DNA of 64,000 nucleotides, from contig SOIM01000036.1 of the NCBI GenBank assembly GCA_004377185.1, positions 11,890 to 75,889 on the forward strand, read 5' to 3'. Within the stretch, counting starts at the first letter, position 1. Each line of letters begins with the position of its first letter. The translations under genes and the position numbers were made by a program. The notes beneath the pieces were generated by a model. It made no database searches. It had not been told where the DNA came from and worked only from the letters and a program-made list of their open reading frames with translations. This stretch comes from Methanomassiliicoccales archaeon. GTDB taxonomy: Archaea; Thermoplasmatota; Thermoplasmata; RBG-16-68-12; SOIM01. This document shows, in pieces, positions 1-64,000 of this stretch.

Positions 1-3000
1 CCCGTCGTATCGAACAGTGGATCGTTGTCGCTCGAACCAGAACCATCGAAGGTGACCAGATCTCCCTGATTCACGCTCTGGTCCGTGCCTGCGTCCGCAA
101 CTGGCAGTTGTGTATCCTGTATCACGAACGAGTCCGAAGCCGACTTCCAAATACCTTCGCCGTCCACGGCCCATATCACGAAATCATAGGTTCCCAGGAC
201 CGAGTTGAAGGTGTTCGAATACTTGAAGTCATCATCGCCCGCGTTGTAGGTCATCGAAACGTTCTCGAACATTGAACCATCAGGGTTTGAGATATTGATC
301 CAAGCCAGCAGCGTGGAGTTCGCATAGAAGTTGTCGGTAATCGTTGCATCGATGGCAATCGCTCCCACCTCTATCTCCTGCGGGGAGTTCGTAAGGACGG
401 ATATCGAAGGTGCTGTTGTGTCCACCATATCGAAAGAACCTGAGTCAGAAGCCCAATTGCCGTTCGAGTCCGAAGCCCAAATGGTGAACGTGTAAGTTCC
501 CAGCATGCCGTACGGGCCCAAGAAGAAGTACTTGTTCGCACCCGTGTGGTAGTTCATTGTGAAGTTGTCCACCCAACCTCCTATTGGGTCGAGGACTTCC
601 ACCTTTGGTGTCAGTAACGCACTGTGATTGTCACTGATCCTCGCGGATATGTTCACGTTCGCATACACTTCCTGTGGCGTGGGGAATGCCTGCGTGAGCC
701 GGATCCACGGGTTCTCTCTGTCCTCTATCGCGAATGTTCCCGTCTCAATCTGCTTGTTGCCGCTCGAATCCTCGGCATATATCTCGTAGTCATAGGTTCC
801 GACCTTGAAGTACTGTCTCTCCAGGTAATACCTTCCGGTCCCGGCGTCGAAGTTCATGGTGTCATTTCCCAGTTGTAGTGAGTCGGGATCGGTGATTTTC
901 AGTTTGTACCATTGTAGCTGGAAGTTGTCCGTGATCAAGGCCGATACGTTCACGTCCCCGCCAATGTTCTGCGGTGATGGGAGTGCTGTTGCTGCCGATA
1001 TGGCTGGACTTGTGGTGTCCTGTATCCTGAATGAGCACAAGCGGGAATTGGGGTTGTTGCTGGTGTCTAATGCCCAAATCACACAGTTGTATACTCCGAG
1101 CATGTCGTACGCCTGCTCGTACCCGTACAATCCGCTGCCCACATCGTATATCATGCTGAAGTTTCCGACCGAACCGCTCAGCGGGTCGGAGATGTCGATG
1201 TCCACCCTCTGAATCTGGTAGTTGTCCGAGACATCCACTGTCACGTTTACGTTCCCATAGACCTCCTGCGGGTCCGGGGTTGCCGTCGGGACTCCGACGG
1301 TTGGAGGTGAAATGTCAACGATCTCGAACATACCTATGTCGACCGCATAGTTGTTGCTGGTGTCCCTGGCGGTTATGATGAAGTCATAGAATCCCAGCTC
1401 CACGTAGGCCTGGTCCCAGTAGTACTCATCATTGGGCACGTCATACAACATCGTGGTGTTGAACATCGATGCAGAGAATGGATCGAAGACCTCTATCCAG
1501 ACCTGGTCCAACAAGAAGTTGTCACTGACCGTTGCCGTTATTTTCACGTTCCCGCCAGAATCCTGAGGATCGGGTGCTGCCATTGTGTTCTGAATCGTCG
1601 GAGGAGTTGTGTCCTGGATAAGGAAGGTTCCAAAAACACTGTTCCAGTTGTTGCTGATGTCCTTAGCAGAGAGGTTTATGAAATGGATTCCCAGCATGCT
1701 ATAGGCCTGTTCGTAGTAGTACCTTCCAGTTCCTGGGTCTAAGTTCATGGTGAAGTCCCCTATCAGACCGCCGATTGGGTTTCGTATCTCCACTTTCGTA
1801 AAGTCGAGCGCATAGTTGTCAATCACTTGTGCAGATATGTTGACAGAACCATACACCTCCTGCGGGTCTGGAACTGCGGTCATTGCCGATATCGTAGGAG
1901 GTGTCGTATCCCTTACAAAGAAGGCCCCTTGCACCGTTGCCCAAAGGCCAACAGTGTCACCTGCCCAAATGTCGAAGGTGTATAGGCCAATGAGTGCATA
2001 GCTGCGGGTGTAGTAGTACCTCACGGAATCGTAGAGCATGGAGAAGTTCCCAACTGGCGTTCCGCCAGGATCGCGAACATCGAACCAAACCTCCTGTACC
2101 TGGTAGTTGTCAGTAACATTACAAGAGACGTTGATGGGCAGGTTGACCTCACCCGGGTCCGGTATCTCTGTAAGGTCGGATATCTGCGGGGGTGTTGTGT
2201 CCACCATCACGAAATCGCAGCCCACTTGGTCCTGGTTGTTCATGGTATCGTTCGCCCAGATTGTGCAGGTGTATGTTCCAATCTCATCGTAGGTCGTGTG
2301 GAAGAAGTATCTCCCACTGCCGACGTCATACGCCATGAAGAAGGTGCCCACAGGTGTACTGAACGGATCCACGATATCGATCAATACTTCCTGAACCTGG
2401 TAGTTGTCCGTGACAATTGCCGAGACATTTACGTCAAAGTGTACCTCTTGCGGTTGCGGGATTCTCTGCACATCCGAGATGACCGGGTTGGTCGTGTCCT
2501 GGATGGTGAATGTGCCCACATCTGTGTCCCAGTTGTCGCTCGTGTCGTTCGCCCAGATGGTGTAGTCCCAAACGCCAAGCTCCCAGTAGCTCTGGTCCCA
2601 GTAGAACTGTGATGCTACCGAATCCCAAAGCATGGTGAAGTTGCCCATAGGTGTTCCGAGCGGATCGAAGACCTCCACCCAGACTCCGGAGACAAGGTAG
2701 TTGTCCGTGACCGTGCATGTGATGTTGACATTGCTGTTTGATTCTTGCGGATCTGGTGTTGCTGCATGGCCAGTTATTATCGGTGGGGTGGTGTCCCGCA
2801 TTGTGAAGGAACCGGTGTTCGTTCCCCAATTGTCGCTGGTGTCGTTCGCCCAGATTGTGAAGGTGTATAATCCGACCATGTTGTAGCTTGCTTCGTAGGA
2901 CCATCTGCCGGTGCCCACATCGAAGAGCATGCTGAAGTTGCCAACAAGTGATCCAGACACGTCCCTGATTTCGATCCAAGCAGCCCAAACCTGCACATTA

Positions 3001-4490
3001 TCCGTGATCCTGCAGGAGACATTCACGGCCAAGAAGACCTCTTGCGGGTCAGGCACTGCCGTTATCTGATCGATTACCGGTAAGGTCGTGTCCTGGATGA
3101 TGAACGAACCAGAGTCCGAACTCCACCAGTTCCCGGTATCCTTCGCCCAAATGGTGAACGTGTAAGTGCCCAACATGTCGTACATCTGTTCATAGTAGTA
3201 GTCTCCAGTGCCCGGGTCGAATGTCATCGAGAAGTTCCCAACCAATACTCCAAGCGGATTAAGTATCTCAACCCAGACCTCAGCCACGGCAATATTGTCG
3301 GTTACGTTGGTGGTTATGTTGACATTGGAGAAGATCTCTTGAGGTGAAGGACTGGCAGTCGTACCGGTAATAACCGGCGGGGTCACATCCGGGAGTATGG
3401 TGAAAGTTCCAAAATATGAGGCCCAGTTTCCGTTCGAGTCTTTGGCCCAGATTTCATAGGTGTATAAGCCCACAACGTTGTAGGTTCTGTTGTCGTAGTA
3501 TCTGCCATTCACTAAATCGTATGTCATAGACCAGTTGCCGACTTCGGCCATGCTTGGATCTACAACCCTGAGCCAGACCTCATCTACGCCGCCCAGATCA
3601 GTTATGACCGCAGAGATGTTAACGTTCAATAGTACTTCCTGAGGATTGGGGACTTCCCGTGGATCGGTGATAGAGGGAAGAGTCGTATCCTCCATTACGA
3701 AGGTTCCGCTTGCGACGTCGAAGTTGCCTCCTGTGTCCCAGGCTGTGATCTGGAAGGTATGCGTACCTACGTCAAAGTAGGCCTGTTCGAAGTACCAATT
3801 CCCTGAGACGGAGTTGTAGCTCATGGAGAAGTTCCCCAATGACACCATGCTCGGGTCCCAGATCTCTACCCAGACCTCATCGATCAGACCATCGTCCGTG
3901 ACATCGCACGTGATGTTCACGTTTTGGCCTATCTCCTGAGGGTCGGGTGCTGCCGCTTCATTAGAAACCGTTGGATCATTCAGGTCCTGCATTAGGAATG
4001 TCTGGCCGGGGTCATCCGAATGTGTTGATTGTCCCTCGAAGTCCCAGGCCGTGACCGTGTAACTGTGTATACCCGCTTTGAGGTATATCGTCTCATTGTA
4101 CCATTGCATACTTATGGGATCGTACAGCATGCTGAAGTTGCCTACCACTTGACCGTCCGGGTCGGTAACCTCTACCCAGGCCGATACGACCGATACGTCG
4201 TCAAATATCATGCAGGATATGTTCACCGCGTTTCCGACCTGCTGCACAGGTGGCAAAGCAGAGCAGCCCATGATAACCGGCGGAGTGACCAATGGGCCAG
4301 GGGGATCCCCTCCGAGCCAAGATTCTGAAAGATCATCCGGCGTTCTTATTCCCATTCCGCTAACATCTTCACTGTTAGCCTCGTCCAACAAGCCCACACT
4401 AGCAATGGCGAGCGGCGAAAGTGCCGTAGCCACGACCATCAGTAACACTACAGAGAGAACTCCCAAACCCGTGGATTTCCTCATCATCAT
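1..4490 (-). CDS. Giant exported tandem-repeat surface protein, partial: 3' end lies beyond the window start. About 97-aa beta-sandwich repeats (Ig-like/CARDB-type) followed by PKD domain(s).
   Basis: Minus strand opens at ATG ATG ATG (4490/4487/4484) with MMMRKSTGLGVLSVVLLMVVATALSPLAIASV, a signal peptide. Reverse-complement of nt 1-119 reads QDTQLPVADAGTDQSVNQGDLVTFDGSGSSDNDPLFDTT, a PKD-type motif, in the same frame (119 and 4490 both = 2 mod 3). All listed minus-strand ORFs in 1-4500 are in the other two frames. Plus-strand spurious ORFs recur with ~291/297-nt periodicity (1816, 2107, 2701), reflecting the repeat unit. The frame is not in the ORF track, presumably because it runs off the window edge. 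Confidence 0.6.
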   Translation of the reverse strand, partial: MMMRKSTGLGVLSVVLLMVVATALSPLAIASVGLLDEANSEDVSGMGIRTPDDLSESWLGGDPPGPLVTPPVIMGCSALPPVQQVGNAVNISCMIFDDVSVVSAWVEVTDPDGQVVGNFSMLYDPISMQWYNETIYLKAGIHSYTVTAWDFEGQSTHSDDPGQTFLMQDLNDPTVSNEAAAPDPQEIGQNVNITCDVTDDGLIDEVWVEIWDPSMVSLGNFSMSYNSVSGNWYFEQAYFDVGTHTFQITAWDTGGNFDVASGTFVMEDTTLPSITDPREVPNPQEVLLNVNISAVITDLGGVDEVWLRVVDPSMAEVGNWSMTYDLVNGRYYDNRTYNVVGLYTYEIWAKDSNGNWASYFGTFTILPDVTPPVITGTTASPSPQEIFSNVNITTNVTDNIAVAEVWVEILNPLGVLVGNFSMTFDPGTGDYYYEQMYDMLGTYTFTIWAKDTGNWWSSDSGSFIIQDTTLPVIDQITAVPDPQEVFLAVNVSCRITDNVQVWAAWIEIRDVSGSLVGNFSMLFDVGTGRWSYEASYNMVGLYTFTIWANDTSDNWGTNTGSFTMRDTTPPIITGHAATPDPQESNSNVNITCTVTDNYLVSGVWVEVFDPLGTPMGNFTMLWDSVASQFYWDQSYWELGVWDYTIWANDTSDNWDTDVGTFTIQDTTNPVISDVQRIPQPQEVHFDVNVSAIVTDNYQVQEVLIDIVDPFSTPVGTFFMAYDVGSGRYFFHTTYDEIGTYTCTIWANDTMNNQDQVGCDFVMVDTTPPQISDLTEIPDPGEVNLPINVSCNVTDNYQVQEVWFDVRDPGGTPVGNFSMLYDSVRYYYTRSYALIGLYTFDIWAGDTVGLWATVQGAFFVRDTTPPTISAMTAVPDPQEVYGSVNISAQVIDNYALDFTKVEIRNPIGGLIGDFTMNLDPGTGRYYYEQAYSMLGIHFINLSAKDISNNWNSVFGTFLIQDTTPPTIQNTMAAPDPQDSGGNVKITATVSDNFLLDQVWIEVFDPFSASMFNTTMLYDVPNDEYYWDQAYVELGFYDFIITARDTSNNYAVDIGMFEIVDISPPTVGVPTATPDPQEVYGNVNVTVDVSDNYQIQRVDIDISDPLSGSVGNFSMIYDVGSGLYGYEQAYDMLGVYNCVIWALDTSNNPNSRLCSFRIQDTTSPAISAATALPSPQNIGGDVNVSALITDNFQLQWYKLKITDPDSLQLGNDTMNFDAGTGRYYLERQYFKVGTYDYEIYAEDSSGNKQIETGTFAIEDRENPWIRLTQAFPTPQEVYANVNISARISDNHSALLTPKVEVLDPIGGWVDNFTMNYHTGANKYFFLGPYGMLGTYTFTIWASDSNGNWASDSGSFDMVDTTAPSISVLTNSPQEIEVGAIAIDATITDNFYANSTLLAWINISNPDGSMFENVSMTYNAGDDDFKYSNTFNSVLGTYDFVIWAVDGEGIWKSASDSFVIQDTQLPVADAGTDQSVNQGDLVTFDGSGSSDNDPLFDTT

Positions 4491-4594
4491 CTCCCCTGGA
4501 AGGGCGGTTGCCCAACGCCAAATGATACACTTGGCTACTTATAGATTTTTTGCACAACTGAAGGCCAGCCAGAAGTAGAAGACCAGTTCCAGAC

Positions 4595-5335
4595 CTAGAG
4601 CATCAAATCGGACAAGACACCCAAGTGGGTCCCGTCCAAAAGGTGGATCTTGGATTTCTTTAGTACCAGGAACTTGTTCGACAGCAAAGGGCCCAGAAAA
4701 TTGGACTTTGGGTCGTTCACAGGCGTCCCCCCGCAGAACTCGTTATAGGCTGGCATCATGATCAGTTCCCTGGGCATCTTCGGGTACCTCTCGCTCTTCC
4801 TCCTGAAGTTCGTACGCATCCAGCACCTCTTGGAGGTCCTCATTCCGAGCTTGTCCACGAAGGCCACTACTGGATGGTTGTGGGCCGTGATTGCAACCTT
4901 GGACTTCATCACTTTTTCCGAGGGCCAGGCGTGTCCATGGAACAGTCCGACCTCTCCGATTGTGGTTCCCTTTGGGATTCCGATTTGAACGTCATCCGTG
5001 ACCATTCTCCTAATCCCTCCGTCATGGTTCCCGGGAAGGATCTCTATCTCGTCCACGAACTTATGGACCGCCCGGATTAGATCTGGAATCTCGCTCCACT
5101 CCTGTTTCGAGGTCTTTGGGATGTTGTGCTTGATATCGCCCAGTATGACCAGCTTCTCAGGTTCTGTGTCCTTCAAAATGGAAACCAGGGAGTCGATGGT
5201 CTTCTCGATCTGGCTCGGGAGGATGAACCCCGCCTCTCTCAGCTCCCACTCTAACCCTATGTGGAGGTCCGCAACAACGAGAATCCTGTCATCTATCATC
5301 AAAGCGGGGGTGTTTGAGATAGGCAGTATGTTCAT
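4595..5335 (-). CDS. Metallophosphoesterase (calcineurin-like phosphoesterase family).
   Basis: Motifs VVADLHIG, GDIKHN, GNHDG and GHAW in canonical order for the metallophosphatase fold. Confidence 0.6.
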   Translation of the reverse strand: MNILPISNTPALMIDDRILVVADLHIGLEWELREAGFILPSQIEKTIDSLVSILKDTEPEKLVILGDIKHNIPKTSKQEWSEIPDLIRAVHKFVDEIEILPGNHDGGIRRMVTDDVQIGIPKGTTIGEVGLFHGHAWPSEKVMKSKVAITAHNHPVVAFVDKLGMRTSKRCWMRTNFRRKSERYPKMPRELIMMPAYNEFCGGTPVNDPKSNFLGPLLSNKFLVLKKSKIHLLDGTHLGVLSDLML

Positions 5336-5355
5336 AGAAGGCTCCAGAATCTGAC

Positions 5356-6795
5356 TTACAGGTACTCTTTAAGAACGTTTGGTATTTCCTCCACCACGTC
5401 CATAGGCATCATACCGTAGCTTTTCTTCTTGAACGCGAGCTCACCTGCGTATCCTGAAGTGAAGGCGGCCATTCTTGCCGCGTTGAAGGGTTCCACGCCC
5501 TTTGAGAGAAGTCCACCGCACAAGCCAGCCAACACGTCCCCGGTTCCTCCAACCGTCATCGCTTGATTCCCGGTTTCGTTCAGTTTGACCCTCTTTCCGT
5601 CGGACAATATGTCGACTCTCCCCTTCCTGAGAATGGTGAACTTAGTGCGACGGGCCAGTGCCGACACCTGTTTGATCTGCGATTCCAGGGTCTTCTTTGT
5701 TTTCTCCTTGGCCAGTCTCTTGAACTCGGTGTTGTGAGGTGTTATTATTCCGCCCCTATTCTTCAGACAATTTACATCCTTGGCAACGGCGGTTATACCA
5801 TCCGCATCTATCACGTAGGGCTTCTCTATGGACCTGATGAGCTCTCTGACCGCGGTCAGGGTTTCCTTGTCGGAACCAAGGCCAGGTCCTATTACTATCG
5901 CTTCCGCCCTTTTCGCTATCTGGGCTATTCTGGGAACGTCCTCCGGGACCAGTATGTCCGAGGAAAGTGGATGGACGATCAGGCTGGGTGAGAAGGACGC
6001 GATCACCCCGTAGCTTATCAACGGACTAGCGATTTGAACAAGATCCGCTCCCATACGGTAGGCTGCGATGCCCGTCAGTGCCGCGGCGCCAGTATACGGT
6101 CCTCCGCTCACTACCAGCACCCTTCCGTTGTCGCCTTTGTGGGAATCCTCCTTCGGGATCGGGTAATACACGAACGATCCAGGGCCAGCATAGCGTTCCG
6201 CTTCCTCAGGTATGCCTATGCTCCGTACCAGGATCTGACCCGAGTTCTCCTTCGTCTGACCTTCCTTCCTATCATGCAATGCGACCGTGATCTTTGGGCG
6301 TATGGCAAGGTCGGTGCCCAGGCCGCTTGGCACATCGATTGAGACCACTGGCTTCTTGGACCTGTTCACCTTCTTGATTATCGACCTGTGAGGTTCCCTA
6401 AGCTTGCCCGATATTCCGATTCCCAGCAGTGCGTCCACGATTACGTCCGCAGAGCATAACATGTTCCCCAGGTTGGCTGCCGACTCTACGAATTCCAGTT
6501 CATCTTCTATCCTGGCGAAATTCCTGGTCGCTATGGCCGTTCCGATGTCTTCCGCCCTCTTGGCCAGAACCACCCTTACCCTGCAGTGCTCGCTCAGGTA
6601 TCTGGCTGCCACAAATCCGTCCCCGCCGTTGTTACCTGTCCCGCATATGACCAGAACGGTCTTACCCTCCACGTCAAACTTCTTTCGAACTATGTCCGCC
6701 ACGGCTTTGCCAGCGCTCTCCATGAGGCGTATCGTGGGCACCCCGTGGTATTCCGAGTTTATATCCAGAACCTTTACCTCTTCGTAGGCTAGCAC
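5356..6795 (-). CDS. nnr: Bifunctional NAD(P)H-hydrate repair enzyme Nnr (YjeF-N epimerase + carbohydrate-kinase-like dehydratase).
   Basis: N-terminal VLVICGTGNNGGDGFVAARYL (YjeF-N signature). C-terminal ATP-dependent dehydratase region ending GGTGDVLAGL. 479 aa fits the fused form. Confidence 0.85.
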   Translation of the reverse strand: MLAYEEVKVLDINSEYHGVPTIRLMESAGKAVADIVRKKFDVEGKTVLVICGTGNNGGDGFVAARYLSEHCRVRVVLAKRAEDIGTAIATRNFARIEDELEFVESAANLGNMLCSADVIVDALLGIGISGKLREPHRSIIKKVNRSKKPVVSIDVPSGLGTDLAIRPKITVALHDRKEGQTKENSGQILVRSIGIPEEAERYAGPGSFVYYPIPKEDSHKGDNGRVLVVSGGPYTGAAALTGIAAYRMGADLVQIASPLISYGVIASFSPSLIVHPLSSDILVPEDVPRIAQIAKRAEAIVIGPGLGSDKETLTAVRELIRSIEKPYVIDADGITAVAKDVNCLKNRGGIITPHNTEFKRLAKEKTKKTLESQIKQVSALARRTKFTILRKGRVDILSDGKRVKLNETGNQAMTVGGTGDVLAGLCGGLLSKGVEPFNAARMAAFTSGYAGELAFKKKSYGMMPMDVVEEIPNVLKEYL

Positions 6796-6873
6796 GCGGG
6801 GAAAAGAAGGGGAAGCCTATATCAATGTTTTTGGCGGGTTACTTTTATATTCAGGGGACTTTTCCTAGGCACC

Positions 6874-7962
6874 ATGAAGGCGTCTGGGGATGTGGAGCAA
6901 CCCTCGACCAAGAGATTGCCTTTTTCCTTCATTGTCTGTATTGTCCTAGTCATCATCAGCCTGCCTGTTGCGTTGGGGTACGGAGGGATCACCACTTTCA
7001 TATTCTCATCCATAACCATACTCCCCCTGGCCTTCGTGATGGGTAGAGCCACCGAGGAGCTGGCCGCCCACCTCGGACCGGGTGCCGGCGGGCTGCTGAA
7101 CGCCACCTTCGGGAATGCCACCGAGCTCATAATAGCGATTTTCGCCTTGAGCTCTGGGCTTGTGGAAATAGTAAAAGCGTCCATCACCGGGTCCATAATC
7201 GGGAACATACTCCTGGTCTTGGGGCTCAGTATGCTGGTCGGAGGTATCCGTCACAAGGAGCAGAAGTTTGACTCGAATGCCGCAACCACTCGGTCAACGA
7301 TGCTCGTGCTTGCCGTAATCGCCCTCATCATGCCCACGCTTTTCCTCCGCTACATCGACATACCAGATGTCGAGGCAATCACCGATGCCATGAGCATAGG
7401 GATAGCATGCATTCTGATAACTGCCTATATTCTCGGACTGGTGTTCTCCCTCAGAACGCACAAGCATTTCTACAACCCAGCCGGTGAAGAGGGAGTGGCG
7501 GTCTGGAGCAAGAAAAAGGCCATCCTTGTACTTGTTCTGGCAACAATCGGCGTGGCGATAGAAAGTCACTTGCTGGTGGGATCCATTGAGAGCTCAATCC
7601 AAGCCATCGGAATCTCGGAGATCTTCATTGGCGTGATTGTGATTGCGATCGTTGGGAACGCGGCAGAGCATGGAAGTGCCATTCTGATGGCCTGGAAGAA
7701 CAAGATGAACCTGAGCGTGAGCATAGCCACAAGCTCCAGTACCCAGATCGCTCTTTTCGTGGCTCCCGTGCTGGTTTTCGTCTCTCATCTCTTCGCCAGC
7801 CCCATGACACTGGCCTTTGAGATCTTCGAGCTGGTGTCAATCGCTCTTGCTGTTGTCGTATTGCACATGGTCTCGGTGGACGGAAAATCGAATTGGTACG
7901 AGGGGGTCCTTCTTATTATGGTATATACAATAATAGCGATAGGGTTCTTCTTCCATCCGTAG
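6874..7962 (+). CDS. Ca2+/cation:H+ antiporter (CaCA family, ChaA/YfkE-like).
   Basis: Polytopic membrane protein with the two alpha-repeat signatures GNATELIIAIFAL and GNAAEHGSAI. Confidence 0.75.
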   Translation: MKASGDVEQPSTKRLPFSFIVCIVLVIISLPVALGYGGITTFIFSSITILPLAFVMGRATEELAAHLGPGAGGLLNATFGNATELIIAIFALSSGLVEIVKASITGSIIGNILLVLGLSMLVGGIRHKEQKFDSNAATTRSTMLVLAVIALIMPTLFLRYIDIPDVEAITDAMSIGIACILITAYILGLVFSLRTHKHFYNPAGEEGVAVWSKKKAILVLVLATIGVAIESHLLVGSIESSIQAIGISEIFIGVIVIAIVGNAAEHGSAILMAWKNKMNLSVSIATSSSTQIALFVAPVLVFVSHLFASPMTLAFEIFELVSIALAVVVLHMVSVDGKSNWYEGVLLIMVYTIIAIGFFFHP

Positions 7963-7971
7963 GGTTGACCG

Positions 7972-9144
7972 ATGAAACCATTTGCGAAGAAACTGGGCGC
8001 TGGTCTGACCGCGAATGTTGTCCTGCTCGGCATTGTGAGCTTCTTTACCGACATGAGCAGTGAGATTATTTTCCCGCTCCTGCCCTTCTTTTTGGTCTTC
8101 AATCTGGGTGCCAGCTTCTTCATAATAGGCATCATGGAGGGCGTGGCAGAGGCGGTCGCCTCAGTGCTGAAGGTCTTCTCGGGATACTGGTCCGATAGGG
8201 CGGGAAAGAGAAAGCCCTTCATCTCATCTGGATATGGTCAATCAGCGTTCACAAAGCTCTTCTTCGGGCTTGCAACGATATGGCAGCACGTTTTTGTCTT
8301 GAGGATTGTGGAAAGGGTTGGAAAGGGCCTAAGACAACCACCCAGGGACGCACTGATAGCGGAGTCATCCCCTCCTGAGAGGAAGGGCAAGGCGTTCGGT
8401 TTCCAGAAGGCGATGGACACCGGGGGAGCGATATTGGGACCCTTACTGGCAATCATCCTGGTCTCCGTTTTCGCTTCAGCCTATCAGCCAATCTTTCTGA
8501 TCGCGATCATTCCAGCGTTTGTCGGTTTCATCATTACTCTGTTCTTGAAGGAGAAAAAGAAAAAAAAGGTTCTCAAAGCACCTCTCAAGGTCGGCCTGAA
8601 GCAACTCCCCATTAGGATGAGGGTCTTCGTAGCGATCGCGACCATATTCGCTCTGGGCAACTTCTCCGTGTTCTTCGTGATGCTTAGAACGGTGGACCTG
8701 GGGCAGACCGTCACAATGGCTCTCGTCTTTTACCTCATCATGAACATCACTTACGCGTTCTCCGCCATACCGGCCGGGAGTCTTTCAGACAGAATAGGGA
8801 GGGTTCCTACCATAGTGACTGGCTACCTTCTGTTCGCAGTGGTCTGTTTCATATTCGCGTTCCAGACCGGACCCATCCTGATAGGCATCGCCTTCCTCGT
8901 TCTTGGACTGTCCAACGGTTTCGCGATTGCCGTTCAGCGCGCTTACGTATGCGACCTCGCGCCGGAAGAGATTAGAGCCACAGCCCTCGGTACATATCAC
9001 ATGAGCATCGGTTTCGCAAAACTCTTCTCCGGCATAATGGTCGGGTTCCTGTGGACCTTCGTAGGGGTCCAGTTCGCTTTCATATACGGTGTGATATTGT
9101 CCGTGATGGCCGCCACAATGTTGTACGGTCTGCCAAGGAAGTAA
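7972..9144 (+). CDS. MFS transporter.
   Basis: About 12 TM segments, a basic loop between TM2 and TM3 (DRAGKRKP), and a central poly-K loop. Confidence 0.65.
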   Translation: MKPFAKKLGAGLTANVVLLGIVSFFTDMSSEIIFPLLPFFLVFNLGASFFIIGIMEGVAEAVASVLKVFSGYWSDRAGKRKPFISSGYGQSAFTKLFFGLATIWQHVFVLRIVERVGKGLRQPPRDALIAESSPPERKGKAFGFQKAMDTGGAILGPLLAIILVSVFASAYQPIFLIAIIPAFVGFIITLFLKEKKKKKVLKAPLKVGLKQLPIRMRVFVAIATIFALGNFSVFFVMLRTVDLGQTVTMALVFYLIMNITYAFSAIPAGSLSDRIGRVPTIVTGYLLFAVVCFIFAFQTGPILIGIAFLVLGLSNGFAIAVQRAYVCDLAPEEIRATALGTYHMSIGFAKLFSGIMVGFLWTFVGVQFAFIYGVILSVMAATMLYGLPRK

Positions 9145-9450
9145 CTATTTCTGAAGATCCTTGCCCAGCCGCCTCTCCACGCTCTCGACCTTGCGCTTGA
9201 TGGCGTCCTCAGAGCCCTTCCTATCGTCCATCTTGATGGTCGTGACCACCCTCTCGCAATCCTCCAGGATCGCATCGTGGCACTTCTTGATGGTGCTCAT
9301 TATCTCATCGTAACCGCCTTCCAGTATGGTTCCCATCGGGGTGAACTGGTATCTCAATCCGCTCTGGTCAACGATGTCAAGTGCTTTGGCCACGTGTTCG
9401 CTCAGGCTCACGCCTTTACCCACTGGCAGTATGCTGAATTCCACAATCAA
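9145..9450 (-). CDS. MTH1187/YkoF-family small protein (DUF77, thiamine/ligand-binding fold).
   Basis: 101 aa. MIVEFSILPVGKG...TPMGTILEG pattern typical of the MTH1187 family. Confidence 0.55.
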   Translation of the reverse strand: MIVEFSILPVGKGVSLSEHVAKALDIVDQSGLRYQFTPMGTILEGGYDEIMSTIKKCHDAILEDCERVVTTIKMDDRKGSEDAIKRKVESVERRLGKDLQK

Positions 9451-9499
9451 GAGTCCATCCTCCTGTGTCAGATCACGATCGCAAACGGAAGCGATATCC

Positions 9500-10975
9500 T
9501 CAACCCTTTACAACTCCCATGGGGCGCATCCTTGCTATCATCCTGGATATCCCAGCTCCGTGCGCAATCCTTACAACGTCCTCAATGTCCTTGTACGCGT
9601 CCGGGGCTTCCTCAACTATCCCGTCCTTGCTCGCGGCCCTTATGTAGATCCCTCTCTGACCGAGAAGATCCTTGACCTGGTCCACCCGGAATCTCCTCGT
9701 AGCTGCCTTTCTGGACATGACCCTTCCAGCGCCGTGACAGGTGGAGCCCCAGGTCTCCTTCATCGCATTGTCCGTACCGATGAGCAGGAAGCTGGCCGTC
9801 CCCATGTCACCCGGTATCAGAACTGGCTGACCCATGTCCCTGTACTCCTGCAGAACTTCCTCCCTGTCCTTTCCGAACGCCCTGGTCGCCCCCTTCCTGT
9901 GTATGCAGAGCTTCTTTCTCTTCCCGTTCACATCATGCTCCTCGATCTTCGCGATATTGTGGGCCACGTCATAGATGACCCTGAGACCGAGATCCTCCGC
10001 GGGCTGTCCGAAGACCTTCTCGAAGGACTCCCTGATCCAGTGCAATATCATCTGTCTGTTCGTCCATGCGTAATTGGCCCCGCAGGCCATTGCTTTCAGG
10101 TAGTCCTGACCCTCGTCCGAATTGACCGGGGCGCAAGCGAGCTGCCTGTCCAAGAGATGTATGTTGTATTTCCTTCCCGCACGCTCCATCACCCTGATGT
10201 AATCGGAAGCTATCTGATGTCCGCACCCTCTGGAGCCAGTGTGGATCATAACCACCACTTGGTTCTCGTGGGTGACCCCCCACTTCTTTGCGATCTCTGG
10301 CTCGAATATCTTGTCCACTCTTTGTATCTCGAGAAAGTGGTTGCCTCCGCCCAGGCTTCCAAGTTGCGGTTTCCCTCTTTCGATAGCTCTATGGCTGACC
10401 TTCTCGGAGTCCGCGATGGAATAGCACCCGTTCTCTTCCAGATGTTCCAGGTCATCCTCCCATCCATATCCTTCTTCCACCGCCCATCTGGCACCGATGT
10501 CCAGCACTGTCGTGAGCACCTTGGTGTCCACCCTGACCTTGCCCTTTGAACCCACTCCGGACGGAACGTTCTCGAACATCTTGTTGATGATCTCCTTGAT
10601 CTTGGGCTTCACGTCCTTATCATCCAGATTGGTTGTGAGCATTCTTACCCCGCAGTTTATGTCGAAACCCACGCCTCCCGGAGAGACCACTCCCTCCTCG
10701 AGGTCGAACGCAGCCACGCCTCCTATCGGGAATCCGTAACCCCAGTGTATGTCCGGCATGGCCATGGAATTGCCCACTATCCCGGGGAGCGTCGCGACGT
10801 TCGCAACCTGCTCTAGAGCATTGTCCTTGACCACGGACTTCATCATCTTCTCGTCCGCGTAAATGATTCCATCTGTGCGCATCTCCTTTTTGTACTTCTG
10901 AGGGATCACGTAGCGGAAACCGTCCAGTTTCTGAATGGGCCCCTTCCATGGATGCATTTTTTCACCTTCAGTCAT
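9500..10975 (-). CDS. rtcB: RNA-splicing ligase RtcB (tRNA ligase).
   Basis: Canonical RtcB motifs: [23 protein letters not shown], and the GTMG[TS]ASF-like GDMGTASF. 491 aa, so no intein insertion. Confidence 0.9.
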
Positions 10976-11120
10976 CTATGATGTGGTTGCTTAAATTGTT
11001 TTGGGGGATTCTGGTGTTGTTCTCTCATTGTGTTCGGACCCGGGCGGTTCCGTGAGGAAAGAGGTGAGAAAAGCTCTTTGTGACAGGTCCAGTCATATGA
11101 GGGACATCTGTCGGGTTGCT

Positions 11121-11132
11121 ATCAATATTGAT
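11121..11132. promoter_or_regulatory. Perfect 12-nt palindrome ATCAATATTGAT in the divergent rtcB / zinc-ribbon-gene promoter region; candidate operator.
   Basis: Seen directly in the sequence. Lies in a 200-nt AT-rich intergenic region between divergent genes. Confidence 0.3.
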
Positions 11133-11180
11133 AAAAGTAGCATAAAGGTTTTTCCAATGTCCAATAGATAGCCGACCGTT

Positions 11181-11903
11181 ATGTCCTCTCAGAGCAGAGC
11201 CCGTTATCCCGTCCAGACTTCGGTTGGACCACGGATTCGGACAAAGGAAGATATCAATCATATTCTGATGCAGATGCAGAAAAGGGAGGCGATGGTGAAA
11301 ACCCTCCAGAGAAAACTGGCCATCAAAGGAGCCACGCTGAACAAGGCCGAGAAGAAACTGAGGAAAAGGTCGGAATTTCTGGATGCTTGGGAGGTCAGCC
11401 TCAAGACCAAGGAAGTCGAGATGGTCTCAGAACGGGACGAGATAGAAAGGCTGAAGAGGCTTTTGAGGAAAGTGGGCGAGGACCTCCTGGCCCTGTCGGA
11501 GAGGACGGAGCCAGATTTCGAGAGCATTTCCATCGATGAGGATATCATAGAGGATATGACTCTCCGGGAGGAGCCAGAGGAGAAGAAGTCCTTCTTGGGA
11601 TTGTTCAAGGGCAAGTCGAAGAAGTCCAAGAAGATCTTCAAATCTCCACCGAGGCGTAGACCTCCCCCCTCAAAGGAGAGGCAGGCGCTTCGAGAAGCAT
11701 TGGAAGCCAAGAGAGAAAGGCTGAGGTCCCAATCCGCTGAAGAGCTTACATTGGAAGATATCGAAGAACCGCTGGAAGATGAATTGGGCGTTGAATTGGG
11801 CGAAGAGGAAGCGGTCTATTCCTGTCCCGCCTGCGGAACCGAGATCTCCTTGAACGATGAGGTCTGTTCGGGCTGTAATGCGGAGTTGAATTGGGGCACC
11901 TGA
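11181..11903 (+). CDS. Coiled-coil protein with C-terminal zinc-ribbon (CPACG...CSGC). Start uncertain; an internal ATG lies near 11268.
   Basis: K/E/R-rich heptad-like region, acidic stretch, terminal CxxC...CxxC. No recognisable family. Confidence 0.4.
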   Translation: MSSQSRARYPVQTSVGPRIRTKEDINHILMQMQKREAMVKTLQRKLAIKGATLNKAEKKLRKRSEFLDAWEVSLKTKEVEMVSERDEIERLKRLLRKVGEDLLALSERTEPDFESISIDEDIIEDMTLREEPEEKKSFLGLFKGKSKKSKKIFKSPPRRRPPPSKERQALREALEAKRERLRSQSAEELTLEDIEEPLEDELGVELGEEEAVYSCPACGTEISLNDEVCSGCNAELNWGT

Positions 11904-11944
11904 TCCCGCACGCTTTTCCTTCCATGGTGCGAGTCTTTTGAGAA

Positions 11945-12493
11945 TCACAGGATGTTCCCGATGGACGATCCGAAGAAGCTGAGAACGCCTTCTATGAACG
12001 CTAGAATGGAGACGATGAATGCAACCGGCCTCCAGCCTATTATCTTTGCCAAGAAATCCAACACGAACTCCAGCGCCCTCAGAGGAAAGAAGACTACGAG
12101 GAATATCACGAAGAAGATTATTACAAGCCCCCACGGAACGAGCCAAGACAAGATTGGTTCGGGAAGGAACTTATAGAGGAGATAGACCACTAGCCCAGCG
12201 ACGGCCAGGGCCAGAATGAGGGACCATGTCAGGTTCTCAAGAGGCTTTAGGACGAGGACAAATCCCGTAATCAGGAATATCACCAAGAATGCCGTTCCGT
12301 ATCCGCCGTTGAGGAATGTCAAACCAACAACGACCAAAGCCAGGATGCCGAAGAAGAAAGCGATGATGAGGAAAACCTTGTCCGCGATCATGGTGTCCTC
12401 TCTTCTGAGAAAAGCAAGCAACATCAACGCGATCGCACACATGATGAGAACAATCGAGGGAACCGGGTGTTGGGTAAGGAATTCAAGTGCCAT
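11945..12493 (-). CDS. Integral membrane protein, 5-6 TM, unknown function.
   Basis: Strongly hydrophobic 182-aa ORF. The overlapping plus-strand ORF 12216..12722 looks like an antisense artefact. Confidence 0.4.
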   Translation of the reverse strand: MALEFLTQHPVPSIVLIMCAIALMLLAFLRREDTMIADKVFLIIAFFFGILALVVVGLTFLNGGYGTAFLVIFLITGFVLVLKPLENLTWSLILALAVAGLVVYLLYKFLPEPILSWLVPWGLVIIFFVIFLVVFFPLRALEFVLDFLAKIIGWRPVAFIVSILAFIEGVLSFFGSSIGNIL

Positions 12494-12579
12494 CAGGGTT
12501 CATTATGAGAATCCTAATAAATGTTCTTTCGTGCGATATGTTCAAGTAAGCATATCAGCTTATCCATTGCGTCCGAGGA

Positions 12580-13092
12580 ATGGTGAGGTTGGAAGAAGAC
12601 CGGAAGAGCAGCCCCAAGAAGTTGGTAATCATCGCTATTACCATCGCAGTCATTGTTGTGGTTTCGGTGGTCCTCTGGGAGTTCGTCCTGAGAGACTTCT
12701 TCAAAGGCGGAGAGGGCACTGAGTATGAGATCGAGATGTGGCAGGGTGACCAAAGAATCGGTGTGGTCAAGATGTCTAAATTGGAGACTCTACCCACCGT
12801 TAGCTATCTGGACGTTTTCAGTGACAGAGATGACGTAATTGATGAAGGTCCTCTTGTGAAGGATGTCATCCTCTTGAGGATTAATGAGAGCTCTTTGACG
12901 AATGAGACGTCCATATACATAAAAAGCGATTTGACTGGTGAGGAAAGGACGATATCCTGGGGTGAGATTTCCAATATTTCAAAATCATATATACTGGATT
13001 TCACAAAGAGAGGAACTACTAAGTTCAGCTCACCAGAAACAGAAAAGAATGAAAGGGTGAGAGACGTTACCGAAATCAGAATAGGAGTGTAG
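12580..13092 (+). CDS. N-terminally membrane-anchored hypothetical protein.
   Basis: One TM segment (LVIIAITIAVIVVVSVVLW) followed by a hydrophilic domain. Confidence 0.35.
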   Translation: MVRLEEDRKSSPKKLVIIAITIAVIVVVSVVLWEFVLRDFFKGGEGTEYEIEMWQGDQRIGVVKMSKLETLPTVSYLDVFSDRDDVIDEGPLVKDVILLRINESSLTNETSIYIKSDLTGEERTISWGEISNISKSYILDFTKRGTTKFSSPETEKNERVRDVTEIRIGV

Positions 13093-13098
13093 GAAACA

Positions 13099-13713
13099 GT
13101 GAGAACCGAGACGCCTTCGATATCACAGAGAATAGAGAAAGATGCTGCGGTTCTTAGTGGATATGAACATCTGAAGGGGTGGCTGTACTCGGTCGCTGTG
13201 ATTGCCTGCTTTTCCGTATTTGTGGCGCTTTCCAAAGGTTATCTCAGAGTGCCGTTACACATTCCTGGCCACAGTGCTATCTATGTAATCCCGCTGCTGT
13301 TAGTGGGAAGACTGGCCTCGAAGAACAGATTCGGTGGAATGGGGATAGGATGCCTTTCCGGAGGGATAATGGCATTTACCGGGATTGGTGGTGGATTCCT
13401 CTTGGCAATACCTCGCTACCTCCTGATGGGCGTCGTCATTGACCTTCTCCTCTGGAAGGAATGGACGCGGGAGAACATGACTGTCGTTGTTGTTGCAGGA
13501 GCGTTCGCGAACATCGCCAAGTTCCTAATGGGAATGGTCATCGCAACTCTTATCGGAATACCGGCGTTCTTCATACAGTTGGGAATGACGTACTCTCTCG
13601 TGACGCATCTGGCCTTTGGTGTGGCGGGCGGTCTGGTCGCGTTTGGGGCATTGAAAGCGGTCAGACATGTCCAGAAAGGCGTAACAAAGAGAAGTCAAAG
13701 GACGACTGGGTAA
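13099..13713 (+). CDS. Small polytopic membrane protein, possibly an ECF-transporter S-component.
   Basis: 204 aa, about 6 TM, Gly-rich helices. Family assignment is from memory only. Confidence 0.35.
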   Translation: MRTETPSISQRIEKDAAVLSGYEHLKGWLYSVAVIACFSVFVALSKGYLRVPLHIPGHSAIYVIPLLLVGRLASKNRFGGMGIGCLSGGIMAFTGIGGGFLLAIPRYLLMGVVIDLLLWKEWTRENMTVVVVAGAFANIAKFLMGMVIATLIGIPAFFIQLGMTYSLVTHLAFGVAGGLVAFGALKAVRHVQKGVTKRSQRTTG

Positions 13714-14423
13714 TAGGCTCCGTCCTTTTCGACCACAAAGAGTACTGGTTTTCCATCAATACGGCTCGGACGTATCCTATCGGCCATTGCCACCGAGCCT
13801 TCTGTCAGCCTTCCCCCCTCATCCAAGAGCACTGTGTCTATCCCCATCTCTCCAAGTCTTGCTGCCGAGACCGTCCCTTTCAGTTCTCTCAGCCCTTTGA
13901 GCATGACGTATCTTCCGTCGCTTCCAGATGAACAAAGCCCTATTCCAGCAAGTGCACCGATTACGCCATCGCCGCTCCCACCGATTTCCTCCAGTCTTAT
14001 GTTTCCTTCTTCAGCTACGTTTAGTGCATCTTGCTTTGTGAGAACCTCCCTTTGAGTCTTCAGACCGAAGTCCACTATGGATTCTGGAACCGTCTCCGCC
14101 ATCGCCAGTCCCGGGTCGCTTCCTTCTTGGAACCGATCCACAATGATTTCTTTGACCGCTTCGAACACGTCAAAATCTAGAGACTCGGCCGATCTGGCCA
14201 TTATGACATTGCAGCTGTTTCTTTTGGTATATCTTATAGAAGGATGTATGAACAACTGATGTCGCGTGATGCCAAGGACGTCCAAATCCAGTATTCGAGC
14301 GATTCTCCTGGCCAATCTTCCAGTTCCCTCTCCTCCCACAACATCCGTGTCGTCAATGGATATGAACAAGCGGCCTCTCATCTTGGGTGGTTGAATGAGG
14401 CGGAAGGAAATATGTTTTGCCAT
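13695..14423 (-). CDS. Short TiaS-like (DUF1743-type) domain protein.
   Basis: N-terminal LFISIDDTDVVGGEGTGRLARRIARIL recalls the TiaS N-terminal I-D-D-T-D motif. C-terminal GVIGALAGIGL recalls the TiaS G-L-I-G-A-L-A segment. At 242 aa it is far shorter than TiaS (~420 aa). Confidence 0.35.
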   Translation of the reverse strand: MAKHISFRLIQPPKMRGRLFISIDDTDVVGGEGTGRLARRIARILDLDVLGITRHQLFIHPSIRYTKRNSCNVIMARSAESLDFDVFEAVKEIIVDRFQEGSDPGLAMAETVPESIVDFGLKTQREVLTKQDALNVAEEGNIRLEEIGGSGDGVIGALAGIGLCSSGSDGRYVMLKGLRELKGTVSAARLGEMGIDTVLLDEGGRLTEGSVAMADRIRPSRIDGKPVLFVVEKDGAYYPVVL

Positions 14424-14429
14424 GGGCCA

Positions 14430-17021
14430 CTATCGAACAACCTCAAGGTCCCCGGAGATCAATGCCGCCTGCCTCTCGTCCAGGCTCTGAAGGTTGAAGG
14501 GAATCAACAAGGTTGTTCTCCCAACACCGACTGAGTCCGTGAGGGAATGGATGAGCTTCAGGACCTTTCTGAAGTCGTTCTGAGCTATGAGGTATTCGAG
14601 CCCGTCGATCAAAATGAAGTTCCGGCCCCCTTTGTTCTCACTGAGGAACTTCTCTACCTGACTAAAGATTGCACCCAGGTTCGTTGGAACCATTCCACCC
14701 TTGTCGAAGTCTCTGCTGAGCCAATGAACCTTTGCTCCAGACAGATCGTACTGCTTCTTGAGATTGGGGGGATAGGTACGGGTGAAGCAAAGCCCATTCG
14801 ACCCTTCTTCCATCTCGGAGATCAATGTCTCGAAGCTTCTCTTGCGTCCGTCCTCTGCGAGGATATACCCCTTGCCTTCCTCGGGCTTGAATTCGAAAGG
14901 CTCCGAGACCTCGTCCGAGGGTTCCGGCTCCTCTCTCCGCTTCTTGCGCCGTTTTGCCCACAGTGCCAGTAGGATGGCTAACAGAACAACGACGATTGGA
15001 AGTATGATGGCTATCATAAGAAGCTGTGCGGATAGATCGTCACCACCATTCCCTCCATTGGGAACAAAGGCCAGATATCCCTCAAATCCCTCTGTGTGGG
15101 ATACGGACATGTGTACTGTTCGGAGATTGTTAGTGATGTTGTATCTGTCCAAAGTCACGTTCAGCTGAATGGAAGTGAGTGTCGGGTTCCCGGGACCGGA
15201 GAAGGTCTCGTACAGTACAACTTGCCACTTGACCCACCCTCCAGAATCAGTGAACTTGGGCAATATCGGCACCTGGTCCAGTATCAACTGCACGGAGGAG
15301 CCGGCAAGCGGTTGACCGTCTGTGTCGTAAACCCACACGTCCAGGAAGTTCTGGACATAGAGCCAGGACCCGGACGAAACAGCAACCAATGTGTCGTCGA
15401 AACTGCAGTTCAATGCCGTGACGGTTGATCCTCCGCTGACTCGGAAGCTCTCAGGCGAGGAAGTGATTGTTGAGTTCATCATCAGCACATCATGTGTTGT
15501 TGTGAAAAAGAGTATCCCACTCGAGATCGTATCCCGCGAGAACGTTAGATTTGTGGATAGTGATATCCAAAAGGCGAAGACGTCTGCGTTGATTGCACTC
15601 CCTTCAACTAGGAAATCCTGTGAACTTTCCAGTCTTATGCCATTATCCACCGCAGATATCACATTGTCTTTGATGGTAAGAGAGGAGCTACTCGCCCATA
15701 TCCCCCTCCCGCTGATCGCGAATATATGATTCCTTTCAAACGTTCCATCCGTATCGTCAACCACCACACCGTCATTGCATCGGAGAATCTCTGAGTCCAT
15801 CAGATTGAGCGTCGATTCGAAGGCATAGACCCCTCGGTCTGAATCAATGACAACCAACCCAGAAAGGGAAACCACGGACTGGTATATCTCAATCCCGCTG
15901 ACCGAGGAGTTGGTTATCTTTATGTTTGCAAGACTGGGCGAGGCGCTGTTGAGCACGATTCCCTGCTGAGAGTAGTTCACTTTGATGTGGTTAAGAACAG
16001 ATTCTGCGTCTACGCTCTCATCCTCAAAGAAAACCCCTTTCCAGTCTCCCTTACTCGCTGGGTAGGAATATGATGTTAGGGTTATATTCGAAGTCGAAAA
16101 GCCCTCCATCACCAGAGTACCTCTTACTGTCAAGCTGGCATCTGGGCAGAACCTAATTGTAGATCCCGCTAGTACAGTGAGCTTGACATCAGACTCTATA
16201 GTGATGTTGGCGCACACGCCGAAGGGGCTGTCGGTGAGATTCCATTCCTCATTGCTAGTAATGGATTGGTTCTTCCAGGTTTTGACCCTCCTTGGGATCA
16301 CATCAAAGTAGGCAGTGTCACTCAGAGGTGCAACTCCCTCGTAGGAGGCCACAACCTCGAAATTGGTGCCAACGAAATTTATAGTCCAGTAGCTGTAAAC
16401 CTCAACAGAGCCGTTGGTCTCTATGCTGATTGGTGTTTTCGTCTCGTTGAAAGCTTCAGAACCGTTAGGATAGTTCCACACAAAGGAGACATTGTCCAGG
16501 TATGTGCCATTGCCGAGGAAGGTCAGGTTGGCAGATGCCTTGGCGGTTGTGCCGTTTTCGTAGAAATTACTGTTGAGGGATAGGTTGAGGGAATCTACAT
16601 ACACAGCATCCTCATAGTGTGAGACGTTGAAGTAGGTCTCATCAAACTCGGTCGAAATATTGTGTATGCCCTTCACTCTGAAGCCAGTCCCGGTCATATT
16701 GGATGTCCAATTGCTGAATGCCCCAAGGTACTTGGTGTTACCTATCTGGTATGGGATTGTCTCCAATGTCTTGTTGAAAATTGTCACATTTGCTGGGGTG
16801 AACCATTCAAAAGTCATCGTCAGATTGGGCGGGGATCCAATAGAACCAGTCCACTCGATGATAAACCTTGCTTGAACAAGCTCTCCAATGAAATGGTCAG
16901 TCTTGTCAGTGGACACTTCGGCAGTATCCCCAGTGATGGGTGCCTGAACAGTCACAGGCACCATGATTCCCGCTAGCAACAAGATTAGAGCTAACAGGGT
17001 GCGTAAGAGCGAGCCACGCAT
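14430..17021 (-). CDS. Large exported right-handed beta-helix (NosD-like) surface protein with one C-terminal TM helix and a cytoplasmic DUF835-like domain.
   Basis: Signal peptide MRGSLLRTLLALILLLAGIMVPVTVQA. Many N-x-S/T sequons and beta-helix repeats. TM LLMIAIILPIVVVLLAILLALWAKRRKKRRE. The ~170-aa cytoplasmic tail (GYILAEDG...ILIDGLEYLIAQNDF...LLIPFNLQSLDER) resembles the archaeal DUF835 family. Confidence 0.6.
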   Translation of the reverse strand: MRGSLLRTLLALILLLAGIMVPVTVQAPITGDTAEVSTDKTDHFIGELVQARFIIEWTGSIGSPPNLTMTFEWFTPANVTIFNKTLETIPYQIGNTKYLGAFSNWTSNMTGTGFRVKGIHNISTEFDETYFNVSHYEDAVYVDSLNLSLNSNFYENGTTAKASANLTFLGNGTYLDNVSFVWNYPNGSEAFNETKTPISIETNGSVEVYSYWTINFVGTNFEVVASYEGVAPLSDTAYFDVIPRRVKTWKNQSITSNEEWNLTDSPFGVCANITIESDVKLTVLAGSTIRFCPDASLTVRGTLVMEGFSTSNITLTSYSYPASKGDWKGVFFEDESVDAESVLNHIKVNYSQQGIVLNSASPSLANIKITNSSVSGIEIYQSVVSLSGLVVIDSDRGVYAFESTLNLMDSEILRCNDGVVVDDTDGTFERNHIFAISGRGIWASSSSLTIKDNVISAVDNGIRLESSQDFLVEGSAINADVFAFWISLSTNLTFSRDTISSGILFFTTTHDVLMMNSTITSSPESFRVSGGSTVTALNCSFDDTLVAVSSGSWLYVQNFLDVWVYDTDGQPLAGSSVQLILDQVPILPKFTDSGGWVKWQVVLYETFSGPGNPTLTSIQLNVTLDRYNITNNLRTVHMSVSHTEGFEGYLAFVPNGGNGGDDLSAQLLMIAIILPIVVVLLAILLALWAKRRKKRREEPEPSDEVSEPFEFKPEEGKGYILAEDGRKRSFETLISEMEEGSNGLCFTRTYPPNLKKQYDLSGAKVHWLSRDFDKGGMVPTNLGAIFSQVEKFLSENKGGRNFILIDGLEYLIAQNDFRKVLKLIHSLTDSVGVGRTTLLIPFNLQSLDERQAALISGDLEVVR

Positions 17022-17342
17022 GTAATCCAGTCGTAGTATTATCTGGTATGGTTATATTACTTTCGCGATTATTGATGAAATGGAGAACAAATCTGGCTGT
17101 CCCAGATTCACCTTTTCTTACATATTTCTGGATAAGTGGTAGTTGGTAACTGATTTGGTGAGCACCAAATCTCCATTATATACTCACAGTCCAATATGCG
17201 GAGCAGAGCAGTAATTTCCTCATATCTTCTGAGAGGGGGGAACGTCTGCGGGCGCCGAGGAGGGGCGCGTAGCCGGAAACGGCGGTTCCATCCCGGTGGG
17301 ATGGAATACAAATACCCAACGCCTTGAGGAGGAAGGCAAGAA

Positions 17343-19109
17343 ATGGCAAGAAACAGGAACAAGGTTGTAGTCACGATAATAGCCGCTTTGATGGCACTCT
17401 CGTATCTACCGCTCGTTTCGTCCGCTGGGTCCACAGGCCATATCTGGCTGGACTGTGACCCGGGGGAGAAGGCTCGAGGGATAGGTGGATGGCCCGCTGG
17501 GGGCATAATCTGTCCAGCGGACTATGAACCGAACCTCGTATACACCTTCACCATAATCGTGGAGAACCGCGGCAAGGAGCCTCTTATGGACCTGAGGTTG
17601 GCCATGGCAATTCACGGACCGGATCCACCACCGCCTGAGACCACTTCGGACGACTTCGTGAGCATTCAGATTGAGAGTTCTATCCACTATCTCGGCGACT
17701 TCGGCTCGACCGAGTACAACCCGTTCGATGAGTCCTTCGGTGGAAGACACCACGTTTATGTTGGAACGGATGCAATCTGGGACATCTACCACCATGCACC
17801 CAATGTGATTCCGGCAAAGAGCGTGGCATATCTGACAGCGACCGTCACACTGGGACGGGCTCCGAGTGATGACTTCGAGATACATTTCGACGCATTCGAC
17901 ACCATAACGGAGTACAAGTCACCCAACGGGCACGACATCACCTTCATATCTGGCGCTAGGATTCCCGTAGACAAGGAACCGCCAGTAGCCTGTATAGTGG
18001 GCGGAGATGAGATCACCGTCTACGAGGGCGATGAGGTGACCTTCGATGGCTCCTGCTCCTACGATCCAGATGGATGGATTGTCAGCTATGAGTGGGACTT
18101 CGACGCCAATGTCGACTCGGACGGGGACGGAAACTCTGAGAACGATGTGGATGCCACTGGCATGATTGTGACCTTCACCTGGTACGACGACTATGAGGTC
18201 GACGTGAGCCTGACCGTGACCGATAATGACGGCCTGCAGGATACTGCATACCAGCACGTGTTCGTTCTGAACGTTCCACCGGAACTTGAGTTCGAGGGTG
18301 CGTTCATAGAGTTCGAGCTGAGCCTGAGGCTTACGGGTGAGAAATGGCACAACGTTGAGCTAAAGGTGTACAAGAACTACGATCCTGAGACTGGTGACTT
18401 CGAAGAGGAGCTGGGTGCACTGGAAGTCGAGAGATGGCCTGGACCTCCAGACCAGAACCCGAGCAGTGGCACATCACTCCTGGTAAGCGTGGACATCAGT
18501 GGGCAGGACACCTACACAGCTGTGGTCACCTACGATCCTTTCGAGGACAATGGTGACGCGATACTCGGCGACCAGCCGATCAACGGACAGCTGTGGGGAG
18601 CAAACCCTGTCCAGCTCGTAGCCACCTTCCCTGACGGGACGGAGTGCAGGAAGCACCACACCTTCAACGTGCAGCAGTCGATCAAGAGGGACAGCGACCA
18701 TTGGAACCATGTAGAACCCTGGATCGTTAACCTGACCGTTGGTGCCGTGGCAGGAGTTCCGATAAAGTTCGTGGCGACCGCAACAGATCCTGGTAGTGAT
18801 GACCTCACTTTCGACTGGGACTGGGGCGACGGAAACTGGACGTCCAATTTGTACCTGTACGACCCGATTAGGGGACCCGACCCGGCATTCCCGCCAGGCA
18901 GCCCCTACGAGCCGCTAGGTGCACCTTGGGACCCATGGTACACGAACTACACCGGACAGCTTCCGCCAATAGTGATCACGGACATAGTCTACCATACGTA
19001 CGGTGCTGAAGGGACATACACTATCACCCTGACCGTAACGGATGACGACGGTGGAACAGCAACCTACAGCTTCGAGCTAGAGATTAGCGGTCACTTCGGT
19101 GGCTGCTAG
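17343..19109 (+). CDS. Secreted PKD-domain protein.
   Basis: Signal peptide. PKD signatures VTFDGSCSYDPDGWIVSYEWDFD and TFDWDWGDGNWTS, plus YTITLTVTDDDGG. Confidence 0.65.
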   Translation: MARNRNKVVVTIIAALMALSYLPLVSSAGSTGHIWLDCDPGEKARGIGGWPAGGIICPADYEPNLVYTFTIIVENRGKEPLMDLRLAMAIHGPDPPPPETTSDDFVSIQIESSIHYLGDFGSTEYNPFDESFGGRHHVYVGTDAIWDIYHHAPNVIPAKSVAYLTATVTLGRAPSDDFEIHFDAFDTITEYKSPNGHDITFISGARIPVDKEPPVACIVGGDEITVYEGDEVTFDGSCSYDPDGWIVSYEWDFDANVDSDGDGNSENDVDATGMIVTFTWYDDYEVDVSLTVTDNDGLQDTAYQHVFVLNVPPELEFEGAFIEFELSLRLTGEKWHNVELKVYKNYDPETGDFEEELGALEVERWPGPPDQNPSSGTSLLVSVDISGQDTYTAVVTYDPFEDNGDAILGDQPINGQLWGANPVQLVATFPDGTECRKHHTFNVQQSIKRDSDHWNHVEPWIVNLTVGAVAGVPIKFVATATDPGSDDLTFDWDWGDGNWTSNLYLYDPIRGPDPAFPPGSPYEPLGAPWDPWYTNYTGQLPPIVITDIVYHTYGAEGTYTITLTVTDDDGGTATYSFELEISGHFGGC

Positions 19110-19125
19110 CCAGTCAACCAACATT

Positions 19126-19148
19126 CTCTCTCTTTCTTTTTTTGAGAG
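19126..19148 (+). terminator. Hairpin + T-tract terminator after the 17343..19109 gene.
   Basis: CTCTC-tctttcttttttt-GAGAG, with a 7-T run at 19137-19143. Confidence 0.4.
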
Positions 19149-19221
19149 TGCCAGAGTGCGAACCAGATTGAAAACTATATAAGCGCACGATTAGGTTAGT
19201 TCAGTATTATCTGTTTAGAAC

Positions 19222-19560
19222 TTGATAGACTCAATCCTCAAGGGGATAGGTATGAGAGCTCCTAAGAATGAGTCAAGAAGAATCTCTGTCGTATCAATTC
19301 TCACGCTAACCCTTTTCATGGCCATATTGGCCCCTCTCATGAGTTTCCCCGAGGTTTCTGCAATCACATGGGACCCAATTGAGGAAATCAGCGATGACAA
19401 GAGAATCGAATACCAGAGGTATCCAGCCATCGCTGCAGACGGTGGGAAGGCCTATGCCGTTTGGGCGGATAACGGAGACAAGGATTACGACATTTTTGTC
19501 AGAGAGCATGATGGAGCTGCTTGGCAGCTAGAGGTGAAGCCAGGAAAGCAACTGGACTAG
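19222..19560 (+). CDS. Small signal-peptide protein; possibly an N-terminal fragment of a beta-propeller/BNR-like surface protein.
   Basis: Signal peptide then AADGGKAYAVWADNGDKDYDIFVREHDGAAW. Stops after 112 aa; downstream frames are closed. Confidence 0.3.
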   Translation: MIDSILKGIGMRAPKNESRRISVVSILTLTLFMAILAPLMSFPEVSAITWDPIEEISDDKRIEYQRYPAIAADGGKAYAVWADNGDKDYDIFVREHDGAAWQLEVKPGKQLD

Positions 19561-19822
19561 GAAGTTCTGGTTCATACCCTTCGCTCTAGCTGAGCTAGCC
19601 ACTTGTGCAATATCCGCAATATCTGGATCTCTGAGCATTCCCCCGGTCCTGGGTCCAGGCCTGGCCGTGGACTTGACGTTATTCATCCTGGGCTGTTAAT
19701 GCCACTTCTGCTCCTCTTACCTAGATCCTCAACATTCGAAGAGAAATCTGGGATACTGGATAACGAACTCGAAAGGAGTAATAACCCAGAAAACACTAAA
19801 TAGAGATACTCGGTTTGTCTGT

Positions 19823-21943
19823 GTGGTGTATGGCTTGAGGAAGTTTCGGATCTTATTGGCCCTACTGCTCATTCTTCCATTCCTATACGTTGCCCCGCCC
19901 GTTGAAGCGCAGGAGGTAATAGGAGTCAATCTGATCGTCAACAACTTCCTGAATAACTCAACAGCAAAGGCTCTGTCTTGGCTCGTGTTTGACGGTAACC
20001 CTCCCCCTCCAAGTCAAGTGGATGATGTCATTTTCAATTGGACAGACCCTCAAGGCGTTCTTGCACACACAGATTGGGTCGCCCCGGACGCAAAAGCCGT
20101 GGCGTGGAGCTACTATCAAGTCGACCAGCTCGGTGAATGGACTGTGAACGTGTCCTATGTAGGAAACACCTCTATCTGGAACAACAAGAGCTTCGAGATT
20201 GTAGTGGATCACTGGGGGCCAGGTACGTACATCGTCTCTAGAACAACCCTCGTGTCTGTTGATGCGACACTAACGATTGAACCCGGAACTATAGTCGCCT
20301 TTGACCAGGACAAGGGTCTGGGAATCGAGGGTAAATTAGTGGCCCAGGGCAATGACACTGACCCAGTTGTCTTCACCTCCAACCTCACGACCAAGTCACC
20401 GGGGGATTGGAGCTCTATCACGTTCTACAACAGTAGCGACAACCAGTCAGTGTTTGACTATGTCAGAATCGAATACTCGCGTAAGGGTCTCAACCTGAAA
20501 GGGGCATCGCTACCCATAACCAATTCCACGTTCATCAACAATCTGGAGAGGGCGATCTATAACGAATTCTCTTTCAGCCTAATCATGGGGAACAACATCA
20601 ACAGGGGGGAGCCTGGAATCTCGCCAGTAGGGATATATTCTGGTGTCTCAAATGTTACTATCGAAGCAAACCTCATACAGAACATGAGCACTGGACTTTA
20701 CTTCTCCTACTCAAATCTGACAATGAGAGACAATCTGGTGGTGAACTGTGATCCGCACGGAATGTTCGTAAGGGGCACAATCCTGAACTCAACGAACGAC
20801 AGGTTCTACGAGAACAGAAATGGGGTGGAAATGGATTCTGGATCCAACACTACGTTCGAAGGACTCATTGTGGTCGGGAGGATGGACGGGTTCTCCGTCT
20901 TTGAAGGTTCAAGGGCGGTTCTGTGGAACTCCTCGGTGGAACTCGTACAAATAACCACCTTCGAGCTGGACGGTGGTTCCTACGTCATTCTGGTCAACTG
21001 CAGCTTCTCGAGGATTGATACCAGTCCAGGTGTCTCCATACCTCCAGATGACGATTCGGTCTTGATGATCAAGAACTTCCTCACTGTGGAGGTCCTCTCT
21101 TACGACAACGGAACACATCTGGCAAATGCGACCGTGGAGGTGTATGACATGGGCAACCAGGTGTTTCAGGTTGAGACAGATGCTAGCGGGTTCACCCAGC
21201 CTCTTGTAGTGACGGATCGAACCTATATGCCCACCTTGATAGAGAACTCTACGATCGTTCATGTGAGATATGCCGATCTGTCTTTTGAGAACAACAACCG
21301 CTCGGTGGACATGAGTTCAGGACACATCGAGGTCTTCAGAGGAAGCATCTATGACTTGGACGGGGACGGAGAGCCAGATTTCAGTGACGGTGACATGGAC
21401 GGAGATGATTTGCCCAACGCCCTCGAGGATGGCATTGGAACCAATCCCAGAAACCCAGATACAGACGGTGATGGCATTCCTGACGGGTATGAGTTCCATT
21501 CCGAAATTCTCAATCCTTTGAACGGCCTGGATGCGGCTCAGGACTATGATCAGGACGGTCTCACAAACCTCGAGGAGTATCAGAACGGAACCTATCCCGG
21601 TCGGGCTGACAGCGATGGGGACGGAGTGGATGATCTGGTTGAGATGGGATGTGGATTGAACCCCCTCAATGCCACCGATGCAGCCGGGGATTGGGACAAT
21701 GACGGTTTCAGCAATGGGGAGGAGTGTAAGGCTGGGACTGATTTGAATAACCCGGAAGACAAGCCTCCACCTGCGTTGGATTGGTTGCTCGTTACTCTGA
21801 TTGTCGCTATTGTGATTATTTTGGTCTTGATTGTTGCTCTTGTGGTACGAGGGAGGCGTGGTGAATCCCCGGCGGAAGAGGAGGAGCCCTCCGAAGAAGA
21901 TGAGGAAGAAATCGCTGAGGAATCCTCAGAAGAGACTGACTGA
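19823..21943 (+). CDS. Exported beta-helix protein with thrombospondin-type-3-like Ca-binding repeats, C-terminal TM anchor and acidic tail.
   Basis: Signal peptide. Parallel beta-helix repeats. D-x-D-G-D repeats (DLDGDGEPDFSDGDMDGDD...DTDGDGIPDGYE...DSDGDGVDD...DWDNDGFSNGEE). TM LLVTLIVAIVIILVLIVALVV followed by RGRRG and a poly-E tail. Confidence 0.65.
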   Translation: MVYGLRKFRILLALLLILPFLYVAPPVEAQEVIGVNLIVNNFLNNSTAKALSWLVFDGNPPPPSQVDDVIFNWTDPQGVLAHTDWVAPDAKAVAWSYYQVDQLGEWTVNVSYVGNTSIWNNKSFEIVVDHWGPGTYIVSRTTLVSVDATLTIEPGTIVAFDQDKGLGIEGKLVAQGNDTDPVVFTSNLTTKSPGDWSSITFYNSSDNQSVFDYVRIEYSRKGLNLKGASLPITNSTFINNLERAIYNEFSFSLIMGNNINRGEPGISPVGIYSGVSNVTIEANLIQNMSTGLYFSYSNLTMRDNLVVNCDPHGMFVRGTILNSTNDRFYENRNGVEMDSGSNTTFEGLIVVGRMDGFSVFEGSRAVLWNSSVELVQITTFELDGGSYVILVNCSFSRIDTSPGVSIPPDDDSVLMIKNFLTVEVLSYDNGTHLANATVEVYDMGNQVFQVETDASGFTQPLVVTDRTYMPTLIENSTIVHVRYADLSFENNNRSVDMSSGHIEVFRGSIYDLDGDGEPDFSDGDMDGDDLPNALEDGIGTNPRNPDTDGDGIPDGYEFHSEILNPLNGLDAAQDYDQDGLTNLEEYQNGTYPGRADSDGDGVDDLVEMGCGLNPLNATDAAGDWDNDGFSNGEECKAGTDLNNPEDKPPPALDWLLVTLIVAIVIILVLIVALVVRGRRGESPAEEEEPSEEDEEEIAEESSEETD

Positions 21944-22016
21944 CACTGGCACATTTATCACTATCGATTTTCTGAGCAATATCATTCATATATCTCGTCC
22001 AGCAATATTTTGAAAG

Positions 22017-22316
22017 ATGAATGATTCTCACGGTGGAGAATATGGAATTATGGACAAGGACGTCCGCCAGCTGGCCTGCGTTTGCGGTTTGAGATTGTTT
22101 TCGGACCCCTATGACGTGGACGCACTGTTCACCAAGGGTTTGATACTGGCCAAGCTGGGGAACATAGAGGGGGCAGTTGAGATTCTGAGCGGTGTCATGG
22201 CCGCTAACCCGGAGTACCCTGGAGGCTGGAGGGTCCTGGGAACACTGTATCAGATGATGGGGGACTCTGAAATGTCGAGGGAATGCATCAGCAAATCCAG
22301 TCTTTATGTGGAGTAG
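22017..22316 (+). CDS. Small TPR-like repeat protein.
   Basis: 99 aa with one or two TPR-like helix pairs (ALFTKGLILAKLGNIEGAVEIL...NPEYPGGWRVLGTLYQMMGD). Confidence 0.3.
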   Translation: MNDSHGGEYGIMDKDVRQLACVCGLRLFSDPYDVDALFTKGLILAKLGNIEGAVEILSGVMAANPEYPGGWRVLGTLYQMMGDSEMSRECISKSSLYVE

Positions 22317-22634
22317 AGGGTTGAGAACTCAGCCTGGAGGATAATTCTCAAAAGTGTTGCCACTGAGGCATTCTGTGTGTTTCAAGCCCTATTGGAGACT
22401 ACTCAACGAGCTTCAAAGGGTGGTCACAGCAGGAAATACCGCACGCATGGGGGTCGCAGGTCTCGCAGGCTCCTACCACCTTCAACTGCAGGCCGCAGCT
22501 GGGACATTCGTACACCTAGCCGACCTTCATGTCACCACAACTTGTCACTCATCCTCCTCCTTTTTCGCAGAATTCTCTATCGAGAAGTGCGATATGAAAC
22601 CATGCTGAGTTTGGTATAAGTATGTTGCTTGGTC

Positions 22635-25487
22635 CTAATTCGTAACTGTCCAATCGAAATCTTCCGAGACGTGTATCCAGTATCCGTTCCCGAACTGCAT
22701 GATGTCCGAGCCAGCAAGCCTCTTGAGATACCACGGTGGGTCTCCAGGGTCGTAACCTTCTACCTTCTGGTATATGGCCCCATCGAAGGAATCGCTCACG
22801 GTGCGGTCAAAAAAGGATGCATAGCCGATGAAGTTCCACCCCACAACGAGGCGAATAGTGGTGCTCAGAGGAACAAGACCAGCGACCGTGAGATAGCATT
22901 CTTGGGATACTTCTACCCATAGGGCCATCTTCTCATTAACGTTCTTCAGGGAGTTGTATGGTTTTCGAGTGTCAAATGTCCTCCAGTTGTGCCTTTTCCC
23001 AGCCATCGCATCGTAGTATAGGATTCTCTTGTAGCTGGCTGTTTGGAACACCTCTTGGATGCTGGTGTCCGACATAATCACCGGTATCGAAATCAACTGC
23101 ATTCCAGATGGCATATGCCTAGCAAACTTCACAGCCTGCTGCCCAAAGGTCTTCTGTCCGATTTCGTCCACAGCCTTCACTATGTAGAAGTAGGTGTTGT
23201 TATCGCCATGGCCTCCGTCTGAATGGATGTATGAGGTGGTTCCGGCCGGAACGGTTTGCAGAAGAGCATAGCCAGCGCCGTTCCTGTCATATGTTGTCCC
23301 GTAGTATATCTCATACGCCACTACGTCATCCTCGACTCCCCCATCATCAGGCGATAGTGACCAGGAAATCACAACGTCGGCCAGACCACTTCCTGATAGA
23401 ACGGCGTCCCGGATCTCAGCCTCACCAGGGGTCTCATCTCTTATGATTGCGTAAGTTGTAGCAGTATCTGTCAGGTTGTCGTCATCCGTGACAGTAAGGG
23501 TAATTGTGAAATTCCCACCGGATGAATAGACGTGGCTCACCCACCAGCCGTGCGCTTTTGGAGAACCATCCCCGAAATCCCATTCCAGATCAACTATCGT
23601 GCCATCAAGGTCATGGGACCCGTTTCCTGTGATGTCTACCGGGAAGTTCTTCCTACCCGAGTAAGGGCCATCTGGGTCTGAGATCGGTGGAACCAGCTCA
23701 GGAAGTACCATAATGAGAGCGGTATCGCTGTCCGTCAGATTGTCATCATCTGTTACCAAGAGTGTTGCCGTGTAGTTTCCTATACTGCTGTAGGTGTGAT
23801 TGACAATTTCACCGTGCTTAGTCGGAGAGCCATCCCCGAAGTCCCATGTCCAATCCACAATGACTCCATCTGGATCAGTGGAACCTGACCCATCGAAGAC
23901 GACCAGATCGTTGACATGCACTACTTGATCAGGTCCAGCATCCGCCACTGGAGGATATCCCACAACGTAAACCGTCACGTAGTCTTTGTCAGTCAGATTG
24001 TCGTTGTCGGTCACCGTCAGAGTCACAGTATACTGGCCTATTGCAGAGTAGGCGTGAGACACATTTTCGCCCCAGTCCTCATCTCCGTCACCAAAGAGCC
24101 AGTGGTAGGAGACAATCCATCCATCAGGATCATAGGAATTGCTTCCGTTAAACCACGCGGACTGACCTTTATCCACGCTTTGACTTGTTGGTAAAGCAAT
24201 CGCAACGGGGTTGTTGTCTCTAACGTTGACTGTAACGTAGTCCTTGTCAGTCATGCTTGAGTTATCTGTCACAATGAGGGTAACTGTGTAATTGCCTGAC
24301 GCAGAATATGCGTGCGTGACATACTCTCCCCAGTCCTCATCTCCGTCACCGAAGAGCCAATGATAGGAGACGATCGATCCATCCGGGTCGTATGAATCGC
24401 TTCCATTGAACCATGCGGATTGGCCGACATTTACCGTCTGGTTGTCGGGTCTGGCAATCGCGACAGGGGGCTGACCTTGGGGTCCTAGACTTGGGCAGCC
24501 CACTACGGGGTCGATGAATGGATAGTTGTCCTGATTCTTGGGTAGGATGTAGTAAGGTGTGTCGCCAATTCCGTCACCATCGCCATCAGTGCCATTGTAG
24601 TCACCCCAGTAGTTCCCCGCAGAACCATTGTCCCATGATGTCCAATCTCGATTATCCCAGGCGTTGTCCGTGTGGTTATAGATGTTGTTATGATGTACGT
24701 AGAGATCGGCGTCATAGAGACTGATTCCATACTCATCATTATCACTGAAAAGATTGCATGCGATTTCCCATCCTGAGGCGCCGTACGCCCGGATCCCGCC
24801 ATTCCGGTTTCCAAAGAATTCGCTGTTGTAAAGTTTGCTATATCCCGACATCGCAGCGTCTATGTAAATCCCATGGTCCACGTTGCCTGTTATCGTAGAA
24901 TCGACGATTGTGTTGTCTGAGGAGGATTTTCCAAAATACATCCCACTGGTTCTGCTTCTACTGACTGAAACGCTTTCGAAGGTATTGTTCGAAGAGTATA
25001 CAATTATCCCCTGAAAAATCTGTGAGAAACTCGTGTAGGAAAAACTGTTCCAGTCAGAGCGTATTCGCACGTCTTCCGCATAGTTGATATAGGCCCACGA
25101 TACATCGGCCCTGCCCACGCTCATGATTGTTAGGTTGCCCCAACTCCCCGGGAACGGCGTGGTAAGATTTGAAGTCAGTCTTACTCTGTCAAGCTTCTCA
25201 CCAAGAATCCTTAGATAGCCATAAACGAACAGAGAACGGAAGTTTTCAAAGCGAACAGAGACACCCTTTTCTATAGTGAGCGTCACATTGTAGTCCACGT
25301 ATACGTCACCAACAACTATGTAGGGACTGCCTGACTGGTTCCAGATAGTGTCAGTCTTTATGTGTCCTCCGACTATCGTCCACGCCCCGACGTTCGGACT
25401 CAGGGTAACGCTTACGCTCAAGAATCCTGCCCACACCATCAGGAGAACTACTGCTACGGAGCCTCCCTTTCTGCCCACTTTGGACAT
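22635..25487 (-). CDS. Large exported protein: N-terminal right-handed beta-helix, at least four PKD domains (two near-identical in tandem), and a C-terminal domain.
   Basis: Signal peptide. PKD signatures WFNGSDSYDPDGSIVSYHWLFGDGDEDWGEY and WFNGSNSYDPDGWIVSYHWLFGDGDEDWGEN, then VVFDGSGSTDPDGVIVDWTWDFGDGSP and DLEWDFGDGSP. Confidence 0.7.
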   Translation of the reverse strand: MSKVGRKGGSVAVVLLMVWAGFLSVSVTLSPNVGAWTIVGGHIKTDTIWNQSGSPYIVVGDVYVDYNVTLTIEKGVSVRFENFRSLFVYGYLRILGEKLDRVRLTSNLTTPFPGSWGNLTIMSVGRADVSWAYINYAEDVRIRSDWNSFSYTSFSQIFQGIIVYSSNNTFESVSVSRSRTSGMYFGKSSSDNTIVDSTITGNVDHGIYIDAAMSGYSKLYNSEFFGNRNGGIRAYGASGWEIACNLFSDNDEYGISLYDADLYVHHNNIYNHTDNAWDNRDWTSWDNGSAGNYWGDYNGTDGDGDGIGDTPYYILPKNQDNYPFIDPVVGCPSLGPQGQPPVAIARPDNQTVNVGQSAWFNGSDSYDPDGSIVSYHWLFGDGDEDWGEYVTHAYSASGNYTVTLIVTDNSSMTDKDYVTVNVRDNNPVAIALPTSQSVDKGQSAWFNGSNSYDPDGWIVSYHWLFGDGDEDWGENVSHAYSAIGQYTVTLTVTDNDNLTDKDYVTVYVVGYPPVADAGPDQVVHVNDLVVFDGSGSTDPDGVIVDWTWDFGDGSPTKHGEIVNHTYSSIGNYTATLLVTDDDNLTDSDTALIMVLPELVPPISDPDGPYSGRKNFPVDITGNGSHDLDGTIVDLEWDFGDGSPKAHGWWVSHVYSSGGNFTITLTVTDDDNLTDTATTYAIIRDETPGEAEIRDAVLSGSGLADVVISWSLSPDDGGVEDDVVAYEIYYGTTYDRNGAGYALLQTVPAGTTSYIHSDGGHGDNNTYFYIVKAVDEIGQKTFGQQAVKFARHMPSGMQLISIPVIMSDTSIQEVFQTASYKRILYYDAMAGKRHNWRTFDTRKPYNSLKNVNEKMALWVEVSQECYLTVAGLVPLSTTIRLVVGWNFIGYASFFDRTVSDSFDGAIYQKVEGYDPGDPPWYLKRLAGSDIMQFGNGYWIHVSEDFDWTVTN

Positions 25488-25566
25488 CTCTACTCCACCG
25501 TTCTCAAAATACTCTCGTTGCTATAAGATGATATTTGTTCTATGTTCTATTTGCTTTTAAGCATCC

Positions 25567-28167
25567 CTAGGACTCTTTCTTTGAGTCCGTGATATAGTGT
25601 CTGAGGGTCATCCCGTGCTTTTCTGTTCTCAGTCTTTGCGACTTCTTCAGTTTGTTGATATGATAGCTCACTGTTGGTTGGCTCATTCCCAGGTGAGCGG
25701 CAATCTCCTTCTGAGATATCCCCGGACTCTCTCTCACCAGCTCCAAAATCATTATCTCAATCTTGGTTGGAAATGCCCTCTCCGGGACTCTCATCCCAAT
25801 CGGGAAGAATCTTCGATATTTGCCGTCCTTGATGGATTTGACCATGTCCTCTCTCTCCAGAACGTTGAGATGGTGAGCAAGCGTTCCGTTTCTCAGGTCC
25901 AGTGCCGCTTTGATGGAGTTGAAGTGATCGCCTGGGTTCGCAATTATGTATCCTCTTATCATACCTCTCGTTTCGTGGTCCAGAACATCTCTTCTTCTCA
26001 ATCTGGAATATAGCGGCAGGAAAAAGAGGAGAATAGAGTACTTCGCCGATTCTCTGCTGAAGGCCCCAGCGAATGAAAGGATGCAAGCCAGAAGAATCCC
26101 AGCCACCACCAATAAGAAGGGAAACTCTCCAGACGGAACGACTATCTGGCAGACCGCGTTTCGTGCGTACTCCCTTATGAAGTCCCCGTTGCTGTCCGTG
26201 TAGTTGAGAAAGGCCCAGACTTCTATCTGTTCGGATTCCTGCAGATCGCCTTCGAAGCTCAAGAATATCTCAAATTCGTAATAGCCTGGCCCAACATCAG
26301 AAAAGAGATATTTGAGATTTCCAACGGCAGTTCCTCCTATCGTTGCGGACGTATCGCTCAAGTATCTTAAGGAGGAAGGTATTGAGAGATTCAGCCAGGC
26401 ACTCTGCGATGGCACTGACCCGGTGTTGTTCAGGAAAACGGTAAAGACTAGCGTTTCATCACTCTCAAATGTCCTTTTGCTGCTCGCTATCTGTGAAGAC
26501 AGTATCGGGGAATGAATGGTAATGGTTATCTTGTCCGTGGCTGTTGGCAAGCCCTCTCCGCGTTCGTTGGTGTGATCAAGCTGCAGATCTATGTCCAGTG
26601 TCTGCATATCAGTGGTACCAGAGCTAATTCGTGTGACTATCCTGAACGATCGGTCTCCCTGAGGGACATTCGTGAACTCCCACCGGTAGTTGCCAGTCTT
26701 CACTCCTCCCGCGTCCGTTGCATTGTCCGAGATGTATTCAATCTCCCCTGGGAAGGTGACATTGAGCCAAGTGGCAAGAGAGGGAAGCGGGGAGGTGTTA
26801 CGAATCAGTATGTCGAATTCAAAGACATCATTTGGCGTTGAGGTGGCCACTCTGCTCCCCACGATTAGCTCAAGGAAGACTTGCTCAATCACGGTCGACG
26901 CATTTGAAGACAGATTGCCCAGAGGCACTCCCACAGAGTTGGTGTAATTCAGAGATGCACGATTGGTCAGAATGGACCCTCCCTGAGCAGAGGCGTTGAT
27001 TCTGGCCTGAATATGGAATTGACGCTCACCTGGAACAAGGTCATCCAGCGTCCAAGAGCATGTGTTGCTGATGATAGAATCGCAGTCTGGAGAGGATGAG
27101 AAGTATGTTGTGTCAATAGGAAGAGTGTCGCTTATCCAGACCGTTCTTGCTACACCCAGGCCTGTGTTGTTGATTATCAAAGAATAGTCTAGCAGATCTC
27201 CGACTGAGGCAAGACCCTTGTCAACCATCTTCTGAAATGTGATATTCGGTATGACGACCATTGTGGTATTTGTGGCAAATTCATCCTGAAACAAGATGCC
27301 CTTAGTATTCCTGTAAGACAGAAACAGATCGTTGATTATCAGCGTGCCATCCGAGAGACCGGACATAGCTTGGACTTTGAGCTCGAAAGAGAGTGAACCC
27401 GTGACATCGGAGAAGCTCCAGTTGTACGGCCCGGTCTTTTTCCCGCCAATCGAAGAAGTTGTGTCGTTGATATAGATTAGGGATGGGGGTAAGAAGTCAT
27501 CAATCAATACTTCAGAAGCATTTGCGCTCCCAACGTTCTGGAAGGAGATTGTGTAATTGAAGACCTGTCCAGGGGAAATCTTGTAAGCTTCTGCAGTCTT
27601 TGACAGTAGCATCACTGGTCTATGGGCCGTAACGGAAGCGAAAGCATCTGGTGGGGGTGTCATAGGTTGGCCAAGGTGGTTCAAATAGTCAAGGTGAGCC
27701 GAAAAAGTCATTAGCTCCCCATCCAAAGCGCTGTCCAGTACGTTGAATTCGATTATGAAACTGTGGTTGGTAACGTTCATGTTTGGAAATGTCCAATTGA
27801 AATCCCCCGTTTTGATGCCAAGCTCAATAAATGAATCATCCCAAACGTAATTTAGTTGAAGAGGGACGGAGACGTTGATCCAAACAGAAGAAGCATTGTT
27901 CGTACCTGTATTGTTGAAGAAGACCGTGAGTATCAAAGTGTCACCGGGCTCCACATCTGCAGCGCTCACCGCCACATCCAAGCTCATCGAAGGATTTGCC
28001 CTTGCATTGGGAACCATGAACTGGCCCAACGATGTCAGAAGGAATACTATTGCGAACAGAAGTCTTCCGAGATTGATGGATTTGAACTTCTTCTCTTTCT
28101 TGTGGAGTGTCATCTGCCCACCTATTCGCGAATCAAATCCGAGATGCCCCTCGCCGTGTAAAAGCAT
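25567..28167 (-). CDS. Membrane-anchored putative one-component regulator: signal peptide, ~650-aa extracellular DUF11/CARDB-like repeat domain, single TM helix, two cytoplasmic winged-helix (ArsR/MarR-like) DNA-binding domains.
   Basis: N-terminal LGRLLFAIVFLLTSLGQFMVPNARA. Repeated beta-sandwich modules. TM FPFLLVVAGILLACILSFAGAF. C-terminal segments ETRGMIRGYIIANPGDHFNSIKAALDLRNGTLAHHLNVLERED and KIEIMILELVRESPGISQKEIAAHLGMSQPTVSYHINKL are classical wHTH recognition helices. Confidence 0.65.
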   Translation of the reverse strand: MLLHGEGHLGFDSRIGGQMTLHKKEKKFKSINLGRLLFAIVFLLTSLGQFMVPNARANPSMSLDVAVSAADVEPGDTLILTVFFNNTGTNNASSVWINVSVPLQLNYVWDDSFIELGIKTGDFNWTFPNMNVTNHSFIIEFNVLDSALDGELMTFSAHLDYLNHLGQPMTPPPDAFASVTAHRPVMLLSKTAEAYKISPGQVFNYTISFQNVGSANASEVLIDDFLPPSLIYINDTTSSIGGKKTGPYNWSFSDVTGSLSFELKVQAMSGLSDGTLIINDLFLSYRNTKGILFQDEFATNTTMVVIPNITFQKMVDKGLASVGDLLDYSLIINNTGLGVARTVWISDTLPIDTTYFSSSPDCDSIISNTCSWTLDDLVPGERQFHIQARINASAQGGSILTNRASLNYTNSVGVPLGNLSSNASTVIEQVFLELIVGSRVATSTPNDVFEFDILIRNTSPLPSLATWLNVTFPGEIEYISDNATDAGGVKTGNYRWEFTNVPQGDRSFRIVTRISSGTTDMQTLDIDLQLDHTNERGEGLPTATDKITITIHSPILSSQIASSKRTFESDETLVFTVFLNNTGSVPSQSAWLNLSIPSSLRYLSDTSATIGGTAVGNLKYLFSDVGPGYYEFEIFLSFEGDLQESEQIEVWAFLNYTDSNGDFIREYARNAVCQIVVPSGEFPFLLVVAGILLACILSFAGAFSRESAKYSILLFFLPLYSRLRRRDVLDHETRGMIRGYIIANPGDHFNSIKAALDLRNGTLAHHLNVLEREDMVKSIKDGKYRRFFPIGMRVPERAFPTKIEIMILELVRESPGISQKEIAAHLGMSQPTVSYHINKLKKSQRLRTEKHGMTLRHYITDSKKES

Positions 28168-28214
28168 CTCCCTAGAGCATATTTAAAGATGGTTGTTCAA
28201 TCTTCTATGTACCT

Positions 28215-29174
28215 GTGACTTGGAAAAAGCAACCTTTCATATCGCTGATAGGTGCCAACCCTAGAAAGAATTATAGCCCTCTATTCGCATTACCCCCACC
28301 GAAGGGATGGGAAATGATCGATGATTCTTCTGAGCTTGAGAAAGATGCAAAGGATAGAAACCAGGTTCAACATTCATTGAACGAATACTTCGAGAATTCG
28401 GGACCAACCGGTTTGGCTTATTTCATGTCCGAGATCGACCCAGACAATTTTGAGGAATCTCTCAGAGGCGTTATCACAAGATACCCGGAAGAGCCTACAT
28501 TGAGGGTGATTTACGCAAAGCATTTGATAGAGACGGGCAGACCCGCCGCTGCCATCGAGCAACTGAGAAAGGCTCTAAAGAAGGACGATTCCCTGGTGGA
28601 AGCTCGCTTGTTCCTCATCCAATCCTTGGCCACGATAGCTCAGTACGAGTTGGCGGAGAAGCATTGTGAAGCATATCTCAACAGGGAGCCAGAGGACCCG
28701 TACGGAAACCTCTACATGGGGATGATTGGCGAAAGGCTACTCCATCCGGACGATTCGAAGTACCTGCAGAAGGCAGTGGATCTCGCACTCGAAGAGGATT
28801 ACACGGACGAAGTGTTCGAGAATTTCGCTTCCTTTGCAGGAGCGGTCGGCTTCTCAGATCATGAACAGTGGCTTTATCGAAAGTGGGCGGAGGCCCAACC
28901 CGAGAACTCCGATCCCCTGAATCAACTGGCATTGATTTTGGAGAGCTACGGGAATCTGGATGAATGCGTGTCGCTGTACACGAAGTCACTGGAATTGGAA
29001 CCACAGAATCCCTGGACGTATCTTTCGCTTGCAGAGGTATACCATTCCAAGGGTGAGAACGAAAACGCCCGAGAGGTCTGTAATAAGTGTCTGGAGCTTA
29101 TCTCAGAAGAAGCAAGCGAAGAGAATTGGGTGGCCCTGAAAGAAATCTCTTCCTTCATGAAGAAGTTGAAGTAG
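28215..29174 (+). CDS. TPR-repeat protein.
   Basis: Multiple 34-aa TPR-like repeats (AKHLIETGRPAAAIEQLRKALKKD..., LALILESYGNLDECVSLYTKSLELEP...). Confidence 0.55.
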   Translation: MTWKKQPFISLIGANPRKNYSPLFALPPPKGWEMIDDSSELEKDAKDRNQVQHSLNEYFENSGPTGLAYFMSEIDPDNFEESLRGVITRYPEEPTLRVIYAKHLIETGRPAAAIEQLRKALKKDDSLVEARLFLIQSLATIAQYELAEKHCEAYLNREPEDPYGNLYMGMIGERLLHPDDSKYLQKAVDLALEEDYTDEVFENFASFAGAVGFSDHEQWLYRKWAEAQPENSDPLNQLALILESYGNLDECVSLYTKSLELEPQNPWTYLSLAEVYHSKGENENAREVCNKCLELISEEASEENWVALKEISSFMKKLK

Positions 29175-29246
29175 TTCACTGCAAGGGCCGGGACCTTTTC
29201 AGCAATCTGTTTTCTTATCAAAATGCTAATATATTAGCACATATCA

Positions 29247-29798
29247 ATGACATTTGGTATTCTGGCATATGTAATTCTAGCTGGTTACAGACATCCATTT
29301 ATTATCCTTAAGAGCAAACAAGATGTCGGAGGCTCAAACAAGATGAACCCTTTAGTGGGAATTCATGTGGCTCTGGGAGAACTCGGGGCGATAGCATTTC
29401 TGTGGGTATTCGTGGAGCTCCTGGACCCGACGCCAGCTAGAAGAAAGAGGGCACAGATAGTGGCTTTGGTCGGCACCGCGCTTCTAATAAGCTCGTGGGT
29501 AGTGGGCGGTTTTTACTACGTGACCTACTACGGGACCAACGTGAAGCCTGTGATCAAAAGCGGCCCCCAGCCGTGGGCGCACAATGTGTTCATGGAGGTC
29601 AAGGAGCATGTCTTCCTGCTTCTCCCGTTTCTGGCGGTTGTCCTGAACTTCTTACTCTTCGGTGTAGACCCAACAAAGAGGAGGAATAAATCGTCGATGC
29701 TGATACTGTCCCTGGCGGTTTTCGGTCTAGGAATGCTGATGGCCTTGTTGGGGTTCTTGATATCCAGTGGATACCGAGTGGGACTAGGAGGTGTTTGA
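29247..29798 (+). CDS. Integral membrane protein, 4-5 TM.
   Basis: Hydrophobicity pattern. Apparently translationally coupled to the next gene (overlap 29791..29798). Confidence 0.4.
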   Translation: MTFGILAYVILAGYRHPFIILKSKQDVGGSNKMNPLVGIHVALGELGAIAFLWVFVELLDPTPARRKRAQIVALVGTALLISSWVVGGFYYVTYYGTNVKPVIKSGPQPWAHNVFMEVKEHVFLLLPFLAVVLNFLLFGVDPTKRRNKSSMLILSLAVFGLGMLMALLGFLISSGYRVGLGGV

Positions 29799-30138
29799 GA
29801 TGAGTGAGAATGTTGTTTCCTTCAAGATGGAGAAGATGGTGGTCCCCGCCTTCGTTGCCTTGTCGATTGTGGCGCTGTCCATCGCGATGATGACAATTGC
29901 ATCTGAGCTCTCTCACGACTTCAAGGAGTGGTTGGCGTTCCCTGGGCACCACTGGGTAGGCAAAGGCATCCTGGCAGTTGTTATCTTCTTGGTGACCTTC
30001 GCAGTGGTGCTGTTCCTGTCTCGAATCAAGGAAGTTACCAGTAACGTGTGGCTCCTAACGCTGGTCTCCTTGGCGGTCGTTGGGCTCAGTTTTGTCGCTA
30101 TCTGGATTTTCTACGTCCTTCACTTCTTTGAAGGGTAG
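29791..30138 (+). CDS. Integral membrane protein, 3 TM.
   Basis: Hydrophobicity pattern; overlaps the stop of the upstream gene. Confidence 0.4.
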   Translation: MFEMSENVVSFKMEKMVVPAFVALSIVALSIAMMTIASELSHDFKEWLAFPGHHWVGKGILAVVIFLVTFAVVLFLSRIKEVTSNVWLLTLVSLAVVGLSFVAIWIFYVLHFFEG

Positions 30139-30227
30139 GATTCGAACCAAGGGGGGTGGTGTAGGGCACCGTAAGAGCATACATCCCCCTTCTTCCAAAC
30201 CCCCCGGACCTCTTCCTTACTTAGAAC

Positions 30228-30785
30228 TCATTCAAAAGTCCTGAAGGCGTTCTTTTTCGCCTTGCATAGCGGACATTCGTCCGGCGCTTCTCCTTCTACA
30301 GTCCAACCGCAAATCTCACATATCTGGACCGGCCCGAGGTCGACATCATTTCCGCCATCAACGACTTCCTTGGCCTTCGTATACAACTCCTGATGTATCT
30401 TCTCGGCCTCGAGAGCCCAGTTGAAGCTTCTGACGGCTCCTTTCTCATCCTGTTCCTCCGCCACCTTCAGGTAGGACGGATACATCTCCTCGATCTCGAA
30501 GGTCTCACCCTCGATTGCGACCGCCAGGTTGTCTGATGTGCTCTTGAAACCAAATCCGCCTCCAGCGACCGTAAGTCCGCCTTCCACCTCCCTCAGAACC
30601 CGGAAATGGCTCTTGGCATGCATATGCTCAGCGTATGCTATCGCCCTGAACAGTCTCGCCACGTTCGGAAAGCCTTCCTTCTCGGCCTTCTCGGCATATA
30701 TGTCGTATCTGTTCCTGGCCTGACTCTCGCCGGCAAAAGCGCTCTTCAAATTCATCTCTGTCATTGCTCTCATGTCTATCCCCAC
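30228..30785 (-). CDS. rbr: Rubrerythrin (diiron ferritin-like domain + C-terminal rubredoxin-like CxxC...CxxC).
   Basis: E..EHMHA and E..H diiron ligands. C-terminal CEICG...CPLC. Confidence 0.85.
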   Translation of the reverse strand: MGIDMRAMTEMNLKSAFAGESQARNRYDIYAEKAEKEGFPNVARLFRAIAYAEHMHAKSHFRVLREVEGGLTVAGGGFGFKSTSDNLAVAIEGETFEIEEMYPSYLKVAEEQDEKGAVRSFNWALEAEKIHQELYTKAKEVVDGGNDVDLGPVQICEICGWTVEGEAPDECPLCKAKKNAFRTFE

Positions 30786-30920
30786 CTTTTCTTTTCGTAA
30801 TTACGATTCTTTTCCTTCCCACTGCGAATAACACTAATATTTGTTGTCCTTTTCCTGATGCCAATCGAAACAAGCAATAACCAAAAGGGTATTAGGGGGA
30901 AAAGCAGAGGAGGATTTGGT

Positions 30921-32588
30921 ATGGAACACGATAGATATTCCGTCCTAATAGGCGGAGAAGCTGGTCAGGGAACCCGAATGAGCGGAATATTGTTTTCCCA
31001 GATCATGAACAGGGTGGGGAGATATGTCTTTGAGATGGACGATTATCCGTCCTTGATCCGAGGGGGACACAACTTCTCGGTGATCACCTCGTGCGAATCT
31101 CCGATTTACAGCCACTATGACGACCTGGACGTATTCGTCTGCCTGGACGAAAGAAGTTACGATCTTCACATAAAGAAGGTGAAGGAGGATGGAACTCTCA
31201 TTTACAATTCAGAGGCGATCAAAGAGGATGTCAAGGGAATCGGCCTGCCTGTCTACACCTGGGTGAAGGAAGAGGGCAACAGGCCTATCATGGCTGGTAC
31301 GGTAGGAGTCGCGGCCGCGTGTGCCTTGGGAGGAGTGGATTTTGCGGTACTGGAGGATTCATTGAGGAAAGCTTATCCAAAGGTCGCGGAACCGAACGTG
31401 TCGATGGCCAAGAGGACATACGATGCGCTTGCAGATCACATCGGGAAGTACCCCATCAAGATGAAGGATGAGAAGATCGGGGCAATCATGACCGGCAATG
31501 AGGCGATTTCTCTTGGTGCTGTCGCCGGTGGAATGAACGTTTACATCGCTTATCCAATGACACCTGCATCCTCTGTTCTTCACTATCTCGCTGCGAATGC
31601 CGATAGGTTGGGGATAGCTGTCTGCCACCCTGAGAACGAGATCGCCGTGATGAACATGGCATTGGGATGCGCGTACGCAGGTGCCAAGACCATGGTGGGT
31701 TCCAGCGGCGGAGGCTTTGCCCTCATGCAGGAGGCTTTCAGCCTTTGTGGACAATCCGAAATACCAGTCCTTTGTTATCTGGGTACGAGACCCGGCCCAT
31801 CCACTGGGGTGCCAACCTACACATCTCAGGGCGATCTGAACTTCGCCATCTATCAAGGCCACGGAGAGTTCTCGAGGATAGTACTCTCACCTTCTGGGAA
31901 CAATCAGGCTTTCTACAAGACGGCCGAGCTGATGAACCTCCTTTGGAGGTACCAAGTCCCTGGGATATTGCTCACAGAGAAGCACCTGGCTGAGGGCACG
32001 ATGACTACGAACGTGGATGTCGATTCGGTCAAGGAGGAAGAACCGGCAATGTTCGATGGAAAACCCGAGGACTACGAAAGGTACGCGGATACCGAGTCTG
32101 GCATATCACCAATGCTCTTCCCACCCGTCGAGAACGCGGTGATAAAGGCCTCGAGCTATGAACATGATCCAAAAGGCTACACTACCGAGCACCCTGCGGT
32201 CATAGTCCCGTCACTCGAAAAGAGGGAGAGAAAGCGCAAGGCGATCGAAGAAGGATTGAGACAGCTCACAACCGTTGAAACGCACGGGGATGGAAAGGTC
32301 GCACTCGTGACATACGGCTCAACAACTCTTTCTGTGATGGAGGCCGCGAAACATCTGGACAATGTGAGGGTCGTTCAGGTGATCTATCTGGAACCATTCC
32401 CGATCTGGGCCGTGGAGAAGGCATTGGAAGGAGCGGAGAAGGTAATCACCATAGAGTTGAGCATCAGCGGTCAGTTCACCACACTTCTGAAGCACAATGG
32501 GATCGTCGCGGACGCTTCGGTCACGAAGTATGATGGGAGGCCCTTCGACCCGATTGATCTGGCCAACAGGATAAAGGAGGTGATGTGA
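30921..32588 (+). CDS. 2-oxoacid:ferredoxin oxidoreductase alpha subunit (fused gamma/alpha type, KorA-like).
   Basis: Long ORF 30858..32588. The likely start is ATG 30921 (MEHDRYSV), 8 nt downstream of GGAGG. Typical LIGGEAGQG N-terminus and pyruvate-flavodoxin-oxidoreductase-like core. The stop overlaps the beta-subunit start (ATGTGATGG). Confidence 0.8.
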   Translation: MEHDRYSVLIGGEAGQGTRMSGILFSQIMNRVGRYVFEMDDYPSLIRGGHNFSVITSCESPIYSHYDDLDVFVCLDERSYDLHIKKVKEDGTLIYNSEAIKEDVKGIGLPVYTWVKEEGNRPIMAGTVGVAAACALGGVDFAVLEDSLRKAYPKVAEPNVSMAKRTYDALADHIGKYPIKMKDEKIGAIMTGNEAISLGAVAGGMNVYIAYPMTPASSVLHYLAANADRLGIAVCHPENEIAVMNMALGCAYAGAKTMVGSSGGGFALMQEAFSLCGQSEIPVLCYLGTRPGPSTGVPTYTSQGDLNFAIYQGHGEFSRIVLSPSGNNQAFYKTAELMNLLWRYQVPGILLTEKHLAEGTMTTNVDVDSVKEEEPAMFDGKPEDYERYADTESGISPMLFPPVENAVIKASSYEHDPKGYTTEHPAVIVPSLEKRERKRKAIEEGLRQLTTVETHGDGKVALVTYGSTTLSVMEAAKHLDNVRVVQVIYLEPFPIWAVEKALEGAEKVITIELSISGQFTTLLKHNGIVADASVTKYDGRPFDPIDLANRIKEVM

Positions 32589-33424
32589 TGGACTTGGACA
32601 CTCCCATGGAAAACACCTGGTGCCCTGGATGCGGTGACTTCGGACTTCTGAACGCATTCAAGAGGGCCGTTAGGGAACTGGTCGACGAAGGGTTCTGCAA
32701 GAAGGAGGACCTTGTTGTCTCTTCAGGTATTGGATGCCACGGAAAGACCGTGGATTACCTCCACCTGAACAGCTTCTACTCCATTCACGGCAGGGCGATA
32801 ACAACGATTTCAGGAATGAAGTTGGCAAATCCGAATCTGCATGTGATTGCGTTCCAAGGGGACGGAGATGCCCTTGCCGAGGGCATAGGTCACATTGTAC
32901 ATGTGGCCAAGAGGAACATCAACATCACAATGATCGTTTACAACAATGAGGTCTATTCTCTCACGACAGGTCAGTTCACACCCACGAGCAAGAAAGGGTT
33001 CAAAGGAAAGAGCACCCCCAAGGGGAACGTTGAGGAGCCCCTGAGCCCAGCCATGCTGGTATTGGCCTCCGGTGGGACTTTTGTCGCAAGGGGTTTCGTG
33101 GGCAAGATCGATCATTTGAAAGGCATTTTCAAGGAAGCGATAAAGCACGAGGGGTTCTCCTTCGTGGAAGTAATGCAGCCATGCGTGACGTTCCTCAACA
33201 CTTTCAAACTCTGGAGAGAGATGACCTACATCTTGGAGGATCATGATCCTTCGGATTTTGATGCGGCATGGGAAAAGGCTAAGGAAACGGAGAAGCTTCC
33301 GATAGGCATACTCTATCAAACAAAGGCCCCAACATACGAGAAAGAACTTCTGGGATCGTTGATACCCGCCCAACAGAAGAAGGCCCCTTCGGAGGAGATC
33401 AAGGCGATTTTTGCGGAGAGGTAG
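32585..33424 (+). CDS. 2-oxoacid:ferredoxin oxidoreductase beta subunit (TPP-binding).
   Basis: WCPGCGDFG and GDGD...G TPP-binding motifs; 279 aa. Confidence 0.85.
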   Translation: MMDLDTPMENTWCPGCGDFGLLNAFKRAVRELVDEGFCKKEDLVVSSGIGCHGKTVDYLHLNSFYSIHGRAITTISGMKLANPNLHVIAFQGDGDALAEGIGHIVHVAKRNINITMIVYNNEVYSLTTGQFTPTSKKGFKGKSTPKGNVEEPLSPAMLVLASGGTFVARGFVGKIDHLKGIFKEAIKHEGFSFVEVMQPCVTFLNTFKLWREMTYILEDHDPSDFDAAWEKAKETEKLPIGILYQTKAPTYEKELLGSLIPAQQKKAPSEEIKAIFAER

Positions 33425-33504
33425 ACAGGTGGAGTCAGTGAGATCATTCCAACTGTCCAGATGCCACTACGATTAAGTAGCCGTTCGACCCTCCTCAGTT
33501 CTCA

Positions 33505-34452
33505 ATGGAATTCCTCGGCTATGACGAGATTGATCAGCAGGACGCATACGTATTGAACATGATGGCTTTTGGGTGGCCTCTCACCCCCACAAGATTGAAA
33601 GCCCGGGTCAAACATGATGATAGATGGTATGATGACTCACCTCTGTACGCCGTTGTCAAGGGTAAGGCCGTGTCGCAAATCGTGGGATTGAGGATTCCCA
33701 CCAGGACTGTGGATGGAGAGGAAACGGTATTGGGGGTGGCTGGTGTGGCATCGTTGCCCTCACATGCCAGAAGAGGTTATTCCCACAAGCTGTTCGAAGA
33801 GCTCCACAAAAGATTTCTCGAGGAGGGGATCAGGATTGCGTTCCTATGCACTGCCAAGTCATTGGTTGCCTATTCTTTGTACCGCAAGTTCGATTACAGA
33901 GATGTCCAGTCATTTCCCAGGGCTGCAAAACCGTTGGTCAGAAGGAAGAAACCAAAGGGGATTACTTTCAGGAAATACTGGAAGAAGGATGCACCAGAGA
34001 TTGATGCAATCCACAAGCGATTCACGAGAAATCTGTATGGATTTGTCTTGAGGCAGGAGGACTTCATTGGTGCTCGGATCAAGGCGTGGAAGGGTTTGAA
34101 GGATATTCTCTCCGTTGTTGAGACGAAAAAGGGCATTTGCGGTTATGTCATTAAGAGGGAGATGAATGGAGATGTGATTGTCGAGGAATTTGTTGTCCCT
34201 TCAGTCCAGAATTCCGAAAGGATTCTCCGATACCTTGAATCGCAAGAGAAGGGAGATTACATCATGGCTCATTCGCTTGCAGGCAAGAAGCAGATGAACT
34301 ACTTTAGATCGAGGGGATACAGACTGACCCGAGAAACTTGGGACCTGATCATGCTCACTCCGTTGTTAAAATCGCTTTCACAGAGAGAGCTGTCCAGGTT
34401 GTACCAATTCAAAGAGGGGAACTTCTGCATGATGGGTTTGGATACGTTCTAG
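33505..34452 (+). CDS. GNAT-family N-acetyltransferase (Eis-like extended form).
   Basis: Motif-A-like VLGVAGVASLPSHARRGYSHKLFEEL. 315 aa with a C-terminal extension. Confidence 0.55.
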   Translation: MEFLGYDEIDQQDAYVLNMMAFGWPLTPTRLKARVKHDDRWYDDSPLYAVVKGKAVSQIVGLRIPTRTVDGEETVLGVAGVASLPSHARRGYSHKLFEELHKRFLEEGIRIAFLCTAKSLVAYSLYRKFDYRDVQSFPRAAKPLVRRKKPKGITFRKYWKKDAPEIDAIHKRFTRNLYGFVLRQEDFIGARIKAWKGLKDILSVVETKKGICGYVIKREMNGDVIVEEFVVPSVQNSERILRYLESQEKGDYIMAHSLAGKKQMNYFRSRGYRLTRETWDLIMLTPLLKSLSQRELSRLYQFKEGNFCMMGLDTF

Positions 34453-34464
34453 AGCAGATTGGAT

Positions 34465-35052
34465 TTATTTGTTCTGGGCTTTCTTCTTAAGAAATCTCCT
34501 CTCATCCAGCCAGATTCTCCAGGCATATTCGCCTTTTCTGACAAGCAGCAGGAAGAACACCATGCAGAGGATGAAGATCGTGGAAATTACCACAATGTGC
34601 CAGATTGCCGCATCAGGAACGTGATTCTGAAGGTCTATAGCGAAATCTGAGAAAGGCCAGAAGTAGAAGAGGCCGTCTGTGGCTCTCGTGTAACCCAGCG
34701 TGTTGGGCACATCCAGAGCGAAATGGAGGAAGACACCAGAGAAAGCGCAAAGTGCCACGTTCTCTTTTGAATATATGTAGATCCCCAGTGTGATGACCAA
34801 TGCCAGAACTATCCCGATCAGAAAAGAGTGTACCGGTCCTCCGTGAATGTCATGGAAGGCTTGAATTCCCATGAATATCGAGAAGCCGTCAATGTCAGGT
34901 ATGACGGCCGCCAGGGTTAACGCCCTCATCTTGTTGAGGCTGACATTTGCCTTCCGACCAGCGGCGTAGGCGACTATGTAGTGCGAGAAGGGATCCACGA
35001 CGTTCCGAAATAGTACCACTTCAAATAACTTTCCAAGTCGATTCTGTCGCAC
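34465..35052 (-). CDS. Membrane-bound metal-dependent hydrolase-like protein (DUF457/YdjM-like).
   Basis: Polytopic protein with His/Asp-rich loops (FSHYIVAYAAG, HDIHGGPVHSF). Confidence 0.4.
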   Translation of the reverse strand: MRQNRLGKLFEVVLFRNVVDPFSHYIVAYAAGRKANVSLNKMRALTLAAVIPDIDGFSIFMGIQAFHDIHGGPVHSFLIGIVLALVITLGIYIYSKENVALCAFSGVFLHFALDVPNTLGYTRATDGLFYFWPFSDFAIDLQNHVPDAAIWHIVVISTIFILCMVFFLLLVRKGEYAWRIWLDERRFLKKKAQNK

Positions 35053-35524
35053 TGACCACTTCTGGGATGTTTCTCACTGTACGCCCACTTCCTGATTTTC
35101 CTTCTTCATCCAGGAGGAAGCCCCTGATGCCGACTCTCTCTGCTGGCAAAATGTCGTTCAAGTAACTGTCCCCCACGATCAGCGCACGCTCCTTTGGGAT
35201 ACCTCTGGCTTTGAGGAACTTCATCATGTTCTCCCCTTTGTCCCCGTTGATTACGATGTCGGTGAAGTACTCCCGGATGCAGAGTTGTCGAAGAAGAGCG
35301 GGAAGCAATTCCGTCCTGTGTGTTGAGACCACCACCAGGATACAGTTCATTCCTATCAAAACCCCCAGCGTCTGGAGAACCCCATCATTCAGCTCGAAAT
35401 GCTCAGTTGCCCTTTTCAGTGTGTGATCTCCTCCGTCCCAGAAATCGGAATAGCTCTTGCCCTCTCTGGGTACGTACAGAGTTCCCTCCGCGTCGAAGAA
35501 CACAACTCTGCTGTGCTTGTCCAT
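35021..35524 (-). CDS. HAD-superfamily hydrolase/phosphatase.
   Basis: Motif I FFDAEGTL, motif III K..., motif IV IVGDSYLNDI. Confidence 0.65.
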   Translation of the reverse strand: MDKHSRVVFFDAEGTLYVPREGKSYSDFWDGGDHTLKRATEHFELNDGVLQTLGVLIGMNCILVVVSTHRTELLPALLRQLCIREYFTDIVINGDKGENMMKFLKARGIPKERALIVGDSYLNDILPAERVGIRGFLLDEEGKSGSGRTVRNIPEVVSATESTWKVI

Positions 35525-35615
35525 ACTTATTGATAGATTCGTGGTCAGCTACATGGTGTGAACTGAATATAGTTTGAAGGAAAATAATACTATATACAAC
35601 AATAAACATATCGTA

Positions 35616-35628
35616 TGAACATTGTTCA
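35616..35628. promoter_or_regulatory. Perfect palindrome TGAACA-T-TGTTCA, about 25 nt downstream of the TATA-like ATACTATATAC (35588-35598) and 18 nt upstream of the first CARF gene; candidate operator overlapping the predicted TSS.
   Basis: Seen directly in the sequence. Position relative to the TATA box follows archaeal promoter geometry. Confidence 0.35.
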
Positions 35629-35646
35629 AACAATAGGAGATAGAAT

Positions 35647-36285
35647 ATGACCGTACTGTTCGGGACACTGGGATGGAGACCTCAGAGCCTCACACCATCG
35701 ATAAGAACCACACCCAACATAGAGAGTCTGTACTTCTACCACAGCGAACACAAGAAAAGTATCGAGGCAAAGGACAGGGTGGTCGAATACTGCAACGGCA
35801 TTGGTCTCCCGGTAGTCCCCATTCAACTGTCCGATGCGTTCAATCTCGTTGAGATTGCCAAGAAGATCAAGGAGGACATAAGAAAGGTCAAATCGGAAGG
35901 GCGTTCGATAGCCCGTTTCAACATTGCTGGCGGTACCAGATTGATGAGCTCCGCGGCTCTACTCGTTTGTATACTGGAGGGGATTCCAACGATCTACGTT
36001 CATGACGAAACCTTTGAGGAGATCCAGTTGCCTTTGCTGCAGATCGAGTATTCGTCAGGGCTTACAACCAGACAGAAGGAGATACTGGACCACATGCGCA
36101 AGTCCAAGAATGAGACATTCACCCAGACCGAGCTGGCGAAGGAAATGAAGATTCATAAGGCTACGATGAACCATCACATCACCGAGCTGAGGAAGAAGGG
36201 GATGATACTGGTTTCCAAGGATGAGAATGATGAGAGGTTGAAGAACATTAGACTGGCACCTTCTGTGGACCTCCTGCTGGAGTGA
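35647..36285 (+). CDS. Csa3-like CARF-domain + winged-HTH transcription regulator.
   Basis: N-terminal strand VLFGTLGW and the CARF core signature NIAGGTRLMSSAALLVC ([DN]-x-[ST]-x-x-x-[RK] followed by a small-residue helix). C-terminal wHTH TQTELAKEMKIHKATMNHHITELRKKGMI. Same domain order as Sulfolobus Csa3, recalled from memory. AGGAGA sits 7 nt upstream of the ATG. Confidence 0.6.
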   Translation: MTVLFGTLGWRPQSLTPSIRTTPNIESLYFYHSEHKKSIEAKDRVVEYCNGIGLPVVPIQLSDAFNLVEIAKKIKEDIRKVKSEGRSIARFNIAGGTRLMSSAALLVCILEGIPTIYVHDETFEEIQLPLLQIEYSSGLTTRQKEILDHMRKSKNETFTQTELAKEMKIHKATMNHHITELRKKGMILVSKDENDERLKNIRLAPSVDLLLE

Positions 36286-36923
36286 TTCTGTTGGGAGCTC
36301 TCCGAGTTCTTCTGACTACATTTGGTTTTGATGAAGGCAAGATAATTGCCACGATGAGGATGCTGGCCTATGACAAGCTGGTTGTCATCACGGGACAGGA
36401 CTCTCTACAGAAGAAGGGCTACAACCGTCTCCTGGAGATAGAATCCAGTGCCCCGAACAGCATGGAGACAATCGTCGTAGATGTGTTCGATTTCATGGAC
36501 TGCTTCCGGAAGGTGGATGAGACAATCGCGAAATATGACCTGCCCGGGAACGAAGTGATACTGAACATCAGCGGAGGGACGAAGGTGCTCTCAGATGCGG
36601 CCTTGCTGGCAGGTTTTCAGAACGGTATCAAAACTTTCCATTGCGAAGAGGATCTGATTGAACTGCCGGTGATTATCGGCTTCAGCGTCACGGAGCGATT
36701 CACTCCGTTGCAAAGGGGATTACTTCGGGAGATGAGCGCCCCAGTGGAAGTCAAGAAGCTCGAGGCCAAGCTTACGAAGAAGGGATACCCCTTGTCGTCA
36801 GTTCAAAGGGCGGTGAGGGAACTGAAGAAGCTGGACATTCTGGGTGTGGACCTGAGCAAGAAGGGGATCCACCTGTATCTGAAGGAATCCCACCAGTATT
36901 TCCGGGAAGCTCTAGCAGGTTGA
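36282..36923 (+). CDS. Second Csa3-like CARF + wHTH regulator (paralog), GTG start overlapping the upstream stop.
   Basis: LLTTFGFDEG strand-1. LNISGGTKVLSDAALLAGF CARF signature. C-terminal helix-turn-helix LQRGLLREM...SSVQRAVRELKKLDILG. Confidence 0.55.
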   Translation: MILLGALRVLLTTFGFDEGKIIATMRMLAYDKLVVITGQDSLQKKGYNRLLEIESSAPNSMETIVVDVFDFMDCFRKVDETIAKYDLPGNEVILNISGGTKVLSDAALLAGFQNGIKTFHCEEDLIELPVIIGFSVTERFTPLQRGLLREMSAPVEVKKLEAKLTKKGYPLSSVQRAVRELKKLDILGVDLSKKGIHLYLKESHQYFREALAG

Positions 36924-36976
36924 TGCAAAACCTATATTACGCCAAATGACCTTTCAAATCAAGAGGAGGAGAGTCG

Positions 36977-37450
36977 CTGAAGGTCTACATAACTCTCGCA
37001 GGACAAGCGGAATGGGCTATGCCCAACTCTCTGTGGGCCAGCATTAGAGATCATGGTTACATTCCGGATAGAGTATACATCTGCAGTTCGAAGAAGAATG
37101 TAAAGGGCGCATCCAAGAACAAGGAGAGAGTTTCCGCTCTCCTGGAAGGTTATGACAGAAAAGTGACCGTCTCGATAGTGGAGATACCCGAGAACAATTT
37201 TGTGGAGATAGGGAATACGATAGCCGATATCGTGAAGAGGGAGAAGAAAGCAAGGAACGAGGTCGCTCTTGACATAACATCTGCGAGAAAAGCCATTGCC
37301 AGTCCTGCCCTCATCGTTGCAGACAAGTACAAGGCCGACCACATCTTCTATCTGTACATCGAGGACGTGACCAACGCCAACAGGCCCTACATGATGATTC
37401 CGATGAAGATACAGCATTCGAACGATTTCCTTTCAGGGGGGAAGGGATGA
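36977..37450 (+). CDS. Stand-alone CARF-domain protein (no HTH). The first ATG is at 37019, but the conserved CARF strand-1 (VYITLAGQAEW) lies upstream, so a CTG start at 36977 is proposed.
   Basis: ALDITSARKAIASPALIVA matches the CARF [DN]-x-[ST]-x-x-x-[RK] signature. The upstream in-frame LKVYITLAGQ parallels strand-1 of the two Csa3-like genes. GAGGAGG at 36963-36969 sits 7 nt before CTG 36977. TATA-like CTATATTA at 36932-36939. Confidence 0.45.
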   Translation: MKVYITLAGQAEWAMPNSLWASIRDHGYIPDRVYICSSKKNVKGASKNKERVSALLEGYDRKVTVSIVEIPENNFVEIGNTIADIVKREKKARNEVALDITSARKAIASPALIVADKYKADHIFYLYIEDVTNANRPYMMIPMKIQHSNDFLSGGKG

Positions 37451-38520
37451 CCGAGAGGATCGTGAGCCGGGATTCCCTCATGGTGTTGTTCAATGAACTG
37501 TATTCCAGGCGCAAGGATTCCCTTCATGTGAAGTACCCCTTCTATGACATCAGTCTGTTCGACTTTCAGTCAGATTTCCGAATAGCGAATGTGGTGGGAA
37601 AGGAGAGGCTTCAAGAGATACGTTCCGAGCACATACCTGAGAACAGTTTCCTGCGGGACGATTTGCCTGGGTATCAGGAACTGGAGAGCAGTTTCCTTTC
37701 CTGCGGCCTGCTGGATTATGACAACTGGGACGAATTCAAGAAGTGGATGAGCGATTTGGTTGCAGATTCCAAGGATCCCAGAAGAATGGTCGGTTCTCTC
37801 AGTTTCGCGATCGATACCAGTGTTCTCTACAACAAGCTCTTCTCGGCCTATCTACCTGTGAAGGATCTTGGCTTCAGTCTGGACGAAATCGATGTGGTCA
37901 TAAGTGATGTGGTCAGGGGTGAGGTTTCCAGTCGCATCAAATACAAATACAGATCTTCCGACCTGCAGGACTTGAAGCAGGTCTTCCGCAACCGTCGCTT
38001 CTTGGACGAGTTCGCCAACCGAAACATGCTCGGTACCAGGAAAGCCAAGCTGGCACAGAAGGAACTGGACACTTTCACAAGGGAGTTGTCGGCCCCTCGT
38101 GTTGCAGGAGGAGAAGTTCCCAAAGATAACGAGGAGAGGGACATTGAGATCGTGAAGACCTACAAGGTGTTCTCACAAAAATGCGGGATGAACATTGCCT
38201 TGATAACCATGGATCAGAACATGGCGGACCATGCCAAGAACGGAGGTGTGATGTACCATACTCTGGTCTATCCAAGGGAAGCCTATAAAGGAGGTCCGAT
38301 CCCTCCTTGGAGTTGCCTTCAACTGTTTCACGATCTTGCTGTGAAGTTCGGAGTTCTCGTTCTCAGCGGGATAGGCGTTGTTGTTTTCGGGGAATGGAGG
38401 GGAAAGACGAGCCAGGACTACACCAAAGAGAAGCTGAAGCTTTTGATTGATGAGAATTCCGTCATCCATAACGAGCTCGTTCGTGATCTGGATCTATGTG
38501 AGAAGATGCTGAGGATTTGA
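37447..38520 (+). CDS. PIN-like putative nuclease with uncharacterised N-terminal (~110 aa) and C-terminal (~90 aa) extensions; ATGA-coupled to the CARF gene.
   Basis: LSFAIDTSVLYN (PIN motif-1 Asp), then acidic residues, and NIALITMDQNM (PIN motif-3-like T-x-D). Start overlaps the upstream stop (ATGA). Confidence 0.35.
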   Translation: MTERIVSRDSLMVLFNELYSRRKDSLHVKYPFYDISLFDFQSDFRIANVVGKERLQEIRSEHIPENSFLRDDLPGYQELESSFLSCGLLDYDNWDEFKKWMSDLVADSKDPRRMVGSLSFAIDTSVLYNKLFSAYLPVKDLGFSLDEIDVVISDVVRGEVSSRIKYKYRSSDLQDLKQVFRNRRFLDEFANRNMLGTRKAKLAQKELDTFTRELSAPRVAGGEVPKDNEERDIEIVKTYKVFSQKCGMNIALITMDQNMADHAKNGGVMYHTLVYPREAYKGGPIPPWSCLQLFHDLAVKFGVLVLSGIGVVVFGEWRGKTSQDYTKEKLKLLIDENSVIHNELVRDLDLCEKMLRI

Positions 38521-38546
38521 TTTCCCCGGTTTCAGTTTCCTTGCGT

Positions 38547-39407
38547 TCAGTACTCTCCGAGGGTCCCTTTCAATCTAGCTTTCCTCTCGCCGCGTTTGTA
38601 GAGAAGATAACCCACGACCGGGGATAGAATGCCGAAAAGGACCACTATCACGATTTCATACCCAAAGGCAAGCAACTCCGGATTCTGGCCAACTAGGATC
38701 GATCGGAACAAGTCCACGCCGTAGCTCAGTGGGATCCATCTCGTGACGGTGTTCAGGATCTCCGGAGGGAGTGCGGAGAAAGGAAAGAACATGGCACAGA
38801 ATATCATGAAGAAGAACTGTAGCACGTTTATGAGCAGGTTGGCGCTCTCTTTGAGCCTCAATATCAAAGATGCGGCCATGAAGCCGATCCCAAGGATGCC
38901 AGTGATCGAAAAGAACAGCACGACCAACGCAAGAAGAACGTTTTCGGCAGGGAGGCCTCCAACATAGTGGCTGACCACCACCAGAGCTATGATCACCATC
39001 ACTACCGTCCATACCACAATCGCAAAGATCCTGGAGGTCAGGTTGCTGAACTTGTTCACCGGGGAGAGATAGAGCGATTCGAGCGTGCCGCGGTATTGTT
39101 CCTCCCTGATGGAGAACCCGATCTCCCAGAGTACGAAGATGAGGAACATGTTGAGAACGAATCCGTACATCATGATGCCGGCTATCCTTGACAGTCCCGC
39201 CCCTCCCTCGCCGATGAAAATAATGGCAGCGAACATGAACATGCCAATGATGAGGAGAACCTGCGAGAATTCCGCCACGAACGAAATCGGATACCGGGAG
39301 AACTCTATTACCTGCTTTTTTGTCATGCTCAGGAATGTGAAGAAGCTCTGCTTGAGACTCAGGTCGGAGTAACCGAATCCTTTGTGAGCGGTCCCGCCAG
39401 AGGTCAA
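38547..39407 (-). CDS. ABC-2 type transporter permease.
   Basis: Six TM with the ABC-2 family pattern. Overlaps the upstream permease gene by 4 nt. Confidence 0.65.
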   Translation of the reverse strand: MTSGGTAHKGFGYSDLSLKQSFFTFLSMTKKQVIEFSRYPISFVAEFSQVLLIIGMFMFAAIIFIGEGGAGLSRIAGIMMYGFVLNMFLIFVLWEIGFSIREEQYRGTLESLYLSPVNKFSNLTSRIFAIVVWTVVMVIIALVVVSHYVGGLPAENVLLALVVLFFSITGILGIGFMAASLILRLKESANLLINVLQFFFMIFCAMFFPFSALPPEILNTVTRWIPLSYGVDLFRSILVGQNPELLAFGYEIVIVVLFGILSPVVGYLLYKRGERKARLKGTLGEY

Positions 39408-40279
39408 TACAATCCCATCCCCTGATTCTTCTTCAGTCTTCTCTCCGTTCTCATGAACACCGCGTATCCCAGGAGCGGGACGATGGCAGCGAACACGAAG
39501 ATGATCGCCAGATCAATGTACCAGTGTTCAAAGAAATACCCAACATCAAGCAGAGATGCCCTCACCCCGTTCGTCATCCAGGTGGGAGGAAATGACAGTG
39601 CCACGTATCTGAGAAAGGGAGGGAGAACGGTGACCGGGAAGTAGACCCCCATGAAGAACGCCATGACCCACTGGAGCATGTTGATGAGCGAGCTCGCTTC
39701 CTTGACCTTCAGGATCAGCGCGCCGAACATGAAACTGATGCCCCAGAGGGGCAGGAGGCCGACCATGATGAAAAGCACCGCTATCATGATGTTCCCTTGA
39801 AACGGGTTCACGCCAAAGATTAGCGAACCCAGCAAGAAGGATAAGATGAAGGCTACGAAGGCTCGAATGAGCGCGTATCCCGTCACGCCTCCGATTACCA
39901 AGTACTTCTTCGCGGGAGTGACCCAGACAGACTCCAGAGTGCCCGTGACCATCTCCCTCCTCACCCAGAACCCCACGAGCCAAGTCATCAGTGAGACGAC
40001 CATGAAGGTGCAGGAGCCGATCAACATGAAAGCCTTGAAATCGCCCGTCCCAGTGGAGATCTTCCAGTTCTCGGCCACAGGGGTTCCACCGCTTGCCAGG
40101 GAAACGCCAAGCATTATCGGCAGGGCCGCGAAGACTATGGGCATGAACAGCTCCATCAGCAGAGAGCCCTTGTATCTGGAGATGATGATAAGTCTCACCT
40201 TCAGCACGGACGCGAAAACGCCGAAAGTGGTCCTCGGGGTCTTCTTGTAAAGACCCAGACCAGCGATCGATGTGGCCAC
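39404..40279 (-). CDS. ABC-2 type transporter permease.
   Basis: Six TM; start overlaps the stop of the ATPase gene. Confidence 0.65.
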   Translation of the reverse strand: MATSIAGLGLYKKTPRTTFGVFASVLKVRLIIISRYKGSLLMELFMPIVFAALPIMLGVSLASGGTPVAENWKISTGTGDFKAFMLIGSCTFMVVSLMTWLVGFWVRREMVTGTLESVWVTPAKKYLVIGGVTGYALIRAFVAFILSFLLGSLIFGVNPFQGNIMIAVLFIMVGLLPLWGISFMFGALILKVKEASSLINMLQWVMAFFMGVYFPVTVLPPFLRYVALSFPPTWMTNGVRASLLDVGYFFEHWYIDLAIIFVFAAIVPLLGYAVFMRTERRLKKNQGMGLY

Positions 40280-41325
40280 TATACCTTGCCTCCCGCCTCT
40301 CCCTTCTTTTCCTTGGAGAGCTCGGACGTATCCACGCTCAACGCCCTTCCCGTTTCGGCGATGAACACATCCTCCAGTGTGACATCCTGTGGTTTGATAT
40401 ACTCGATTTGTACATCATTCTCAAGCAATACCTCCATTATCTTCGGCAAGATCTTTCTGCTGTTGTCGCACATGACGCTAAGCGTTGACATTCCGGCCTT
40501 CACGTCCTTGATGACGGCCTCCCTCACTCCAGGTATTGCTCTTATCTTCTCGGCAACCCCTTTCGGGATCACCCCTCCAAGGTTGATGACATCCTGGACC
40601 CTGAGGGATTTCTTCAGTTCGGCCGGCGTTCCGAGGGCGATGATCTCTCCTCTGTCAATGATGGCCACTCTCTGGCACAGCTCGTCCGCTTCGAACATCT
40701 GGTGCGTGGTGTAGATTATGGTATGGCCCTCTCTGTTGAGCTCTTTGACTATCCTTCTCAGTTCCCTTGCTGCGTGAACGTCCATTGTTACAGTAGGTTC
40801 ATCCAGGAAAAGAATGGGTGCATCATTCACCAGCGATTTTGCGAAGGCTGTGATCATTTTCTGTCCGCTGGAGTAGGTCTCCACCGTCCGGTCCAGGAAT
40901 TCCCGCATGTTCAGAAGATCTGCGAGATAAGTGATTCTCTCCTTCCTTTTCTCCTTTGGGACGTGATAGAGCGCACCAAAATATTCCAGGTTCTCCCGGC
41001 CGGTGAGTTTCCAGTAGAGCCCCCTCTCACCCATCAGCATGCAGCCCAAGGAGGCTCTTACGAGATTCTCCTCCTTTTGCAGGTTGAAACCGTTCACCCA
41101 GGCCGTTCCCTCGGTAGGTATGAGGAGGGTGGTCAAGCACTTGATTAGGGTTGTTTTTCCTGCGCCATTGGGTCCCAACAGGCCGAATATCTCACCGTCA
41201 TAGATGTCCAGATTGATGTTCTTGAGAGCCTGTATCTTCCTCTTCTCGGGTCTGAGGAACCTTTTTCTCTCTTTGGATATGAATGTCTTGGACATGTTCT
41301 GAACTTTGATGATGGCTCTTGGCAT
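40279..41325 (-). CDS. ABC transporter ATP-binding protein (exporter-type, DrrA/CcmA-like).
   Basis: Walker A GLLGPNGAGKTT, signature YSSGQKM, Walker B ILFLDEPT, H-loop. Confidence 0.85.
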   Translation of the reverse strand: MPRAIIKVQNMSKTFISKERKRFLRPEKRKIQALKNINLDIYDGEIFGLLGPNGAGKTTLIKCLTTLLIPTEGTAWVNGFNLQKEENLVRASLGCMLMGERGLYWKLTGRENLEYFGALYHVPKEKRKERITYLADLLNMREFLDRTVETYSSGQKMITAFAKSLVNDAPILFLDEPTVTMDVHAARELRRIVKELNREGHTIIYTTHQMFEADELCQRVAIIDRGEIIALGTPAELKKSLRVQDVINLGGVIPKGVAEKIRAIPGVREAVIKDVKAGMSTLSVMCDNSRKILPKIMEVLLENDVQIEYIKPQDVTLEDVFIAETGRALSVDTSELSKEKKGEAGGKV

Positions 41326-41447
41326 GGGACCAGCTGACCTTAGGAGATTTGGGACTTTGTTTATATGGGTATCGTTGTGAAGTGTGTGAAGGTCCTAGGT
41401 TGATTGATAGTAGAACCCTATCGGAGAGGTTGATGACTCGTTATTGA

Positions 41448-43076
41448 CTACTTGCCCTTCTTCTTTACAGGGAGACTCTTCAGTGCGTGATCCATGATCC
41501 CCTGAATGTTCTTAGAAAACTTCTCCACATCTTCCGAGGACATTGGCTCTGCTTCCAGAATGTGACGTGTGTAAGTCTGGTCAATATAATGGAGCTCACG
41601 CAAAAAGCCGAGAAAGACAACATCAAGCCTCCTCAACTCTCTCTGGGCCTCCTGGATTCTCTCACGAGGCTTGGCAACAAAGACTCCATAGATAGTGCCA
41701 GATGTTCCAGGTATGGCAGTCAATACAACTCCTGCCCAGCCTTCCAAGGAACCTTCGTTGAACAAGGCAATTAGGGCACTGGCAAGAATGAAAAAGATCC
41801 CAACTCCGAAGACAACAAGATCCATCGTTGTGGTGGTTTTGTAGGTTTCGTACGCACTATCTGAAAATTTTTTGTGTTGGTTTCGAATATTTTCTTCTGC
41901 GTTCTGAATCAGACCGAAATACTCCCGCCTTATCGAATCTCGAGCTCTGAGCTTCTCGTAGGCTTCAGCGCCCCCCATCTGCATAAGTAGCTTCCGTCCA
42001 GCCTCTTGACGTTCCGATGTTCCCGAAATCATGGCAGCCTCAAGCTCATCTGGTACCTTCTTCCCTCCCATCACAAGCCCTTTCATATGTCGGAGAGCAT
42101 CCGCCAGTTTCTTTATATTGTCAGAATCAATTGCGGCGTCCACTATATGACCAACTGCTTCTCTGGTTCCCACAGTCTTCTCGAGTGATCTGGCTGCTGT
42201 ACGGACAACGAGAGGATTGTCATCATCAAGTTCTTCTCTCAGGATGGACTCCGCTCTCTTCTCTTCCAGATTGCCAAGAACAGCCAGAGCTTTGATTCTC
42301 CAACTGTCATGTCCCAGGAAACGCCTGCTCTTGTCAACAAACCCCATTAGGGCTTTTGAAGAATTCTGAGCTTCCTTTGTGCCTCTCGGTACCAGGCTCA
42401 GTGCGGTTATTGCAAGATAGACATTGGGGTCGTATTCCGCCCTCCTGTATGTGTCAACGGTGTACAATTGCACTATGCCAATGACAATCATTACAGCCTC
42501 CTGGACATACACAATGCGCAGAGCACGCAATGCCTGCCATCTATTTGCCTCGTCTTCAAGTACATCCATGAGAGCCTTTTTTGAATCATTCTCCTTCTCC
42601 GCCAATATGGCATGGGAGAGACTTCTGACCAAATCATGTTTTTCTTTGGCCTTCACTTCTCGCGCAATATCTTTCAATTCGGACGGATTTCCCACAGTGA
42701 GCCCTGCAAGTGTCCAATATCTGACCCATTGGTCCGTCTCGTATTGGGCATCGAGAATGTGCTTTTTTGCCTTCACAAGGGCGTTCTCGTCCTTGCCACT
42801 CAGCCTTCCCAGACTACTCAACAGCCAGGCACGAGTCAAGGCGATAGAAGGATCTTTCAACTTCGACTCCATCCCAGGGGAGCAGTCTTCCTCAATGGAT
42901 TTGATGATCAGGTGACAGAGAACTTCCCGAAACTTCTTGCTGTCCAACCATTTCACAATCTCTCCCTGTACTTGAATTCTCTCAGCCTCACGACCGCGAG
43001 CCAAAATGTTGTGTATCCTGGCCGCTTCAGACTCTGGATTAGAAACCATTTGTGTACCTCCAGATTTTATACCCAC
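41448..43076 (-). CDS. HEAT/PBS-lyase-like repeat protein with one internal TM helix and a cytoplasmic C-terminal tail; first gene of the ABC-2 operon.
   Basis: Repeated ~30-aa helical repeats with the motif LGxLG...A..AL. TM MDLVVFGVGIFFILASALIALF near residue 395. Confidence 0.45.
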   Translation of the reverse strand: MGIKSGGTQMVSNPESEAARIHNILARGREAERIQVQGEIVKWLDSKKFREVLCHLIIKSIEEDCSPGMESKLKDPSIALTRAWLLSSLGRLSGKDENALVKAKKHILDAQYETDQWVRYWTLAGLTVGNPSELKDIAREVKAKEKHDLVRSLSHAILAEKENDSKKALMDVLEDEANRWQALRALRIVYVQEAVMIVIGIVQLYTVDTYRRAEYDPNVYLAITALSLVPRGTKEAQNSSKALMGFVDKSRRFLGHDSWRIKALAVLGNLEEKRAESILREELDDDNPLVVRTAARSLEKTVGTREAVGHIVDAAIDSDNIKKLADALRHMKGLVMGGKKVPDELEAAMISGTSERQEAGRKLLMQMGGAEAYEKLRARDSIRREYFGLIQNAEENIRNQHKKFSDSAYETYKTTTTMDLVVFGVGIFFILASALIALFNEGSLEGWAGVVLTAIPGTSGTIYGVFVAKPRERIQEAQRELRRLDVVFLGFLRELHYIDQTYTRHILEAEPMSSEDVEKFSKNIQGIMDHALKSLPVKKKGK

Positions 43077-43281
43077 CGATCTCGGTCCTCCACTCTAGCT
43101 CAACTAATGTGATTACAGGCGAGCTCCCTCTCCTCTGACGGCGCATACCTCATTCCCCCTATTTAAATTATATCGCCCTTTCTCACTCCCCCAACCCTCA
43201 GGCACCCCTAGCTATTCTATTGAATTACTACAAGGCAGCTTCCTTTCTTTGAAATCCTCAACGGAAGATTAATATTGCCGA

Positions 43282-43920
43282 TTGGAGTATGAACGGTTAA
43301 TGCCATCCAAGAAGGATGATTTGGCTTCCCGGATCGCGAAGATCGAGAAATCAGTCAGGAAGGTAGAGGAGACTCTTGCAAGGCTCTCAAACAAGGTGGG
43401 CGAACAGAAGAAGGAGACAAAGAAGCTTACAAGCAAGATGGAAACCCGAGTCAAAAGGGAAAGCATAATGATGGAAGCCATGGGGATGTCTAGCAGGACC
43501 AAGAAGGGCGACAGAGCCATTCTAGGGAATCTGAACGATTCCATCATGAAACTGGAAGAGTATCTCCTAAGAACAAGCGAGAGGATCGAAAACATCCTGA
43601 ACGCCCTGAAGAGCCACAGGGAATTCTTGGTCAAGATGAACAAAAGGGTCAACAAGGTCGGGATGAGGGAAAGGATAGGCATGGAACTGGACATAATGAA
43701 GAACACCCTCACGATAATGGCCATAGGTGGCGTTAAACTGGACGAGTCCCTTTTCCATGACGTACGGGAGCTCAGAGCTGCCTCTAATAATCCCAAGGTC
43801 TCATCAACCGATTTGAAGAAAAGAAAGGGTGACTTGGACAAGAAGTTCGGAGATGAACTGGGCCGCTATGATTTGGAAAAGATTTGGAAGAAGAAGAAGG
43901 ACATTCCCGGTTATGTCTGA
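43282..43920 (+). CDS. Coiled-coil protein of unknown function.
   Basis: K/E-rich heptads throughout. The overlapping minus-strand ORF 43269..43841 is an L/S/F-rich antisense artefact. Confidence 0.4.
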   Translation: MEYERLMPSKKDDLASRIAKIEKSVRKVEETLARLSNKVGEQKKETKKLTSKMETRVKRESIMMEAMGMSSRTKKGDRAILGNLNDSIMKLEEYLLRTSERIENILNALKSHREFLVKMNKRVNKVGMRERIGMELDIMKNTLTIMAIGGVKLDESLFHDVRELRAASNNPKVSSTDLKKRKGDLDKKFGDELGRYDLEKIWKKKKDIPGYV

Positions 43921-44768
43921 GCCTTCCAGATTGCCATGATTGTTTCTCTTACGAGTCGAGTTGCCAGTGCTGATGTGTTCCCATTGTCAAATGGAGGAGA
44001 GACCTCCACTATGTCAAATCCGACCAATCTGTCGGCAAGGTAGTTGATGCATTTCTTGATTTCCAAGGGGGTCAGTCCAAAAGGTTCTGGATTGCTTATT
44101 CCAGGAGCGAAGGCCGGGTCTATGACGTCCATGTCAAGGGAAAGGTAGATTCTGTCCTTGTCAATCCATCTCAGGGCCATTTCCAACGCTTCATGCATCG
44201 TGGTCTTCTCGCTCAGTTCGTAGCTGGATATGAATCTCAAACCCAATTCCTCAGCATCCACTTCCTCTTCCTTCGAGAAGGACCGGACTCCAATCGGGAC
44301 AACATTCTTCACACCAATGGCATCGGATACCCTTCTGACAGTACTGCAGTGGCTGAACTTCTCACCTTCATATTCATCTCTGAAGTCGAGGTGGGCGTCC
44401 AGGACAATCACACCAATATCATCGAAGCACTTAACAACACCAGCAGTCAGGGAGTGTTCTCCTCCCAGAACGATGGGTATCTTGCCTCTCTTCACAATTC
44501 CTCCAGCGAACTCCTCTACTCCCTGGACCATCCTGTTAACGTTATCGAACTCCTCCAGATTCCCCAAATCGCAGTAATTGATTGATTCAATATCTTCTCC
44601 ATGCTCGAACATGTACGTCTCGAAGTTGTAGGAAGCCTCTCTTATCTTGTCAGGTGCCAGTGCGCTGCCGGACCTGAACGAACTCGTCCCGTCAAAAGGA
44701 ACCCCGAAGATGGCAAATCTTGCTTCCTCCAAACTCGAATTCGCGTCCGCGAAAAGGGATTCCGGCAT
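43911..44768 (-). CDS. speB: Agmatinase (ureohydrolase family).
   Basis: Arginase-fold motifs GGEHS, DAHLD, SLDMDVIDPAFAPG. The start is probably MPESLF at 44768 rather than the longer ORF start at 44819. Confidence 0.85.
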   Translation of the reverse strand: MPESLFADANSSLEEARFAIFGVPFDGTSSFRSGSALAPDKIREASYNFETYMFEHGEDIESINYCDLGNLEEFDNVNRMVQGVEEFAGGIVKRGKIPIVLGGEHSLTAGVVKCFDDIGVIVLDAHLDFRDEYEGEKFSHCSTVRRVSDAIGVKNVVPIGVRSFSKEEEVDAEELGLRFISSYELSEKTTMHEALEMALRWIDKDRIYLSLDMDVIDPAFAPGISNPEPFGLTPLEIKKCINYLADRLVGFDIVEVSPPFDNGNTSALATRLVRETIMAIWKAQT

Positions 44769-44778
44769 AAGTCCCCCA

Positions 44779-45165
44779 TTACACTCTTGTGATCTTCTTC
44801 CTTCCCATCGCCACCACATACAGTATCTCTTTTCCAGGAGTCAGATTGGACTCGAACTCCTTCGGGATGGGTATGCTGAAGGTCCCGTACGTCTCCAAGT
44901 CCATGAGCTGGACCTCTGCGCCCATCAGTGCAAGGACCTGCGCTTTCCTCCTGTCGATTAAGGGAACCTTCACCTTATGGGTGACTGGACGCACGAGGCT
45001 CCTCTTCTGCCCGTCAAAGAGACCGACTGCCTCAATCCTCCCCTTCGCTTCTCCGTGTTTCCCAGTCTTTCCGGTCTTAATGCTCAAGATCCTGCAGGGT
45101 TCATCATCAATCATGATGTACCTGTTCGGTTTCAGTGTTCTGAGTTCAGCCAAATTCCAGGACAT
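44779..45165 (-). CDS. eif5a: Translation initiation factor aIF-5A (hypusine-containing).
   Basis: Hypusination loop KTGKHGEAKG; 128 aa. Confidence 0.85.
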   Translation of the reverse strand: MSWNLAELRTLKPNRYIMIDDEPCRILSIKTGKTGKHGEAKGRIEAVGLFDGQKRSLVRPVTHKVKVPLIDRRKAQVLALMGAEVQLMDLETYGTFSIPIPKEFESNLTPGKEILYVVAMGRKKITRV

Positions 45166-45219
45166 GAAAATCCCATGTGGATAATGACAGATGGACTTAT
45201 AGTTTTGTCTGTGAGCGAC

Positions 45220-46263
45220 CTACTTCTTCCTCTTCCCCTTCTTTCTCGGCGGCGGTTCCTTGTGCTTCTTCCTGACCTCTTTAATCGCCTTTTCCAGGTC
45301 CTTTTTCAATCCATCAGCGATGAAGTTCTTGGAATAGTAGTCAGCCCGTGCTGCTATTGCGATCTTGCCGGCGAACGCCCTCGCAATGCTTCCCCTCTGG
45401 TAGTACGGTGCTTTGTGGAGATGGGGATGCTGAAATATCATTCCGTGCTTTGGCGGTTTGGCCCCGGTCTTGATGTGTCTGAAGAGAGCCTTCTCCGCTC
45501 CCAGCAGCTGGATCGTGCTTGAGGGCATCCTTGCCAGCTCCTCGAGCCCTCCCGCCGTCGAGATTAGTTTAGCTCCAATGAGTGGGCCAGCCAAGTGTTC
45601 CACGTTGGGCGCGAATTCCTTCATGCTGGCCCCTACGTACTTTTCCAGCTCCTCTTTCTCCGAGTCAACATCTGTGATCAGTCCAGCGAAGTGCATTAAT
45701 GTCTCTTTTTCCTCTTCCGAGAGCTCGGCACCAACGGACCCCTCGAACTCCACCTCTGGGATGCTCTCCCTGTTTCCGTGTTCGGCTATGAGTTGAGAGA
45801 ACTTGGGCCCGCTCACCATCTTCTCCAGTTCCGGAAAATGAAGATTGTACCATTCGTGCAACCTCTCATTCAGAAGGTTCGAGGTGTGAGTGAGATCGTC
45901 TATCGTTTGGATAGCCTGGGATATATGGTCGTCCATTCCCACGGCCTTTCGCAGCCTCTTCTTGGCGACCTCTATCATCGCATCCCTCAGCAGCGATCTG
46001 TCGAAACCGTGTTCCTCTGGCTTGGGAAGGTCGACCTCCATGGGTGAGTATGTCCCTCCGATCCTCTTCTCCAGCCTTTTCTCCAGAACGAAGAACTCAT
46101 CCAGACCCTTGGTTAGCTCCTTCTCCTCTTTCAGAGCCTTGTAGTCTTCCACTCTGATGAGCCTGTCCGCGATCTCATCCTTGTCTTGGGGGAACAGCCT
46201 CTCGGCAGAGACCTTGCCGTCGTCGAGAAGGAAGGAACCGAACCAGGTGGTGACTAGATACAT
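45220..46263 (-). CDS. nop5: C/D box sRNP protein Nop5 (Nop56/58 homolog).
   Basis: Nop domain GAKPPKHGMIFQHP...YQRGSIARAFAGKIAIAARADYY. C-terminal KKGKRKK tail. Confidence 0.85.
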   Translation of the reverse strand: MYLVTTWFGSFLLDDGKVSAERLFPQDKDEIADRLIRVEDYKALKEEKELTKGLDEFFVLEKRLEKRIGGTYSPMEVDLPKPEEHGFDRSLLRDAMIEVAKKRLRKAVGMDDHISQAIQTIDDLTHTSNLLNERLHEWYNLHFPELEKMVSGPKFSQLIAEHGNRESIPEVEFEGSVGAELSEEEKETLMHFAGLITDVDSEKEELEKYVGASMKEFAPNVEHLAGPLIGAKLISTAGGLEELARMPSSTIQLLGAEKALFRHIKTGAKPPKHGMIFQHPHLHKAPYYQRGSIARAFAGKIAIAARADYYSKNFIADGLKKDLEKAIKEVRKKHKEPPPRKKGKRKK

Positions 46264-46294
46264 GCGCTGGAAAGAGTGTTGATAGAATAAAATC

Positions 46295-46486
46295 TTATCT
46301 CAGATGGTGGCGGTGGGACTTGTCGGGCTCTTCCTCGGATTCCTTTTCGATCAGGACTACTGGAGAACTGTCTACCTCTCCTTCCTCTGAGAACAGAGAG
46401 AATACCGTTCCGCACCTCACACAACTCTTGTCGTTGTGAGTGGAGTCATAGCCACACACTGGACAACGCATTGAAGTCTCTACCAC
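46295..46486 (-). CDS. Small zinc-ribbon protein.
   Basis: CPVCG...CVRCG in 63 aa with an acidic tail. Confidence 0.35.
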   Translation of the reverse strand: MVETSMRCPVCGYDSTHNDKSCVRCGTVFSLFSEEGEVDSSPVVLIEKESEEEPDKSHRHHLR

Positions 46487-46501
46487 ATTCTGAGCTTAAA
46501 A

Positions 46502-47503
46502 TCATTCCGACAAGATTATCAGTTTTTCGGAAGAGAGTGTGCCTTTCTCTGTGATGTAGCCAGTTATGTATTTGGATGGTGTGACATCGAATGCTGGATT
46601 CCTTGCCTCGGCATCTTTGGGTGCGATTCTCTTGCCCCTCACAAACAGAACTTCATCCGGATTCCTCTCCTCGATGGGTATCTGGTCTCCGTCAGATAGA
46701 CTGAAATCAAAGGTGCTCGCGGGTGCAGCCACGTAGAACGGTATTCCATTCTCTTTGGCCACAACCGCCTTCTCATAGGTCCCTATCTTATTAGCTACGT
46801 CCCCGTTGGCGGCTATCCTGTCCGCTCCAACGATGGCGAGGTTCACCTCTCCCTTCCTCATGTAGTAGCCAGCAGCGTTGTCCGCGATTATGGCGTGCGG
46901 AACGCCCTCCTGGAGGAGCTCCCACGAGGTCAGCATTGCACCCTGACATCTCGGCCTAGTTTCATCGACCCAAACGAATACCTCTTTCCCACTTCGGTGT
47001 GCAGCTCTGATTGGTGCCAAAGCGGTTCCGAAATCCACTGTCGCGAGCGCCCCGGCGTTGCAGTGCGTGAGTATCTTATCTCCATCCTTGATGAGCTTGT
47101 CGCCGTTCAGCCCGATCTTCTTGCACCTGCTGGTAATGTCCCTGGCATATTCATCTGCGGCCTTCACTGGGTCCTTTCCTTCTTGGATTGCTCTCTCCAT
47201 GTGGTCCACTGCATGAAAGAGGTCGTGCGCCGTTGGTCTAGTGTCCTTTAGGATGGAGGCAGCCACGTCCATCTTTCTTCCCAGCATTTTGGCTTGGGCC
47301 ATACCGTACGCGGCCGTGGCACCTATTGCAGGCGCACCCCTGACCACCATATCCTCGATCGCGAACGCAACCTCCTCAACACTCTCGGCCGAGAATATCT
47401 TGAACTCATCCGGCAGCAGTCTTTGGTCTATGAGCTTAACCGTTTCCCCTTCCATCCAGACTGTCTTTACTTCCTTCGTCCCCCCCTCCAGAACCACCTT
47501 CAA
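46502..47503 (-). CDS. aIF-2B/MtnA-family isomerase (methylthioribose-1-phosphate isomerase or ribose-1,5-bisphosphate isomerase).
   Basis: Family motifs VRGAPAIGATAAYG and ILTHCNAGALAT; 333 aa. Confidence 0.8.
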   Translation of the reverse strand: MKVVLEGGTKEVKTVWMEGETVKLIDQRLLPDEFKIFSAESVEEVAFAIEDMVVRGAPAIGATAAYGMAQAKMLGRKMDVAASILKDTRPTAHDLFHAVDHMERAIQEGKDPVKAADEYARDITSRCKKIGLNGDKLIKDGDKILTHCNAGALATVDFGTALAPIRAAHRSGKEVFVWVDETRPRCQGAMLTSWELLQEGVPHAIIADNAAGYYMRKGEVNLAIVGADRIAANGDVANKIGTYEKAVVAKENGIPFYVAAPASTFDFSLSDGDQIPIEERNPDEVLFVRGKRIAPKDAEARNPAFDVTPSKYITGYITEKGTLSSEKLIILSE

Positions 47504-47511
47504 GAATTCAC

Positions 47512-47751
47512 CTAACCCTTTCGGAGGGAGCTTAGCATTCCGGAGAGCTTGGGGGGCTCCAGCTCCTTCTTCATGTCACTTTCAAGAGAATCATAGTACG
47601 CAATTTGCGTGTCGACCCTGTCAATTTCAGCCAGTGTGCCTCTTTCCTCCTCCTCGATGATGCTCAGCTCTTCTTCCAGTTTGATCTGCTTGGACTTCCA
47701 CTCCTCGAGTTCTAGCTGGGCAATTCTCAAGGTCTCTTCCAGGTCGATCAC
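47512..47751 (-). CDS. Small coiled-coil protein, or the C-terminal part of a frameshifted ~150-aa coiled-coil gene.
   Basis: Heptad-rich. Starts with GTG embedded in GAGGTG and overlaps the upstream ORF by 4 nt. Both frames stay open across 47740-47815. Confidence 0.3.
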   Translation of the reverse strand: MIDLEETLRIAQLELEEWKSKQIKLEEELSIIEEEERGTLAEIDRVDTQIAYYDSLESDMKKELEPPKLSGMLSSLRKG

Positions 47752-47972
47752 CTCAACGCAGGCGCGCTCGGAGTGTCCATAGGGCTTTTCGAGTCTTTCA
47801 GGGAGGTCACCAATCCGTCATAGCGGGCGACCTGTCTCTTGACCCCTTCAAGCTCCTTGACCACGGACGCCTTCCTTTCTCGTATCATCGCCAGCTTCCT
47901 TTGGAGTCTCTTCTTCCTCTCCATCCACTTGTCCCGCTCCTCTAGAGCCAGCAGTACGTTCTTTACTTCCAT
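47748..47972 (-). CDS. Small coiled-coil protein, or the N-terminal part of the same possibly frameshifted gene.
   Basis: K/R/E-rich helical sequence, 74 aa. Confidence 0.3.
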   Translation of the reverse strand: MEVKNVLLALEERDKWMERKKRLQRKLAMIRERKASVVKELEGVKRQVARYDGLVTSLKDSKSPMDTPSAPALR

Positions 47973-48346
47973 AGGCTCGACTCTTTAAGCTGGTAGCCTC
48001 TATAAATAAGTGTTGCAGTTGGGGGGATTGGCTCTCGCTCTACGAAAGAATGATATACGTTCCTGGCTTTCTTGAAATCGAATGAGAAAGGCTAGCTTGA
48101 GTCTTGCGTTCGTGATCGCGTTTTCGCTATTGTTGCAGATGGCATCTGTCGGTCTGGCAGATGAGAACGAGGATGACGGTAACGAAACCAACCAGACAGG
48201 ACCCGGTGTCCACGAGGCAGATCCTTCTGTATGTCTCTCGACCATCTTCTTGCTTCTTGTTGTCTTGATAGCCATATCGTTGATGATTCTTGCTTTTTCC
48301 AGAGGTGGGGGCAAGTCCTAGGTATTGAGGGACAGGCTCTCGACTA

Positions 48347-48360
48347 TGATTGTTTATATA
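48347..48360 (+). promoter_or_regulatory. BRE/TATA-like element (GATTGTTTATATAT) upstream of tRNA-Val.
   Basis: TTTATATA is centred about 47 nt upstream of the tRNA 5' end. Confidence 0.35.
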
Positions 48361-48402
48361 TCCCCATCACGATTATCAACCGAATTGGAGACCGTAACAA
48401 AT

Positions 48403-48475
48403 TGGGCTCATGGTCTAGCGGTTATGACGTCACTCTCACACAGTGAAGGTCGCCGGTTCGATCCCGGCTGAGCCC
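48403..48475 (+). tRNA. tRNA-Val (anticodon CAC).
   Basis: Hand-folded cloverleaf. Acceptor GGGCTCA/TGAGCCC. Anticodon stem TCACT/AGTGA with loop CTCACAC. T-arm GCCGG-TTCGATC-CCGGC. Discriminator A, no encoded CCA, 73 nt. Confidence 0.85.
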
Positions 48476-48596
48476 ATACTTCTTCCCCCCTTTCGCTTGA
48501 CCACGGAGGATTCTTCGTTCATGAGTGCAGTCCGATTCTCTTCAGTGATAACCGTGAACTAACGTCTAAATAGCTACAAAGGGTCTTTTCGATGGA

Positions 48597-49673
48597 ATGC
48601 CAGTTCGCAGAAAGAGAAAATGGCCCACTGTGCTTCTCATCATTCTTCTCGGAGTGACCTTAGTCCTTCTGCTGATGAGCCGTGGCATCATTCCAAACTA
48701 TCTTCCCTTCGACCTGTATTTGAGCGAATATGCGCCTCTATTTGTGACAGTTCTGATTATCGCAGCGACGAAAATATGGCTAGATCTTGTCGAGCCCCTC
48801 TTCGTTCGTGCCCTTATCTCAAGAACGAAATCAGAGGCTGACGCGGCGGCAGTCTTTCAGATGATCAGCTACATCGCCTGGTTTGTCGCCCTCGGAGCGG
48901 TGATATGGATTGTTGCCGGCGGTCCACAGGGAATTGACTTCCTGAGCCTTGGCCTGGTGAGCGCGGCGTTAATCTACGTCCTCCAAAAGCCGTTGTTGAA
49001 CATCGTGGGCTGGGCAGTTCTGACGTACCGAAGGATATACCATCTCGGTGACAGGATCAAGGTCAATGATGTCAGTGGCTATGTCACAAACATATCAGTA
49101 ATGAACACAACTGTCCGTGAGTTCGGTGGCTGGATGAGCGGCGACAGCTTCACTGGGCGACTCGTTTCGATTCCAAACAGTCTGATATTGGAAACCAACG
49201 TCTTCAATTACACAAAAGACACGAAATTCATCTGGGACGAGGTAATGGTCAGCATCACGTATGAGAGCGATATTGTCGCAGCTCAGAAGCATGTCCTGGA
49301 AGCGACGGAAGAAGTCGTTGGGAAATTCATGCGTAAGTTCGCAAAGACGGTCAGAGCGAAATATGAGTTCAGCGATATCCAGGAGATGATGATTGAGGAG
49401 CCAAGAGTGCTTCTAACCTTGGGCGATTTCTGCGTTCAACTCTTTGCTGTATATTTCTGCCCCGCTCACAGACGGAGAGAGGTCAGATCTAGAGTCACAT
49501 CCACAATCCTAGAAAGAATCGCTGAGGATGATAATGTCCAGATCGCCTATCCTCATGTCGAGATCGTTCCCTATAAGCACAGGCCCTTTGAGAGCCGCAC
49601 TGTTGGTATGCCCGCTGAGGAATTCTCCTCTGTTCAATCACAAAGCAAGGAGAAGGTGAAGGAAGAGGGGTAG
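48597..49673 (+). CDS. Small-conductance mechanosensitive channel (MscS family).
   Basis: Three N-terminal TM helices, then the MscS beta-domain pattern (GDRIKVNDVSGYVTNISVMNTTVRE...SIPNS). Confidence 0.7.
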   Translation: MPVRRKRKWPTVLLIILLGVTLVLLLMSRGIIPNYLPFDLYLSEYAPLFVTVLIIAATKIWLDLVEPLFVRALISRTKSEADAAAVFQMISYIAWFVALGAVIWIVAGGPQGIDFLSLGLVSAALIYVLQKPLLNIVGWAVLTYRRIYHLGDRIKVNDVSGYVTNISVMNTTVREFGGWMSGDSFTGRLVSIPNSLILETNVFNYTKDTKFIWDEVMVSITYESDIVAAQKHVLEATEEVVGKFMRKFAKTVRAKYEFSDIQEMMIEEPRVLLTLGDFCVQLFAVYFCPAHRRREVRSRVTSTILERIAEDDNVQIAYPHVEIVPYKHRPFESRTVGMPAEEFSSVQSQSKEKVKEEG

Positions 49674-49742
49674 CGCTTTTTCAGGACTTGATAAATTCTT
49701 GCCCAGTCGTTAGGAATTGAATCCGGCTGAGCCCGTTCCAAA

Positions 49743-50141
49743 TCAATCCTGTTTCCTAGGTTGGAGAACCTTCCATGTTCTCTTCTTCTTCTGTTTCTCT
49801 TTCGGGCTCTCCATTCCTTTACGTTTGCCCTTCAAATAGGCCCAGTAGATCAATAGAAAGAAAGCCATGGTTGCGAGCAATGAACCCAGAGCACCAGCAA
49901 TTCTAAGAATCTCCATTGTCTTTACGAATTCAGTCAGCCTTTCAGGAGCCGTCTCAACAGGTCCCTTATAGAATTCACTTGCAGTCACCATCATGTATAG
50001 AAAAAAGAAAGAGTACAGGATTATGCCAACGACAAAGAAGATGACCATCAGTCTACCGTACCACCTCTCCTTCCTTCGCAGTGCCTCATAGGAGTCCGGT
50101 TCCATTCTCAAACATCCTACATGTTCACAATATAGATGCAA
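49743..50141 (-). CDS. Small membrane protein of unknown function.
   Basis: Two or three TM segments; 132 aa. Confidence 0.3.
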   Translation of the reverse strand: MHLYCEHVGCLRMEPDSYEALRRKERWYGRLMVIFFVVGIILYSFFFLYMMVTASEFYKGPVETAPERLTEFVKTMEILRIAGALGSLLATMAFFLLIYWAYLKGKRKGMESPKEKQKKKRTWKVLQPRKQD

Positions 50142-50205
50142 ATGGTCCGCAGTTCTTTTAAGACTTTCCCAGGGTCTGAGAACCTCGAATCCTCAATCCT
50201 CTAAG

Positions 50206-51195
50206 CTAGTCTCTCGAACGAGAAGCGACAAGATAGATTCCTACCAGAACGAGAATCCCTCCAACAAGAACCCAGATGGATGGGATTTCTGGAGGGGCCA
50301 ACATGAAGGTAGCAAATATCGTGGCGAGTATGGGCTCAAAAAGGATGCTCATCGATACAACCAGGGTCGTCACGTACTTCAGTGTCCAATTGTACACCGT
50401 ATGCCCGAAGATCGTCGGAACGATTGCCAATGCCAGAAAGAGAATCCACTCCCTACCCTCATCTGGAATCAGCTCAGCACCGAATGAGAAGCAGGCGATG
50501 AATAGGCAGATCGCAGCCGTCCCGTACACTACTGTCACATACGGCAGGACCGAGGTCTTCTGTCTGAGTTTCCTCCCGCTGAGCAGATATGTTGCCAGGG
50601 CGAACATGCCCAATAGAGCGAGGATGTCCCCTAGCAAGAACTCCGGGCTGAGTGCAAGGTCGCTTGAAGCAATGACGATCATCCCAATGAGCGCAATCCC
50701 CACCCCGACACCGGCCACAGGGGTAATCCGTTCTCGGACGTAGTAGTGTGAGATGACCGCCACCAGGATCGGATGTGTACTCACAAGAAGGACGGAGTTA
50801 GCCACCGTTGTGTGTTTCAGAGAGGATATCCAGAACCCGAAGTGGAAGGCAAGGGCAACACCTACCAGAGCCAAAACAACCAATTCCCTCCTCGAGAGTC
50901 CAAAGAGTTCCTGTCTGTTCAATAAGAATGTGGGAATGAGAAGGATCAGTGTTGCGAATCCCATCCTGTACGCAGCTATTGTGAGTGCATCTGACTCACT
51001 CCATTTGATGAAGATGGAAGCAAACGAGATGGAAATAACCGCCACAACGATTGCCAAACGGGGGTCGAACTTGGGCGTCACAGAGAAAGCATATCCTCTT
51101 ATGCGATTTACTTTTCCCCAAGGACGACCTGAGCTCACCGGAATGTGGCAGTTGGCCGAAACATATTTAGCATTCCAGGACCATTTGAATTCCAA
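50206..51195 (-). CDS. EamA/DMT-superfamily transporter.
   Basis: Ten TM arranged as two EamA-like halves. Confidence 0.65.
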   Translation of the reverse strand: MEFKWSWNAKYVSANCHIPVSSGRPWGKVNRIRGYAFSVTPKFDPRLAIVVAVISISFASIFIKWSESDALTIAAYRMGFATLILLIPTFLLNRQELFGLSRRELVVLALVGVALAFHFGFWISSLKHTTVANSVLLVSTHPILVAVISHYYVRERITPVAGVGVGIALIGMIVIASSDLALSPEFLLGDILALLGMFALATYLLSGRKLRQKTSVLPYVTVVYGTAAICLFIACFSFGAELIPDEGREWILFLALAIVPTIFGHTVYNWTLKYVTTLVVSMSILFEPILATIFATFMLAPPEIPSIWVLVGGILVLVGIYLVASRSRD

Positions 51196-51223
51196 CCCTC
51201 GGGGGAAAAGGAGGAGGGGACAG

Positions 51224-52764
51224 TCATGAAGATGAATACCGTTTGTATTTGTGCATGCTTAGTTGCTGCTATCCTGATATTGCCCTCGCTCACGCCTGTG
51301 GACGGGGCGGCAGCTCAGCCAACGCCTATCGGTACTTTGAGAAAGGCATTGAAACAGATTAGGAACGATTTTCCAGGTTTGCTACCTCCCGGCACATGGG
51401 GGGGATGGGATGGTAGTGACGGTGGCTTGACGTCTGGATCGACAGGTGGAACTCCTACGTTGACTTTCGACAACTGCACCATTGCGCTTCCCGCCAACAA
51501 TTCGGGCACACCCGCTCCAACATCTGCAGGTGTGACTGTACCACAACCACCATATCAACCAAATGGTCAGGTGAACATCTCGATAAACGTTTCATATGTG
51601 GATTCGAACTTGCTGAGGATGAAGGTGGTCCTGTTCCATGAACTCGTGCATGTCTCACAGTGGCGAGATACGGACGGAGAATGGGACGACATCGGCGGAG
51701 GCAACTACAGGTGGAATTGGACCAGGGATAGGAACCTCACTGGCCTGAAAGAGATTCAAGCATCCGGGCTTACGCTGAAGTTCATACAAGAACTTCTCTT
51801 GAAGAAGGAGTTCACGACCAAGACACTGAAGGATGAGTTCAAGAGGGAGATGCAGAACCTCCAAAATATGCTGAAGAAGGCTGGCTTTGACAGAAACAAC
51901 ATCTCGAATCAGGACTGGGGCAGGGACCTGCTGAGGAAGTGGTTCCCTCGAGATTTGCTTCTCTTGATCTTGATGAAGAAGGCAATGTTCTACGGCTGGG
52001 CTACCTCCGGGACAATCATGCCAGAAGAACTCGCTCATGTGATGGAGGTCGCAGAGCAGGTGGAAGACTTCGATGCCTATGATGATGATCTGATTTGGGG
52101 CGATGGATATGGGCAGATCTTCGTGGAGGCTCTTCATGAAGCCAGGGAATTGAAAGAGTTACGTGGTCATCTAGTTGTGAATGCTGTTCAATCATTCTAC
52201 AGAGGACAGTTTGGTGCTGCCATGAACCAACTCAACGCGTACATCAATCACATCAATGCCCAGAGAGACAAATTGGGGGACGAGGTCGCGGACAAGGCCT
52301 TGGAACTTGTCAATCACATAATCTCCTACATGCTGGACATGGACGTGTATCCTCCAGAACCGATGATAGTCAATCCTCCGGACGGTGCTGTGGTGACCGG
52401 TTGGGTTTTCGTTGAAGCGGTTGAGATGAGTGGGGCCGATGATGTCATATCCACTGTCTTCGAGTTCTCTCCCGATGCGATTATCTGGATTGAGATCGGC
52501 GAGGACTTAGATGGAACAGATGGATGGTGGGTAGAGTGGGATTCACTCGGAGTGCCAGACGGCCTCTACTTCCTGAGGGCCACTATGACGGACTTCGCTG
52601 GCAACACTGGAATGGATGAGGTGGGAGTGTTTGTCGACAATATCATATTTGGAATGCGCTTCGAAGGACAGCTCCCTATAATGGGAAGACAGGCGGAGAA
52701 TTTAGGCTATCAACTTCTGACGGGAGAGATTGTCTGCATCAATTGCTCTCCGCAGCCATACTAG
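51224..52764 (+). CDS. Secreted protein with a zincin-like HExxH motif (putative metallopeptidase-like).
   Basis: Signal peptide MKMNTVCICACLVAAILILPSLTPVDGAAA, a Gly/Ser/Thr linker, and VVLFHELVHVSQW. The ORF track starts earlier (51145); an internal start is preferred. Confidence 0.45.
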
Positions 52765-52816
52765 TCTGCCAAGGTTCGGGAAACTTTATCCGTTAATCTG
52801 AATTCCTGGGTATTGC

Positions 52817-53392
52817 ATGGACGCCCTGTATTTCTTGCTGCTGGCACTCGGTATCGTTGTAGTCGCCGAGCTCGGAGACAAGACCCAATTAATGACGATA
52901 TCCTTTGCATCCAGATATTCTCGTAGGACAATCTATATTGCAGCAGTTCTCGGAATGGGGATCATCACAGTCATTGGAGTTGCCATAGGTGTTGCGTTGT
53001 ACGCATCCCTCCCCATCTTCTATGTGAAGATCGTTTCCGCGGCAATCTTCATCTTCTTTGGAGTTTGGGTGCTTCTGAAGAAAGAAGAACGGCTTGAGGA
53101 GAAGGAAATACCCGAAAAGAAAGTCTTCATTCAGACGTTCATTCTCTTCATCTTGGCGGAGTTCGGGGACAAGACCCAGTTGGCGGTGATCTCCTTGACC
53201 GCTACCTCAGGTCACCCATGGTCTGTGCTAGTCGGTGCTTTGATCGGTTTCGCGTTGGTGGTTGCAGTTGGAGTACTTATCGGGAAGGAGATCGGAAAGA
53301 GGGTCAAGCTGGAGTGGATTGTCCTTGCTTCCGGAATAATCTTCATTATCATTGGTGTCATTCTGGCGGTTGAGGCATTCCTATCTGGGTGA
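52817..53392 (+). CDS. UPF0016/GDT1-family Ca2+/Mn2+ transporter.
   Basis: Duplicated E-x-G-D-K-T motif (AELGDKTQL and AEFGDKTQL); 191 aa, 6 TM. Confidence 0.75.
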   Translation: MDALYFLLLALGIVVVAELGDKTQLMTISFASRYSRRTIYIAAVLGMGIITVIGVAIGVALYASLPIFYVKIVSAAIFIFFGVWVLLKKEERLEEKEIPEKKVFIQTFILFILAEFGDKTQLAVISLTATSGHPWSVLVGALIGFALVVAVGVLIGKEIGKRVKLEWIVLASGIIFIIIGVILAVEAFLSG

Positions 53393-53393
53393 T

Positions 53394-53873
53394 TCAACCC
53401 ATCTCGCTGAGTTTGATTTCGATTTCCCCGTAGTCTGGTTCTACCGCCGGATCCTCTGATACCCATTTGTATCGAATCGTACCCTCCTTGTCCAGTATGA
53501 ACACAGAACGCTTTGCGGCAGTGTACCCTGTCATCCCGGCAAAGTCATCTAGTGCGATCCCGTATTCCCTCACAGTCTTTCTGTCATAATCGCTCAACAA
53601 TGGGAAGTTCAGCTGGTTCTGCTCGGCAAATGCCTTGTTTGTGAAAGGATCGTTGACGCTTATCCCCACCACCTTCGTATCCAGTTCATTGAACTTTGCC
53701 AGTGAGTCCCGGAGACTGCACATCTCCTGCGTACACACGGACGTGAAGGCCCCAGGATAGAACGCCACGACCAGGTTTCCTTCAAGAAGCTCGCCCAGGC
53801 TTCTCTGGTTTCTGTCCTCATCAAAGAGCGTGAAGCTAGGAGCCTTCTCCCCGACCTCTACATTGGTTCCCAT
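53394..53873 (-). CDS. Peroxiredoxin (AhpC/TSA family, Bcp-type).
   Basis: Active-site FTSVCTQE; 159 aa. Confidence 0.8.
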   Translation of the reverse strand: MGTNVEVGEKAPSFTLFDEDRNQRSLGELLEGNLVVAFYPGAFTSVCTQEMCSLRDSLAKFNELDTKVVGISVNDPFTNKAFAEQNQLNFPLLSDYDRKTVREYGIALDDFAGMTGYTAAKRSVFILDKEGTIRYKWVSEDPAVEPDYGEIEIKLSEMG

Positions 53874-53977
53874 CTTTTCACCTACTGGTTGTTAGGTTGA
53901 TATTATTGATAAGCTTTTCACATTCTTGATTTGAAGACCGTCCAATTGGACCTCACGAATCAAAAGGTTTAAGCGAA

Positions 53978-54757
53978 ATGAATGGATGGTCGAGAAAAGG
54001 AAATGGTATGGATATCATATTGGCCCTAATCATACTGGCCACAATCATCATCAGCCTGATAGCCTTCATTGGGATATTCACCCTGGCCATGAACGAGAAC
54101 CTACTGAGGAAGATACTCATGGCTTTGGTGAGTCTCTCCGCCGGTGCCCTTATGGGAGGTGCGTTCATTCACCTGCTTCCCGAGGCTGTGGAAAAATCCA
54201 ATATGGACCCCGGCATAATCCTCTACGCCCTTTTCGGTTTTGTAATCTTCTTCATCATCGAGAAGGTTCTTTTCTGGCGCCATTGTCACGATGGCAAATG
54301 CGATGTGCACACCTTCAGGTACATGAACCTGATAGGGGACGCGGTGCACAATTTCATTGATGGCCTGATCCTGGCAGTCAGTTTTGTTGCTTCAATCAGT
54401 CTGGGGATAACGACCACGATTGCAATCGCGTTCCATGAGATCCCTCAAGAGATAGGGGACTTCGGAGTCTTGGTGTACGGAGGATTCAAGAAGAAAAAGG
54501 CTCTTATGCTCAATTTTGGCGTTGCACTCACAGCCGTGCTTGGTGGTATCGTAGGATATTTCGTGTCGAGCCAGGTGGAAGGGATGGTTACCTACTTGCT
54601 GCCCTTTGCTGCAGGAGGTTTCATCTACATAGCCGCCACCGACCTTGTCCCCGAAATAAAGAAGGAGGTCGATGTGAAGAAATCGATGGCCACACTTCTC
54701 ATCTTCATTGGAGGCATAGCACTCATGTGGCTAGCCAAAGTTGTTTTCGGTGGTTGA
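53978..54757 (+). CDS. ZIP-family metal transporter (ZupT-like).
   Basis: HNFIDGL and HEIPQEIGDF signature helices; 8 TM. Confidence 0.8.
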   Translation: MNGWSRKGNGMDIILALIILATIIISLIAFIGIFTLAMNENLLRKILMALVSLSAGALMGGAFIHLLPEAVEKSNMDPGIILYALFGFVIFFIIEKVLFWRHCHDGKCDVHTFRYMNLIGDAVHNFIDGLILAVSFVASISLGITTTIAIAFHEIPQEIGDFGVLVYGGFKKKKALMLNFGVALTAVLGGIVGYFVSSQVEGMVTYLLPFAAGGFIYIAATDLVPEIKKEVDVKKSMATLLIFIGGIALMWLAKVVFGG

Positions 54758-54835
54758 GCCTCAGAGAGAAGGACCTAGCGGAATATCAAGAGTTGAACGG
54801 AAGATACCTTCCGCCGTTTCATCCAGGAGCGACTA

Positions 54836-55276
54836 CTATCTTCGCTCCACATTGATGACATTCTTCCATATGGTATGACAAAGGCTTTCCGCACGACCTG
54901 CATCTCCACTTCTCGTCCTCTTCTTCGATCCAGCCCTTTGAATCACCGATTCGATTCTTTTCAAGTTCCCCTTCAGATCCACACCCAGCTCTCTGTATCC
55001 CTCATACAGACTGGAATACTCCTCACATCTGTCCAAATCTTTGCACTCATAACAGAACGATAGACCCTTCCCCCTCAAGCAATTGACAATCTTGCAGTTG
55101 TTGCCCCAGCATTCTGATGTGAGTTCTTGACACCCTTCGCATCTAACGAGTTGCGGGGAACAGTCAAAGGATTCTGTCACTTTTTTCAGGTACTCTCCGC
55201 CATCTCTGTACGCACGGTAGATCCCACAAGCGCCGCAATACAACCCGCACCTTCCCACGAGCGATAGGTCAGTCAT
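54836..55276 (-). CDS. Cys-rich DUF3795-family protein.
   Basis: CGLYCGACGIY N-terminal motif plus further CxxC pairs. Confidence 0.5.
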   Translation of the reverse strand: MTDLSLVGRCGLYCGACGIYRAYRDGGEYLKKVTESFDCSPQLVRCEGCQELTSECWGNNCKIVNCLRGKGLSFCYECKDLDRCEEYSSLYEGYRELGVDLKGNLKRIESVIQRAGSKKRTRSGDAGRAESLCHTIWKNVINVERR

Positions 55277-55362
55277 CGTCTTCCCGCTGTTCTAGTGCTG
55301 ATTTGAATAAAAACATGACGGATTCGGATGGTGTATTCGGAGTCACATCCATATGCTTCCTT

Positions 55363-56010
55363 CTACGCATCCTTTTCGTCCTTGGAATACAGGGCAATCT
55401 CCTCGGTCCCATCTATGAATCTCTCAGTCGCGTCCACAATCTCAATCCTCGTCTCGGGCCTTCCCTCAAACAACCCGCCACCCACATCAGAACCGTGCAT
55501 CTTGATGATCGAGTGCACTGGGATTTCCAAATCGTGAAGGAGGGATCTCATCTCCGTCAATGGCCCCGTCAACCATTTCTCTCCCGATTGTCCGCAAACC
55601 GAGATGACCATGGCTCTTTTCCCTTTTGAGAACCGACCGCCAGCTGGCAGGTTCCTCTTGTAGTCCCAAATCACCTTTGCCTTTCCCGTCCGATCTATGA
55701 ACATCTTCATCTGCGCGGTGACGCCAGAGTAGTATGTAGGTGAAGCGAGGACCAGCCCGTCACTCGATTCCACTTTCTGCCACAACTCCTGCATTTCGTC
55801 CTTCTGCACGCACTCCCCACTGTCCTCGCATGAACCGCAACCTCTGCAAGGAACCAGTTCAAGCCAATCAAGGAGAACGATCTCTGTCGCCATTCCCTTG
55901 CGAGTCAGAATCTCGTTTACCTGTTCCACGATCTTCACCGTGCTGCCGTTGACCCTGGGGCTGCCCACGAGGATGATGACCTTCTTCATCATTCGAAAGA
56001 AATCCTTCAC
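55363..56010 (-). CDS. Iron-sulfur flavoprotein / NADPH-dependent FMN reductase-like protein.
   Basis: Flavodoxin-like ILVGSPRVNGST and compact Cys cluster CRGCGSCEDSGEC. The likely start is the internal MKKVIIL. Confidence 0.65.
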   Translation of the reverse strand: MKDFFRMMKKVIILVGSPRVNGSTVKIVEQVNEILTRKGMATEIVLLDWLELVPCRGCGSCEDSGECVQKDEMQELWQKVESSDGLVLASPTYYSGVTAQMKMFIDRTGKAKVIWDYKRNLPAGGRFSKGKRAMVISVCGQSGEKWLTGPLTEMRSLLHDLEIPVHSIIKMHGSDVGGGLFEGRPETRIEIVDATERFIDGTEEIALYSKDEKDA

Positions 56011-56036
56011 TGTATTAATTGGTTTGCAGGGATGAT

Positions 56037-57248
56037 TCAGTCTTTCTTCTCAAAACCTCTCGAACATATCTCTTGGCAGATTTCACATTCACCGCCACAA
56101 GGCTCTACATGTACGCTTATCTCATGGTCAGGCAATCGTCTGGATATGCTCGAGCTGATGTCGTGAACCAGTTTGTGGGCGTCCTCCACGCTCGTGTGCT
56201 TGTCTATCAGAATGTGCATGTCGATCTTTCCGCCTTTGCCATGAGGTATGACTCTGATGTTGTGGGAGGACAGAACTTCCTTATATCCTGAGATAACTTC
56301 CTCGATCTGCTTCTCCAATTCCTTTACATCCTTGATCTCTTGCTTGGGTTCGATGTGCACGACGGACTCGACACTCATTCTGTCTTTCATCGCCGTTTCG
56401 ACCTCTGAAGCGATGTCATGCGCTTCACCGGCAGTCATGGACTCCTTCACCGTCACGTGCAAGGACATTGTCTTGTAGGTTCCATAATCATGGACCAACA
56501 CGTCATGAGCATCCTCGACACCCTCCACCTGTGAAGCCACTTCCCTCACGGCTCTCAGCACCTCCTCGGAAGGTGTTCTTCCGAGCAGTTCGTCCCCAGT
56601 TTCCTTTATGAGCCTAATTCCGGTATACATCACAAAGATCGCCACAACAATCCCGAGAACAGGATCGATTATTCTGAGTTGAGGATCAAGCGTTGACAAG
56701 TAAATCCCCACGGCTATTACCACCGAAATGATTGCGTCAAATCTATGATTCCAACCATCCGCTCTCAAGGCCTTACTGTCTATCCTATCTGCAACTGCAA
56801 AGGCAAATCTTGCCATGCTTTCTTTTACTAGGGCAAAAGCCAGAACAACGACCGCCACTGTGAGGCTTCCTCGTATCACTGGCTCTGTGAGACCCAAAGC
56901 GGAGGTAATCAATATCACCAGGCCCATTGCCACGACCAAAGTCGCGACTACGATCGAGAGGATGTTTTCCGCTCTTGCATGACCAAAGGGATGCTCCTTG
57001 TCGGCTTCCTTCTTGGCAAGTCTGAAACCGAACAGCAAGACAAAAGAAATGCCCAGGTCCGTCAGGTGATTCAATGAGTCACCGAACAGGGCCACGCTCG
57101 AGATAAGGAGGCCGATGAAAAGTTTGGCTATGAATAGGGAGGAGTTCCCGATTAAACCCACTGCGGATTCCAGATATCCGTATCGCGCCCTCACTTCAGG
57201 GTTGGAAGGGTCTCCATAGTCCGGAATCAATGACACGATTCCGTTCAA
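56037..57248 (-). CDS. Cation diffusion facilitator (CDF) metal efflux transporter with an extended C-terminal cytoplasmic domain.
   Basis: 6 TM with CDF motifs (ALFGDSLNHLTD, HxxxD) and a C-terminal dimerisation domain; 403 aa. Confidence 0.75.
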   Translation of the reverse strand: MNGIVSLIPDYGDPSNPEVRARYGYLESAVGLIGNSSLFIAKLFIGLLISSVALFGDSLNHLTDLGISFVLLFGFRLAKKEADKEHPFGHARAENILSIVVATLVVAMGLVILITSALGLTEPVIRGSLTVAVVVLAFALVKESMARFAFAVADRIDSKALRADGWNHRFDAIISVVIAVGIYLSTLDPQLRIIDPVLGIVVAIFVMYTGIRLIKETGDELLGRTPSEEVLRAVREVASQVEGVEDAHDVLVHDYGTYKTMSLHVTVKESMTAGEAHDIASEVETAMKDRMSVESVVHIEPKQEIKDVKELEKQIEEVISGYKEVLSSHNIRVIPHGKGGKIDMHILIDKHTSVEDAHKLVHDISSSISRRLPDHEISVHVEPCGGECEICQEICSRGFEKKD

Positions 57249-57351
57249 CAGCGGATTGGGATATAAGGATTATGTTGCCTGGCCAAGATTGTAATGGTCA
57301 TCGCCATCTCCTGCCAGAAAGAACAATATATCCCAAATTGAATCTTCCCTT

Positions 57352-58074
57352 GTGCATAAGGAAACCAAGGAACTCATAGAATCGGTAAAGGAGAACAAGA
57401 ATCCTGAGGACGCTCCTCACGTGAAGCGATACATGAAGACAGATTTTGAATGTCTGGGTGTCAGAAAGCCCCTTCTCCATTCTCTGGCCAAGGAGTTCTA
57501 TGATGCACACAAGAAGGACGGAAATCTAGTCGGTGTTCACAAGGTTGTAGAAGAGCTGTGGAGCGTGCCAATCTACGATGTGAAGACCCTGGCAATATCA
57601 ATTCTAAGGAGATTCGACAAGATGGTCGACAGGTCAACCTTGGATGTGGTTGAAGTGTGGTATGATGATATCGACAACTGGTCCCACTGCGATGGCCTAT
57701 CCGTCTATGTGCTCGGTTCCATCGTTCTGAGGGACGATTCAGTAATCTCTGGGATAATGAGCTGGACAAAATCCGACAATCCTTGGAGAAGGCGGGGTGC
57801 ATTGTTGTCCACAATGCTGGGCAACAGAAAAGGGAAGGGCGACCCTTTTTGGACATTTACGATGTTGAACGATGTTCTGGAGGACGAAGAGTACTACGTG
57901 AGAAAGACATTCAGCTGGGTGTTGAGGGAGATGGGGAAGGGATACCCCGATTTCGTGTTCGAGTATCTGATGTACAACAAGTCCAGATTCAGCAATACGG
58001 ACGTGAAAGAATCCGTGAAGTACCTTCCCGAGGAAAATGCCAAGACGGTCTTGGAAACGGATTTCACAAGTTGA
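57352..58074 (+). CDS. DNA alkylation repair enzyme (AlkD-like HEAT-repeat glycosylase family).
   Basis: KRYMKTDFECLGV and WSHCDGL motifs recalled for the DNA_alkylation family; 240 aa. Confidence 0.6.
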   Translation: MHKETKELIESVKENKNPEDAPHVKRYMKTDFECLGVRKPLLHSLAKEFYDAHKKDGNLVGVHKVVEELWSVPIYDVKTLAISILRRFDKMVDRSTLDVVEVWYDDIDNWSHCDGLSVYVLGSIVLRDDSVISGIMSWTKSDNPWRRRGALLSTMLGNRKGKGDPFWTFTMLNDVLEDEEYYVRKTFSWVLREMGKGYPDFVFEYLMYNKSRFSNTDVKESVKYLPEENAKTVLETDFTS

Positions 58075-58185
58075 AAAGGAAACAATTTTCCAAATGCTTT
58101 TATTCTGGAATGTAGTCTCCATAGTGAATGGGGGAGGTCCTTCATATTACTCTTCTCCGTTCAAGCAATTGAGAGTGCGATTGAC

Positions 58186-59571
58186 ATGATGGAAAGGTTG
58201 TCGAAATCAGTGGAGAAGACTCTGGAGATGGGTGCGCATTTCGCGGACGCAAGATTCGAGGACAGGAAGATTTCTACCATCTTCGTAGTGAACGATGAAC
58301 TGCGGGACTATCAGAACATGTCGATGAAAGGGGTCGGGATAAGGGCCCTCGTCGGTGGGTCATGGGGTCTGAGCTCTACGTCCAGATTGGATACTGATTC
58401 ATTGCTGGAAGCGGCCGAGAGGGCTGTGAGGATTGCCAAGCACAATGCCGGCAAAGTAGAGAAGAAAGTGTCTCTGGATTCCGCAAAATCAATGAAAAAG
58501 AGCCTTGCAGCAAGAGTGAAGAAAAATCCCTTGGATGTTGATTCGGAATCAAAACTGTCATTTGTCATGGACCTCACGAAGGCACAGAAGGTCGATGACA
58601 GGGTCGTGAACACAAACTCAAGGTACGGGGAGAAGATATACAACTTCCTGCTGGTCAACTCTTTCGGCAGTGAGCTGGAATGGGAGGAGATCAGGACCTT
58701 TGCATTTGCTCATTCGGTCGCGGCAGAGGGCGACAAGAGGGAATTCTCGTATGATGTCAAGGATGGTACTAAGGGGTTCGAACTCATCGAGGAGATCGAT
58801 CCGAATGCGATGGGGGAGAAGGTGGGCAATGAATCCATCGAACTTCTTGGTGCAAAGAGACCCCCGAACGGAATGATGACGGTGGTTGCAGATCCCGACA
58901 TTTCTGGTTTACTGGCACACGAGGTCATGGGCCACGCTTCCGAAGCGGACGAGGTGGTGAAGAAGAGGTCCTTTCTCACACCGATGGTTGGTAAGAGAGT
59001 CGCGACCGACCTAATCTCTATGGTGGACGACGGTACCTATCCAGGTGCGAATGGAATGATACCCTTCGACAGTGAGGGAACACCATCCGCTCACACATCG
59101 ATTATAGAGAAGGGTGTGTTTCGCGGATATATGCACAGTCTGGAGACCGCGGCAGAGATGGGAGTGGAACCCACCGGCAACGGAAGGGCGGAGGATTTCT
59201 CGCGGAGGGTATGGGTGAGAATGACCAACACTTACTTCAAGAAGGGGTCCGACAGCTTGGATGAGATGATCGAGGAGACCAAGGAAGGCGTACTGACCTC
59301 CAAGGCGATGAGGGGTATGGAAGACCCCGTGGGAGGCGGCTTCGAGGCCGTGGCGCTCAAGGGATACCTGATAAAGAATGGTGAGGTGACCGATCCGATT
59401 CCATCTTTCACGCTCACTGGAAGCGCGCTGGACATTCTCAACACCGTGGACTTGGTCAGCAAGGAGTTCGAACTGAGCGGTGGAACTTGCGGAAAGGGCG
59501 ATGAGGACTGGGTGAACGTATCCTCCGGAGGGCCATTTATACGCGCAAAGATCGTGGTGGGAGGTGCCTAG
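58186..59571 (+). CDS. tldD: TldD-family metalloprotease.
   Basis: HEVMGHASEAD (HExxxH) and Gly-rich C-terminal beta region; 461 aa. Confidence 0.8.
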   Translation: MMERLSKSVEKTLEMGAHFADARFEDRKISTIFVVNDELRDYQNMSMKGVGIRALVGGSWGLSSTSRLDTDSLLEAAERAVRIAKHNAGKVEKKVSLDSAKSMKKSLAARVKKNPLDVDSESKLSFVMDLTKAQKVDDRVVNTNSRYGEKIYNFLLVNSFGSELEWEEIRTFAFAHSVAAEGDKREFSYDVKDGTKGFELIEEIDPNAMGEKVGNESIELLGAKRPPNGMMTVVADPDISGLLAHEVMGHASEADEVVKKRSFLTPMVGKRVATDLISMVDDGTYPGANGMIPFDSEGTPSAHTSIIEKGVFRGYMHSLETAAEMGVEPTGNGRAEDFSRRVWVRMTNTYFKKGSDSLDEMIEETKEGVLTSKAMRGMEDPVGGGFEAVALKGYLIKNGEVTDPIPSFTLTGSALDILNTVDLVSKEFELSGGTCGKGDEDWVNVSSGGPFIRAKIVVGGA

Positions 59572-60963
59572 ATGATGGACCTGGGTTCTGTCAATGAGAG
59601 GGTAATCTCCAAAGCCACGAAGGAAGGGGTCTCAGCGGTCGAGAGCTTCTCGGTGAGCTGGCGCTCGAAGAGTGCCTACATAGAGGATTCACGCCCCAAC
59701 TTCGCCATCGAGGACGAGCAATCGGGGATGGGGGTGAAGGTCGCGCTGGGAAAGAAGGTGGGCTTCGCCTCCTCTTCGCTTCAGAAGGATGAAGATGCAT
59801 TGGCTGCATTGGATGCTGCGATTAAGATTGCCAAACTGTCTCCGGAAGACACACATTTCGAATCATTTCCCCCAATCAAGGAGGTCACTGGTTCTGTCGA
59901 GGGAGTGTATGACGGCACAATACCAGAATCCTCATCAGTCGACCTCATGGACAGGGCCATGATCGTGGTCGAGTCGGCAACTGCTACAAAGGACATGGAA
60001 GTCCCAAAGGGAATGATCAGGGCACAGGACTACGAATTCAGGATATCCAATTCAACGGGGTTGGAGAACGGACACAGAGGCACGCTCTTGTTTCTGTCCT
60101 TCTCTTCAAAGATTGCGGAGGGCGGAAAGAGCGGAGAAGGCATTGAGAAGGTATATTCCACACAACTTAAGGGGATAGATTTCGAGTCAATCGGTGAGAA
60201 GATTTCGAGCCGGGCCATCAACACCATCAACGCAACAGCTTTCAAAGGCAAACTCGAAGCGCCCGTAATAATCGCCAACTCCGAGCTGGGCCAGATGCTT
60301 CTTTCCAGTGTGGCATTTGCCGTGAGCGGGGAGCATGTGAACAAGAAGAGAAGTCCCTGGGCAGACAAGATCGGGAGCAAGATGTTCTCGGAATCATTGA
60401 ACATCAAAGACGATCCACTCCTCCCCGGAGGAATGCAGTCCGCCCCGATCGATGACGAGGGCACCCCTGCCGTTCGCAAGACCCTTGTCGAGAAAGGAGT
60501 CCTCAAGCAATTCATCTACGACCACTACAACGCCCAGATTGCCGAACAGGAGGGCGGGAACGGATTCAGAAGGGGTGTGGGAACGATAGAGAAGAGCCAC
60601 TTCATCCCCGCATCGTGTTCCGTATCCAATCTTACCATTCCACCAGGAAGCAAGGGCCTGGATGAAATGATCTCTGAACTGGACAAAGGTATCTACGTGG
60701 AGAAGTTCGCCGCTCCTGAGGTGAACCAGTTCTCAGGCGCCTTCGGTCTGGAAGTGAGGAACGCCGCTCTGATTGAGAAAGGTGAAATCAGGGAGTACGT
60801 GAAGTTCGCCCTGTTGACGGGAAACCTCTACGAAGGTCTGGGGAAGGTCCTCATGATCGGGAACGACAGTGCAATCGGGGGACCGTGGATGGTATCCAGC
60901 CCTGGGGCTGCTTATTGTCCTTCTGTTGCCTTCGATGGATTCCAGTTGGTAGGTCAGGAGTGA
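59572..60963 (+). CDS. pmbA: TldE/PmbA-family partner protein.
   Basis: PmbA_TldD fold without HExxxH. Starts immediately after the tldD stop. Confidence 0.75.
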   Translation: MMDLGSVNERVISKATKEGVSAVESFSVSWRSKSAYIEDSRPNFAIEDEQSGMGVKVALGKKVGFASSSLQKDEDALAALDAAIKIAKLSPEDTHFESFPPIKEVTGSVEGVYDGTIPESSSVDLMDRAMIVVESATATKDMEVPKGMIRAQDYEFRISNSTGLENGHRGTLLFLSFSSKIAEGGKSGEGIEKVYSTQLKGIDFESIGEKISSRAINTINATAFKGKLEAPVIIANSELGQMLLSSVAFAVSGEHVNKKRSPWADKIGSKMFSESLNIKDDPLLPGGMQSAPIDDEGTPAVRKTLVEKGVLKQFIYDHYNAQIAEQEGGNGFRRGVGTIEKSHFIPASCSVSNLTIPPGSKGLDEMISELDKGIYVEKFAAPEVNQFSGAFGLEVRNAALIEKGEIREYVKFALLTGNLYEGLGKVLMIGNDSAIGGPWMVSSPGAAYCPSVAFDGFQLVGQE

Positions 60964-61025
60964 TGCCTGGTCATTCAACAATCATAAATATCCATTGAGG
61001 CATACGATTCGCGAGGAGGAAGTGA

Positions 61026-61376
61026 ATGGACACTGCGAAACTCTATGAGGAGCTTGTGGACATCAAGAAGAGGTTGAAGAGGATCGAGGACATGACGGGG
61101 GTCACTCATTTCTGCGAGTTGAGGGATGAGGAGATCGAAAGAACAATCCTCGGACATCTGTCCGGTGCAGCTGAGGCTTCCGAGAGGACCATTTCACAGG
61201 AGACTGGTGTCGATCTTGCCGACCTCACGTGCTATACCGCTTCTCTGCTCTATCGCGATCTGATTCTCGTCACTTCGGTCGAATCAGAAGTCCATGATGG
61301 CTTTGCGGTCAACCCGATAAGGAAACTTGGAATCACGAACAAAGGCAGGGAATATCTGGCTGAGATTTCCGGTTGA
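61026..61376 (+). CDS. Small putative winged-helix protein.
   Basis: 116 aa; helix-rich with ILGHLSGAAEASERTISQETGVDLADL. Confidence 0.3.
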   Translation: MDTAKLYEELVDIKKRLKRIEDMTGVTHFCELRDEEIERTILGHLSGAAEASERTISQETGVDLADLTCYTASLLYRDLILVTSVESEVHDGFAVNPIRKLGITNKGREYLAEISG

Positions 61377-61709
61377 ATTGGTACGATCACTCTTCTCAAA
61401 CCGGTGCTATCTGCAGATTCTTTCAAAGTACTTCTTGGTCATCGAAGGTTCTATACTGATTCTCATCGCTCCATGGATAAATGATCAAAATAACGACACT
61501 TTCGGGGGGACGGAACTCACAGTTTCCACTATCCTTATCTTCCGCAGATATATTCAGGTTCGGTGCTAGCATCCCGAGAAGAAAATATGGGAGGATGGTA
61601 AAACCCCTGATGCCAGTGGACCCCAAGAAGTGCAGATATTGCAAGCTCGGTTGGAACTGTCCGACCCACGGTGAGCGAAACAAGACCGATGATATCGTTT
61701 TGGAGGCAC

Positions 61710-62111
61710 CTAAGGACTCTCAATGACCTTCATGTGGACCCTTCTCCTTCTCGGTCCGTCAAACTCACAGAAGAATATGCCCTGCCATGTGCCCAGGACT
61801 ATGTCACCACCTTCCACGAAAAGGGAGAGGTCCGGTCCGAACATTACGGATTTGATGTGAGCTGCCGCGTTTCCTTCCGCGTGTGCATATCCATCCTCGA
61901 AGGGCACGATCTTGTTCGTTTCCATCACTATGTCCCTCTTCACGCTCGGGTCAGCATTCTCGTTTATTGCAATCCCAGCTGTCGTGTGAGGTACAAACAG
62001 AAAGCAGATGCCCTCATTGACCTTCGACTTGCGAACCTCCATCCGGACCTTGTCGGTTATGTCCACCAATTCAACCCTGGATCCGGTCTTCACATCCAAA
62101 GTGGTCTTCAT
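61710..62111 (-). CDS. YjbQ/UPF0047-family protein (secondary thiamine-phosphate synthase-like).
   Basis: HTTAGIAINE...DP and GNAAAHIKS signature segments; 133 aa. Confidence 0.7.
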   Translation of the reverse strand: MKTTLDVKTGSRVELVDITDKVRMEVRKSKVNEGICFLFVPHTTAGIAINENADPSVKRDIVMETNKIVPFEDGYAHAEGNAAAHIKSVMFGPDLSLFVEGGDIVLGTWQGIFFCEFDGPRRRRVHMKVIESP

Positions 62112-62182
62112 ACAACCCCTCGAGGGTTAATCTGAACCGTTCTAAATAACTTCTTTCGGAGTTCTCGTTCTTTTGTCCTAAA

Positions 62183-63526
62183 ATGAAATCCCATTCTCAC
62201 TATGCTTTTATACCGAAATCTGTTCAATGGCTCTCAATGGGTCCCGACAAATCCCCGGTCTCGGAGGAAGAACGAAAGTCGCATCGGCCTCTCTATGCAA
62301 ACCAAACGGTGAGCAGTCTCAGCAACGGACTTGCCATGCCCTTCATCCCGTTCTACGTTGCGAGGCTGGGTGCCACCACAACAGAGCTCGGGTGGCTCCA
62401 GGCCTTTCGTAATCTGTTCCCAAATGTCATGCAGTTGCCGTGGGGTTCCCTTAGTGACCGCCTGAAAGCGAGAATCCCGTTCCTCATCCTGGGAGGTTGG
62501 ATATCTTCGGTTCTGTTCCTCTTCATAGCTTTTTCTGTTTCACCATTCATCCTCATCCTCTTGGTCGCTGTCCAATCCTTCGCCATTTCCATGATGATTC
62601 CCACATGGTCCGCATTGCTGGGGGAGATGGTGAGCAAGGGTCACAGAGGGTACGTCTTCTCAAGAATTGTGATGGTGAGCGTGGCCGCGGCCCTGATTGG
62701 AAACGTGCTGGCTGGTATCTTGATCATACTGGCTGCTCCTGAGGCCCCCGAAGCCACCTGGGTGTACCAGTATCCATTCATTGCTGCGATGGTCCTGGGC
62801 ATTCTGGCGACGGTCTTTCTCTTCCGCGTGCCGGCCAAGAGACCCAAGAAAGAAGAAGAGGAGAAGGTCACCGAGGAAGAGGAATGGGAAAGGAGGAGAG
62901 ACTTCCGCCATCTTATCACCTTCCAGCTCTTCTATATGTTCTTCATGTCAATGCTCTGGCCATTGATGCCTCGGACCACGGTGGATATCGTACACGCGGA
63001 CAATCTGGAAATAGTACTGCTCACCGTGATAGGTTCGGTGAGCGTGCTTGCCGTGCAGACCCGGATCGGCAGACTGCAGGACAGGGTCGGGCCAGGGGTC
63101 CTCATCAAGCTGAGCAGGTTCATGCTCGTGCCGGTGCCTCTCATATATGCCTTTGCCAGTGAAATGTGGCATCTGTACGTGTTGAACATATTCGCCGGTG
63201 CCGCCATCGCAATAATATACATCTCGTTCACCACTTACTTACTGGACGTGGCCCCAGCTTCCAAGACCGCTAGGTATTTTGCCATCTTCAACGCAGCAGT
63301 GGGGATCGTAACCTTTGTTGGCTCGGTATCAGCCGGCTTCTTGGCAGATCATTTCACATCAATATACAATCTGTGGACTGGTCTCTTCATCGTCTACATG
63401 GTTTCAACTGTTGGGAGGCTCATCGGATCGGTGTTATTCCTGAAACTCAAGCCATCTAAGAGATATCCCGAGACCATGACCGACGTTCTTCCCCGAATCT
63501 CAAAACTCCTCCATCTCTCACGGTAG
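62183..63526 (+). CDS. MFS transporter.
   Basis: 12 TM with a central charged loop (KRPKKEEEEKVTEEEEWERRRD). Confidence 0.6.
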   Translation: MKSHSHYAFIPKSVQWLSMGPDKSPVSEEERKSHRPLYANQTVSSLSNGLAMPFIPFYVARLGATTTELGWLQAFRNLFPNVMQLPWGSLSDRLKARIPFLILGGWISSVLFLFIAFSVSPFILILLVAVQSFAISMMIPTWSALLGEMVSKGHRGYVFSRIVMVSVAAALIGNVLAGILIILAAPEAPEATWVYQYPFIAAMVLGILATVFLFRVPAKRPKKEEEEKVTEEEEWERRRDFRHLITFQLFYMFFMSMLWPLMPRTTVDIVHADNLEIVLLTVIGSVSVLAVQTRIGRLQDRVGPGVLIKLSRFMLVPVPLIYAFASEMWHLYVLNIFAGAAIAIIYISFTTYLLDVAPASKTARYFAIFNAAVGIVTFVGSVSAGFLADHFTSIYNLWTGLFIVYMVSTVGRLIGSVLFLKLKPSKRYPETMTDVLPRISKLLHLSR

Positions 63527-63641
63527 CACCATGCCGTGGCATCACTCTTCGTACTCCTGGATGGGATATTATCATTCCTGATAAGGAAAAGGAAACCATT
63601 ATTGACATGTGAATCGGCTGGAATAGGTGCGAGGAATGCGA

Positions 63642-64000
63642 ATGTCTCCCCTCCGAAAAGAGAAAATCAAGATGAAAGTCTGTATGGTCGGTGACAATTC
63701 TGTGGGTAAGACAAGCCTCATCAGAAGATACGTTTTCGACGATTTTGAAGATAAGTATATCGCTACCCTCGGGGCAAAAGTCACCAAGAAGTTGTCCATC
63801 GTCAAGTTCCCTGAGCTCGGGGTCGAATATGACGTTGCAATGATAATCTACGACATCATGGGTGCAAGGGAGTTCCGAACCCTTCTGAGGGAAGCTTATT
63901 TCTTCGGGGCCCAGGGACTGATCGCGGTTTGCGATCTGACATCGGGGGAGACGTTCGAAGGCCTGGAGGAATGGATCGAGAGCGCGTATGGTGTGACGGG
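63642..64000 (+). CDS. Small Ras-superfamily GTPase, partial: runs off the window end.
   Basis: G1 MVGDNSVGKTSL, switch-I T (YIATLGAKV), G3 DIMGAREF (DxxG with Q replaced by A). Confidence 0.55.
   Translation, partial: MSPLRKEKIKMKVCMVGDNSVGKTSLIRRYVFDDFEDKYIATLGAKVTKKLSIVKFPELGVEYDVAMIIYDIMGAREFRTLLREAYFFGAQGLIAVCDLTSGETFEGLEEWIESAYGVT

Follow-up and report, generated by a model that had tools for sequence, protein, structure and literature searches.

The open reading frame at 25567..28167 (-) in the window, the whole 64,000-nucleotide stretch of DNA analyzed here, encodes a signal sequence, beta-sandwich repeats, one transmembrane (TM) crossing and a C-terminal pair of winged helix-turn-helix (wHTH) domains. 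This is the architecture that the sequence-only reading had proposed, and it was confirmed by Pfam, hydropathy and AlphaFold2. The TM-plus-tail module belongs to a large family in Thermoplasmatota, and a 15-nt element that is new to this work lies just 5' of the TATA box in family promoters. On balance, we favor the view that the protein is a one-component regulator tethered to the membrane and acting on surface-protein genes, with a tail that would bind this element.

The Gene Probably Starts at Met19

The full ORF has 866 codons plus a stop in the ORF list, but its true start is probably Met19 (nt 28113) and not Met1, which gives a probable CDS at 25567..28113 (-) of 848 aa. In an alignment of homologs, more than 90% of sequences have their N-terminal Met at the position of Met19, and a Shine-Dalgarno-like GGTGGG (28117..28122, -) sits 3 nt before the Met19 ATG; both observations support this start. 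Likewise, GGTGGGCA precedes the ATG in family loci L001 and L003. The TATA box, TTTAAATA, is located at 28180..28187 (-); it is conserved in L001, L003, L005 and L007, where its spacing to the promoter element is the same. The usual archaeal TATA-to-start spacing is approximately 26 nt, so transcription of the gene is predicted to begin near 28157. This is 3' of the Met1 ATG, which again argues for Met19. Residues 19–57 (MTLHKKEKKFKSINLGRLLFAIVFLLTSLGQFMVPNARA, followed by NP; 27997..28113, -) form a putative signal peptide or signal anchor, in which a K-rich n-region and an A-x-A motif can be read and hydropathy peaks over residues 29–55.

A DUF11 Ectodomain and a Single TM Helix Precede the Tail

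The ectodomain, residues 58–681 (26125..27996, -), is acidic and consists of five tandem DUF11-type beta-sandwich repeats. Repeated beta-sandwich modules had been recognized from the sequence alone, although their extent, given as about 650 aa, is closer to 620 aa. In the full-length AlphaFold2 model (pLDDT 88.4), the repeats are all-beta and span residues 61–181, 186–304, 309–427, 432–551 and 556–676. DUF11 (PF01345) matched four stretches in Pfam (E=7e-31, 107 bits versus a cut-off of 24.6), and TIGR01451, the DUF11-type repeat of NCBIfam, matched five (E=1e-31, 108 bits); the protein therefore has the repeated beta-sandwich modules of a DUF11/TIGR01451 repeat surface protein. No ligand-pocket domain was recognizable in the ectodomain. 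Because the ectodomain is a generic stalk that is swapped for other adhesin-like modules in relatives, the ligand recognition previously suggested for it is more likely to be contact with a surface or polymer, if it senses at all.

Only two segments of the protein are strongly hydrophobic: residues 29–55 in the signal and residues 682–703. The latter (FPFLLVVAGILLACILSFAGAF; 26059..26124, -) is the single TM helix according to hydropathy (mean up to 2.6) and the AlphaFold2 model, which places one helix at residues 685–703 and a second at 706–743; nearly all family members keep P683. Six K/R residues fall within the 30 residues after the TM helix, and among the relatives a K/R bias was found on the C-terminal flank in 36 of 58, versus 8 with the opposite bias. 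The ectodomain contains 23 N-x-S/T sequons and the tail contains 1 (3.7 versus 0.6 per 100 aa). The tail has a net charge of +12 and a pI of 10.1, compared with a pI of approximately 4.4 for the ectodomain, and the family medians are 9.7 and 4.4, respectively. These charge, sequon and pI asymmetries are heuristic indicators, and they suggest an N-out/C-in orientation with a cytoplasmic tail, in agreement with the earlier placement of the wHTH domains inside the cell.

The Tail Is a Double Winged-Helix Fold of DNA-Binding Class

The TM helix is followed by a juxtamembrane segment that is conserved across the family (residues 704–726, SRESAKY-SILLFFLPLY-SRLRRRD; 25990..26058, -). The family consensus, TExGKY-LLxLxxPLY-[ST][RK]L, consists of a short hydrophobic run and then a basic run, and the protein carries this motif as SRESAKYSILLFFLPLYSRL. 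A P-[LIVMF]-[YF]-[STAV]-[RK] motif occurs approximately 35 residues past the TM start in 132 of 166 relatives. In the models, the segment continues as one helix straight into the first winged helix (wHTH1), and a linker is nearly absent.

wHTH1 comprises residues 727–797 (25777..25989, -) and matches PF24266 (HTH_HVO_0163_N) over residues 732–797 with 67 bits, against a gathering score of 31, a match found in all 58 relatives too. The recognition helix of wHTH1, NGTLAHHLNVLERE, hardly varies among the paralogs and species of the family. The best solved match is PDB 5duk, with E=5e-7 for the single sequence and 2e-8 for the profile. The second winged helix (wHTH2) comprises residues 802–860 (25588..25764, -). 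Over residues 802–843, HTH_24, HTH_5 (ArsR), HTH_20 and MarR all scored above their Pfam cut-offs (45 bits versus 22 for HTH_5 and 42.7 versus 27 for HTH_20). The recognition helix of wHTH2 is SQPTVSYHINKL, and its wing is EKHGMTLRHY. Across the family, the ArsR-type reading head S-x-x-T-V-S/N-Y-H-I-x-x-L and the wing R-x-x-G-x-x-x-Y-Y are kept; the wHTH2 recognition helices vary among paralogs of one genome and are conserved inside orthologous subfamilies.

AlphaFold2 confidently modeled the tail as two winged-helix domains, each with three helices plus a beta-hairpin. CzrA, ArsR, SmtB and HlyU superpose on a single tail domain at 0.7–1.4 Å over 58–61 residues, with 21–28% identity; the superpositions of CzrA and SmtB range over 0.7–2 Å. 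Given these sequence and structure matches, we are confident that the tail folds as two winged helices of the ArsR/SmtB/MarR DNA-binding class, and the DNA-binding type of fold expected at the C terminus was thus borne out. Tandem winged helices are also found in proteins that are not transcription factors, namely ScpB, ESCRT-II, RPC34 and SelB. ScpB and ESCRT-II match the tail only as generic two-domain superpositions (TM-score approximately 0.3, rmsd >7 Å).

The TM-Plus-Tail Module Defines a Large Thermoplasmatota Family

The protein has many relatives: the TM-plus-tail module defines a family of 428 clusters (E<1e-30). The module is C-terminal in every case, in host proteins of 200–2185 aa, and both HTH domains are kept in 58 of 58 full-length relatives. 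The ectodomains are shuffled and include PKD, DUF11, He_PIG, FG-GAP, CARDB, Big_9 and NosD/beta-helix modules. The window protein fits the family definition, with its C-terminal module after one TM helix and TExGK...PLY[ST][RK]L. Such an architecture had been called rarely characterized in archaea, which holds for experimental work but not for sequence space, where there are hundreds of clusters. Annotation pipelines already tag such proteins as "winged helix-turn-helix transcriptional regulator."

All relatives with a name or a genome location come from metagenome-assembled genomes (MAGs) of Thermoplasmatota, a phylum that contains methanogens of the gut (Methanomassiliicoccales) as well as lineages that are abundant in sediments and in the sea. 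For locus analysis, 80 of 115 confirmed genome loci were retained, many of them related by duplication and those from related genomes not independent; all 80 are in Thermoplasmatota MAGs, and several genomes have at least four paralogs. No other conserved partner gene was found within 5 kb of the family loci, which fits a self-contained one-component system.

Family Promoters Carry a 15-nt Element beside the TATA Box

The element, T[CA]GAAnAnYGnAC[CA]A, is present 5' of family genes in 28 of the 45 genomes. The window gene has it as TAGAAGATTGAACAA (28193..28207, -), 5 nt 5' of the TATA box, where the family matrix gives 17.5 bits and a subfamily matrix 22.5 bits. At a threshold of ≥13 bits, sites were detected in 33 of 67 family promoters versus 4 of 640 control regions, with about half of the family promoters lacking a scoring site. 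Cross-validation recovered the element in approximately 40% of held-out family promoters and in 0.64% of controls from the same genomes. These data demonstrate the existence and the specificity of the element. Four positions (A4, A12, C13 and A15) are invariant in all 33 sites, and A4 is spaced about one helical turn from A12/C13/A15. The distance from element to A/T octamer is 3 nt in 25 of the 33 sites, and that of the window gene lies within the 3–5 nt of the family definition. The recognition helix TPPTVNYH is paired with GTAC, TCAC, TTAC and GAAC half-sites, and no clean link was found between recognition-helix variants and half-site variants.

The window gene sits in an island of large surface proteins, as the sequence-only reading had described. 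The product of the downstream partner gene (22635..25487, -) is a secreted or surface protein of 950 aa that has four PKD domains and a NosD-like beta-helix, and this gene pairing is conserved in L001 and L003. Other neighbors are a surface-protein gene with PKD domains (17343..19109), one with a beta-helix and DUF835 (14430..17021) and a sequon-rich gene (19823..21943). The check proposed for conserved motifs upstream of neighboring surface-protein genes was also positive. A second copy of the element, TAGAACATAGAACAA (25535..25549, -), lies in the 79-nt gap between the stop codon of the window gene and the PKD/beta-helix gene. After it come the TATA-like CTTATAGC and a ribosome-binding site, GGTGGA. 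The subfamily matrix gives this copy 19.9 bits, but the family-wide matrix gives it <10 bits. In parallel, the PKD/beta-helix gene directly 3' of the family gene in L002 carries the element, and five of the seven top-scoring control genes examined with Pfam encode adjacent PKD, FG-GAP or beta-helix surface proteins.

A Proposed Membrane-Tethered Regulator and Its Alternatives

We propose a type-I membrane protein in which the signal peptide is followed by five glycosylated DUF11 domains that would form a stalk outside the cell. One TM crossing and the juxtamembrane helix, with almost no linker, would then lead to two different cytoplasmic ArsR/MarR-type winged helices. This basic double-winged-helix tail most likely binds the bipartite 15-bp element where it adjoins BRE/TATA, both in the promoters of the family itself and in those of adjacent surface-protein genes; the targets here would be the gene's own promoter and probably that of the downstream PKD/beta-helix gene. 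The state of the ectodomain, set by a surface, a polymer, cell contact or assembly, would modulate surface-protein expression. The targets code for secreted proteins, and their co-translational insertion would thus draw these loci to the membrane that holds the tail; with the linker nearly absent before wHTH1, DNA would be bound right at the membrane surface. We infer a tail that reads the element, an ectodomain whose state alters tail activity and, likewise, the sign of regulation. The family as a whole probably links surface contact to the control of surface-protein genes. More tentative, and in our view somewhat doubtful, is a broader scheme of outside-in signaling with dozens of adhesin- or integrin-like receptors (FG-GAP, PKD, DUF11 and beta-helix ectodomains). 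Each would be joined by a rigid juxtamembrane helix to a tail that is a single-chain pseudo-dimer of two different winged helices and reads the bipartite operator in its own and neighboring promoters, so that contact directly reprograms the surface proteome from the membrane.

Several observations speak against a regulator. The ectodomains are adhesin- or stalk-like without a classic sensor domain, approximately half of the scanned promoters are without the element, and the second site is weak under the family-wide matrix. The lack of clean covariation between helix and half-site, the closeness of wHTH1 to the membrane and the occurrence of tandem winged helices outside transcription factors also count against it. 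The near-invariant reading helix of wHTH1 is not what paralog-specific regulons would predict, and it would be equally consistent with a conserved protein partner. The promoter element could instead be bound by a soluble factor distinct from the tail. It is fairly unlikely, in our judgment, that the protein is primarily a structural surface protein or adhesin with the tail as its anchoring or sorting device and the element read by another envelope-gene factor; the basic tail would then bind DNA non-specifically, as a nucleoid-envelope tether, or bind a conserved cytoplasmic protein. A single conserved tail behind many interchangeable ectodomains is the pattern of an anchoring module, and the constancy of the wHTH1 helix over paralogs and species, the use of tandem winged helices as protein-binding modules in ScpB and ESCRT-II, the lack of helix/half-site covariation and the occurrence of the element before tail-less surface-protein genes, as in a general envelope regulon, all point the same way. 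However, the tail keeps the ArsR/SmtB reading-head and wing signatures and its sequence matches are to DNA-binding regulators, not to ScpB or ESCRT-II; a strongly conserved two-domain tail of 160 aa would be costly as a mere anchor; and the wHTH2 helices vary by paralog and are constant in orthologous subfamilies, as is the case for specificity determinants. If the tail does not bind DNA, it would still represent a previously undescribed and widespread anchoring module of archaeal surface proteins.

The near-absent linker would make DNA binding at the membrane sterically awkward, which favors a latent transcription factor comparable to SREBP, Notch or anti-sigma factors: an event at the ectodomain would trigger regulated proteolysis in or near the TM or juxtamembrane segment, and the freed tail would diffuse to the element. 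Processing or helix breaking could occur at P683 and at the conserved TExGK and PLY motifs, and the tail fold works without a membrane anchor, because there are soluble tandem-wHTH paralogs (L074 941-1465, L077 946-1527, PDB 5duk). We nevertheless regard proteolytic release as distinctly unlikely: no protease family was enriched and no conserved protease gene was found within 5 kb of the 80 family loci, a range outside which unlinked general proteases would fall; the juxtamembrane helix is equally well explained as a rigid coupling element; and characterized transmembrane regulators, among them ToxR, CadC and ArnR, are able to act while membrane-bound, as described in PMC10269533. Alternatively, the element might be an extended core promoter of another TFB/BRE class, or reflect the ancestry of duplicated promoters, and say nothing about the tail. 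Its fixed distance to the BRE/TATA region agrees with this, as do the duplication of many of the genes and the non-independence of loci from related genomes. This is very unlikely, since there is no conservation beyond the element and TATA, yet all 33 sites agree at four positions; the element is common to paralogs with different ectodomains that are only approximately 20–55% identical over their full length to the window protein; and just 0.6% of control promoters from the same genomes have it. Furthermore, it reaches approximately 18–20 nt 5' of the TATA box, which exceeds the known BRE reach of approximately 6–7 nt.

For the membrane-tethered regulator that we favor, a large, modular and lineage-specific family now has a candidate 15-nt operator beside TATA, and a vague wHTH transcriptional regulator label becomes a directly testable circuit of soluble tail and defined DNA. 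If true, it would explain surface-proteome regulation in these archaea, provide a single-chain, two-headed winged-helix reader operating at the membrane and imply that evolution has shuffled ectodomains and DNA-binding parts as a kit. If both the receptor role and the reading of a cis-code hold, archaea would have their first large, modular family of DNA-binding adhesion receptors with a defined cis-code.

Comparison with Known Systems

To our knowledge, environmental sensing by archaea is very poorly understood: of their membrane-bound transcription factors, only a handful have been studied, ArnR among them, and none in Thermoplasmatota. As a class, transmembrane transcription regulators (TTRs) are already catalogued in archaea by Demey et al. 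2023, with a census of 1,384 examples in 367 species, in which single-pass forms outnumber all other forms; TTRs are defined operationally and are not a homologous family (PMC10269533). The window protein resembles TTRs in having a predicted DNA-binding domain and a TM helix in one polypeptide, with the DNA-binding domain placed on the cytoplasmic side by the heuristic K/R, sequon and pI asymmetry. In the main text of the census (PMC10269533), we found no mention of MarR, HTH_ domain names or Thermoplasmatota, and neither a type-I protein combining a C-terminal tandem ArsR-type wHTH with a modular adhesin-like ectodomain nor a cognate element.

The topology had initially been likened to that of ToxR and CadC. 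The resemblance extends to a single-pass protein in which an extracytoplasmic domain is joined to a winged helix with no phosphorelay (PMC5430869, PMC10269533). The window protein is nonetheless their mirror image, N-out/C-in, whereas ToxR and CadC carry the DNA-binding domain at a cytoplasmic N terminus and the sensor at a periplasmic C terminus. Their DNA-binding domain is OmpR/PhoB-type, in contrast to the two ArsR/MarR-type domains found here, and Trans_reg_C was not matched among the best 25 of 38 Pfam families. CadC also has a long flexible cytoplasmic linker, compared with almost none in the window protein.

RsgI of Clostridium thermocellum offers a working analogy, without homology. 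RsgI paralogs have a conserved cytoplasmic signaling domain, a single TM helix and interchangeable extracellular carbohydrate- or surface-binding modules, and every paralog has a dedicated promoter class to which its own operon belongs; these bacterial proteins sequester the sigma factor SigI rather than binding DNA. ArnR has an N-terminal HTH, C-terminal TM helices and no large ectodomain. It belongs to Thermoproteota, whereas the window protein is from Thermoplasmatota, and no homology between the two was detected here. ArnR and ArnR1 of Sulfolobus acidocaldarius are described as membrane-bound one-component regulators of the archaellum and type IV pili (PMC6396743).

CzrA, SmtB, ArsR and HlyU (PDB 1r1u, 1smt, 6j05 and 4k2e) of the ArsR/SmtB and MarR group have the fold and the recognition-helix and wing signatures in common with the tail, in which the HTH_5/HTH_20 match includes an S-x-x-x-V-S-x-H-L reading helix. 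Those repressors are soluble, homodimerize through alpha1/alpha5 and have sites for metals or ligands, unlike the two non-identical, membrane-anchored tandem domains of the window protein. The ArsR/SmtB subfamily model of NCBIfam, NF033788, scored 53.2 bits, just under its cut-off of 55. No Cys/His metal-site motif is visible in the sequence, and ISQKEIAAHLGM has no Cys-containing alpha3 motif. The wHTH1 domain is common to HVO_0163-type proteins (PF24266; PDB 5duk) and to the soluble paralogs L074 and L077. These two paralogs, from the same phylum, have both wHTH domains but are without the signal peptide, ectodomain, TM helix and juxtamembrane motif, and their upstream regions do not contain the promoter element. 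HVO_0163 itself is described as a hypochlorite-induced regulator of the ArsR type (PMC10294847).

Domain architecture, start codon and topology

The open reading frame (ORF) at 25567..28167 (-), 866 codons long, lies where the sequence-only reading had placed it. The layout proposed there, with a signal sequence, a beta-sandwich ectodomain, one transmembrane (TM) helix and two winged helix-turn-helix (wHTH) domains, was recovered by Pfam, NCBIfam, hydropathy and an AlphaFold2 model. Pfam DUF11 matched four stretches at approximately residues 190-660 (E=7e-31), and the NCBIfam DUF11-type repeat TIGR01451 matched five (E=1e-31). In the first winged helix (wHTH1, residues 727-797), HTH_HVO_0163_N (PF24266) scored 67 bits (cut-off 31) at residues 732-797; in the second (wHTH2, residues 802-860), the Pfam models HTH_24, ArsR HTH_5, HTH_20 and MarR each exceeded their cut-offs at residues 802-843, and an NCBIfam ArsR/SmtB subfamily model fell slightly short (53.2 versus 55). 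Given these E-values and match lengths, chance is no consideration for the architecture. There are two strong hydropathy segments only, residues 29-55 and 682-703 (the latter FPFLLVVAGILLACILSFAGAF). The full-length model (58-sequence alignment, mean pLDDT 88.4) contains five all-beta repeats of approximately 120 residues each (61-181, 186-304, 309-427, 432-551 and 556-676), a TM helix (685-703), a further helix (706-743) and then two canonical three-helix-plus-beta-hairpin winged-helix domains. The best structural matches to the ectodomain were hydin-like ciliary proteins, integrin alpha legs and the MG domains of alpha2-macroglobulin; structure comparison found a generic beta-sandwich stalk and no sensor-type pocket domain.

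The gene had been read from the first ATG of the frame (Met1, 28167). The TATA box TTTAAATA is at 28187-28180, 13-20 nt upstream of that codon, and the spacing from TATA box to transcription start in archaea is usually approximately 26 nt; transcription is therefore predicted to start near 28157, downstream of Met1. The ATG of Met19 (nt 28113) is preceded by GGTGGG at a distance of 3 nt and lines up with the N-terminal Met in >90% of full-length homologues, and the orthologues at loci L001 and L003 have the same order of TATA box, GGTGGGCA and ATG. Met1 was dropped in favor of Met19 because of the TATA placement, the GGTGGG and the homologue N termini, which gives a predicted product of 848 aa. 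This is most likely the true product, with the N terminus MTLHKKEKKFKSINLGRLLFAIVFLLTSLGQFMVPNARA followed by NP, a typical predicted signal peptide with an A-x-A site.

Four sequence indicators of topology were considered. Six K/R residues occur in the 30 residues after the TM helix (SRESAKYSILLFFLPLYSRLRRRD...) and one in the 15 before it. Among 58 relatives, the C-side flank was richer in K/R in 36 and poorer in eight, with a mean of 6.6 K/R in the 40 residues after the TM helix. The ectodomain carries 23 N-x-S/T sequons (3.7 per 100 aa; 2.3-3.4 in neighboring surface proteins) and the tail one (0.6 per 100 aa); non-surface proteins of the window have 0-0.9 per 100 aa in nine of ten cases and 1.5 in the remaining one. 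The tail has a net charge of +12 and a pI of 10.1 (family median 9.7), and family ectodomains are acidic (median pI 4.4). All four indicators agree, so both winged helices are assigned to the cytoplasm, as had been proposed.

The tail is a predicted ArsR/MarR-class double winged helix

In sequence searches of solved structures, wHTH1 matched 5duk, a 77-aa "putative DNA binding protein" (E=5e-7 with a single sequence, 2e-8 with a profile), and the two tail domains also matched YgaV, ArsR, SmtB, PH1061, SlyA and MarR proteins. A model of the C-terminal 196 residues (pLDDT 86.9) placed single domains on CzrA, ArsR, SmtB, HlyU and CadC (pI258) at 0.7-1.4 Å over 58-61 residues, with 21-28% identity. 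ESCRT-II, ScpB, RPC34, TFIIIC and SelB headed the Foldseek list for the whole two-domain tail, but these low-quality matches (TM-score approximately 0.3, rmsd 7-20 Å) were rejected as homologues since sequence profiles favor ArsR/MarR regulators, and we regard the likeness as generic two-domain resemblance. The family consensus retains the ArsR-type reading head S-x-x-T-V-N/S-Y-H-x-x-x-L and the wing R-x-E-R-x-G-x-x-x-x-Y-Y; in the target, the recognition helices read NGTLAHH (wHTH1) and SQPTVSYH (wHTH2). Pfam, the structure-based searches and the model thus bear out the suggestion of a C-terminal DNA-binding fold. Soluble tandem-HTH proteins of the HVO_0163/5duk type (PF24266) are the source from which the target derives; HVO_0163 has been called an ArsR-type regulator (PMC10294847).

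A large, lineage-specific and modular family

The target is one of many type-I membrane proteins that end in a double winged helix and form a large, modular and lineage-specific family. When its last 195 residues were used for an exhaustive HMMER search, the number of representative clusters matched rose from 428 at E<=1e-30 to 2,942 at E<=1e-10 and 6,995 at E<=1e-3; with hundreds of clusters sharing the tail module, the rarity first supposed for this arrangement does not hold. Among the 150 matches listed, in proteins of 173-2185 aa, the match ended within approximately 250 residues of the C terminus and usually within 30. Full-length relatives mostly start with a hydrophobic signal and contain a single TM helix, and the motif P-[LIVMF]-[YF]-[STAV]-[RK], approximately 35 residues past the TM start, is conserved in 132 of 166. 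The module consensus is TExGKYxLLxLxxPLYTRLKxExVLDHxTRGxIxGYIxANPGDHYNSIKxALxLxNGTLAYHLxxLERExxIKSxRDGxYRRFYP...PGISQKEIAxxLGxSxxTVNYH...RxERxG...YY. Both HTH domains were present in 58/58 full-length relatives scanned, and the ectodomains are shuffled: PKD (14 of the 58), DUF11 (11), He_PIG (10), FG-GAP_3 (9), CARDB (8), Big_9 (7), NPCBM_assoc (5), and PQQ propeller, NosD beta-helix and glucodextranase B modules (3 each).

The same architecture was found in related genomes. A scan of one genome per species confirmed 115 loci, of which 80 were retained; the MAGs that carry these 80 are all labeled Thermoplasmata, Methanomassiliicoccales or Thermoplasmatota, and at least four paralogs each occur in CP070739, CP070751, CBDVCJ and VGTL01. 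The module is the end of a long ORF (430-2744 aa) in 76/80 loci. No cultured organism is a source among the relatives' records, and the names there are all automatic ("winged helix-turn-helix transcriptional regulator," "MarR family," "DUF11 domain-containing protein," "parallel beta-helix repeat protein"). Clustering of the 562 ORFs within 5 kb of the 80 loci revealed no conserved partner gene, protease or co-sensor; the clusters are lineage-syntenic housekeeping genes or other surface proteins, and the housekeeping set includes two recurrent ORFs without annotation, one large and helicase-like (20 loci), the other present in 16 loci.

At three loci (L061 2265-6180, L063 3677-7046 and L076 7977-8534), the ORF that contains the tail module is short when read from stop to stop; at L061 and at L063, a long ORF that is in a different frame and has the promoter element described below ends just within it. 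This overlap suggests a frameshift at L061, and L063 and L076 may be similar; all three are probably frameshifts or assembly errors, or possibly split genes. Soluble paralogs of 175-194 aa that comprise the two winged helices only are encoded at L074 941-1465 (-) and L077 946-1527 (-), immediately behind an upstream ORF with hydrophobic stretches. Their sequences resemble 5duk, and neither has the promoter element upstream. In the window itself, phmmer against all six-frame ORFs found no paralog besides the target. A later profile search gave a single weak, HTH-only match at 35644-36282, a Csa3-like CARF-HTH protein that was not accepted as a paralog.

A 15-nt element marks family promoters

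Alignment of the upstream regions from the window and from L001, L003, L005 and L007 revealed an identical stretch, TAGAA[GA]AnnGAACAA, with the TATA box 5 nt beyond it. At no more than one mismatch, the window contains exactly two copies, one upstream of the target (28193-28207) and one (25535-25549) within the 79 nt that separate the target from the PKD/beta-helix surface protein gene (PKD gene; 22635..25487 (-)) directly following it. Locus L002 shows a similar arrangement, with the element ahead of the family gene and again ahead of the adjoining downstream PKD/beta-helix gene, so the suggested search for shared motifs ahead of neighboring surface-protein genes was positive.

Refined iteratively on 67 upstream regions of the family, the motif became T[CA]GA[AG]nAn[CT]Gn-A-C-[CA]-A, with four positions invariant in 33/33 sites, an A/T-rich octamer 3 nt downstream in 25/33 and, across the 33 sites, no conservation past the TATA box. 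At >=13 bits and with a TATA box required, the element was found in 33/67 family promoters versus 4/640 control ORF regions of those loci. In two-fold cross-validation, repeated ten times with the split made by genome, it was recovered in 40% of held-out family promoters and 0.64% of held-out controls. It occurs in 28/45 genomes and precedes several paralogs of genome JAGLME (L001, L007 and L029). Seven top-scoring control genes were examined by Pfam, and five of them encode surface proteins adjoining family genes (PKD, FG-GAP, beta-helix or PQQ propeller); of the other two, one matched carboxypeptidase-regulatory-like and SdrD B-like families weakly and one had no match.

The copy before the PKD gene scores 19.9 bits with a subfamily matrix, and scores well with that matrix only, not with the family-wide one. 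Further family-wide matches occur inside the PKD/beta-helix coding region at 22954-22968 (-) and 24989-25003 (+) (16.8 and 17.0 bits); both fall in this one partner gene, and they are probably due to chance, as approximately one such match is expected per 128 kb.

A putative membrane-tethered regulator

On balance we lean slightly toward the target being a putative membrane-tethered one-component regulator, a function that we infer. The tail would use its tandem winged helices to bind the family element, both in the protein's own promoter and in those of neighboring surface-protein genes, and its activity would depend on the state of the adhesin-like ectodomain. The basic tail of a DNA-binding class is consistent with this proposal, as are a self-contained system that lacks a conserved partner gene and a private cis-element that marks family genes and adjoining surface-protein genes. 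The element sits where archaeal activator or operator sites do. It might instead belong to a core-promoter class rather than being an operator, but a BRE spans approximately 6-7 nt, and the element reaches farther upstream than a BRE by itself would. We present it as a newly recognized candidate operator of the family.

The wHTH2 helices vary among the paralogs of one genome and are conserved within orthologous subfamilies across genomes, which favors tethered regulation; wHTH1, however, is almost invariant across the family, and no clean pattern of covariation between recognition helices and half-sites emerged. A wHTH1 "NGAL" sequence accompanies loss of the G at element position 3 (6/6 versus 1/27 otherwise), but the association is restricted to one to three clades and was not relied on. 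The invariant A4 and A12/C13/A15 of the element are separated by approximately 8-9 bp, a spacing that would fit a single chain with two reading heads. The sensor-free, generic stalk also counts against a tethered regulator. The protein could be a structural adhesin, with the tail as anchor or scaffold and the element read by another factor, which we consider unlikely. There is also almost no linker between the membrane and wHTH1, a further difficulty for regulation from the membrane; release of the tail by proteolysis, which would still make the protein a transcription factor, appears less likely again.

Regulators of the tethered kind are already known. One catalog of transmembrane transcription regulators in bacteria and archaea counts 1,384 archaeal members, approximately four per genome (PMC10269533), and ArnR and ArnR1 of Sulfolobus are given as characterized archaeal cases (PMC6396743). 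The target falls within the operational definition of that class. The ToxR/CadC-like topology originally attributed to it was not sustained: the orientation is inverted relative to ToxR/CadC and the domains are ArsR/MarR-type instead of OmpR-type, which places the target outside that family. The feature is real, and its first description was correct except on three points: where translation starts, the comparison with ToxR and the supposed rarity. RsgI/SigI of Clostridium thermocellum, paralogs with a common cytoplasmic signaling domain, varied extracellular binding modules and dedicated promoters, provide a functional analogy. A literature search found no published description of the family or its promoter element.

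Genomic neighborhood

The source of the window is related to the Thermoplasmata MAG RS_5_45 and the Methanomassiliicoccales MAGs CSMAG_371 and CSMAG_404, with flanking housekeeping genes 52-82% identical. Sequence orthologues of the target at L001 and L003 are 52-54% identical over their full length, and next to them, as in the window, comes a downstream PKD/beta-helix orthologue (70% identity); the gene pair is therefore conserved. The positional orthologues at L005 3959-5860 and L007 7962-9884 share the TPR and pyruvate:ferredoxin oxidoreductase flank of window 22635-28167. They are a shorter paralog (approximately 620 aa, 37% identity to the target) that lacks the PKD gene, and the window pair matches a pair sited elsewhere in genome RS_5_45 (L001). 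This suggests cassette exchange at the target position between paralogous loci with a common tail and promoter element. The island is flanked by genes for RtcB tRNA ligase (9500-10975 (-)), rubrerythrin (30228-30785 (-)) and a 2-oxoacid:ferredoxin oxidoreductase pair (30858-33424 (+)); with such ordinary housekeeping flanks, this surface-protein island lies within the core genome and not in an obvious mobile element. A tRNA-Val (CAC) at 48403-48477 (+) was the sole RNA gene detected in the window (ARAGORN, Rfam).

A 138-codon ORF antisense to the winged-helix coding region (25597-26013 (+); 36-39% identity in L001 and L003) almost certainly mirrors the conservation of the sense frame and is not a gene. 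Adjacent, overlapping genes at 35647-36285 (+) and 36282-36923 (+), a pair conserved in L007, encode Csa3-like proteins, the first with CARF (Cas_APE2256) and a MarR-type HTH and the second with HFX_2341_N, Csa3_N and CARF. A second large surface protein of the island with a conserved C-terminal domain is encoded at 14430-17021 (-); its 863 aa comprise an ectodomain with a NosD-like beta-helix and, at the C terminus, DUF835 (E=1e-25), its L005 orthologue is 50% identical, and it is possibly another outside-in device. It adjoins, also in L005 (63% identity), a 242-aa protein (13695-14423 (-)) with a borderline TiaS TCKD match (28 bits versus a cut-off of 27).

Follow-up and report, generated by a model that had tools for sequence, protein, structure and literature searches.

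Control of a promiscuous nuclease by a CARF sensor through a small nucleotide is known from the ancillary nucleases of type III CRISPR systems (PMC8284326, PMC7969007), and this is the logic of both Csm6/Csx1 (CARF-HEPN) and Can1/Can2/Card1 (CARF-PD-(D/E)xK). Sensor and nuclease are fused in these proteins, which are encoded within or close to type III loci. A PIN protein that binds cyclic oligoadenylate has been crystallised from Sulfolobus islandicus: SiRe_0806, a 429-aa single chain with its own ligand-binding part, solved apo (PDB 9jxw) and with cA4 (9jxx), and named ‘PIN domain-containing protein’ by its depositors. A literature search returned nothing on 9JXW or SiRe_0806, which we infer to belong to the Sulfolobales CARF-PIN group (ST0035, Msed_1167).

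The locus described here lies in a 64-kb stretch of DNA, the whole of which was analysed and is referred to below as the window. It appears to share the logic of Csm6/Csx1 and Can1/Can2/Card1, but its CARF sensor and its nuclease are separate proteins, the nuclease has a PIN fold, and no cas gene is found within the 64 kb. The split CARF/PIN family is already catalogued in CARF classifications, and its name, CARF_m1 CARF-PIN, is taken here from the PADLOC models (PDLC01973).

Results

Two overlapping genes encode a CARF protein and a PIN protein

The presence of a 357-aa ORF at 37447..38520 (+ strand) was confirmed. Although its product is annotated as ‘hypothetical’ (TET90096.1), the number of homologues, with 17 close and full-length (61–99% identity) and 233 representative clusters in the family at E≤1e-3, indicates that it is not a chance ORF. 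The first-pass annotation of the window had described this gene as ATGA-coupled to a gene encoding a CARF domain only, and the overlap is indeed present in the sequence: the ATG of the PIN gene (37447–37449) overlaps the TGA of the CARF gene (37448–37450), the junction as a whole (37436..37450, + strand) consisting of purine-rich GGGGGGAAGGG followed by ATGA, with the PIN start lying over the CARF stop. Such a stop/start overlap would couple translation of the two genes, so that both subunits would be delivered together.

The upstream gene (36977..37450, + strand) encodes the putative CARF_m1 sensor subunit, a CARF-only protein of 157 aa when counted from a CTG codon, assigned from PADLOC (profile CARF_m1--CARF, E 3.2e-36, positions 2–154 of 156) and BLASTP matches. 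A T..G motif after CARF strand 1 is conserved, as is the ligand-binding signature DITSARK (DITxxRK), which is present in split and fused forms alike; the signature described for CARF domains is [DN]x[ST]xxx[RK] (PMC4012209). A segment toward the C-terminus of the CARF protein, ‘fYLy...PYxmIP’, is conserved as well. Sequence searches with the CARF_m1 protein matched none of the solved CARF structures, and the identity of its ligand is therefore not transferable from them.

The CARF gene appears to begin at a conserved CTG (36977) rather than at the first ATG (37019), which leaves it prone to mis-annotation. No ATG, GTG or TTG occurs between the in-frame stop at 36947 and that ATG, and a start at the CTG is needed because the conserved first CARF strand is otherwise left out; the coordinate of 36977 given in the first-pass annotation takes in this strand and is upheld. 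A Shine-Dalgarno-like GGAGGAG (36965..36971, + strand) stands 5 nt before the CTG and is conserved in 8/8 genomes of the clade. Further upstream, a TATA-like element AAAACCTATATTACGCC (36927..36943, + strand) may be the CARF-PIN pair’s own promoter; AAAAYCTATATTAYGCC, approximately 35–50 nt upstream of the CTG, is conserved in 7/8 related genomes (it is one base off in L024) and is kept also in genomes without the Csa3-like genes described below.

The PIN core carries a conserved acidic tetrad

Only the middle of the 357-aa protein, roughly residues 115–260, had been recognised as PIN-like from the sequence, and Pfam agrees, its PIN models matching only at about residues 122–268. PIN_4 aligned to residues 123–268 (E 3e-4, 21.5 bits against a Pfam cut-off of 21.9) and PIN_12 to residues 122–216, while an NCBIfam search of the protein gave no match. 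Across the family, PIN_4 was matched by 32/69 members at E<0.01, with a best E of 2.6e-8. The nuclease core, residues 117–272 (37795..38262, + strand), includes a helical insert at approximately 166–227 and, according to the family alignment, an acidic tetrad on the + strand formed by D123 (37813–15), E159 (37921–23), D232 (38140–42) and D256 (38212–14). D123 and D232 are invariant, and E159 and D256 at least 90% conserved (69 sequences, 20–37% identity). Both aspartates proposed earlier as catalytic belong to this tetrad, that of AIDTS being the invariant D123 and that of ITMDQ being D256. Moreover, D123, E159 and D256 align to the matching motifs (DTN / E / T.D) of the solved PIN proteins 3i8o and 1o4w; in the alignment with 9jxw, it is D232 and D256 that fall on such motifs.

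An AF2 model built from the 69-sequence alignment (pLDDT 96, pTM 0.93) has a PIN fold, a parallel β-sheet flanked by helices; a model from the 17 close homologues (pLDDT 52) was discarded and replaced by it. Foldseek searches with the model recovered PIN proteins (1o4w, the Dis3/Rrp44 PIN, Utp24 and Nmd4) at probability 0.9–1.0. Structure prediction followed by Foldseek had been suggested as a check of the original proposal, and the outcome, a predicted PIN fold in which the canonical acidic residues are present, leaves the nuclease assignment standing. Against the viral library, Foldseek returned nothing beyond weak PIN/PhoH matches, and single-sequence PDB searches with the PIN protein and with a fused homologue (P0059, see below) gave nothing meaningful.

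The best structural match of the model was SiRe_0806, both with and without cA4 (E 5e-6 to 5e-5, TMq 0.42–0.49, approximately 290–370 aligned columns), and 9jxw was also the only PDB sequence below E 0.01 with the family profile (E 1.6e-3). SiRe_0806 and the window PIN protein share the DTN and D..I / T.D motifs, an ‘SG’ helix before PIN strand 1 and a post-core helix, although their identity is only 11–13%. SiRe_0806 carries its own ligand-binding part, whereas the window PIN protein has no CARF domain, and its CARF_m1 partner showed no sequence match to SiRe_0806. On the strength of the alignments and the model, the 357-aa protein most likely contains a PIN_4-type metal-dependent nuclease core with D123/E159/D232/D256 as its predicted active site, and is likely to be an RNase.

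The flanking domains are conserved parts of the module

Residues 1–116 (37447..37794, + strand) and residues 273–357 together with the stop codon (38263..38520, + strand) matched no Pfam family in any of the 69 family members. To that extent the earlier description of them as unassigned extensions holds. They are, however, not add-ons; they belong to the CARF-PIN effector module itself. Among the 69 diverse homologues their conservation equals that of the PIN core, and both are found in fused CARF-PIN proteins as well, where the N-domain lies between CARF and PIN.

In the AF2 model the N-domain consists of strands 2–7, 25–30, 35–41 and 45–47 and helices 8–20, 52–60, 67–72, 76–85 and 94–108, with N16 and P31 at least 90% conserved. 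The C-terminal domain consists of helix 287–301, strands 303–307, 311–314 and 329–334, and helix 341–356; it carries a near-invariant P276 and the loop G315-E-W317-x-G319-K320, and its helix 287–300 aligns to SiRe_0806 residues 351–358. Since the flanking domains join the nuclease to CARF in the fused relatives, they are likely to be docking surfaces toward CARF in the split form, the N-domain being a predicted docking or linker domain.

Other identities for the N-domain were rejected. Its profile gave chance matches only against the PDB (E about 0.1), to the influenza haemagglutinin stretch ‘YPYDVPDYASL..SSG’, and a comparison by hhalign with CARF_m1, which would have pointed to a degenerate CARF, returned a probability of 0.2%.

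The pair is colinear with fused CARF-PIN proteins

The two window proteins fall side by side on the PADLOC fused profile CARF_m1--CARF_PIN (465 positions), the CARF protein on positions 2–144 (E 7e-27) and residues 5–333 of the PIN protein on positions 171–454 of 465 (E 2.3e-22). BLASTP against the fused protein P0059 likewise placed the window CARF protein on residues 11–162 (E 2e-14) and the PIN protein on residues 177–527, the split point corresponding to the 14-aa linker of P0059. The P0059 group includes proteins labelled Candidatus Thorarchaeota by NCBI. Fused CARF_m1-PIN proteins of Thorarchaeota (P0059, P0177–P0193) are homologous to the window proteins over the full length of both and have the same domain order (CARF, N-domain, PIN, C-domain), but each is one polypeptide of approximately 530 aa, with the linker of about 14 aa in place of the window’s gene boundary, and is only 25–27% identical to the window proteins. 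The fused genes have a conserved neighbour of their own, an MBL-fold gene of approximately 500 aa, and, like the window pair, are not beside cas genes.

Fusion is the less common arrangement. Fused homologues of 510–531 aa (P0059–61 and P0144) made up 4 of the best 150 of 233 representative clusters, most of these 150 being stand-alone proteins of 330–385 aa. A CARF_m1 ORF lay directly upstream, in another frame, in 35/35 Thermoplasmata loci for which upstream DNA was available. The CARF and PIN genes overlapped by 4 nt (ATGA or GTGA) at 29/40 loci and by 8–14 nt at 9/40, and abutted at 1/40, with 1/40 undetermined; these loci come from a scan with the degenerate pattern T.D..M..H-52aa-G.W.GK, first validated on the window, whose reach is the Thermoplasmata-like part of the family only. 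Complete chromosomes that contain the pair include CP070767.1, CP070739.1, CP070751.1 and OY970070.1. The pairing recurs, with a TAATG overlap, in a clade only approximately 21% identical to the window protein. A homologue search with the diverse alignment returned two clades only. The colinearity with the fused profile and with P0059, and the conservation of the pair, lend computational support to the idea, put forward in the first-pass annotation, of a PIN nuclease regulated in trans by a separate CARF protein.

Two ORFs that are colinear with a fused protein, yet in different frames, might also represent one fused CARF-PIN gene that a frameshift has interrupted, whether through sequencing error or pseudogene formation, or one read by programmed frameshifting. 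The probability of this is negligible and the reading was rejected: none of the Thermoplasmata loci examined has the genes joined, a separate start codon and Shine-Dalgarno-like purine run being present each time, and the predominance of stand-alone proteins among the best 150 representatives also speaks against it. Furthermore, L013, L019 and L024 each have a stop in the PIN frame directly in front of the start codon, which leaves no open frame for a shift to enter.

A toxin–antitoxin-like pair had also been suggested. According to this reading the CARF protein would hold a constitutively active PIN toxin in check until a signal caused the CARF protein to be released or degraded, as in VapBC. 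PIN domains are common toxins, and a small upstream gene overlapping a PIN gene is the typical vapBC layout. The partner in VapBC, however, is a DNA-binding antitoxin, whereas that in the window is a CARF domain without a DNA-binding antitoxin fold. VapC proteins are about 130–150 aa in size; at 357 aa the window PIN protein is 2.5 times larger and has two extra conserved domains. In addition, the family has fused, single-chain versions, an arrangement ill-suited to a labile antitoxin, and occupies a stable, syntenic rather than mobile chromosomal locus. The classical toxin–antitoxin reading is therefore unsupported, and we regard it as quite improbable.

Ring nucleases are frequent among small CARF-only proteins (PMC12409355, PMC8284326), and the CARF protein could in principle be a stand-alone, Crn-like enzyme degrading cOA, with the PIN protein a functionally independent neighbour. 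This is very improbable given that NCBIfam returned no Crn1 match for the window CARF_m1 protein, that fused CARF-PIN proteins contain a CARF domain homologous to it, and that strict adjacency and start/stop overlap with the PIN gene are maintained over deep divergence.

The pair lies beside Csa3-like genes, at a stable position without cas genes

Two genes encoding Csa3-like proteins (CARF + wHTH) lie immediately upstream of the window pair (35647–36923). The first, regulator A (212 aa, CARF + winged helix; 35647..36285, + strand), matched PADLOC CARF3--CARF PDLC01853 (E 1.7e-97), Pfam Cas_APE2256 and MarR_2, and NCBIfam cas_HTH (Csa3) (E 1e-11), and has the motif NIAGGTR at the CARF strand-4 position. 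The second, regulator B (213 aa, CARF + winged helix; 36282..36923, + strand), overlaps gene A by 4 nt, matched PADLOC CARF3--CARF PDLC01856 (E 3.6e-74) and, above cut-off, Pfam HFX_2341_N and Csa3_N, and has the motif NISGGTK. Both occur together with a HAD gene in the window, in L002/L003 and in L010; the A and B genes are also present in L019 and L024, loci that end before the HAD position, and all three genes are absent from L001, L004 and L044. In the distant P0120/P0169 clade, too, a Csa3-like gene lies upstream of the pair. These proteins are regulators of clade CARF3, whereas the sensor of the window pair is CARF_m1, and their presence beside the pair suggests a shared signal.

A search of the 64-kb window (55 other ORFs compared with models) found neither cas genes nor CRISPR arrays nor any known synthase of cyclic nucleotides, and the 4–10 kb around homologues from Thermoplasmata, Thorarchaeota and the Asgard-like clade likewise contained no cas gene, cyclase or array. 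Nothing in the window or the flanks examined thus ties the locus to CRISPR-Cas, and no cas10 or cyclase that might supply a ligand lies near the pair. Within each clade the pair keeps one place in the chromosome, surrounded by housekeeping genes; in the window clade (61–99% identity) YdjM and an ABC transporter flank it, and other clades have fixed neighbours of their own. IMG/VR viral contigs contained no viral or mobile-element copies of the pair. Matches to mad3, AriA and GajA in the window were rejected as generic matches of the ABC-transporter ATPase at 40279–41325, and an extra Csa3 match as the wHTH end only of an 866-aa protein.

All neighbourhoods examined were free of cas and cyclase genes, the position among housekeeping genes is fixed, and viral contigs yielded no copies. 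These points favour a reading in which the two-subunit architecture is the same but independent of CRISPR, the CARF protein responding to something other than a Cas10 product (a different nucleotide messenger, or damaged RNA ends) and the PIN protein acting in stress or RNA turnover, with vertical inheritance in Thermoplasmata. There is precedent in RtcR, whose CARF domain is regulated by tRNA fragments (PMC7790460). We consider this possible, while noting three points against it: the strand-4 basic residue of nucleotide- and cOA-binding CARFs is kept in the pair, whereas RtcR proteins are mostly without it (PMC4012209); the nearest solved structure, that of SiRe_0806, binds cA4; and Csa3-like regulators, which bind cA4 in Saccharolobus (PMC8699464), adjoin the pair in two distant clades.

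Discussion

The reading that we favour, and consider probable, is that 36977–37450 and 37447–38520 together encode a ligand-gated nuclease of two subunits. Its sensor would be the 157-aa CARF_m1 protein, probably a dimer, since CARF domains work as dimers; this protein would bind a nucleotide-type second messenger in a pocket composed of the T..G motif of strand 1 and the DITxxRK motif of strand 4. Ligand bound to CARF would then switch the PIN site on, as cA4/cA6 do for Csm6, Csx1 and Can1/2. With this scheme we infer a physical complex, activation rather than inhibition, an RNA substrate and a cyclic oligoadenylate ligand. The CARF-PIN protein ST0035, which showed weak cA4 binding and no induced RNase activity (PMC6546367), counts against a ligand-gated nuclease, as do the lack of cas and cyclase genes in the window and flanks examined, the lack of a sequence match between CARF_m1 and solved CARF structures, and a PIN_4 score just under the Pfam cut-off; the ST0035 observation was the only biochemistry on CARF-PIN proteins in the literature searched, in which no published CARF-PIN mechanism was found.

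On a wider view, and with considerable doubt, Thermoplasmata and Asgard archaea may have in CARF_m1/PIN a signalling nuclease that is inherited vertically and works independently of CRISPR, its sensor and nuclease being separate subunits of one complex. To our knowledge, the characterised CARF nucleases (Csm6, Csx1, Can1/2 and Card1) all carry sensor and nuclease in one chain. If the proposal is true, the pair would give a characterised example of trans control of a nuclease by a CARF sensor. The family is a naturally occurring two-piece version and, as such, a convenient system in which to follow the relay of ligand binding from CARF to a nuclease through a protein interface. The stable, cas-free position of the pair in Thermoplasmata also raises the question of what produces the signal; if the proposal holds, archaeal CARF signalling would here be fed by a messenger that does not come from Cas10.

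Results

The ORF at 37447-38520 (+) encodes a 357-aa protein identical to TET90096.1, which is annotated as a 'hypothetical protein' in a Methanomassiliicoccales archaeon MAG. The start codon (ATG) shares bases with the stop codon (TGA) of the upstream CARF gene (36977-37450, +), the junction reading ...GGGAAGGGATGACC..., so that the ATGA coupling described in the first-pass annotation is present in the sequence. PIN resemblance is likewise confined to mid-protein, as had been proposed: Pfam matches occur there only (PIN_4, residues 123-268, E 3e-4, 21.5 bits vs a cut-off of 21.9; PIN_12, residues 122-216), and an NCBIfam search gave no match.

A word-indexed search recovered 17 full-length relatives (348-358 aa, 61-99% identity), and an exhaustive profile search 233 representative clusters at E<=1e-3. 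Most of the best 150 of these 233 are stand-alone proteins of 330-385 aa; four among the same 150 (P0059, P0060, P0061 and P0144) have 510-531 aa, the match beginning at around residue 175-240. Across 69 aligned members, which share 20-37% identity with the query, D123 and D232 were invariant, and N16, T124, N125, E159, K167, R198, I235, D256, P276, G315 and G319 were at least 90% conserved. Residues 1-116 and 273-357 equalled the PIN core in conservation and gap-freeness and, judged from the alignment, are integral parts of the protein rather than lineage-specific extensions. As for the earlier remark that these regions match nothing recognised, PIN_4 was matched by 32/69 members and PIN_12 by 15/69; no further Pfam domain occurred in more than one member, and the N- and C-terminal regions had no match at all.

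AF2 modelling reached pLDDT 52 with a shallow alignment, and pLDDT 96 (pTM 0.93) with the 69-sequence alignment. The predicted N-terminal alpha/beta domain has strands at 2-7, 25-30, 35-41 and 45-47 and five helices, the last ending at 108. The PIN core comprises a strand (117-122) ending at D123, a helix (154-163) bearing E159, a helical insert (~166-227), a helix (228-246) with D232 at its start, a strand (248-254) followed by D256, and a closing strand (269-272). The C-terminal part is built of a helix (287-301), strands 303-307, 311-314 and 329-334, and a helix (341-356), and carries a near-invariant loop, G315-E-W-x-G-K320.

The top Foldseek PDB matches of this model were five chains of 9jxw/9jxx, 'SiRe_0806 from Sulfolobus islandicus', solved alone and 'in complex with cA4' (E 5e-6 to 5e-5, TMq 0.42-0.49, ~290-370 aligned columns), followed by the classical PIN proteins AF0591, Dis3 PIN, Utp24 and Nmd4. 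The family profile also matched 9jxw by sequence (E 1.6e-3), aligning D232 and D256 to its motifs, and placed D123, E159 and D256 on motifs of the solved PIN domains 3i8o and 1o4w. Structure prediction with Foldseek, the check first proposed for this protein, therefore found a PIN-like acidic site, given both the fold match and the acidic residues on solved PIN motifs.

Conservation of the gene pair was surveyed in GTDB species genomes with a degenerate nucleotide pattern covering two motifs of the family, which returned 41 loci. The PIN gene was present in 40, nearly all of them from MAGs that carry the label Thermoplasmata, Thermoplasmatota or Methanomassiliicoccales; the 41st, a Bacteroidales contig, was a chance match. 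A CARF_m1 ORF lay directly upstream, in another frame, in 35/35 loci with upstream DNA present, and none of these 35 encoded a fused CARF-PIN. When the window and L001-L004 were added (n=40), junction type could be assigned in 39/40: a 4-nt overlap (ATGA or GTGA) in 29, an overlap of 8-14 nt in nine, and abutting genes in one. PIN starts are preceded by SD-like purine runs. Expression as a frameshift fusion is excluded, because in three loci (L013, L019 and L024) a stop closes the PIN frame just before the PIN start codon. In one Thermoplasmata MAG (JALHSX010000324.1, L012 3-1468) the PIN gene itself is spread over two frames (profile positions 2-92 and 91-357), a frameshift that reflects pseudogenization or faulty assembly.

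The CARF protein, read from 36977, matches the PADLOC profile 'CARF_m1--CARF' (E 3e-36, positions 2-154 of 156). On the 465-position PADLOC profile of the fused family, 'CARF_m1--CARF_PIN', it corresponds to positions 2-144 and the PIN protein to positions 171-454. In fused P0059, whose group includes proteins NCBI-labelled Candidatus Thorarchaeota, residues 11-162 align with the window CARF (E 2e-14) and residues 177-527 with the PIN protein (E 2e-29); the gene boundary is therefore equivalent to a 14-aa linker. In the CARF partner, strand 1 is still followed by the T..G motif, and the [DN]x[ST]xxx[RK] signature reads DITSARK. Split and fused forms alike keep both of these motifs, by which the CARF ligand pocket is defined (PMC4012209).

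In eight window-clade genomes (the window, L001, L002, L004, L010, L019, L024 and L044; window 36927-37019) an invariant CTG (36977) precedes the conserved first CARF strand (KVYITL...). GGAGGAG lies 5 nt before the CTG, and a conserved TATA-like AAAAYCTATATTAYGCC ~35-50 nt before it. No ATG, GTG or TTG lies between the in-frame stop and this CTG in the window, L024 or L044; the first 13 CARF codons are conserved, with mostly synonymous substitutions, and other clades place an ATG at the CTG position or no more than three codons from it. The invariant CTG, GGAGGAG, absence of an alternative start, synonymous changes and ATG elsewhere together indicate that the gene appears to start at a non-canonical CTG. 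ORF callers cut it to 143 aa (ATG 37019) or lengthen it to a spurious upstream start. An overlapping antisense ORF (36959-37417, -; 152 aa), longer than the ATG-initiated CARF ORF, looks spurious and could displace the real gene in automatic annotation.

Two tandem Csa3-like CARF-wHTH genes (35647-36285 and 36282-36923, overlapping by 4 nt) precede the pair, making three consecutive CARF genes without any cas gene within 64 kb; a divergent HAD hydrolase gene adjoins them (block 35021-36923). The Csa3-like and HAD block is present in L002/L003 and L010 and absent from L001, L004 and L044; L019 and L024 have the Csa3-like genes, but the sequence of both loci ends short of the HAD position. Beyond this block the flanks consist of housekeeping genes: 2-oxoacid:ferredoxin oxidoreductase, GNAT acetyltransferase and YdjM to one side; an ABC transporter, agmatinase, aIF5A and Nop5 to the other. 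A 542-aa ORF (41448-43076, -), situated between the ABC transporter and the conserved gene that comes next, has a translation suggestive of helical repeats and C-terminal membrane segments; it has no PADLOC match, and L001-L004 lack an equivalent there. Elsewhere in Thermoplasmata, other clades keep fixed neighbours of their own, among them a TPR protein, a GAF histidine kinase, glutamate synthase subunits and a Na/H exchanger.

The 64-kb window contains no CRISPR array, and none of its 55 other ORFs matched a cas, CBASS, Pycsar or other cyclase model (PADLOC, E<=1e-5), the few matches being generic ABC-ATPase or wHTH ones. A CRISPR-independent signal driving the pair is a serious alternative, in keeping with the lack of a nearby cyclase gene. 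No CARF/PIN copy was found in viral contigs.

The Thorarchaeota fused gene, with no cas genes found nearby, directly follows a ~500-aa gene on the same strand in all four loci (L050 8407-9924; L051 8480-9976; L052 1-1485; L053 8365-9924). This gene weakly matches metallo-beta-lactamase-fold (MBL) families in three, the fourth touching a contig end, and its product may work together with the fused protein, perhaps as a phosphodiesterase or RNase.

A distant clade (P0120/P0169/P0175), probably Asgard given its Arf/Ras-type GTPase and translin neighbours, has a PIN protein only ~21% identical to the window's, overlapped by the CARF_m1 gene through TAATG. Its CARF_m1 protein (284-290 aa) has a C-terminal extension, by eye a probable winged helix. 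The pair in P0120 and P0169 comes after a Csa3-like gene and before an SF1 (AAA_11/AAA_12) helicase; next are an unknown ~370-aa gene and a PLD-family nuclease in P0120 (L046 8481-16542), while the P0169 contig ends after the ~370-aa gene (L048 8450-14814). These modules, conceivably a larger defence system centred on the pair, adjoin type I RM genes in L046 and a DEAD/MZB helicase gene, which could be DISARM-like, in L048.

Discussion

The best-supported reading of the pair is a two-subunit, ligand-gated PIN nuclease. The first-pass proposal of a PIN nuclease regulated in trans by a separate CARF is, with corrections, supported by colinearity with fusions, the conserved pair and the PIN fold. 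Beyond the computed architecture, fold, conserved residues, colinearity and conserved coupling, we infer a complex, the direction of its regulation, its substrate and its ligand. A CARF_m1 dimer would bind a nucleotide messenger, one or both of the terminal domains of the 357-aa subunit would relay the signal, and the D-E-D-D metal site would be switched on; RNA, by analogy with most PIN nucleases, would be the likely substrate, and translational coupling would supply both subunits together. The leading guess for the ligand is cA4, solely on the grounds that it was present in crystals of SiRe_0806 and is bound by Csa3 proteins (PMC8699464). For ST0035, the sole CARF-PIN protein on which a published note was found, cA4 binding was reported as weak and RNase activity was not induced (PMC6546367). 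The data are a poor fit to the toxin-antitoxin-like pair mentioned at first pass, to a CARF protein that acts only as a ring nuclease, and to a pseudogene.

The likeness to Csm6, Csx1 and Can1/2 would lie in a CARF controlling a nuclease. Unlike the homologous fused CARF-PIN proteins, the window pair is not a single polypeptide, and, unlike type III ancillary effectors, it shows no cas linkage within the 64-kb window and flanks examined. It is not a new kind, since the family is already represented by the PADLOC CARF_m1 models, which presumably derive from the 2020 CARF classification. As a sensor/nuclease pair that is split, lacks cas linkage and is vertically stable, and on which no biochemistry was found in print, it is a variant worth testing.
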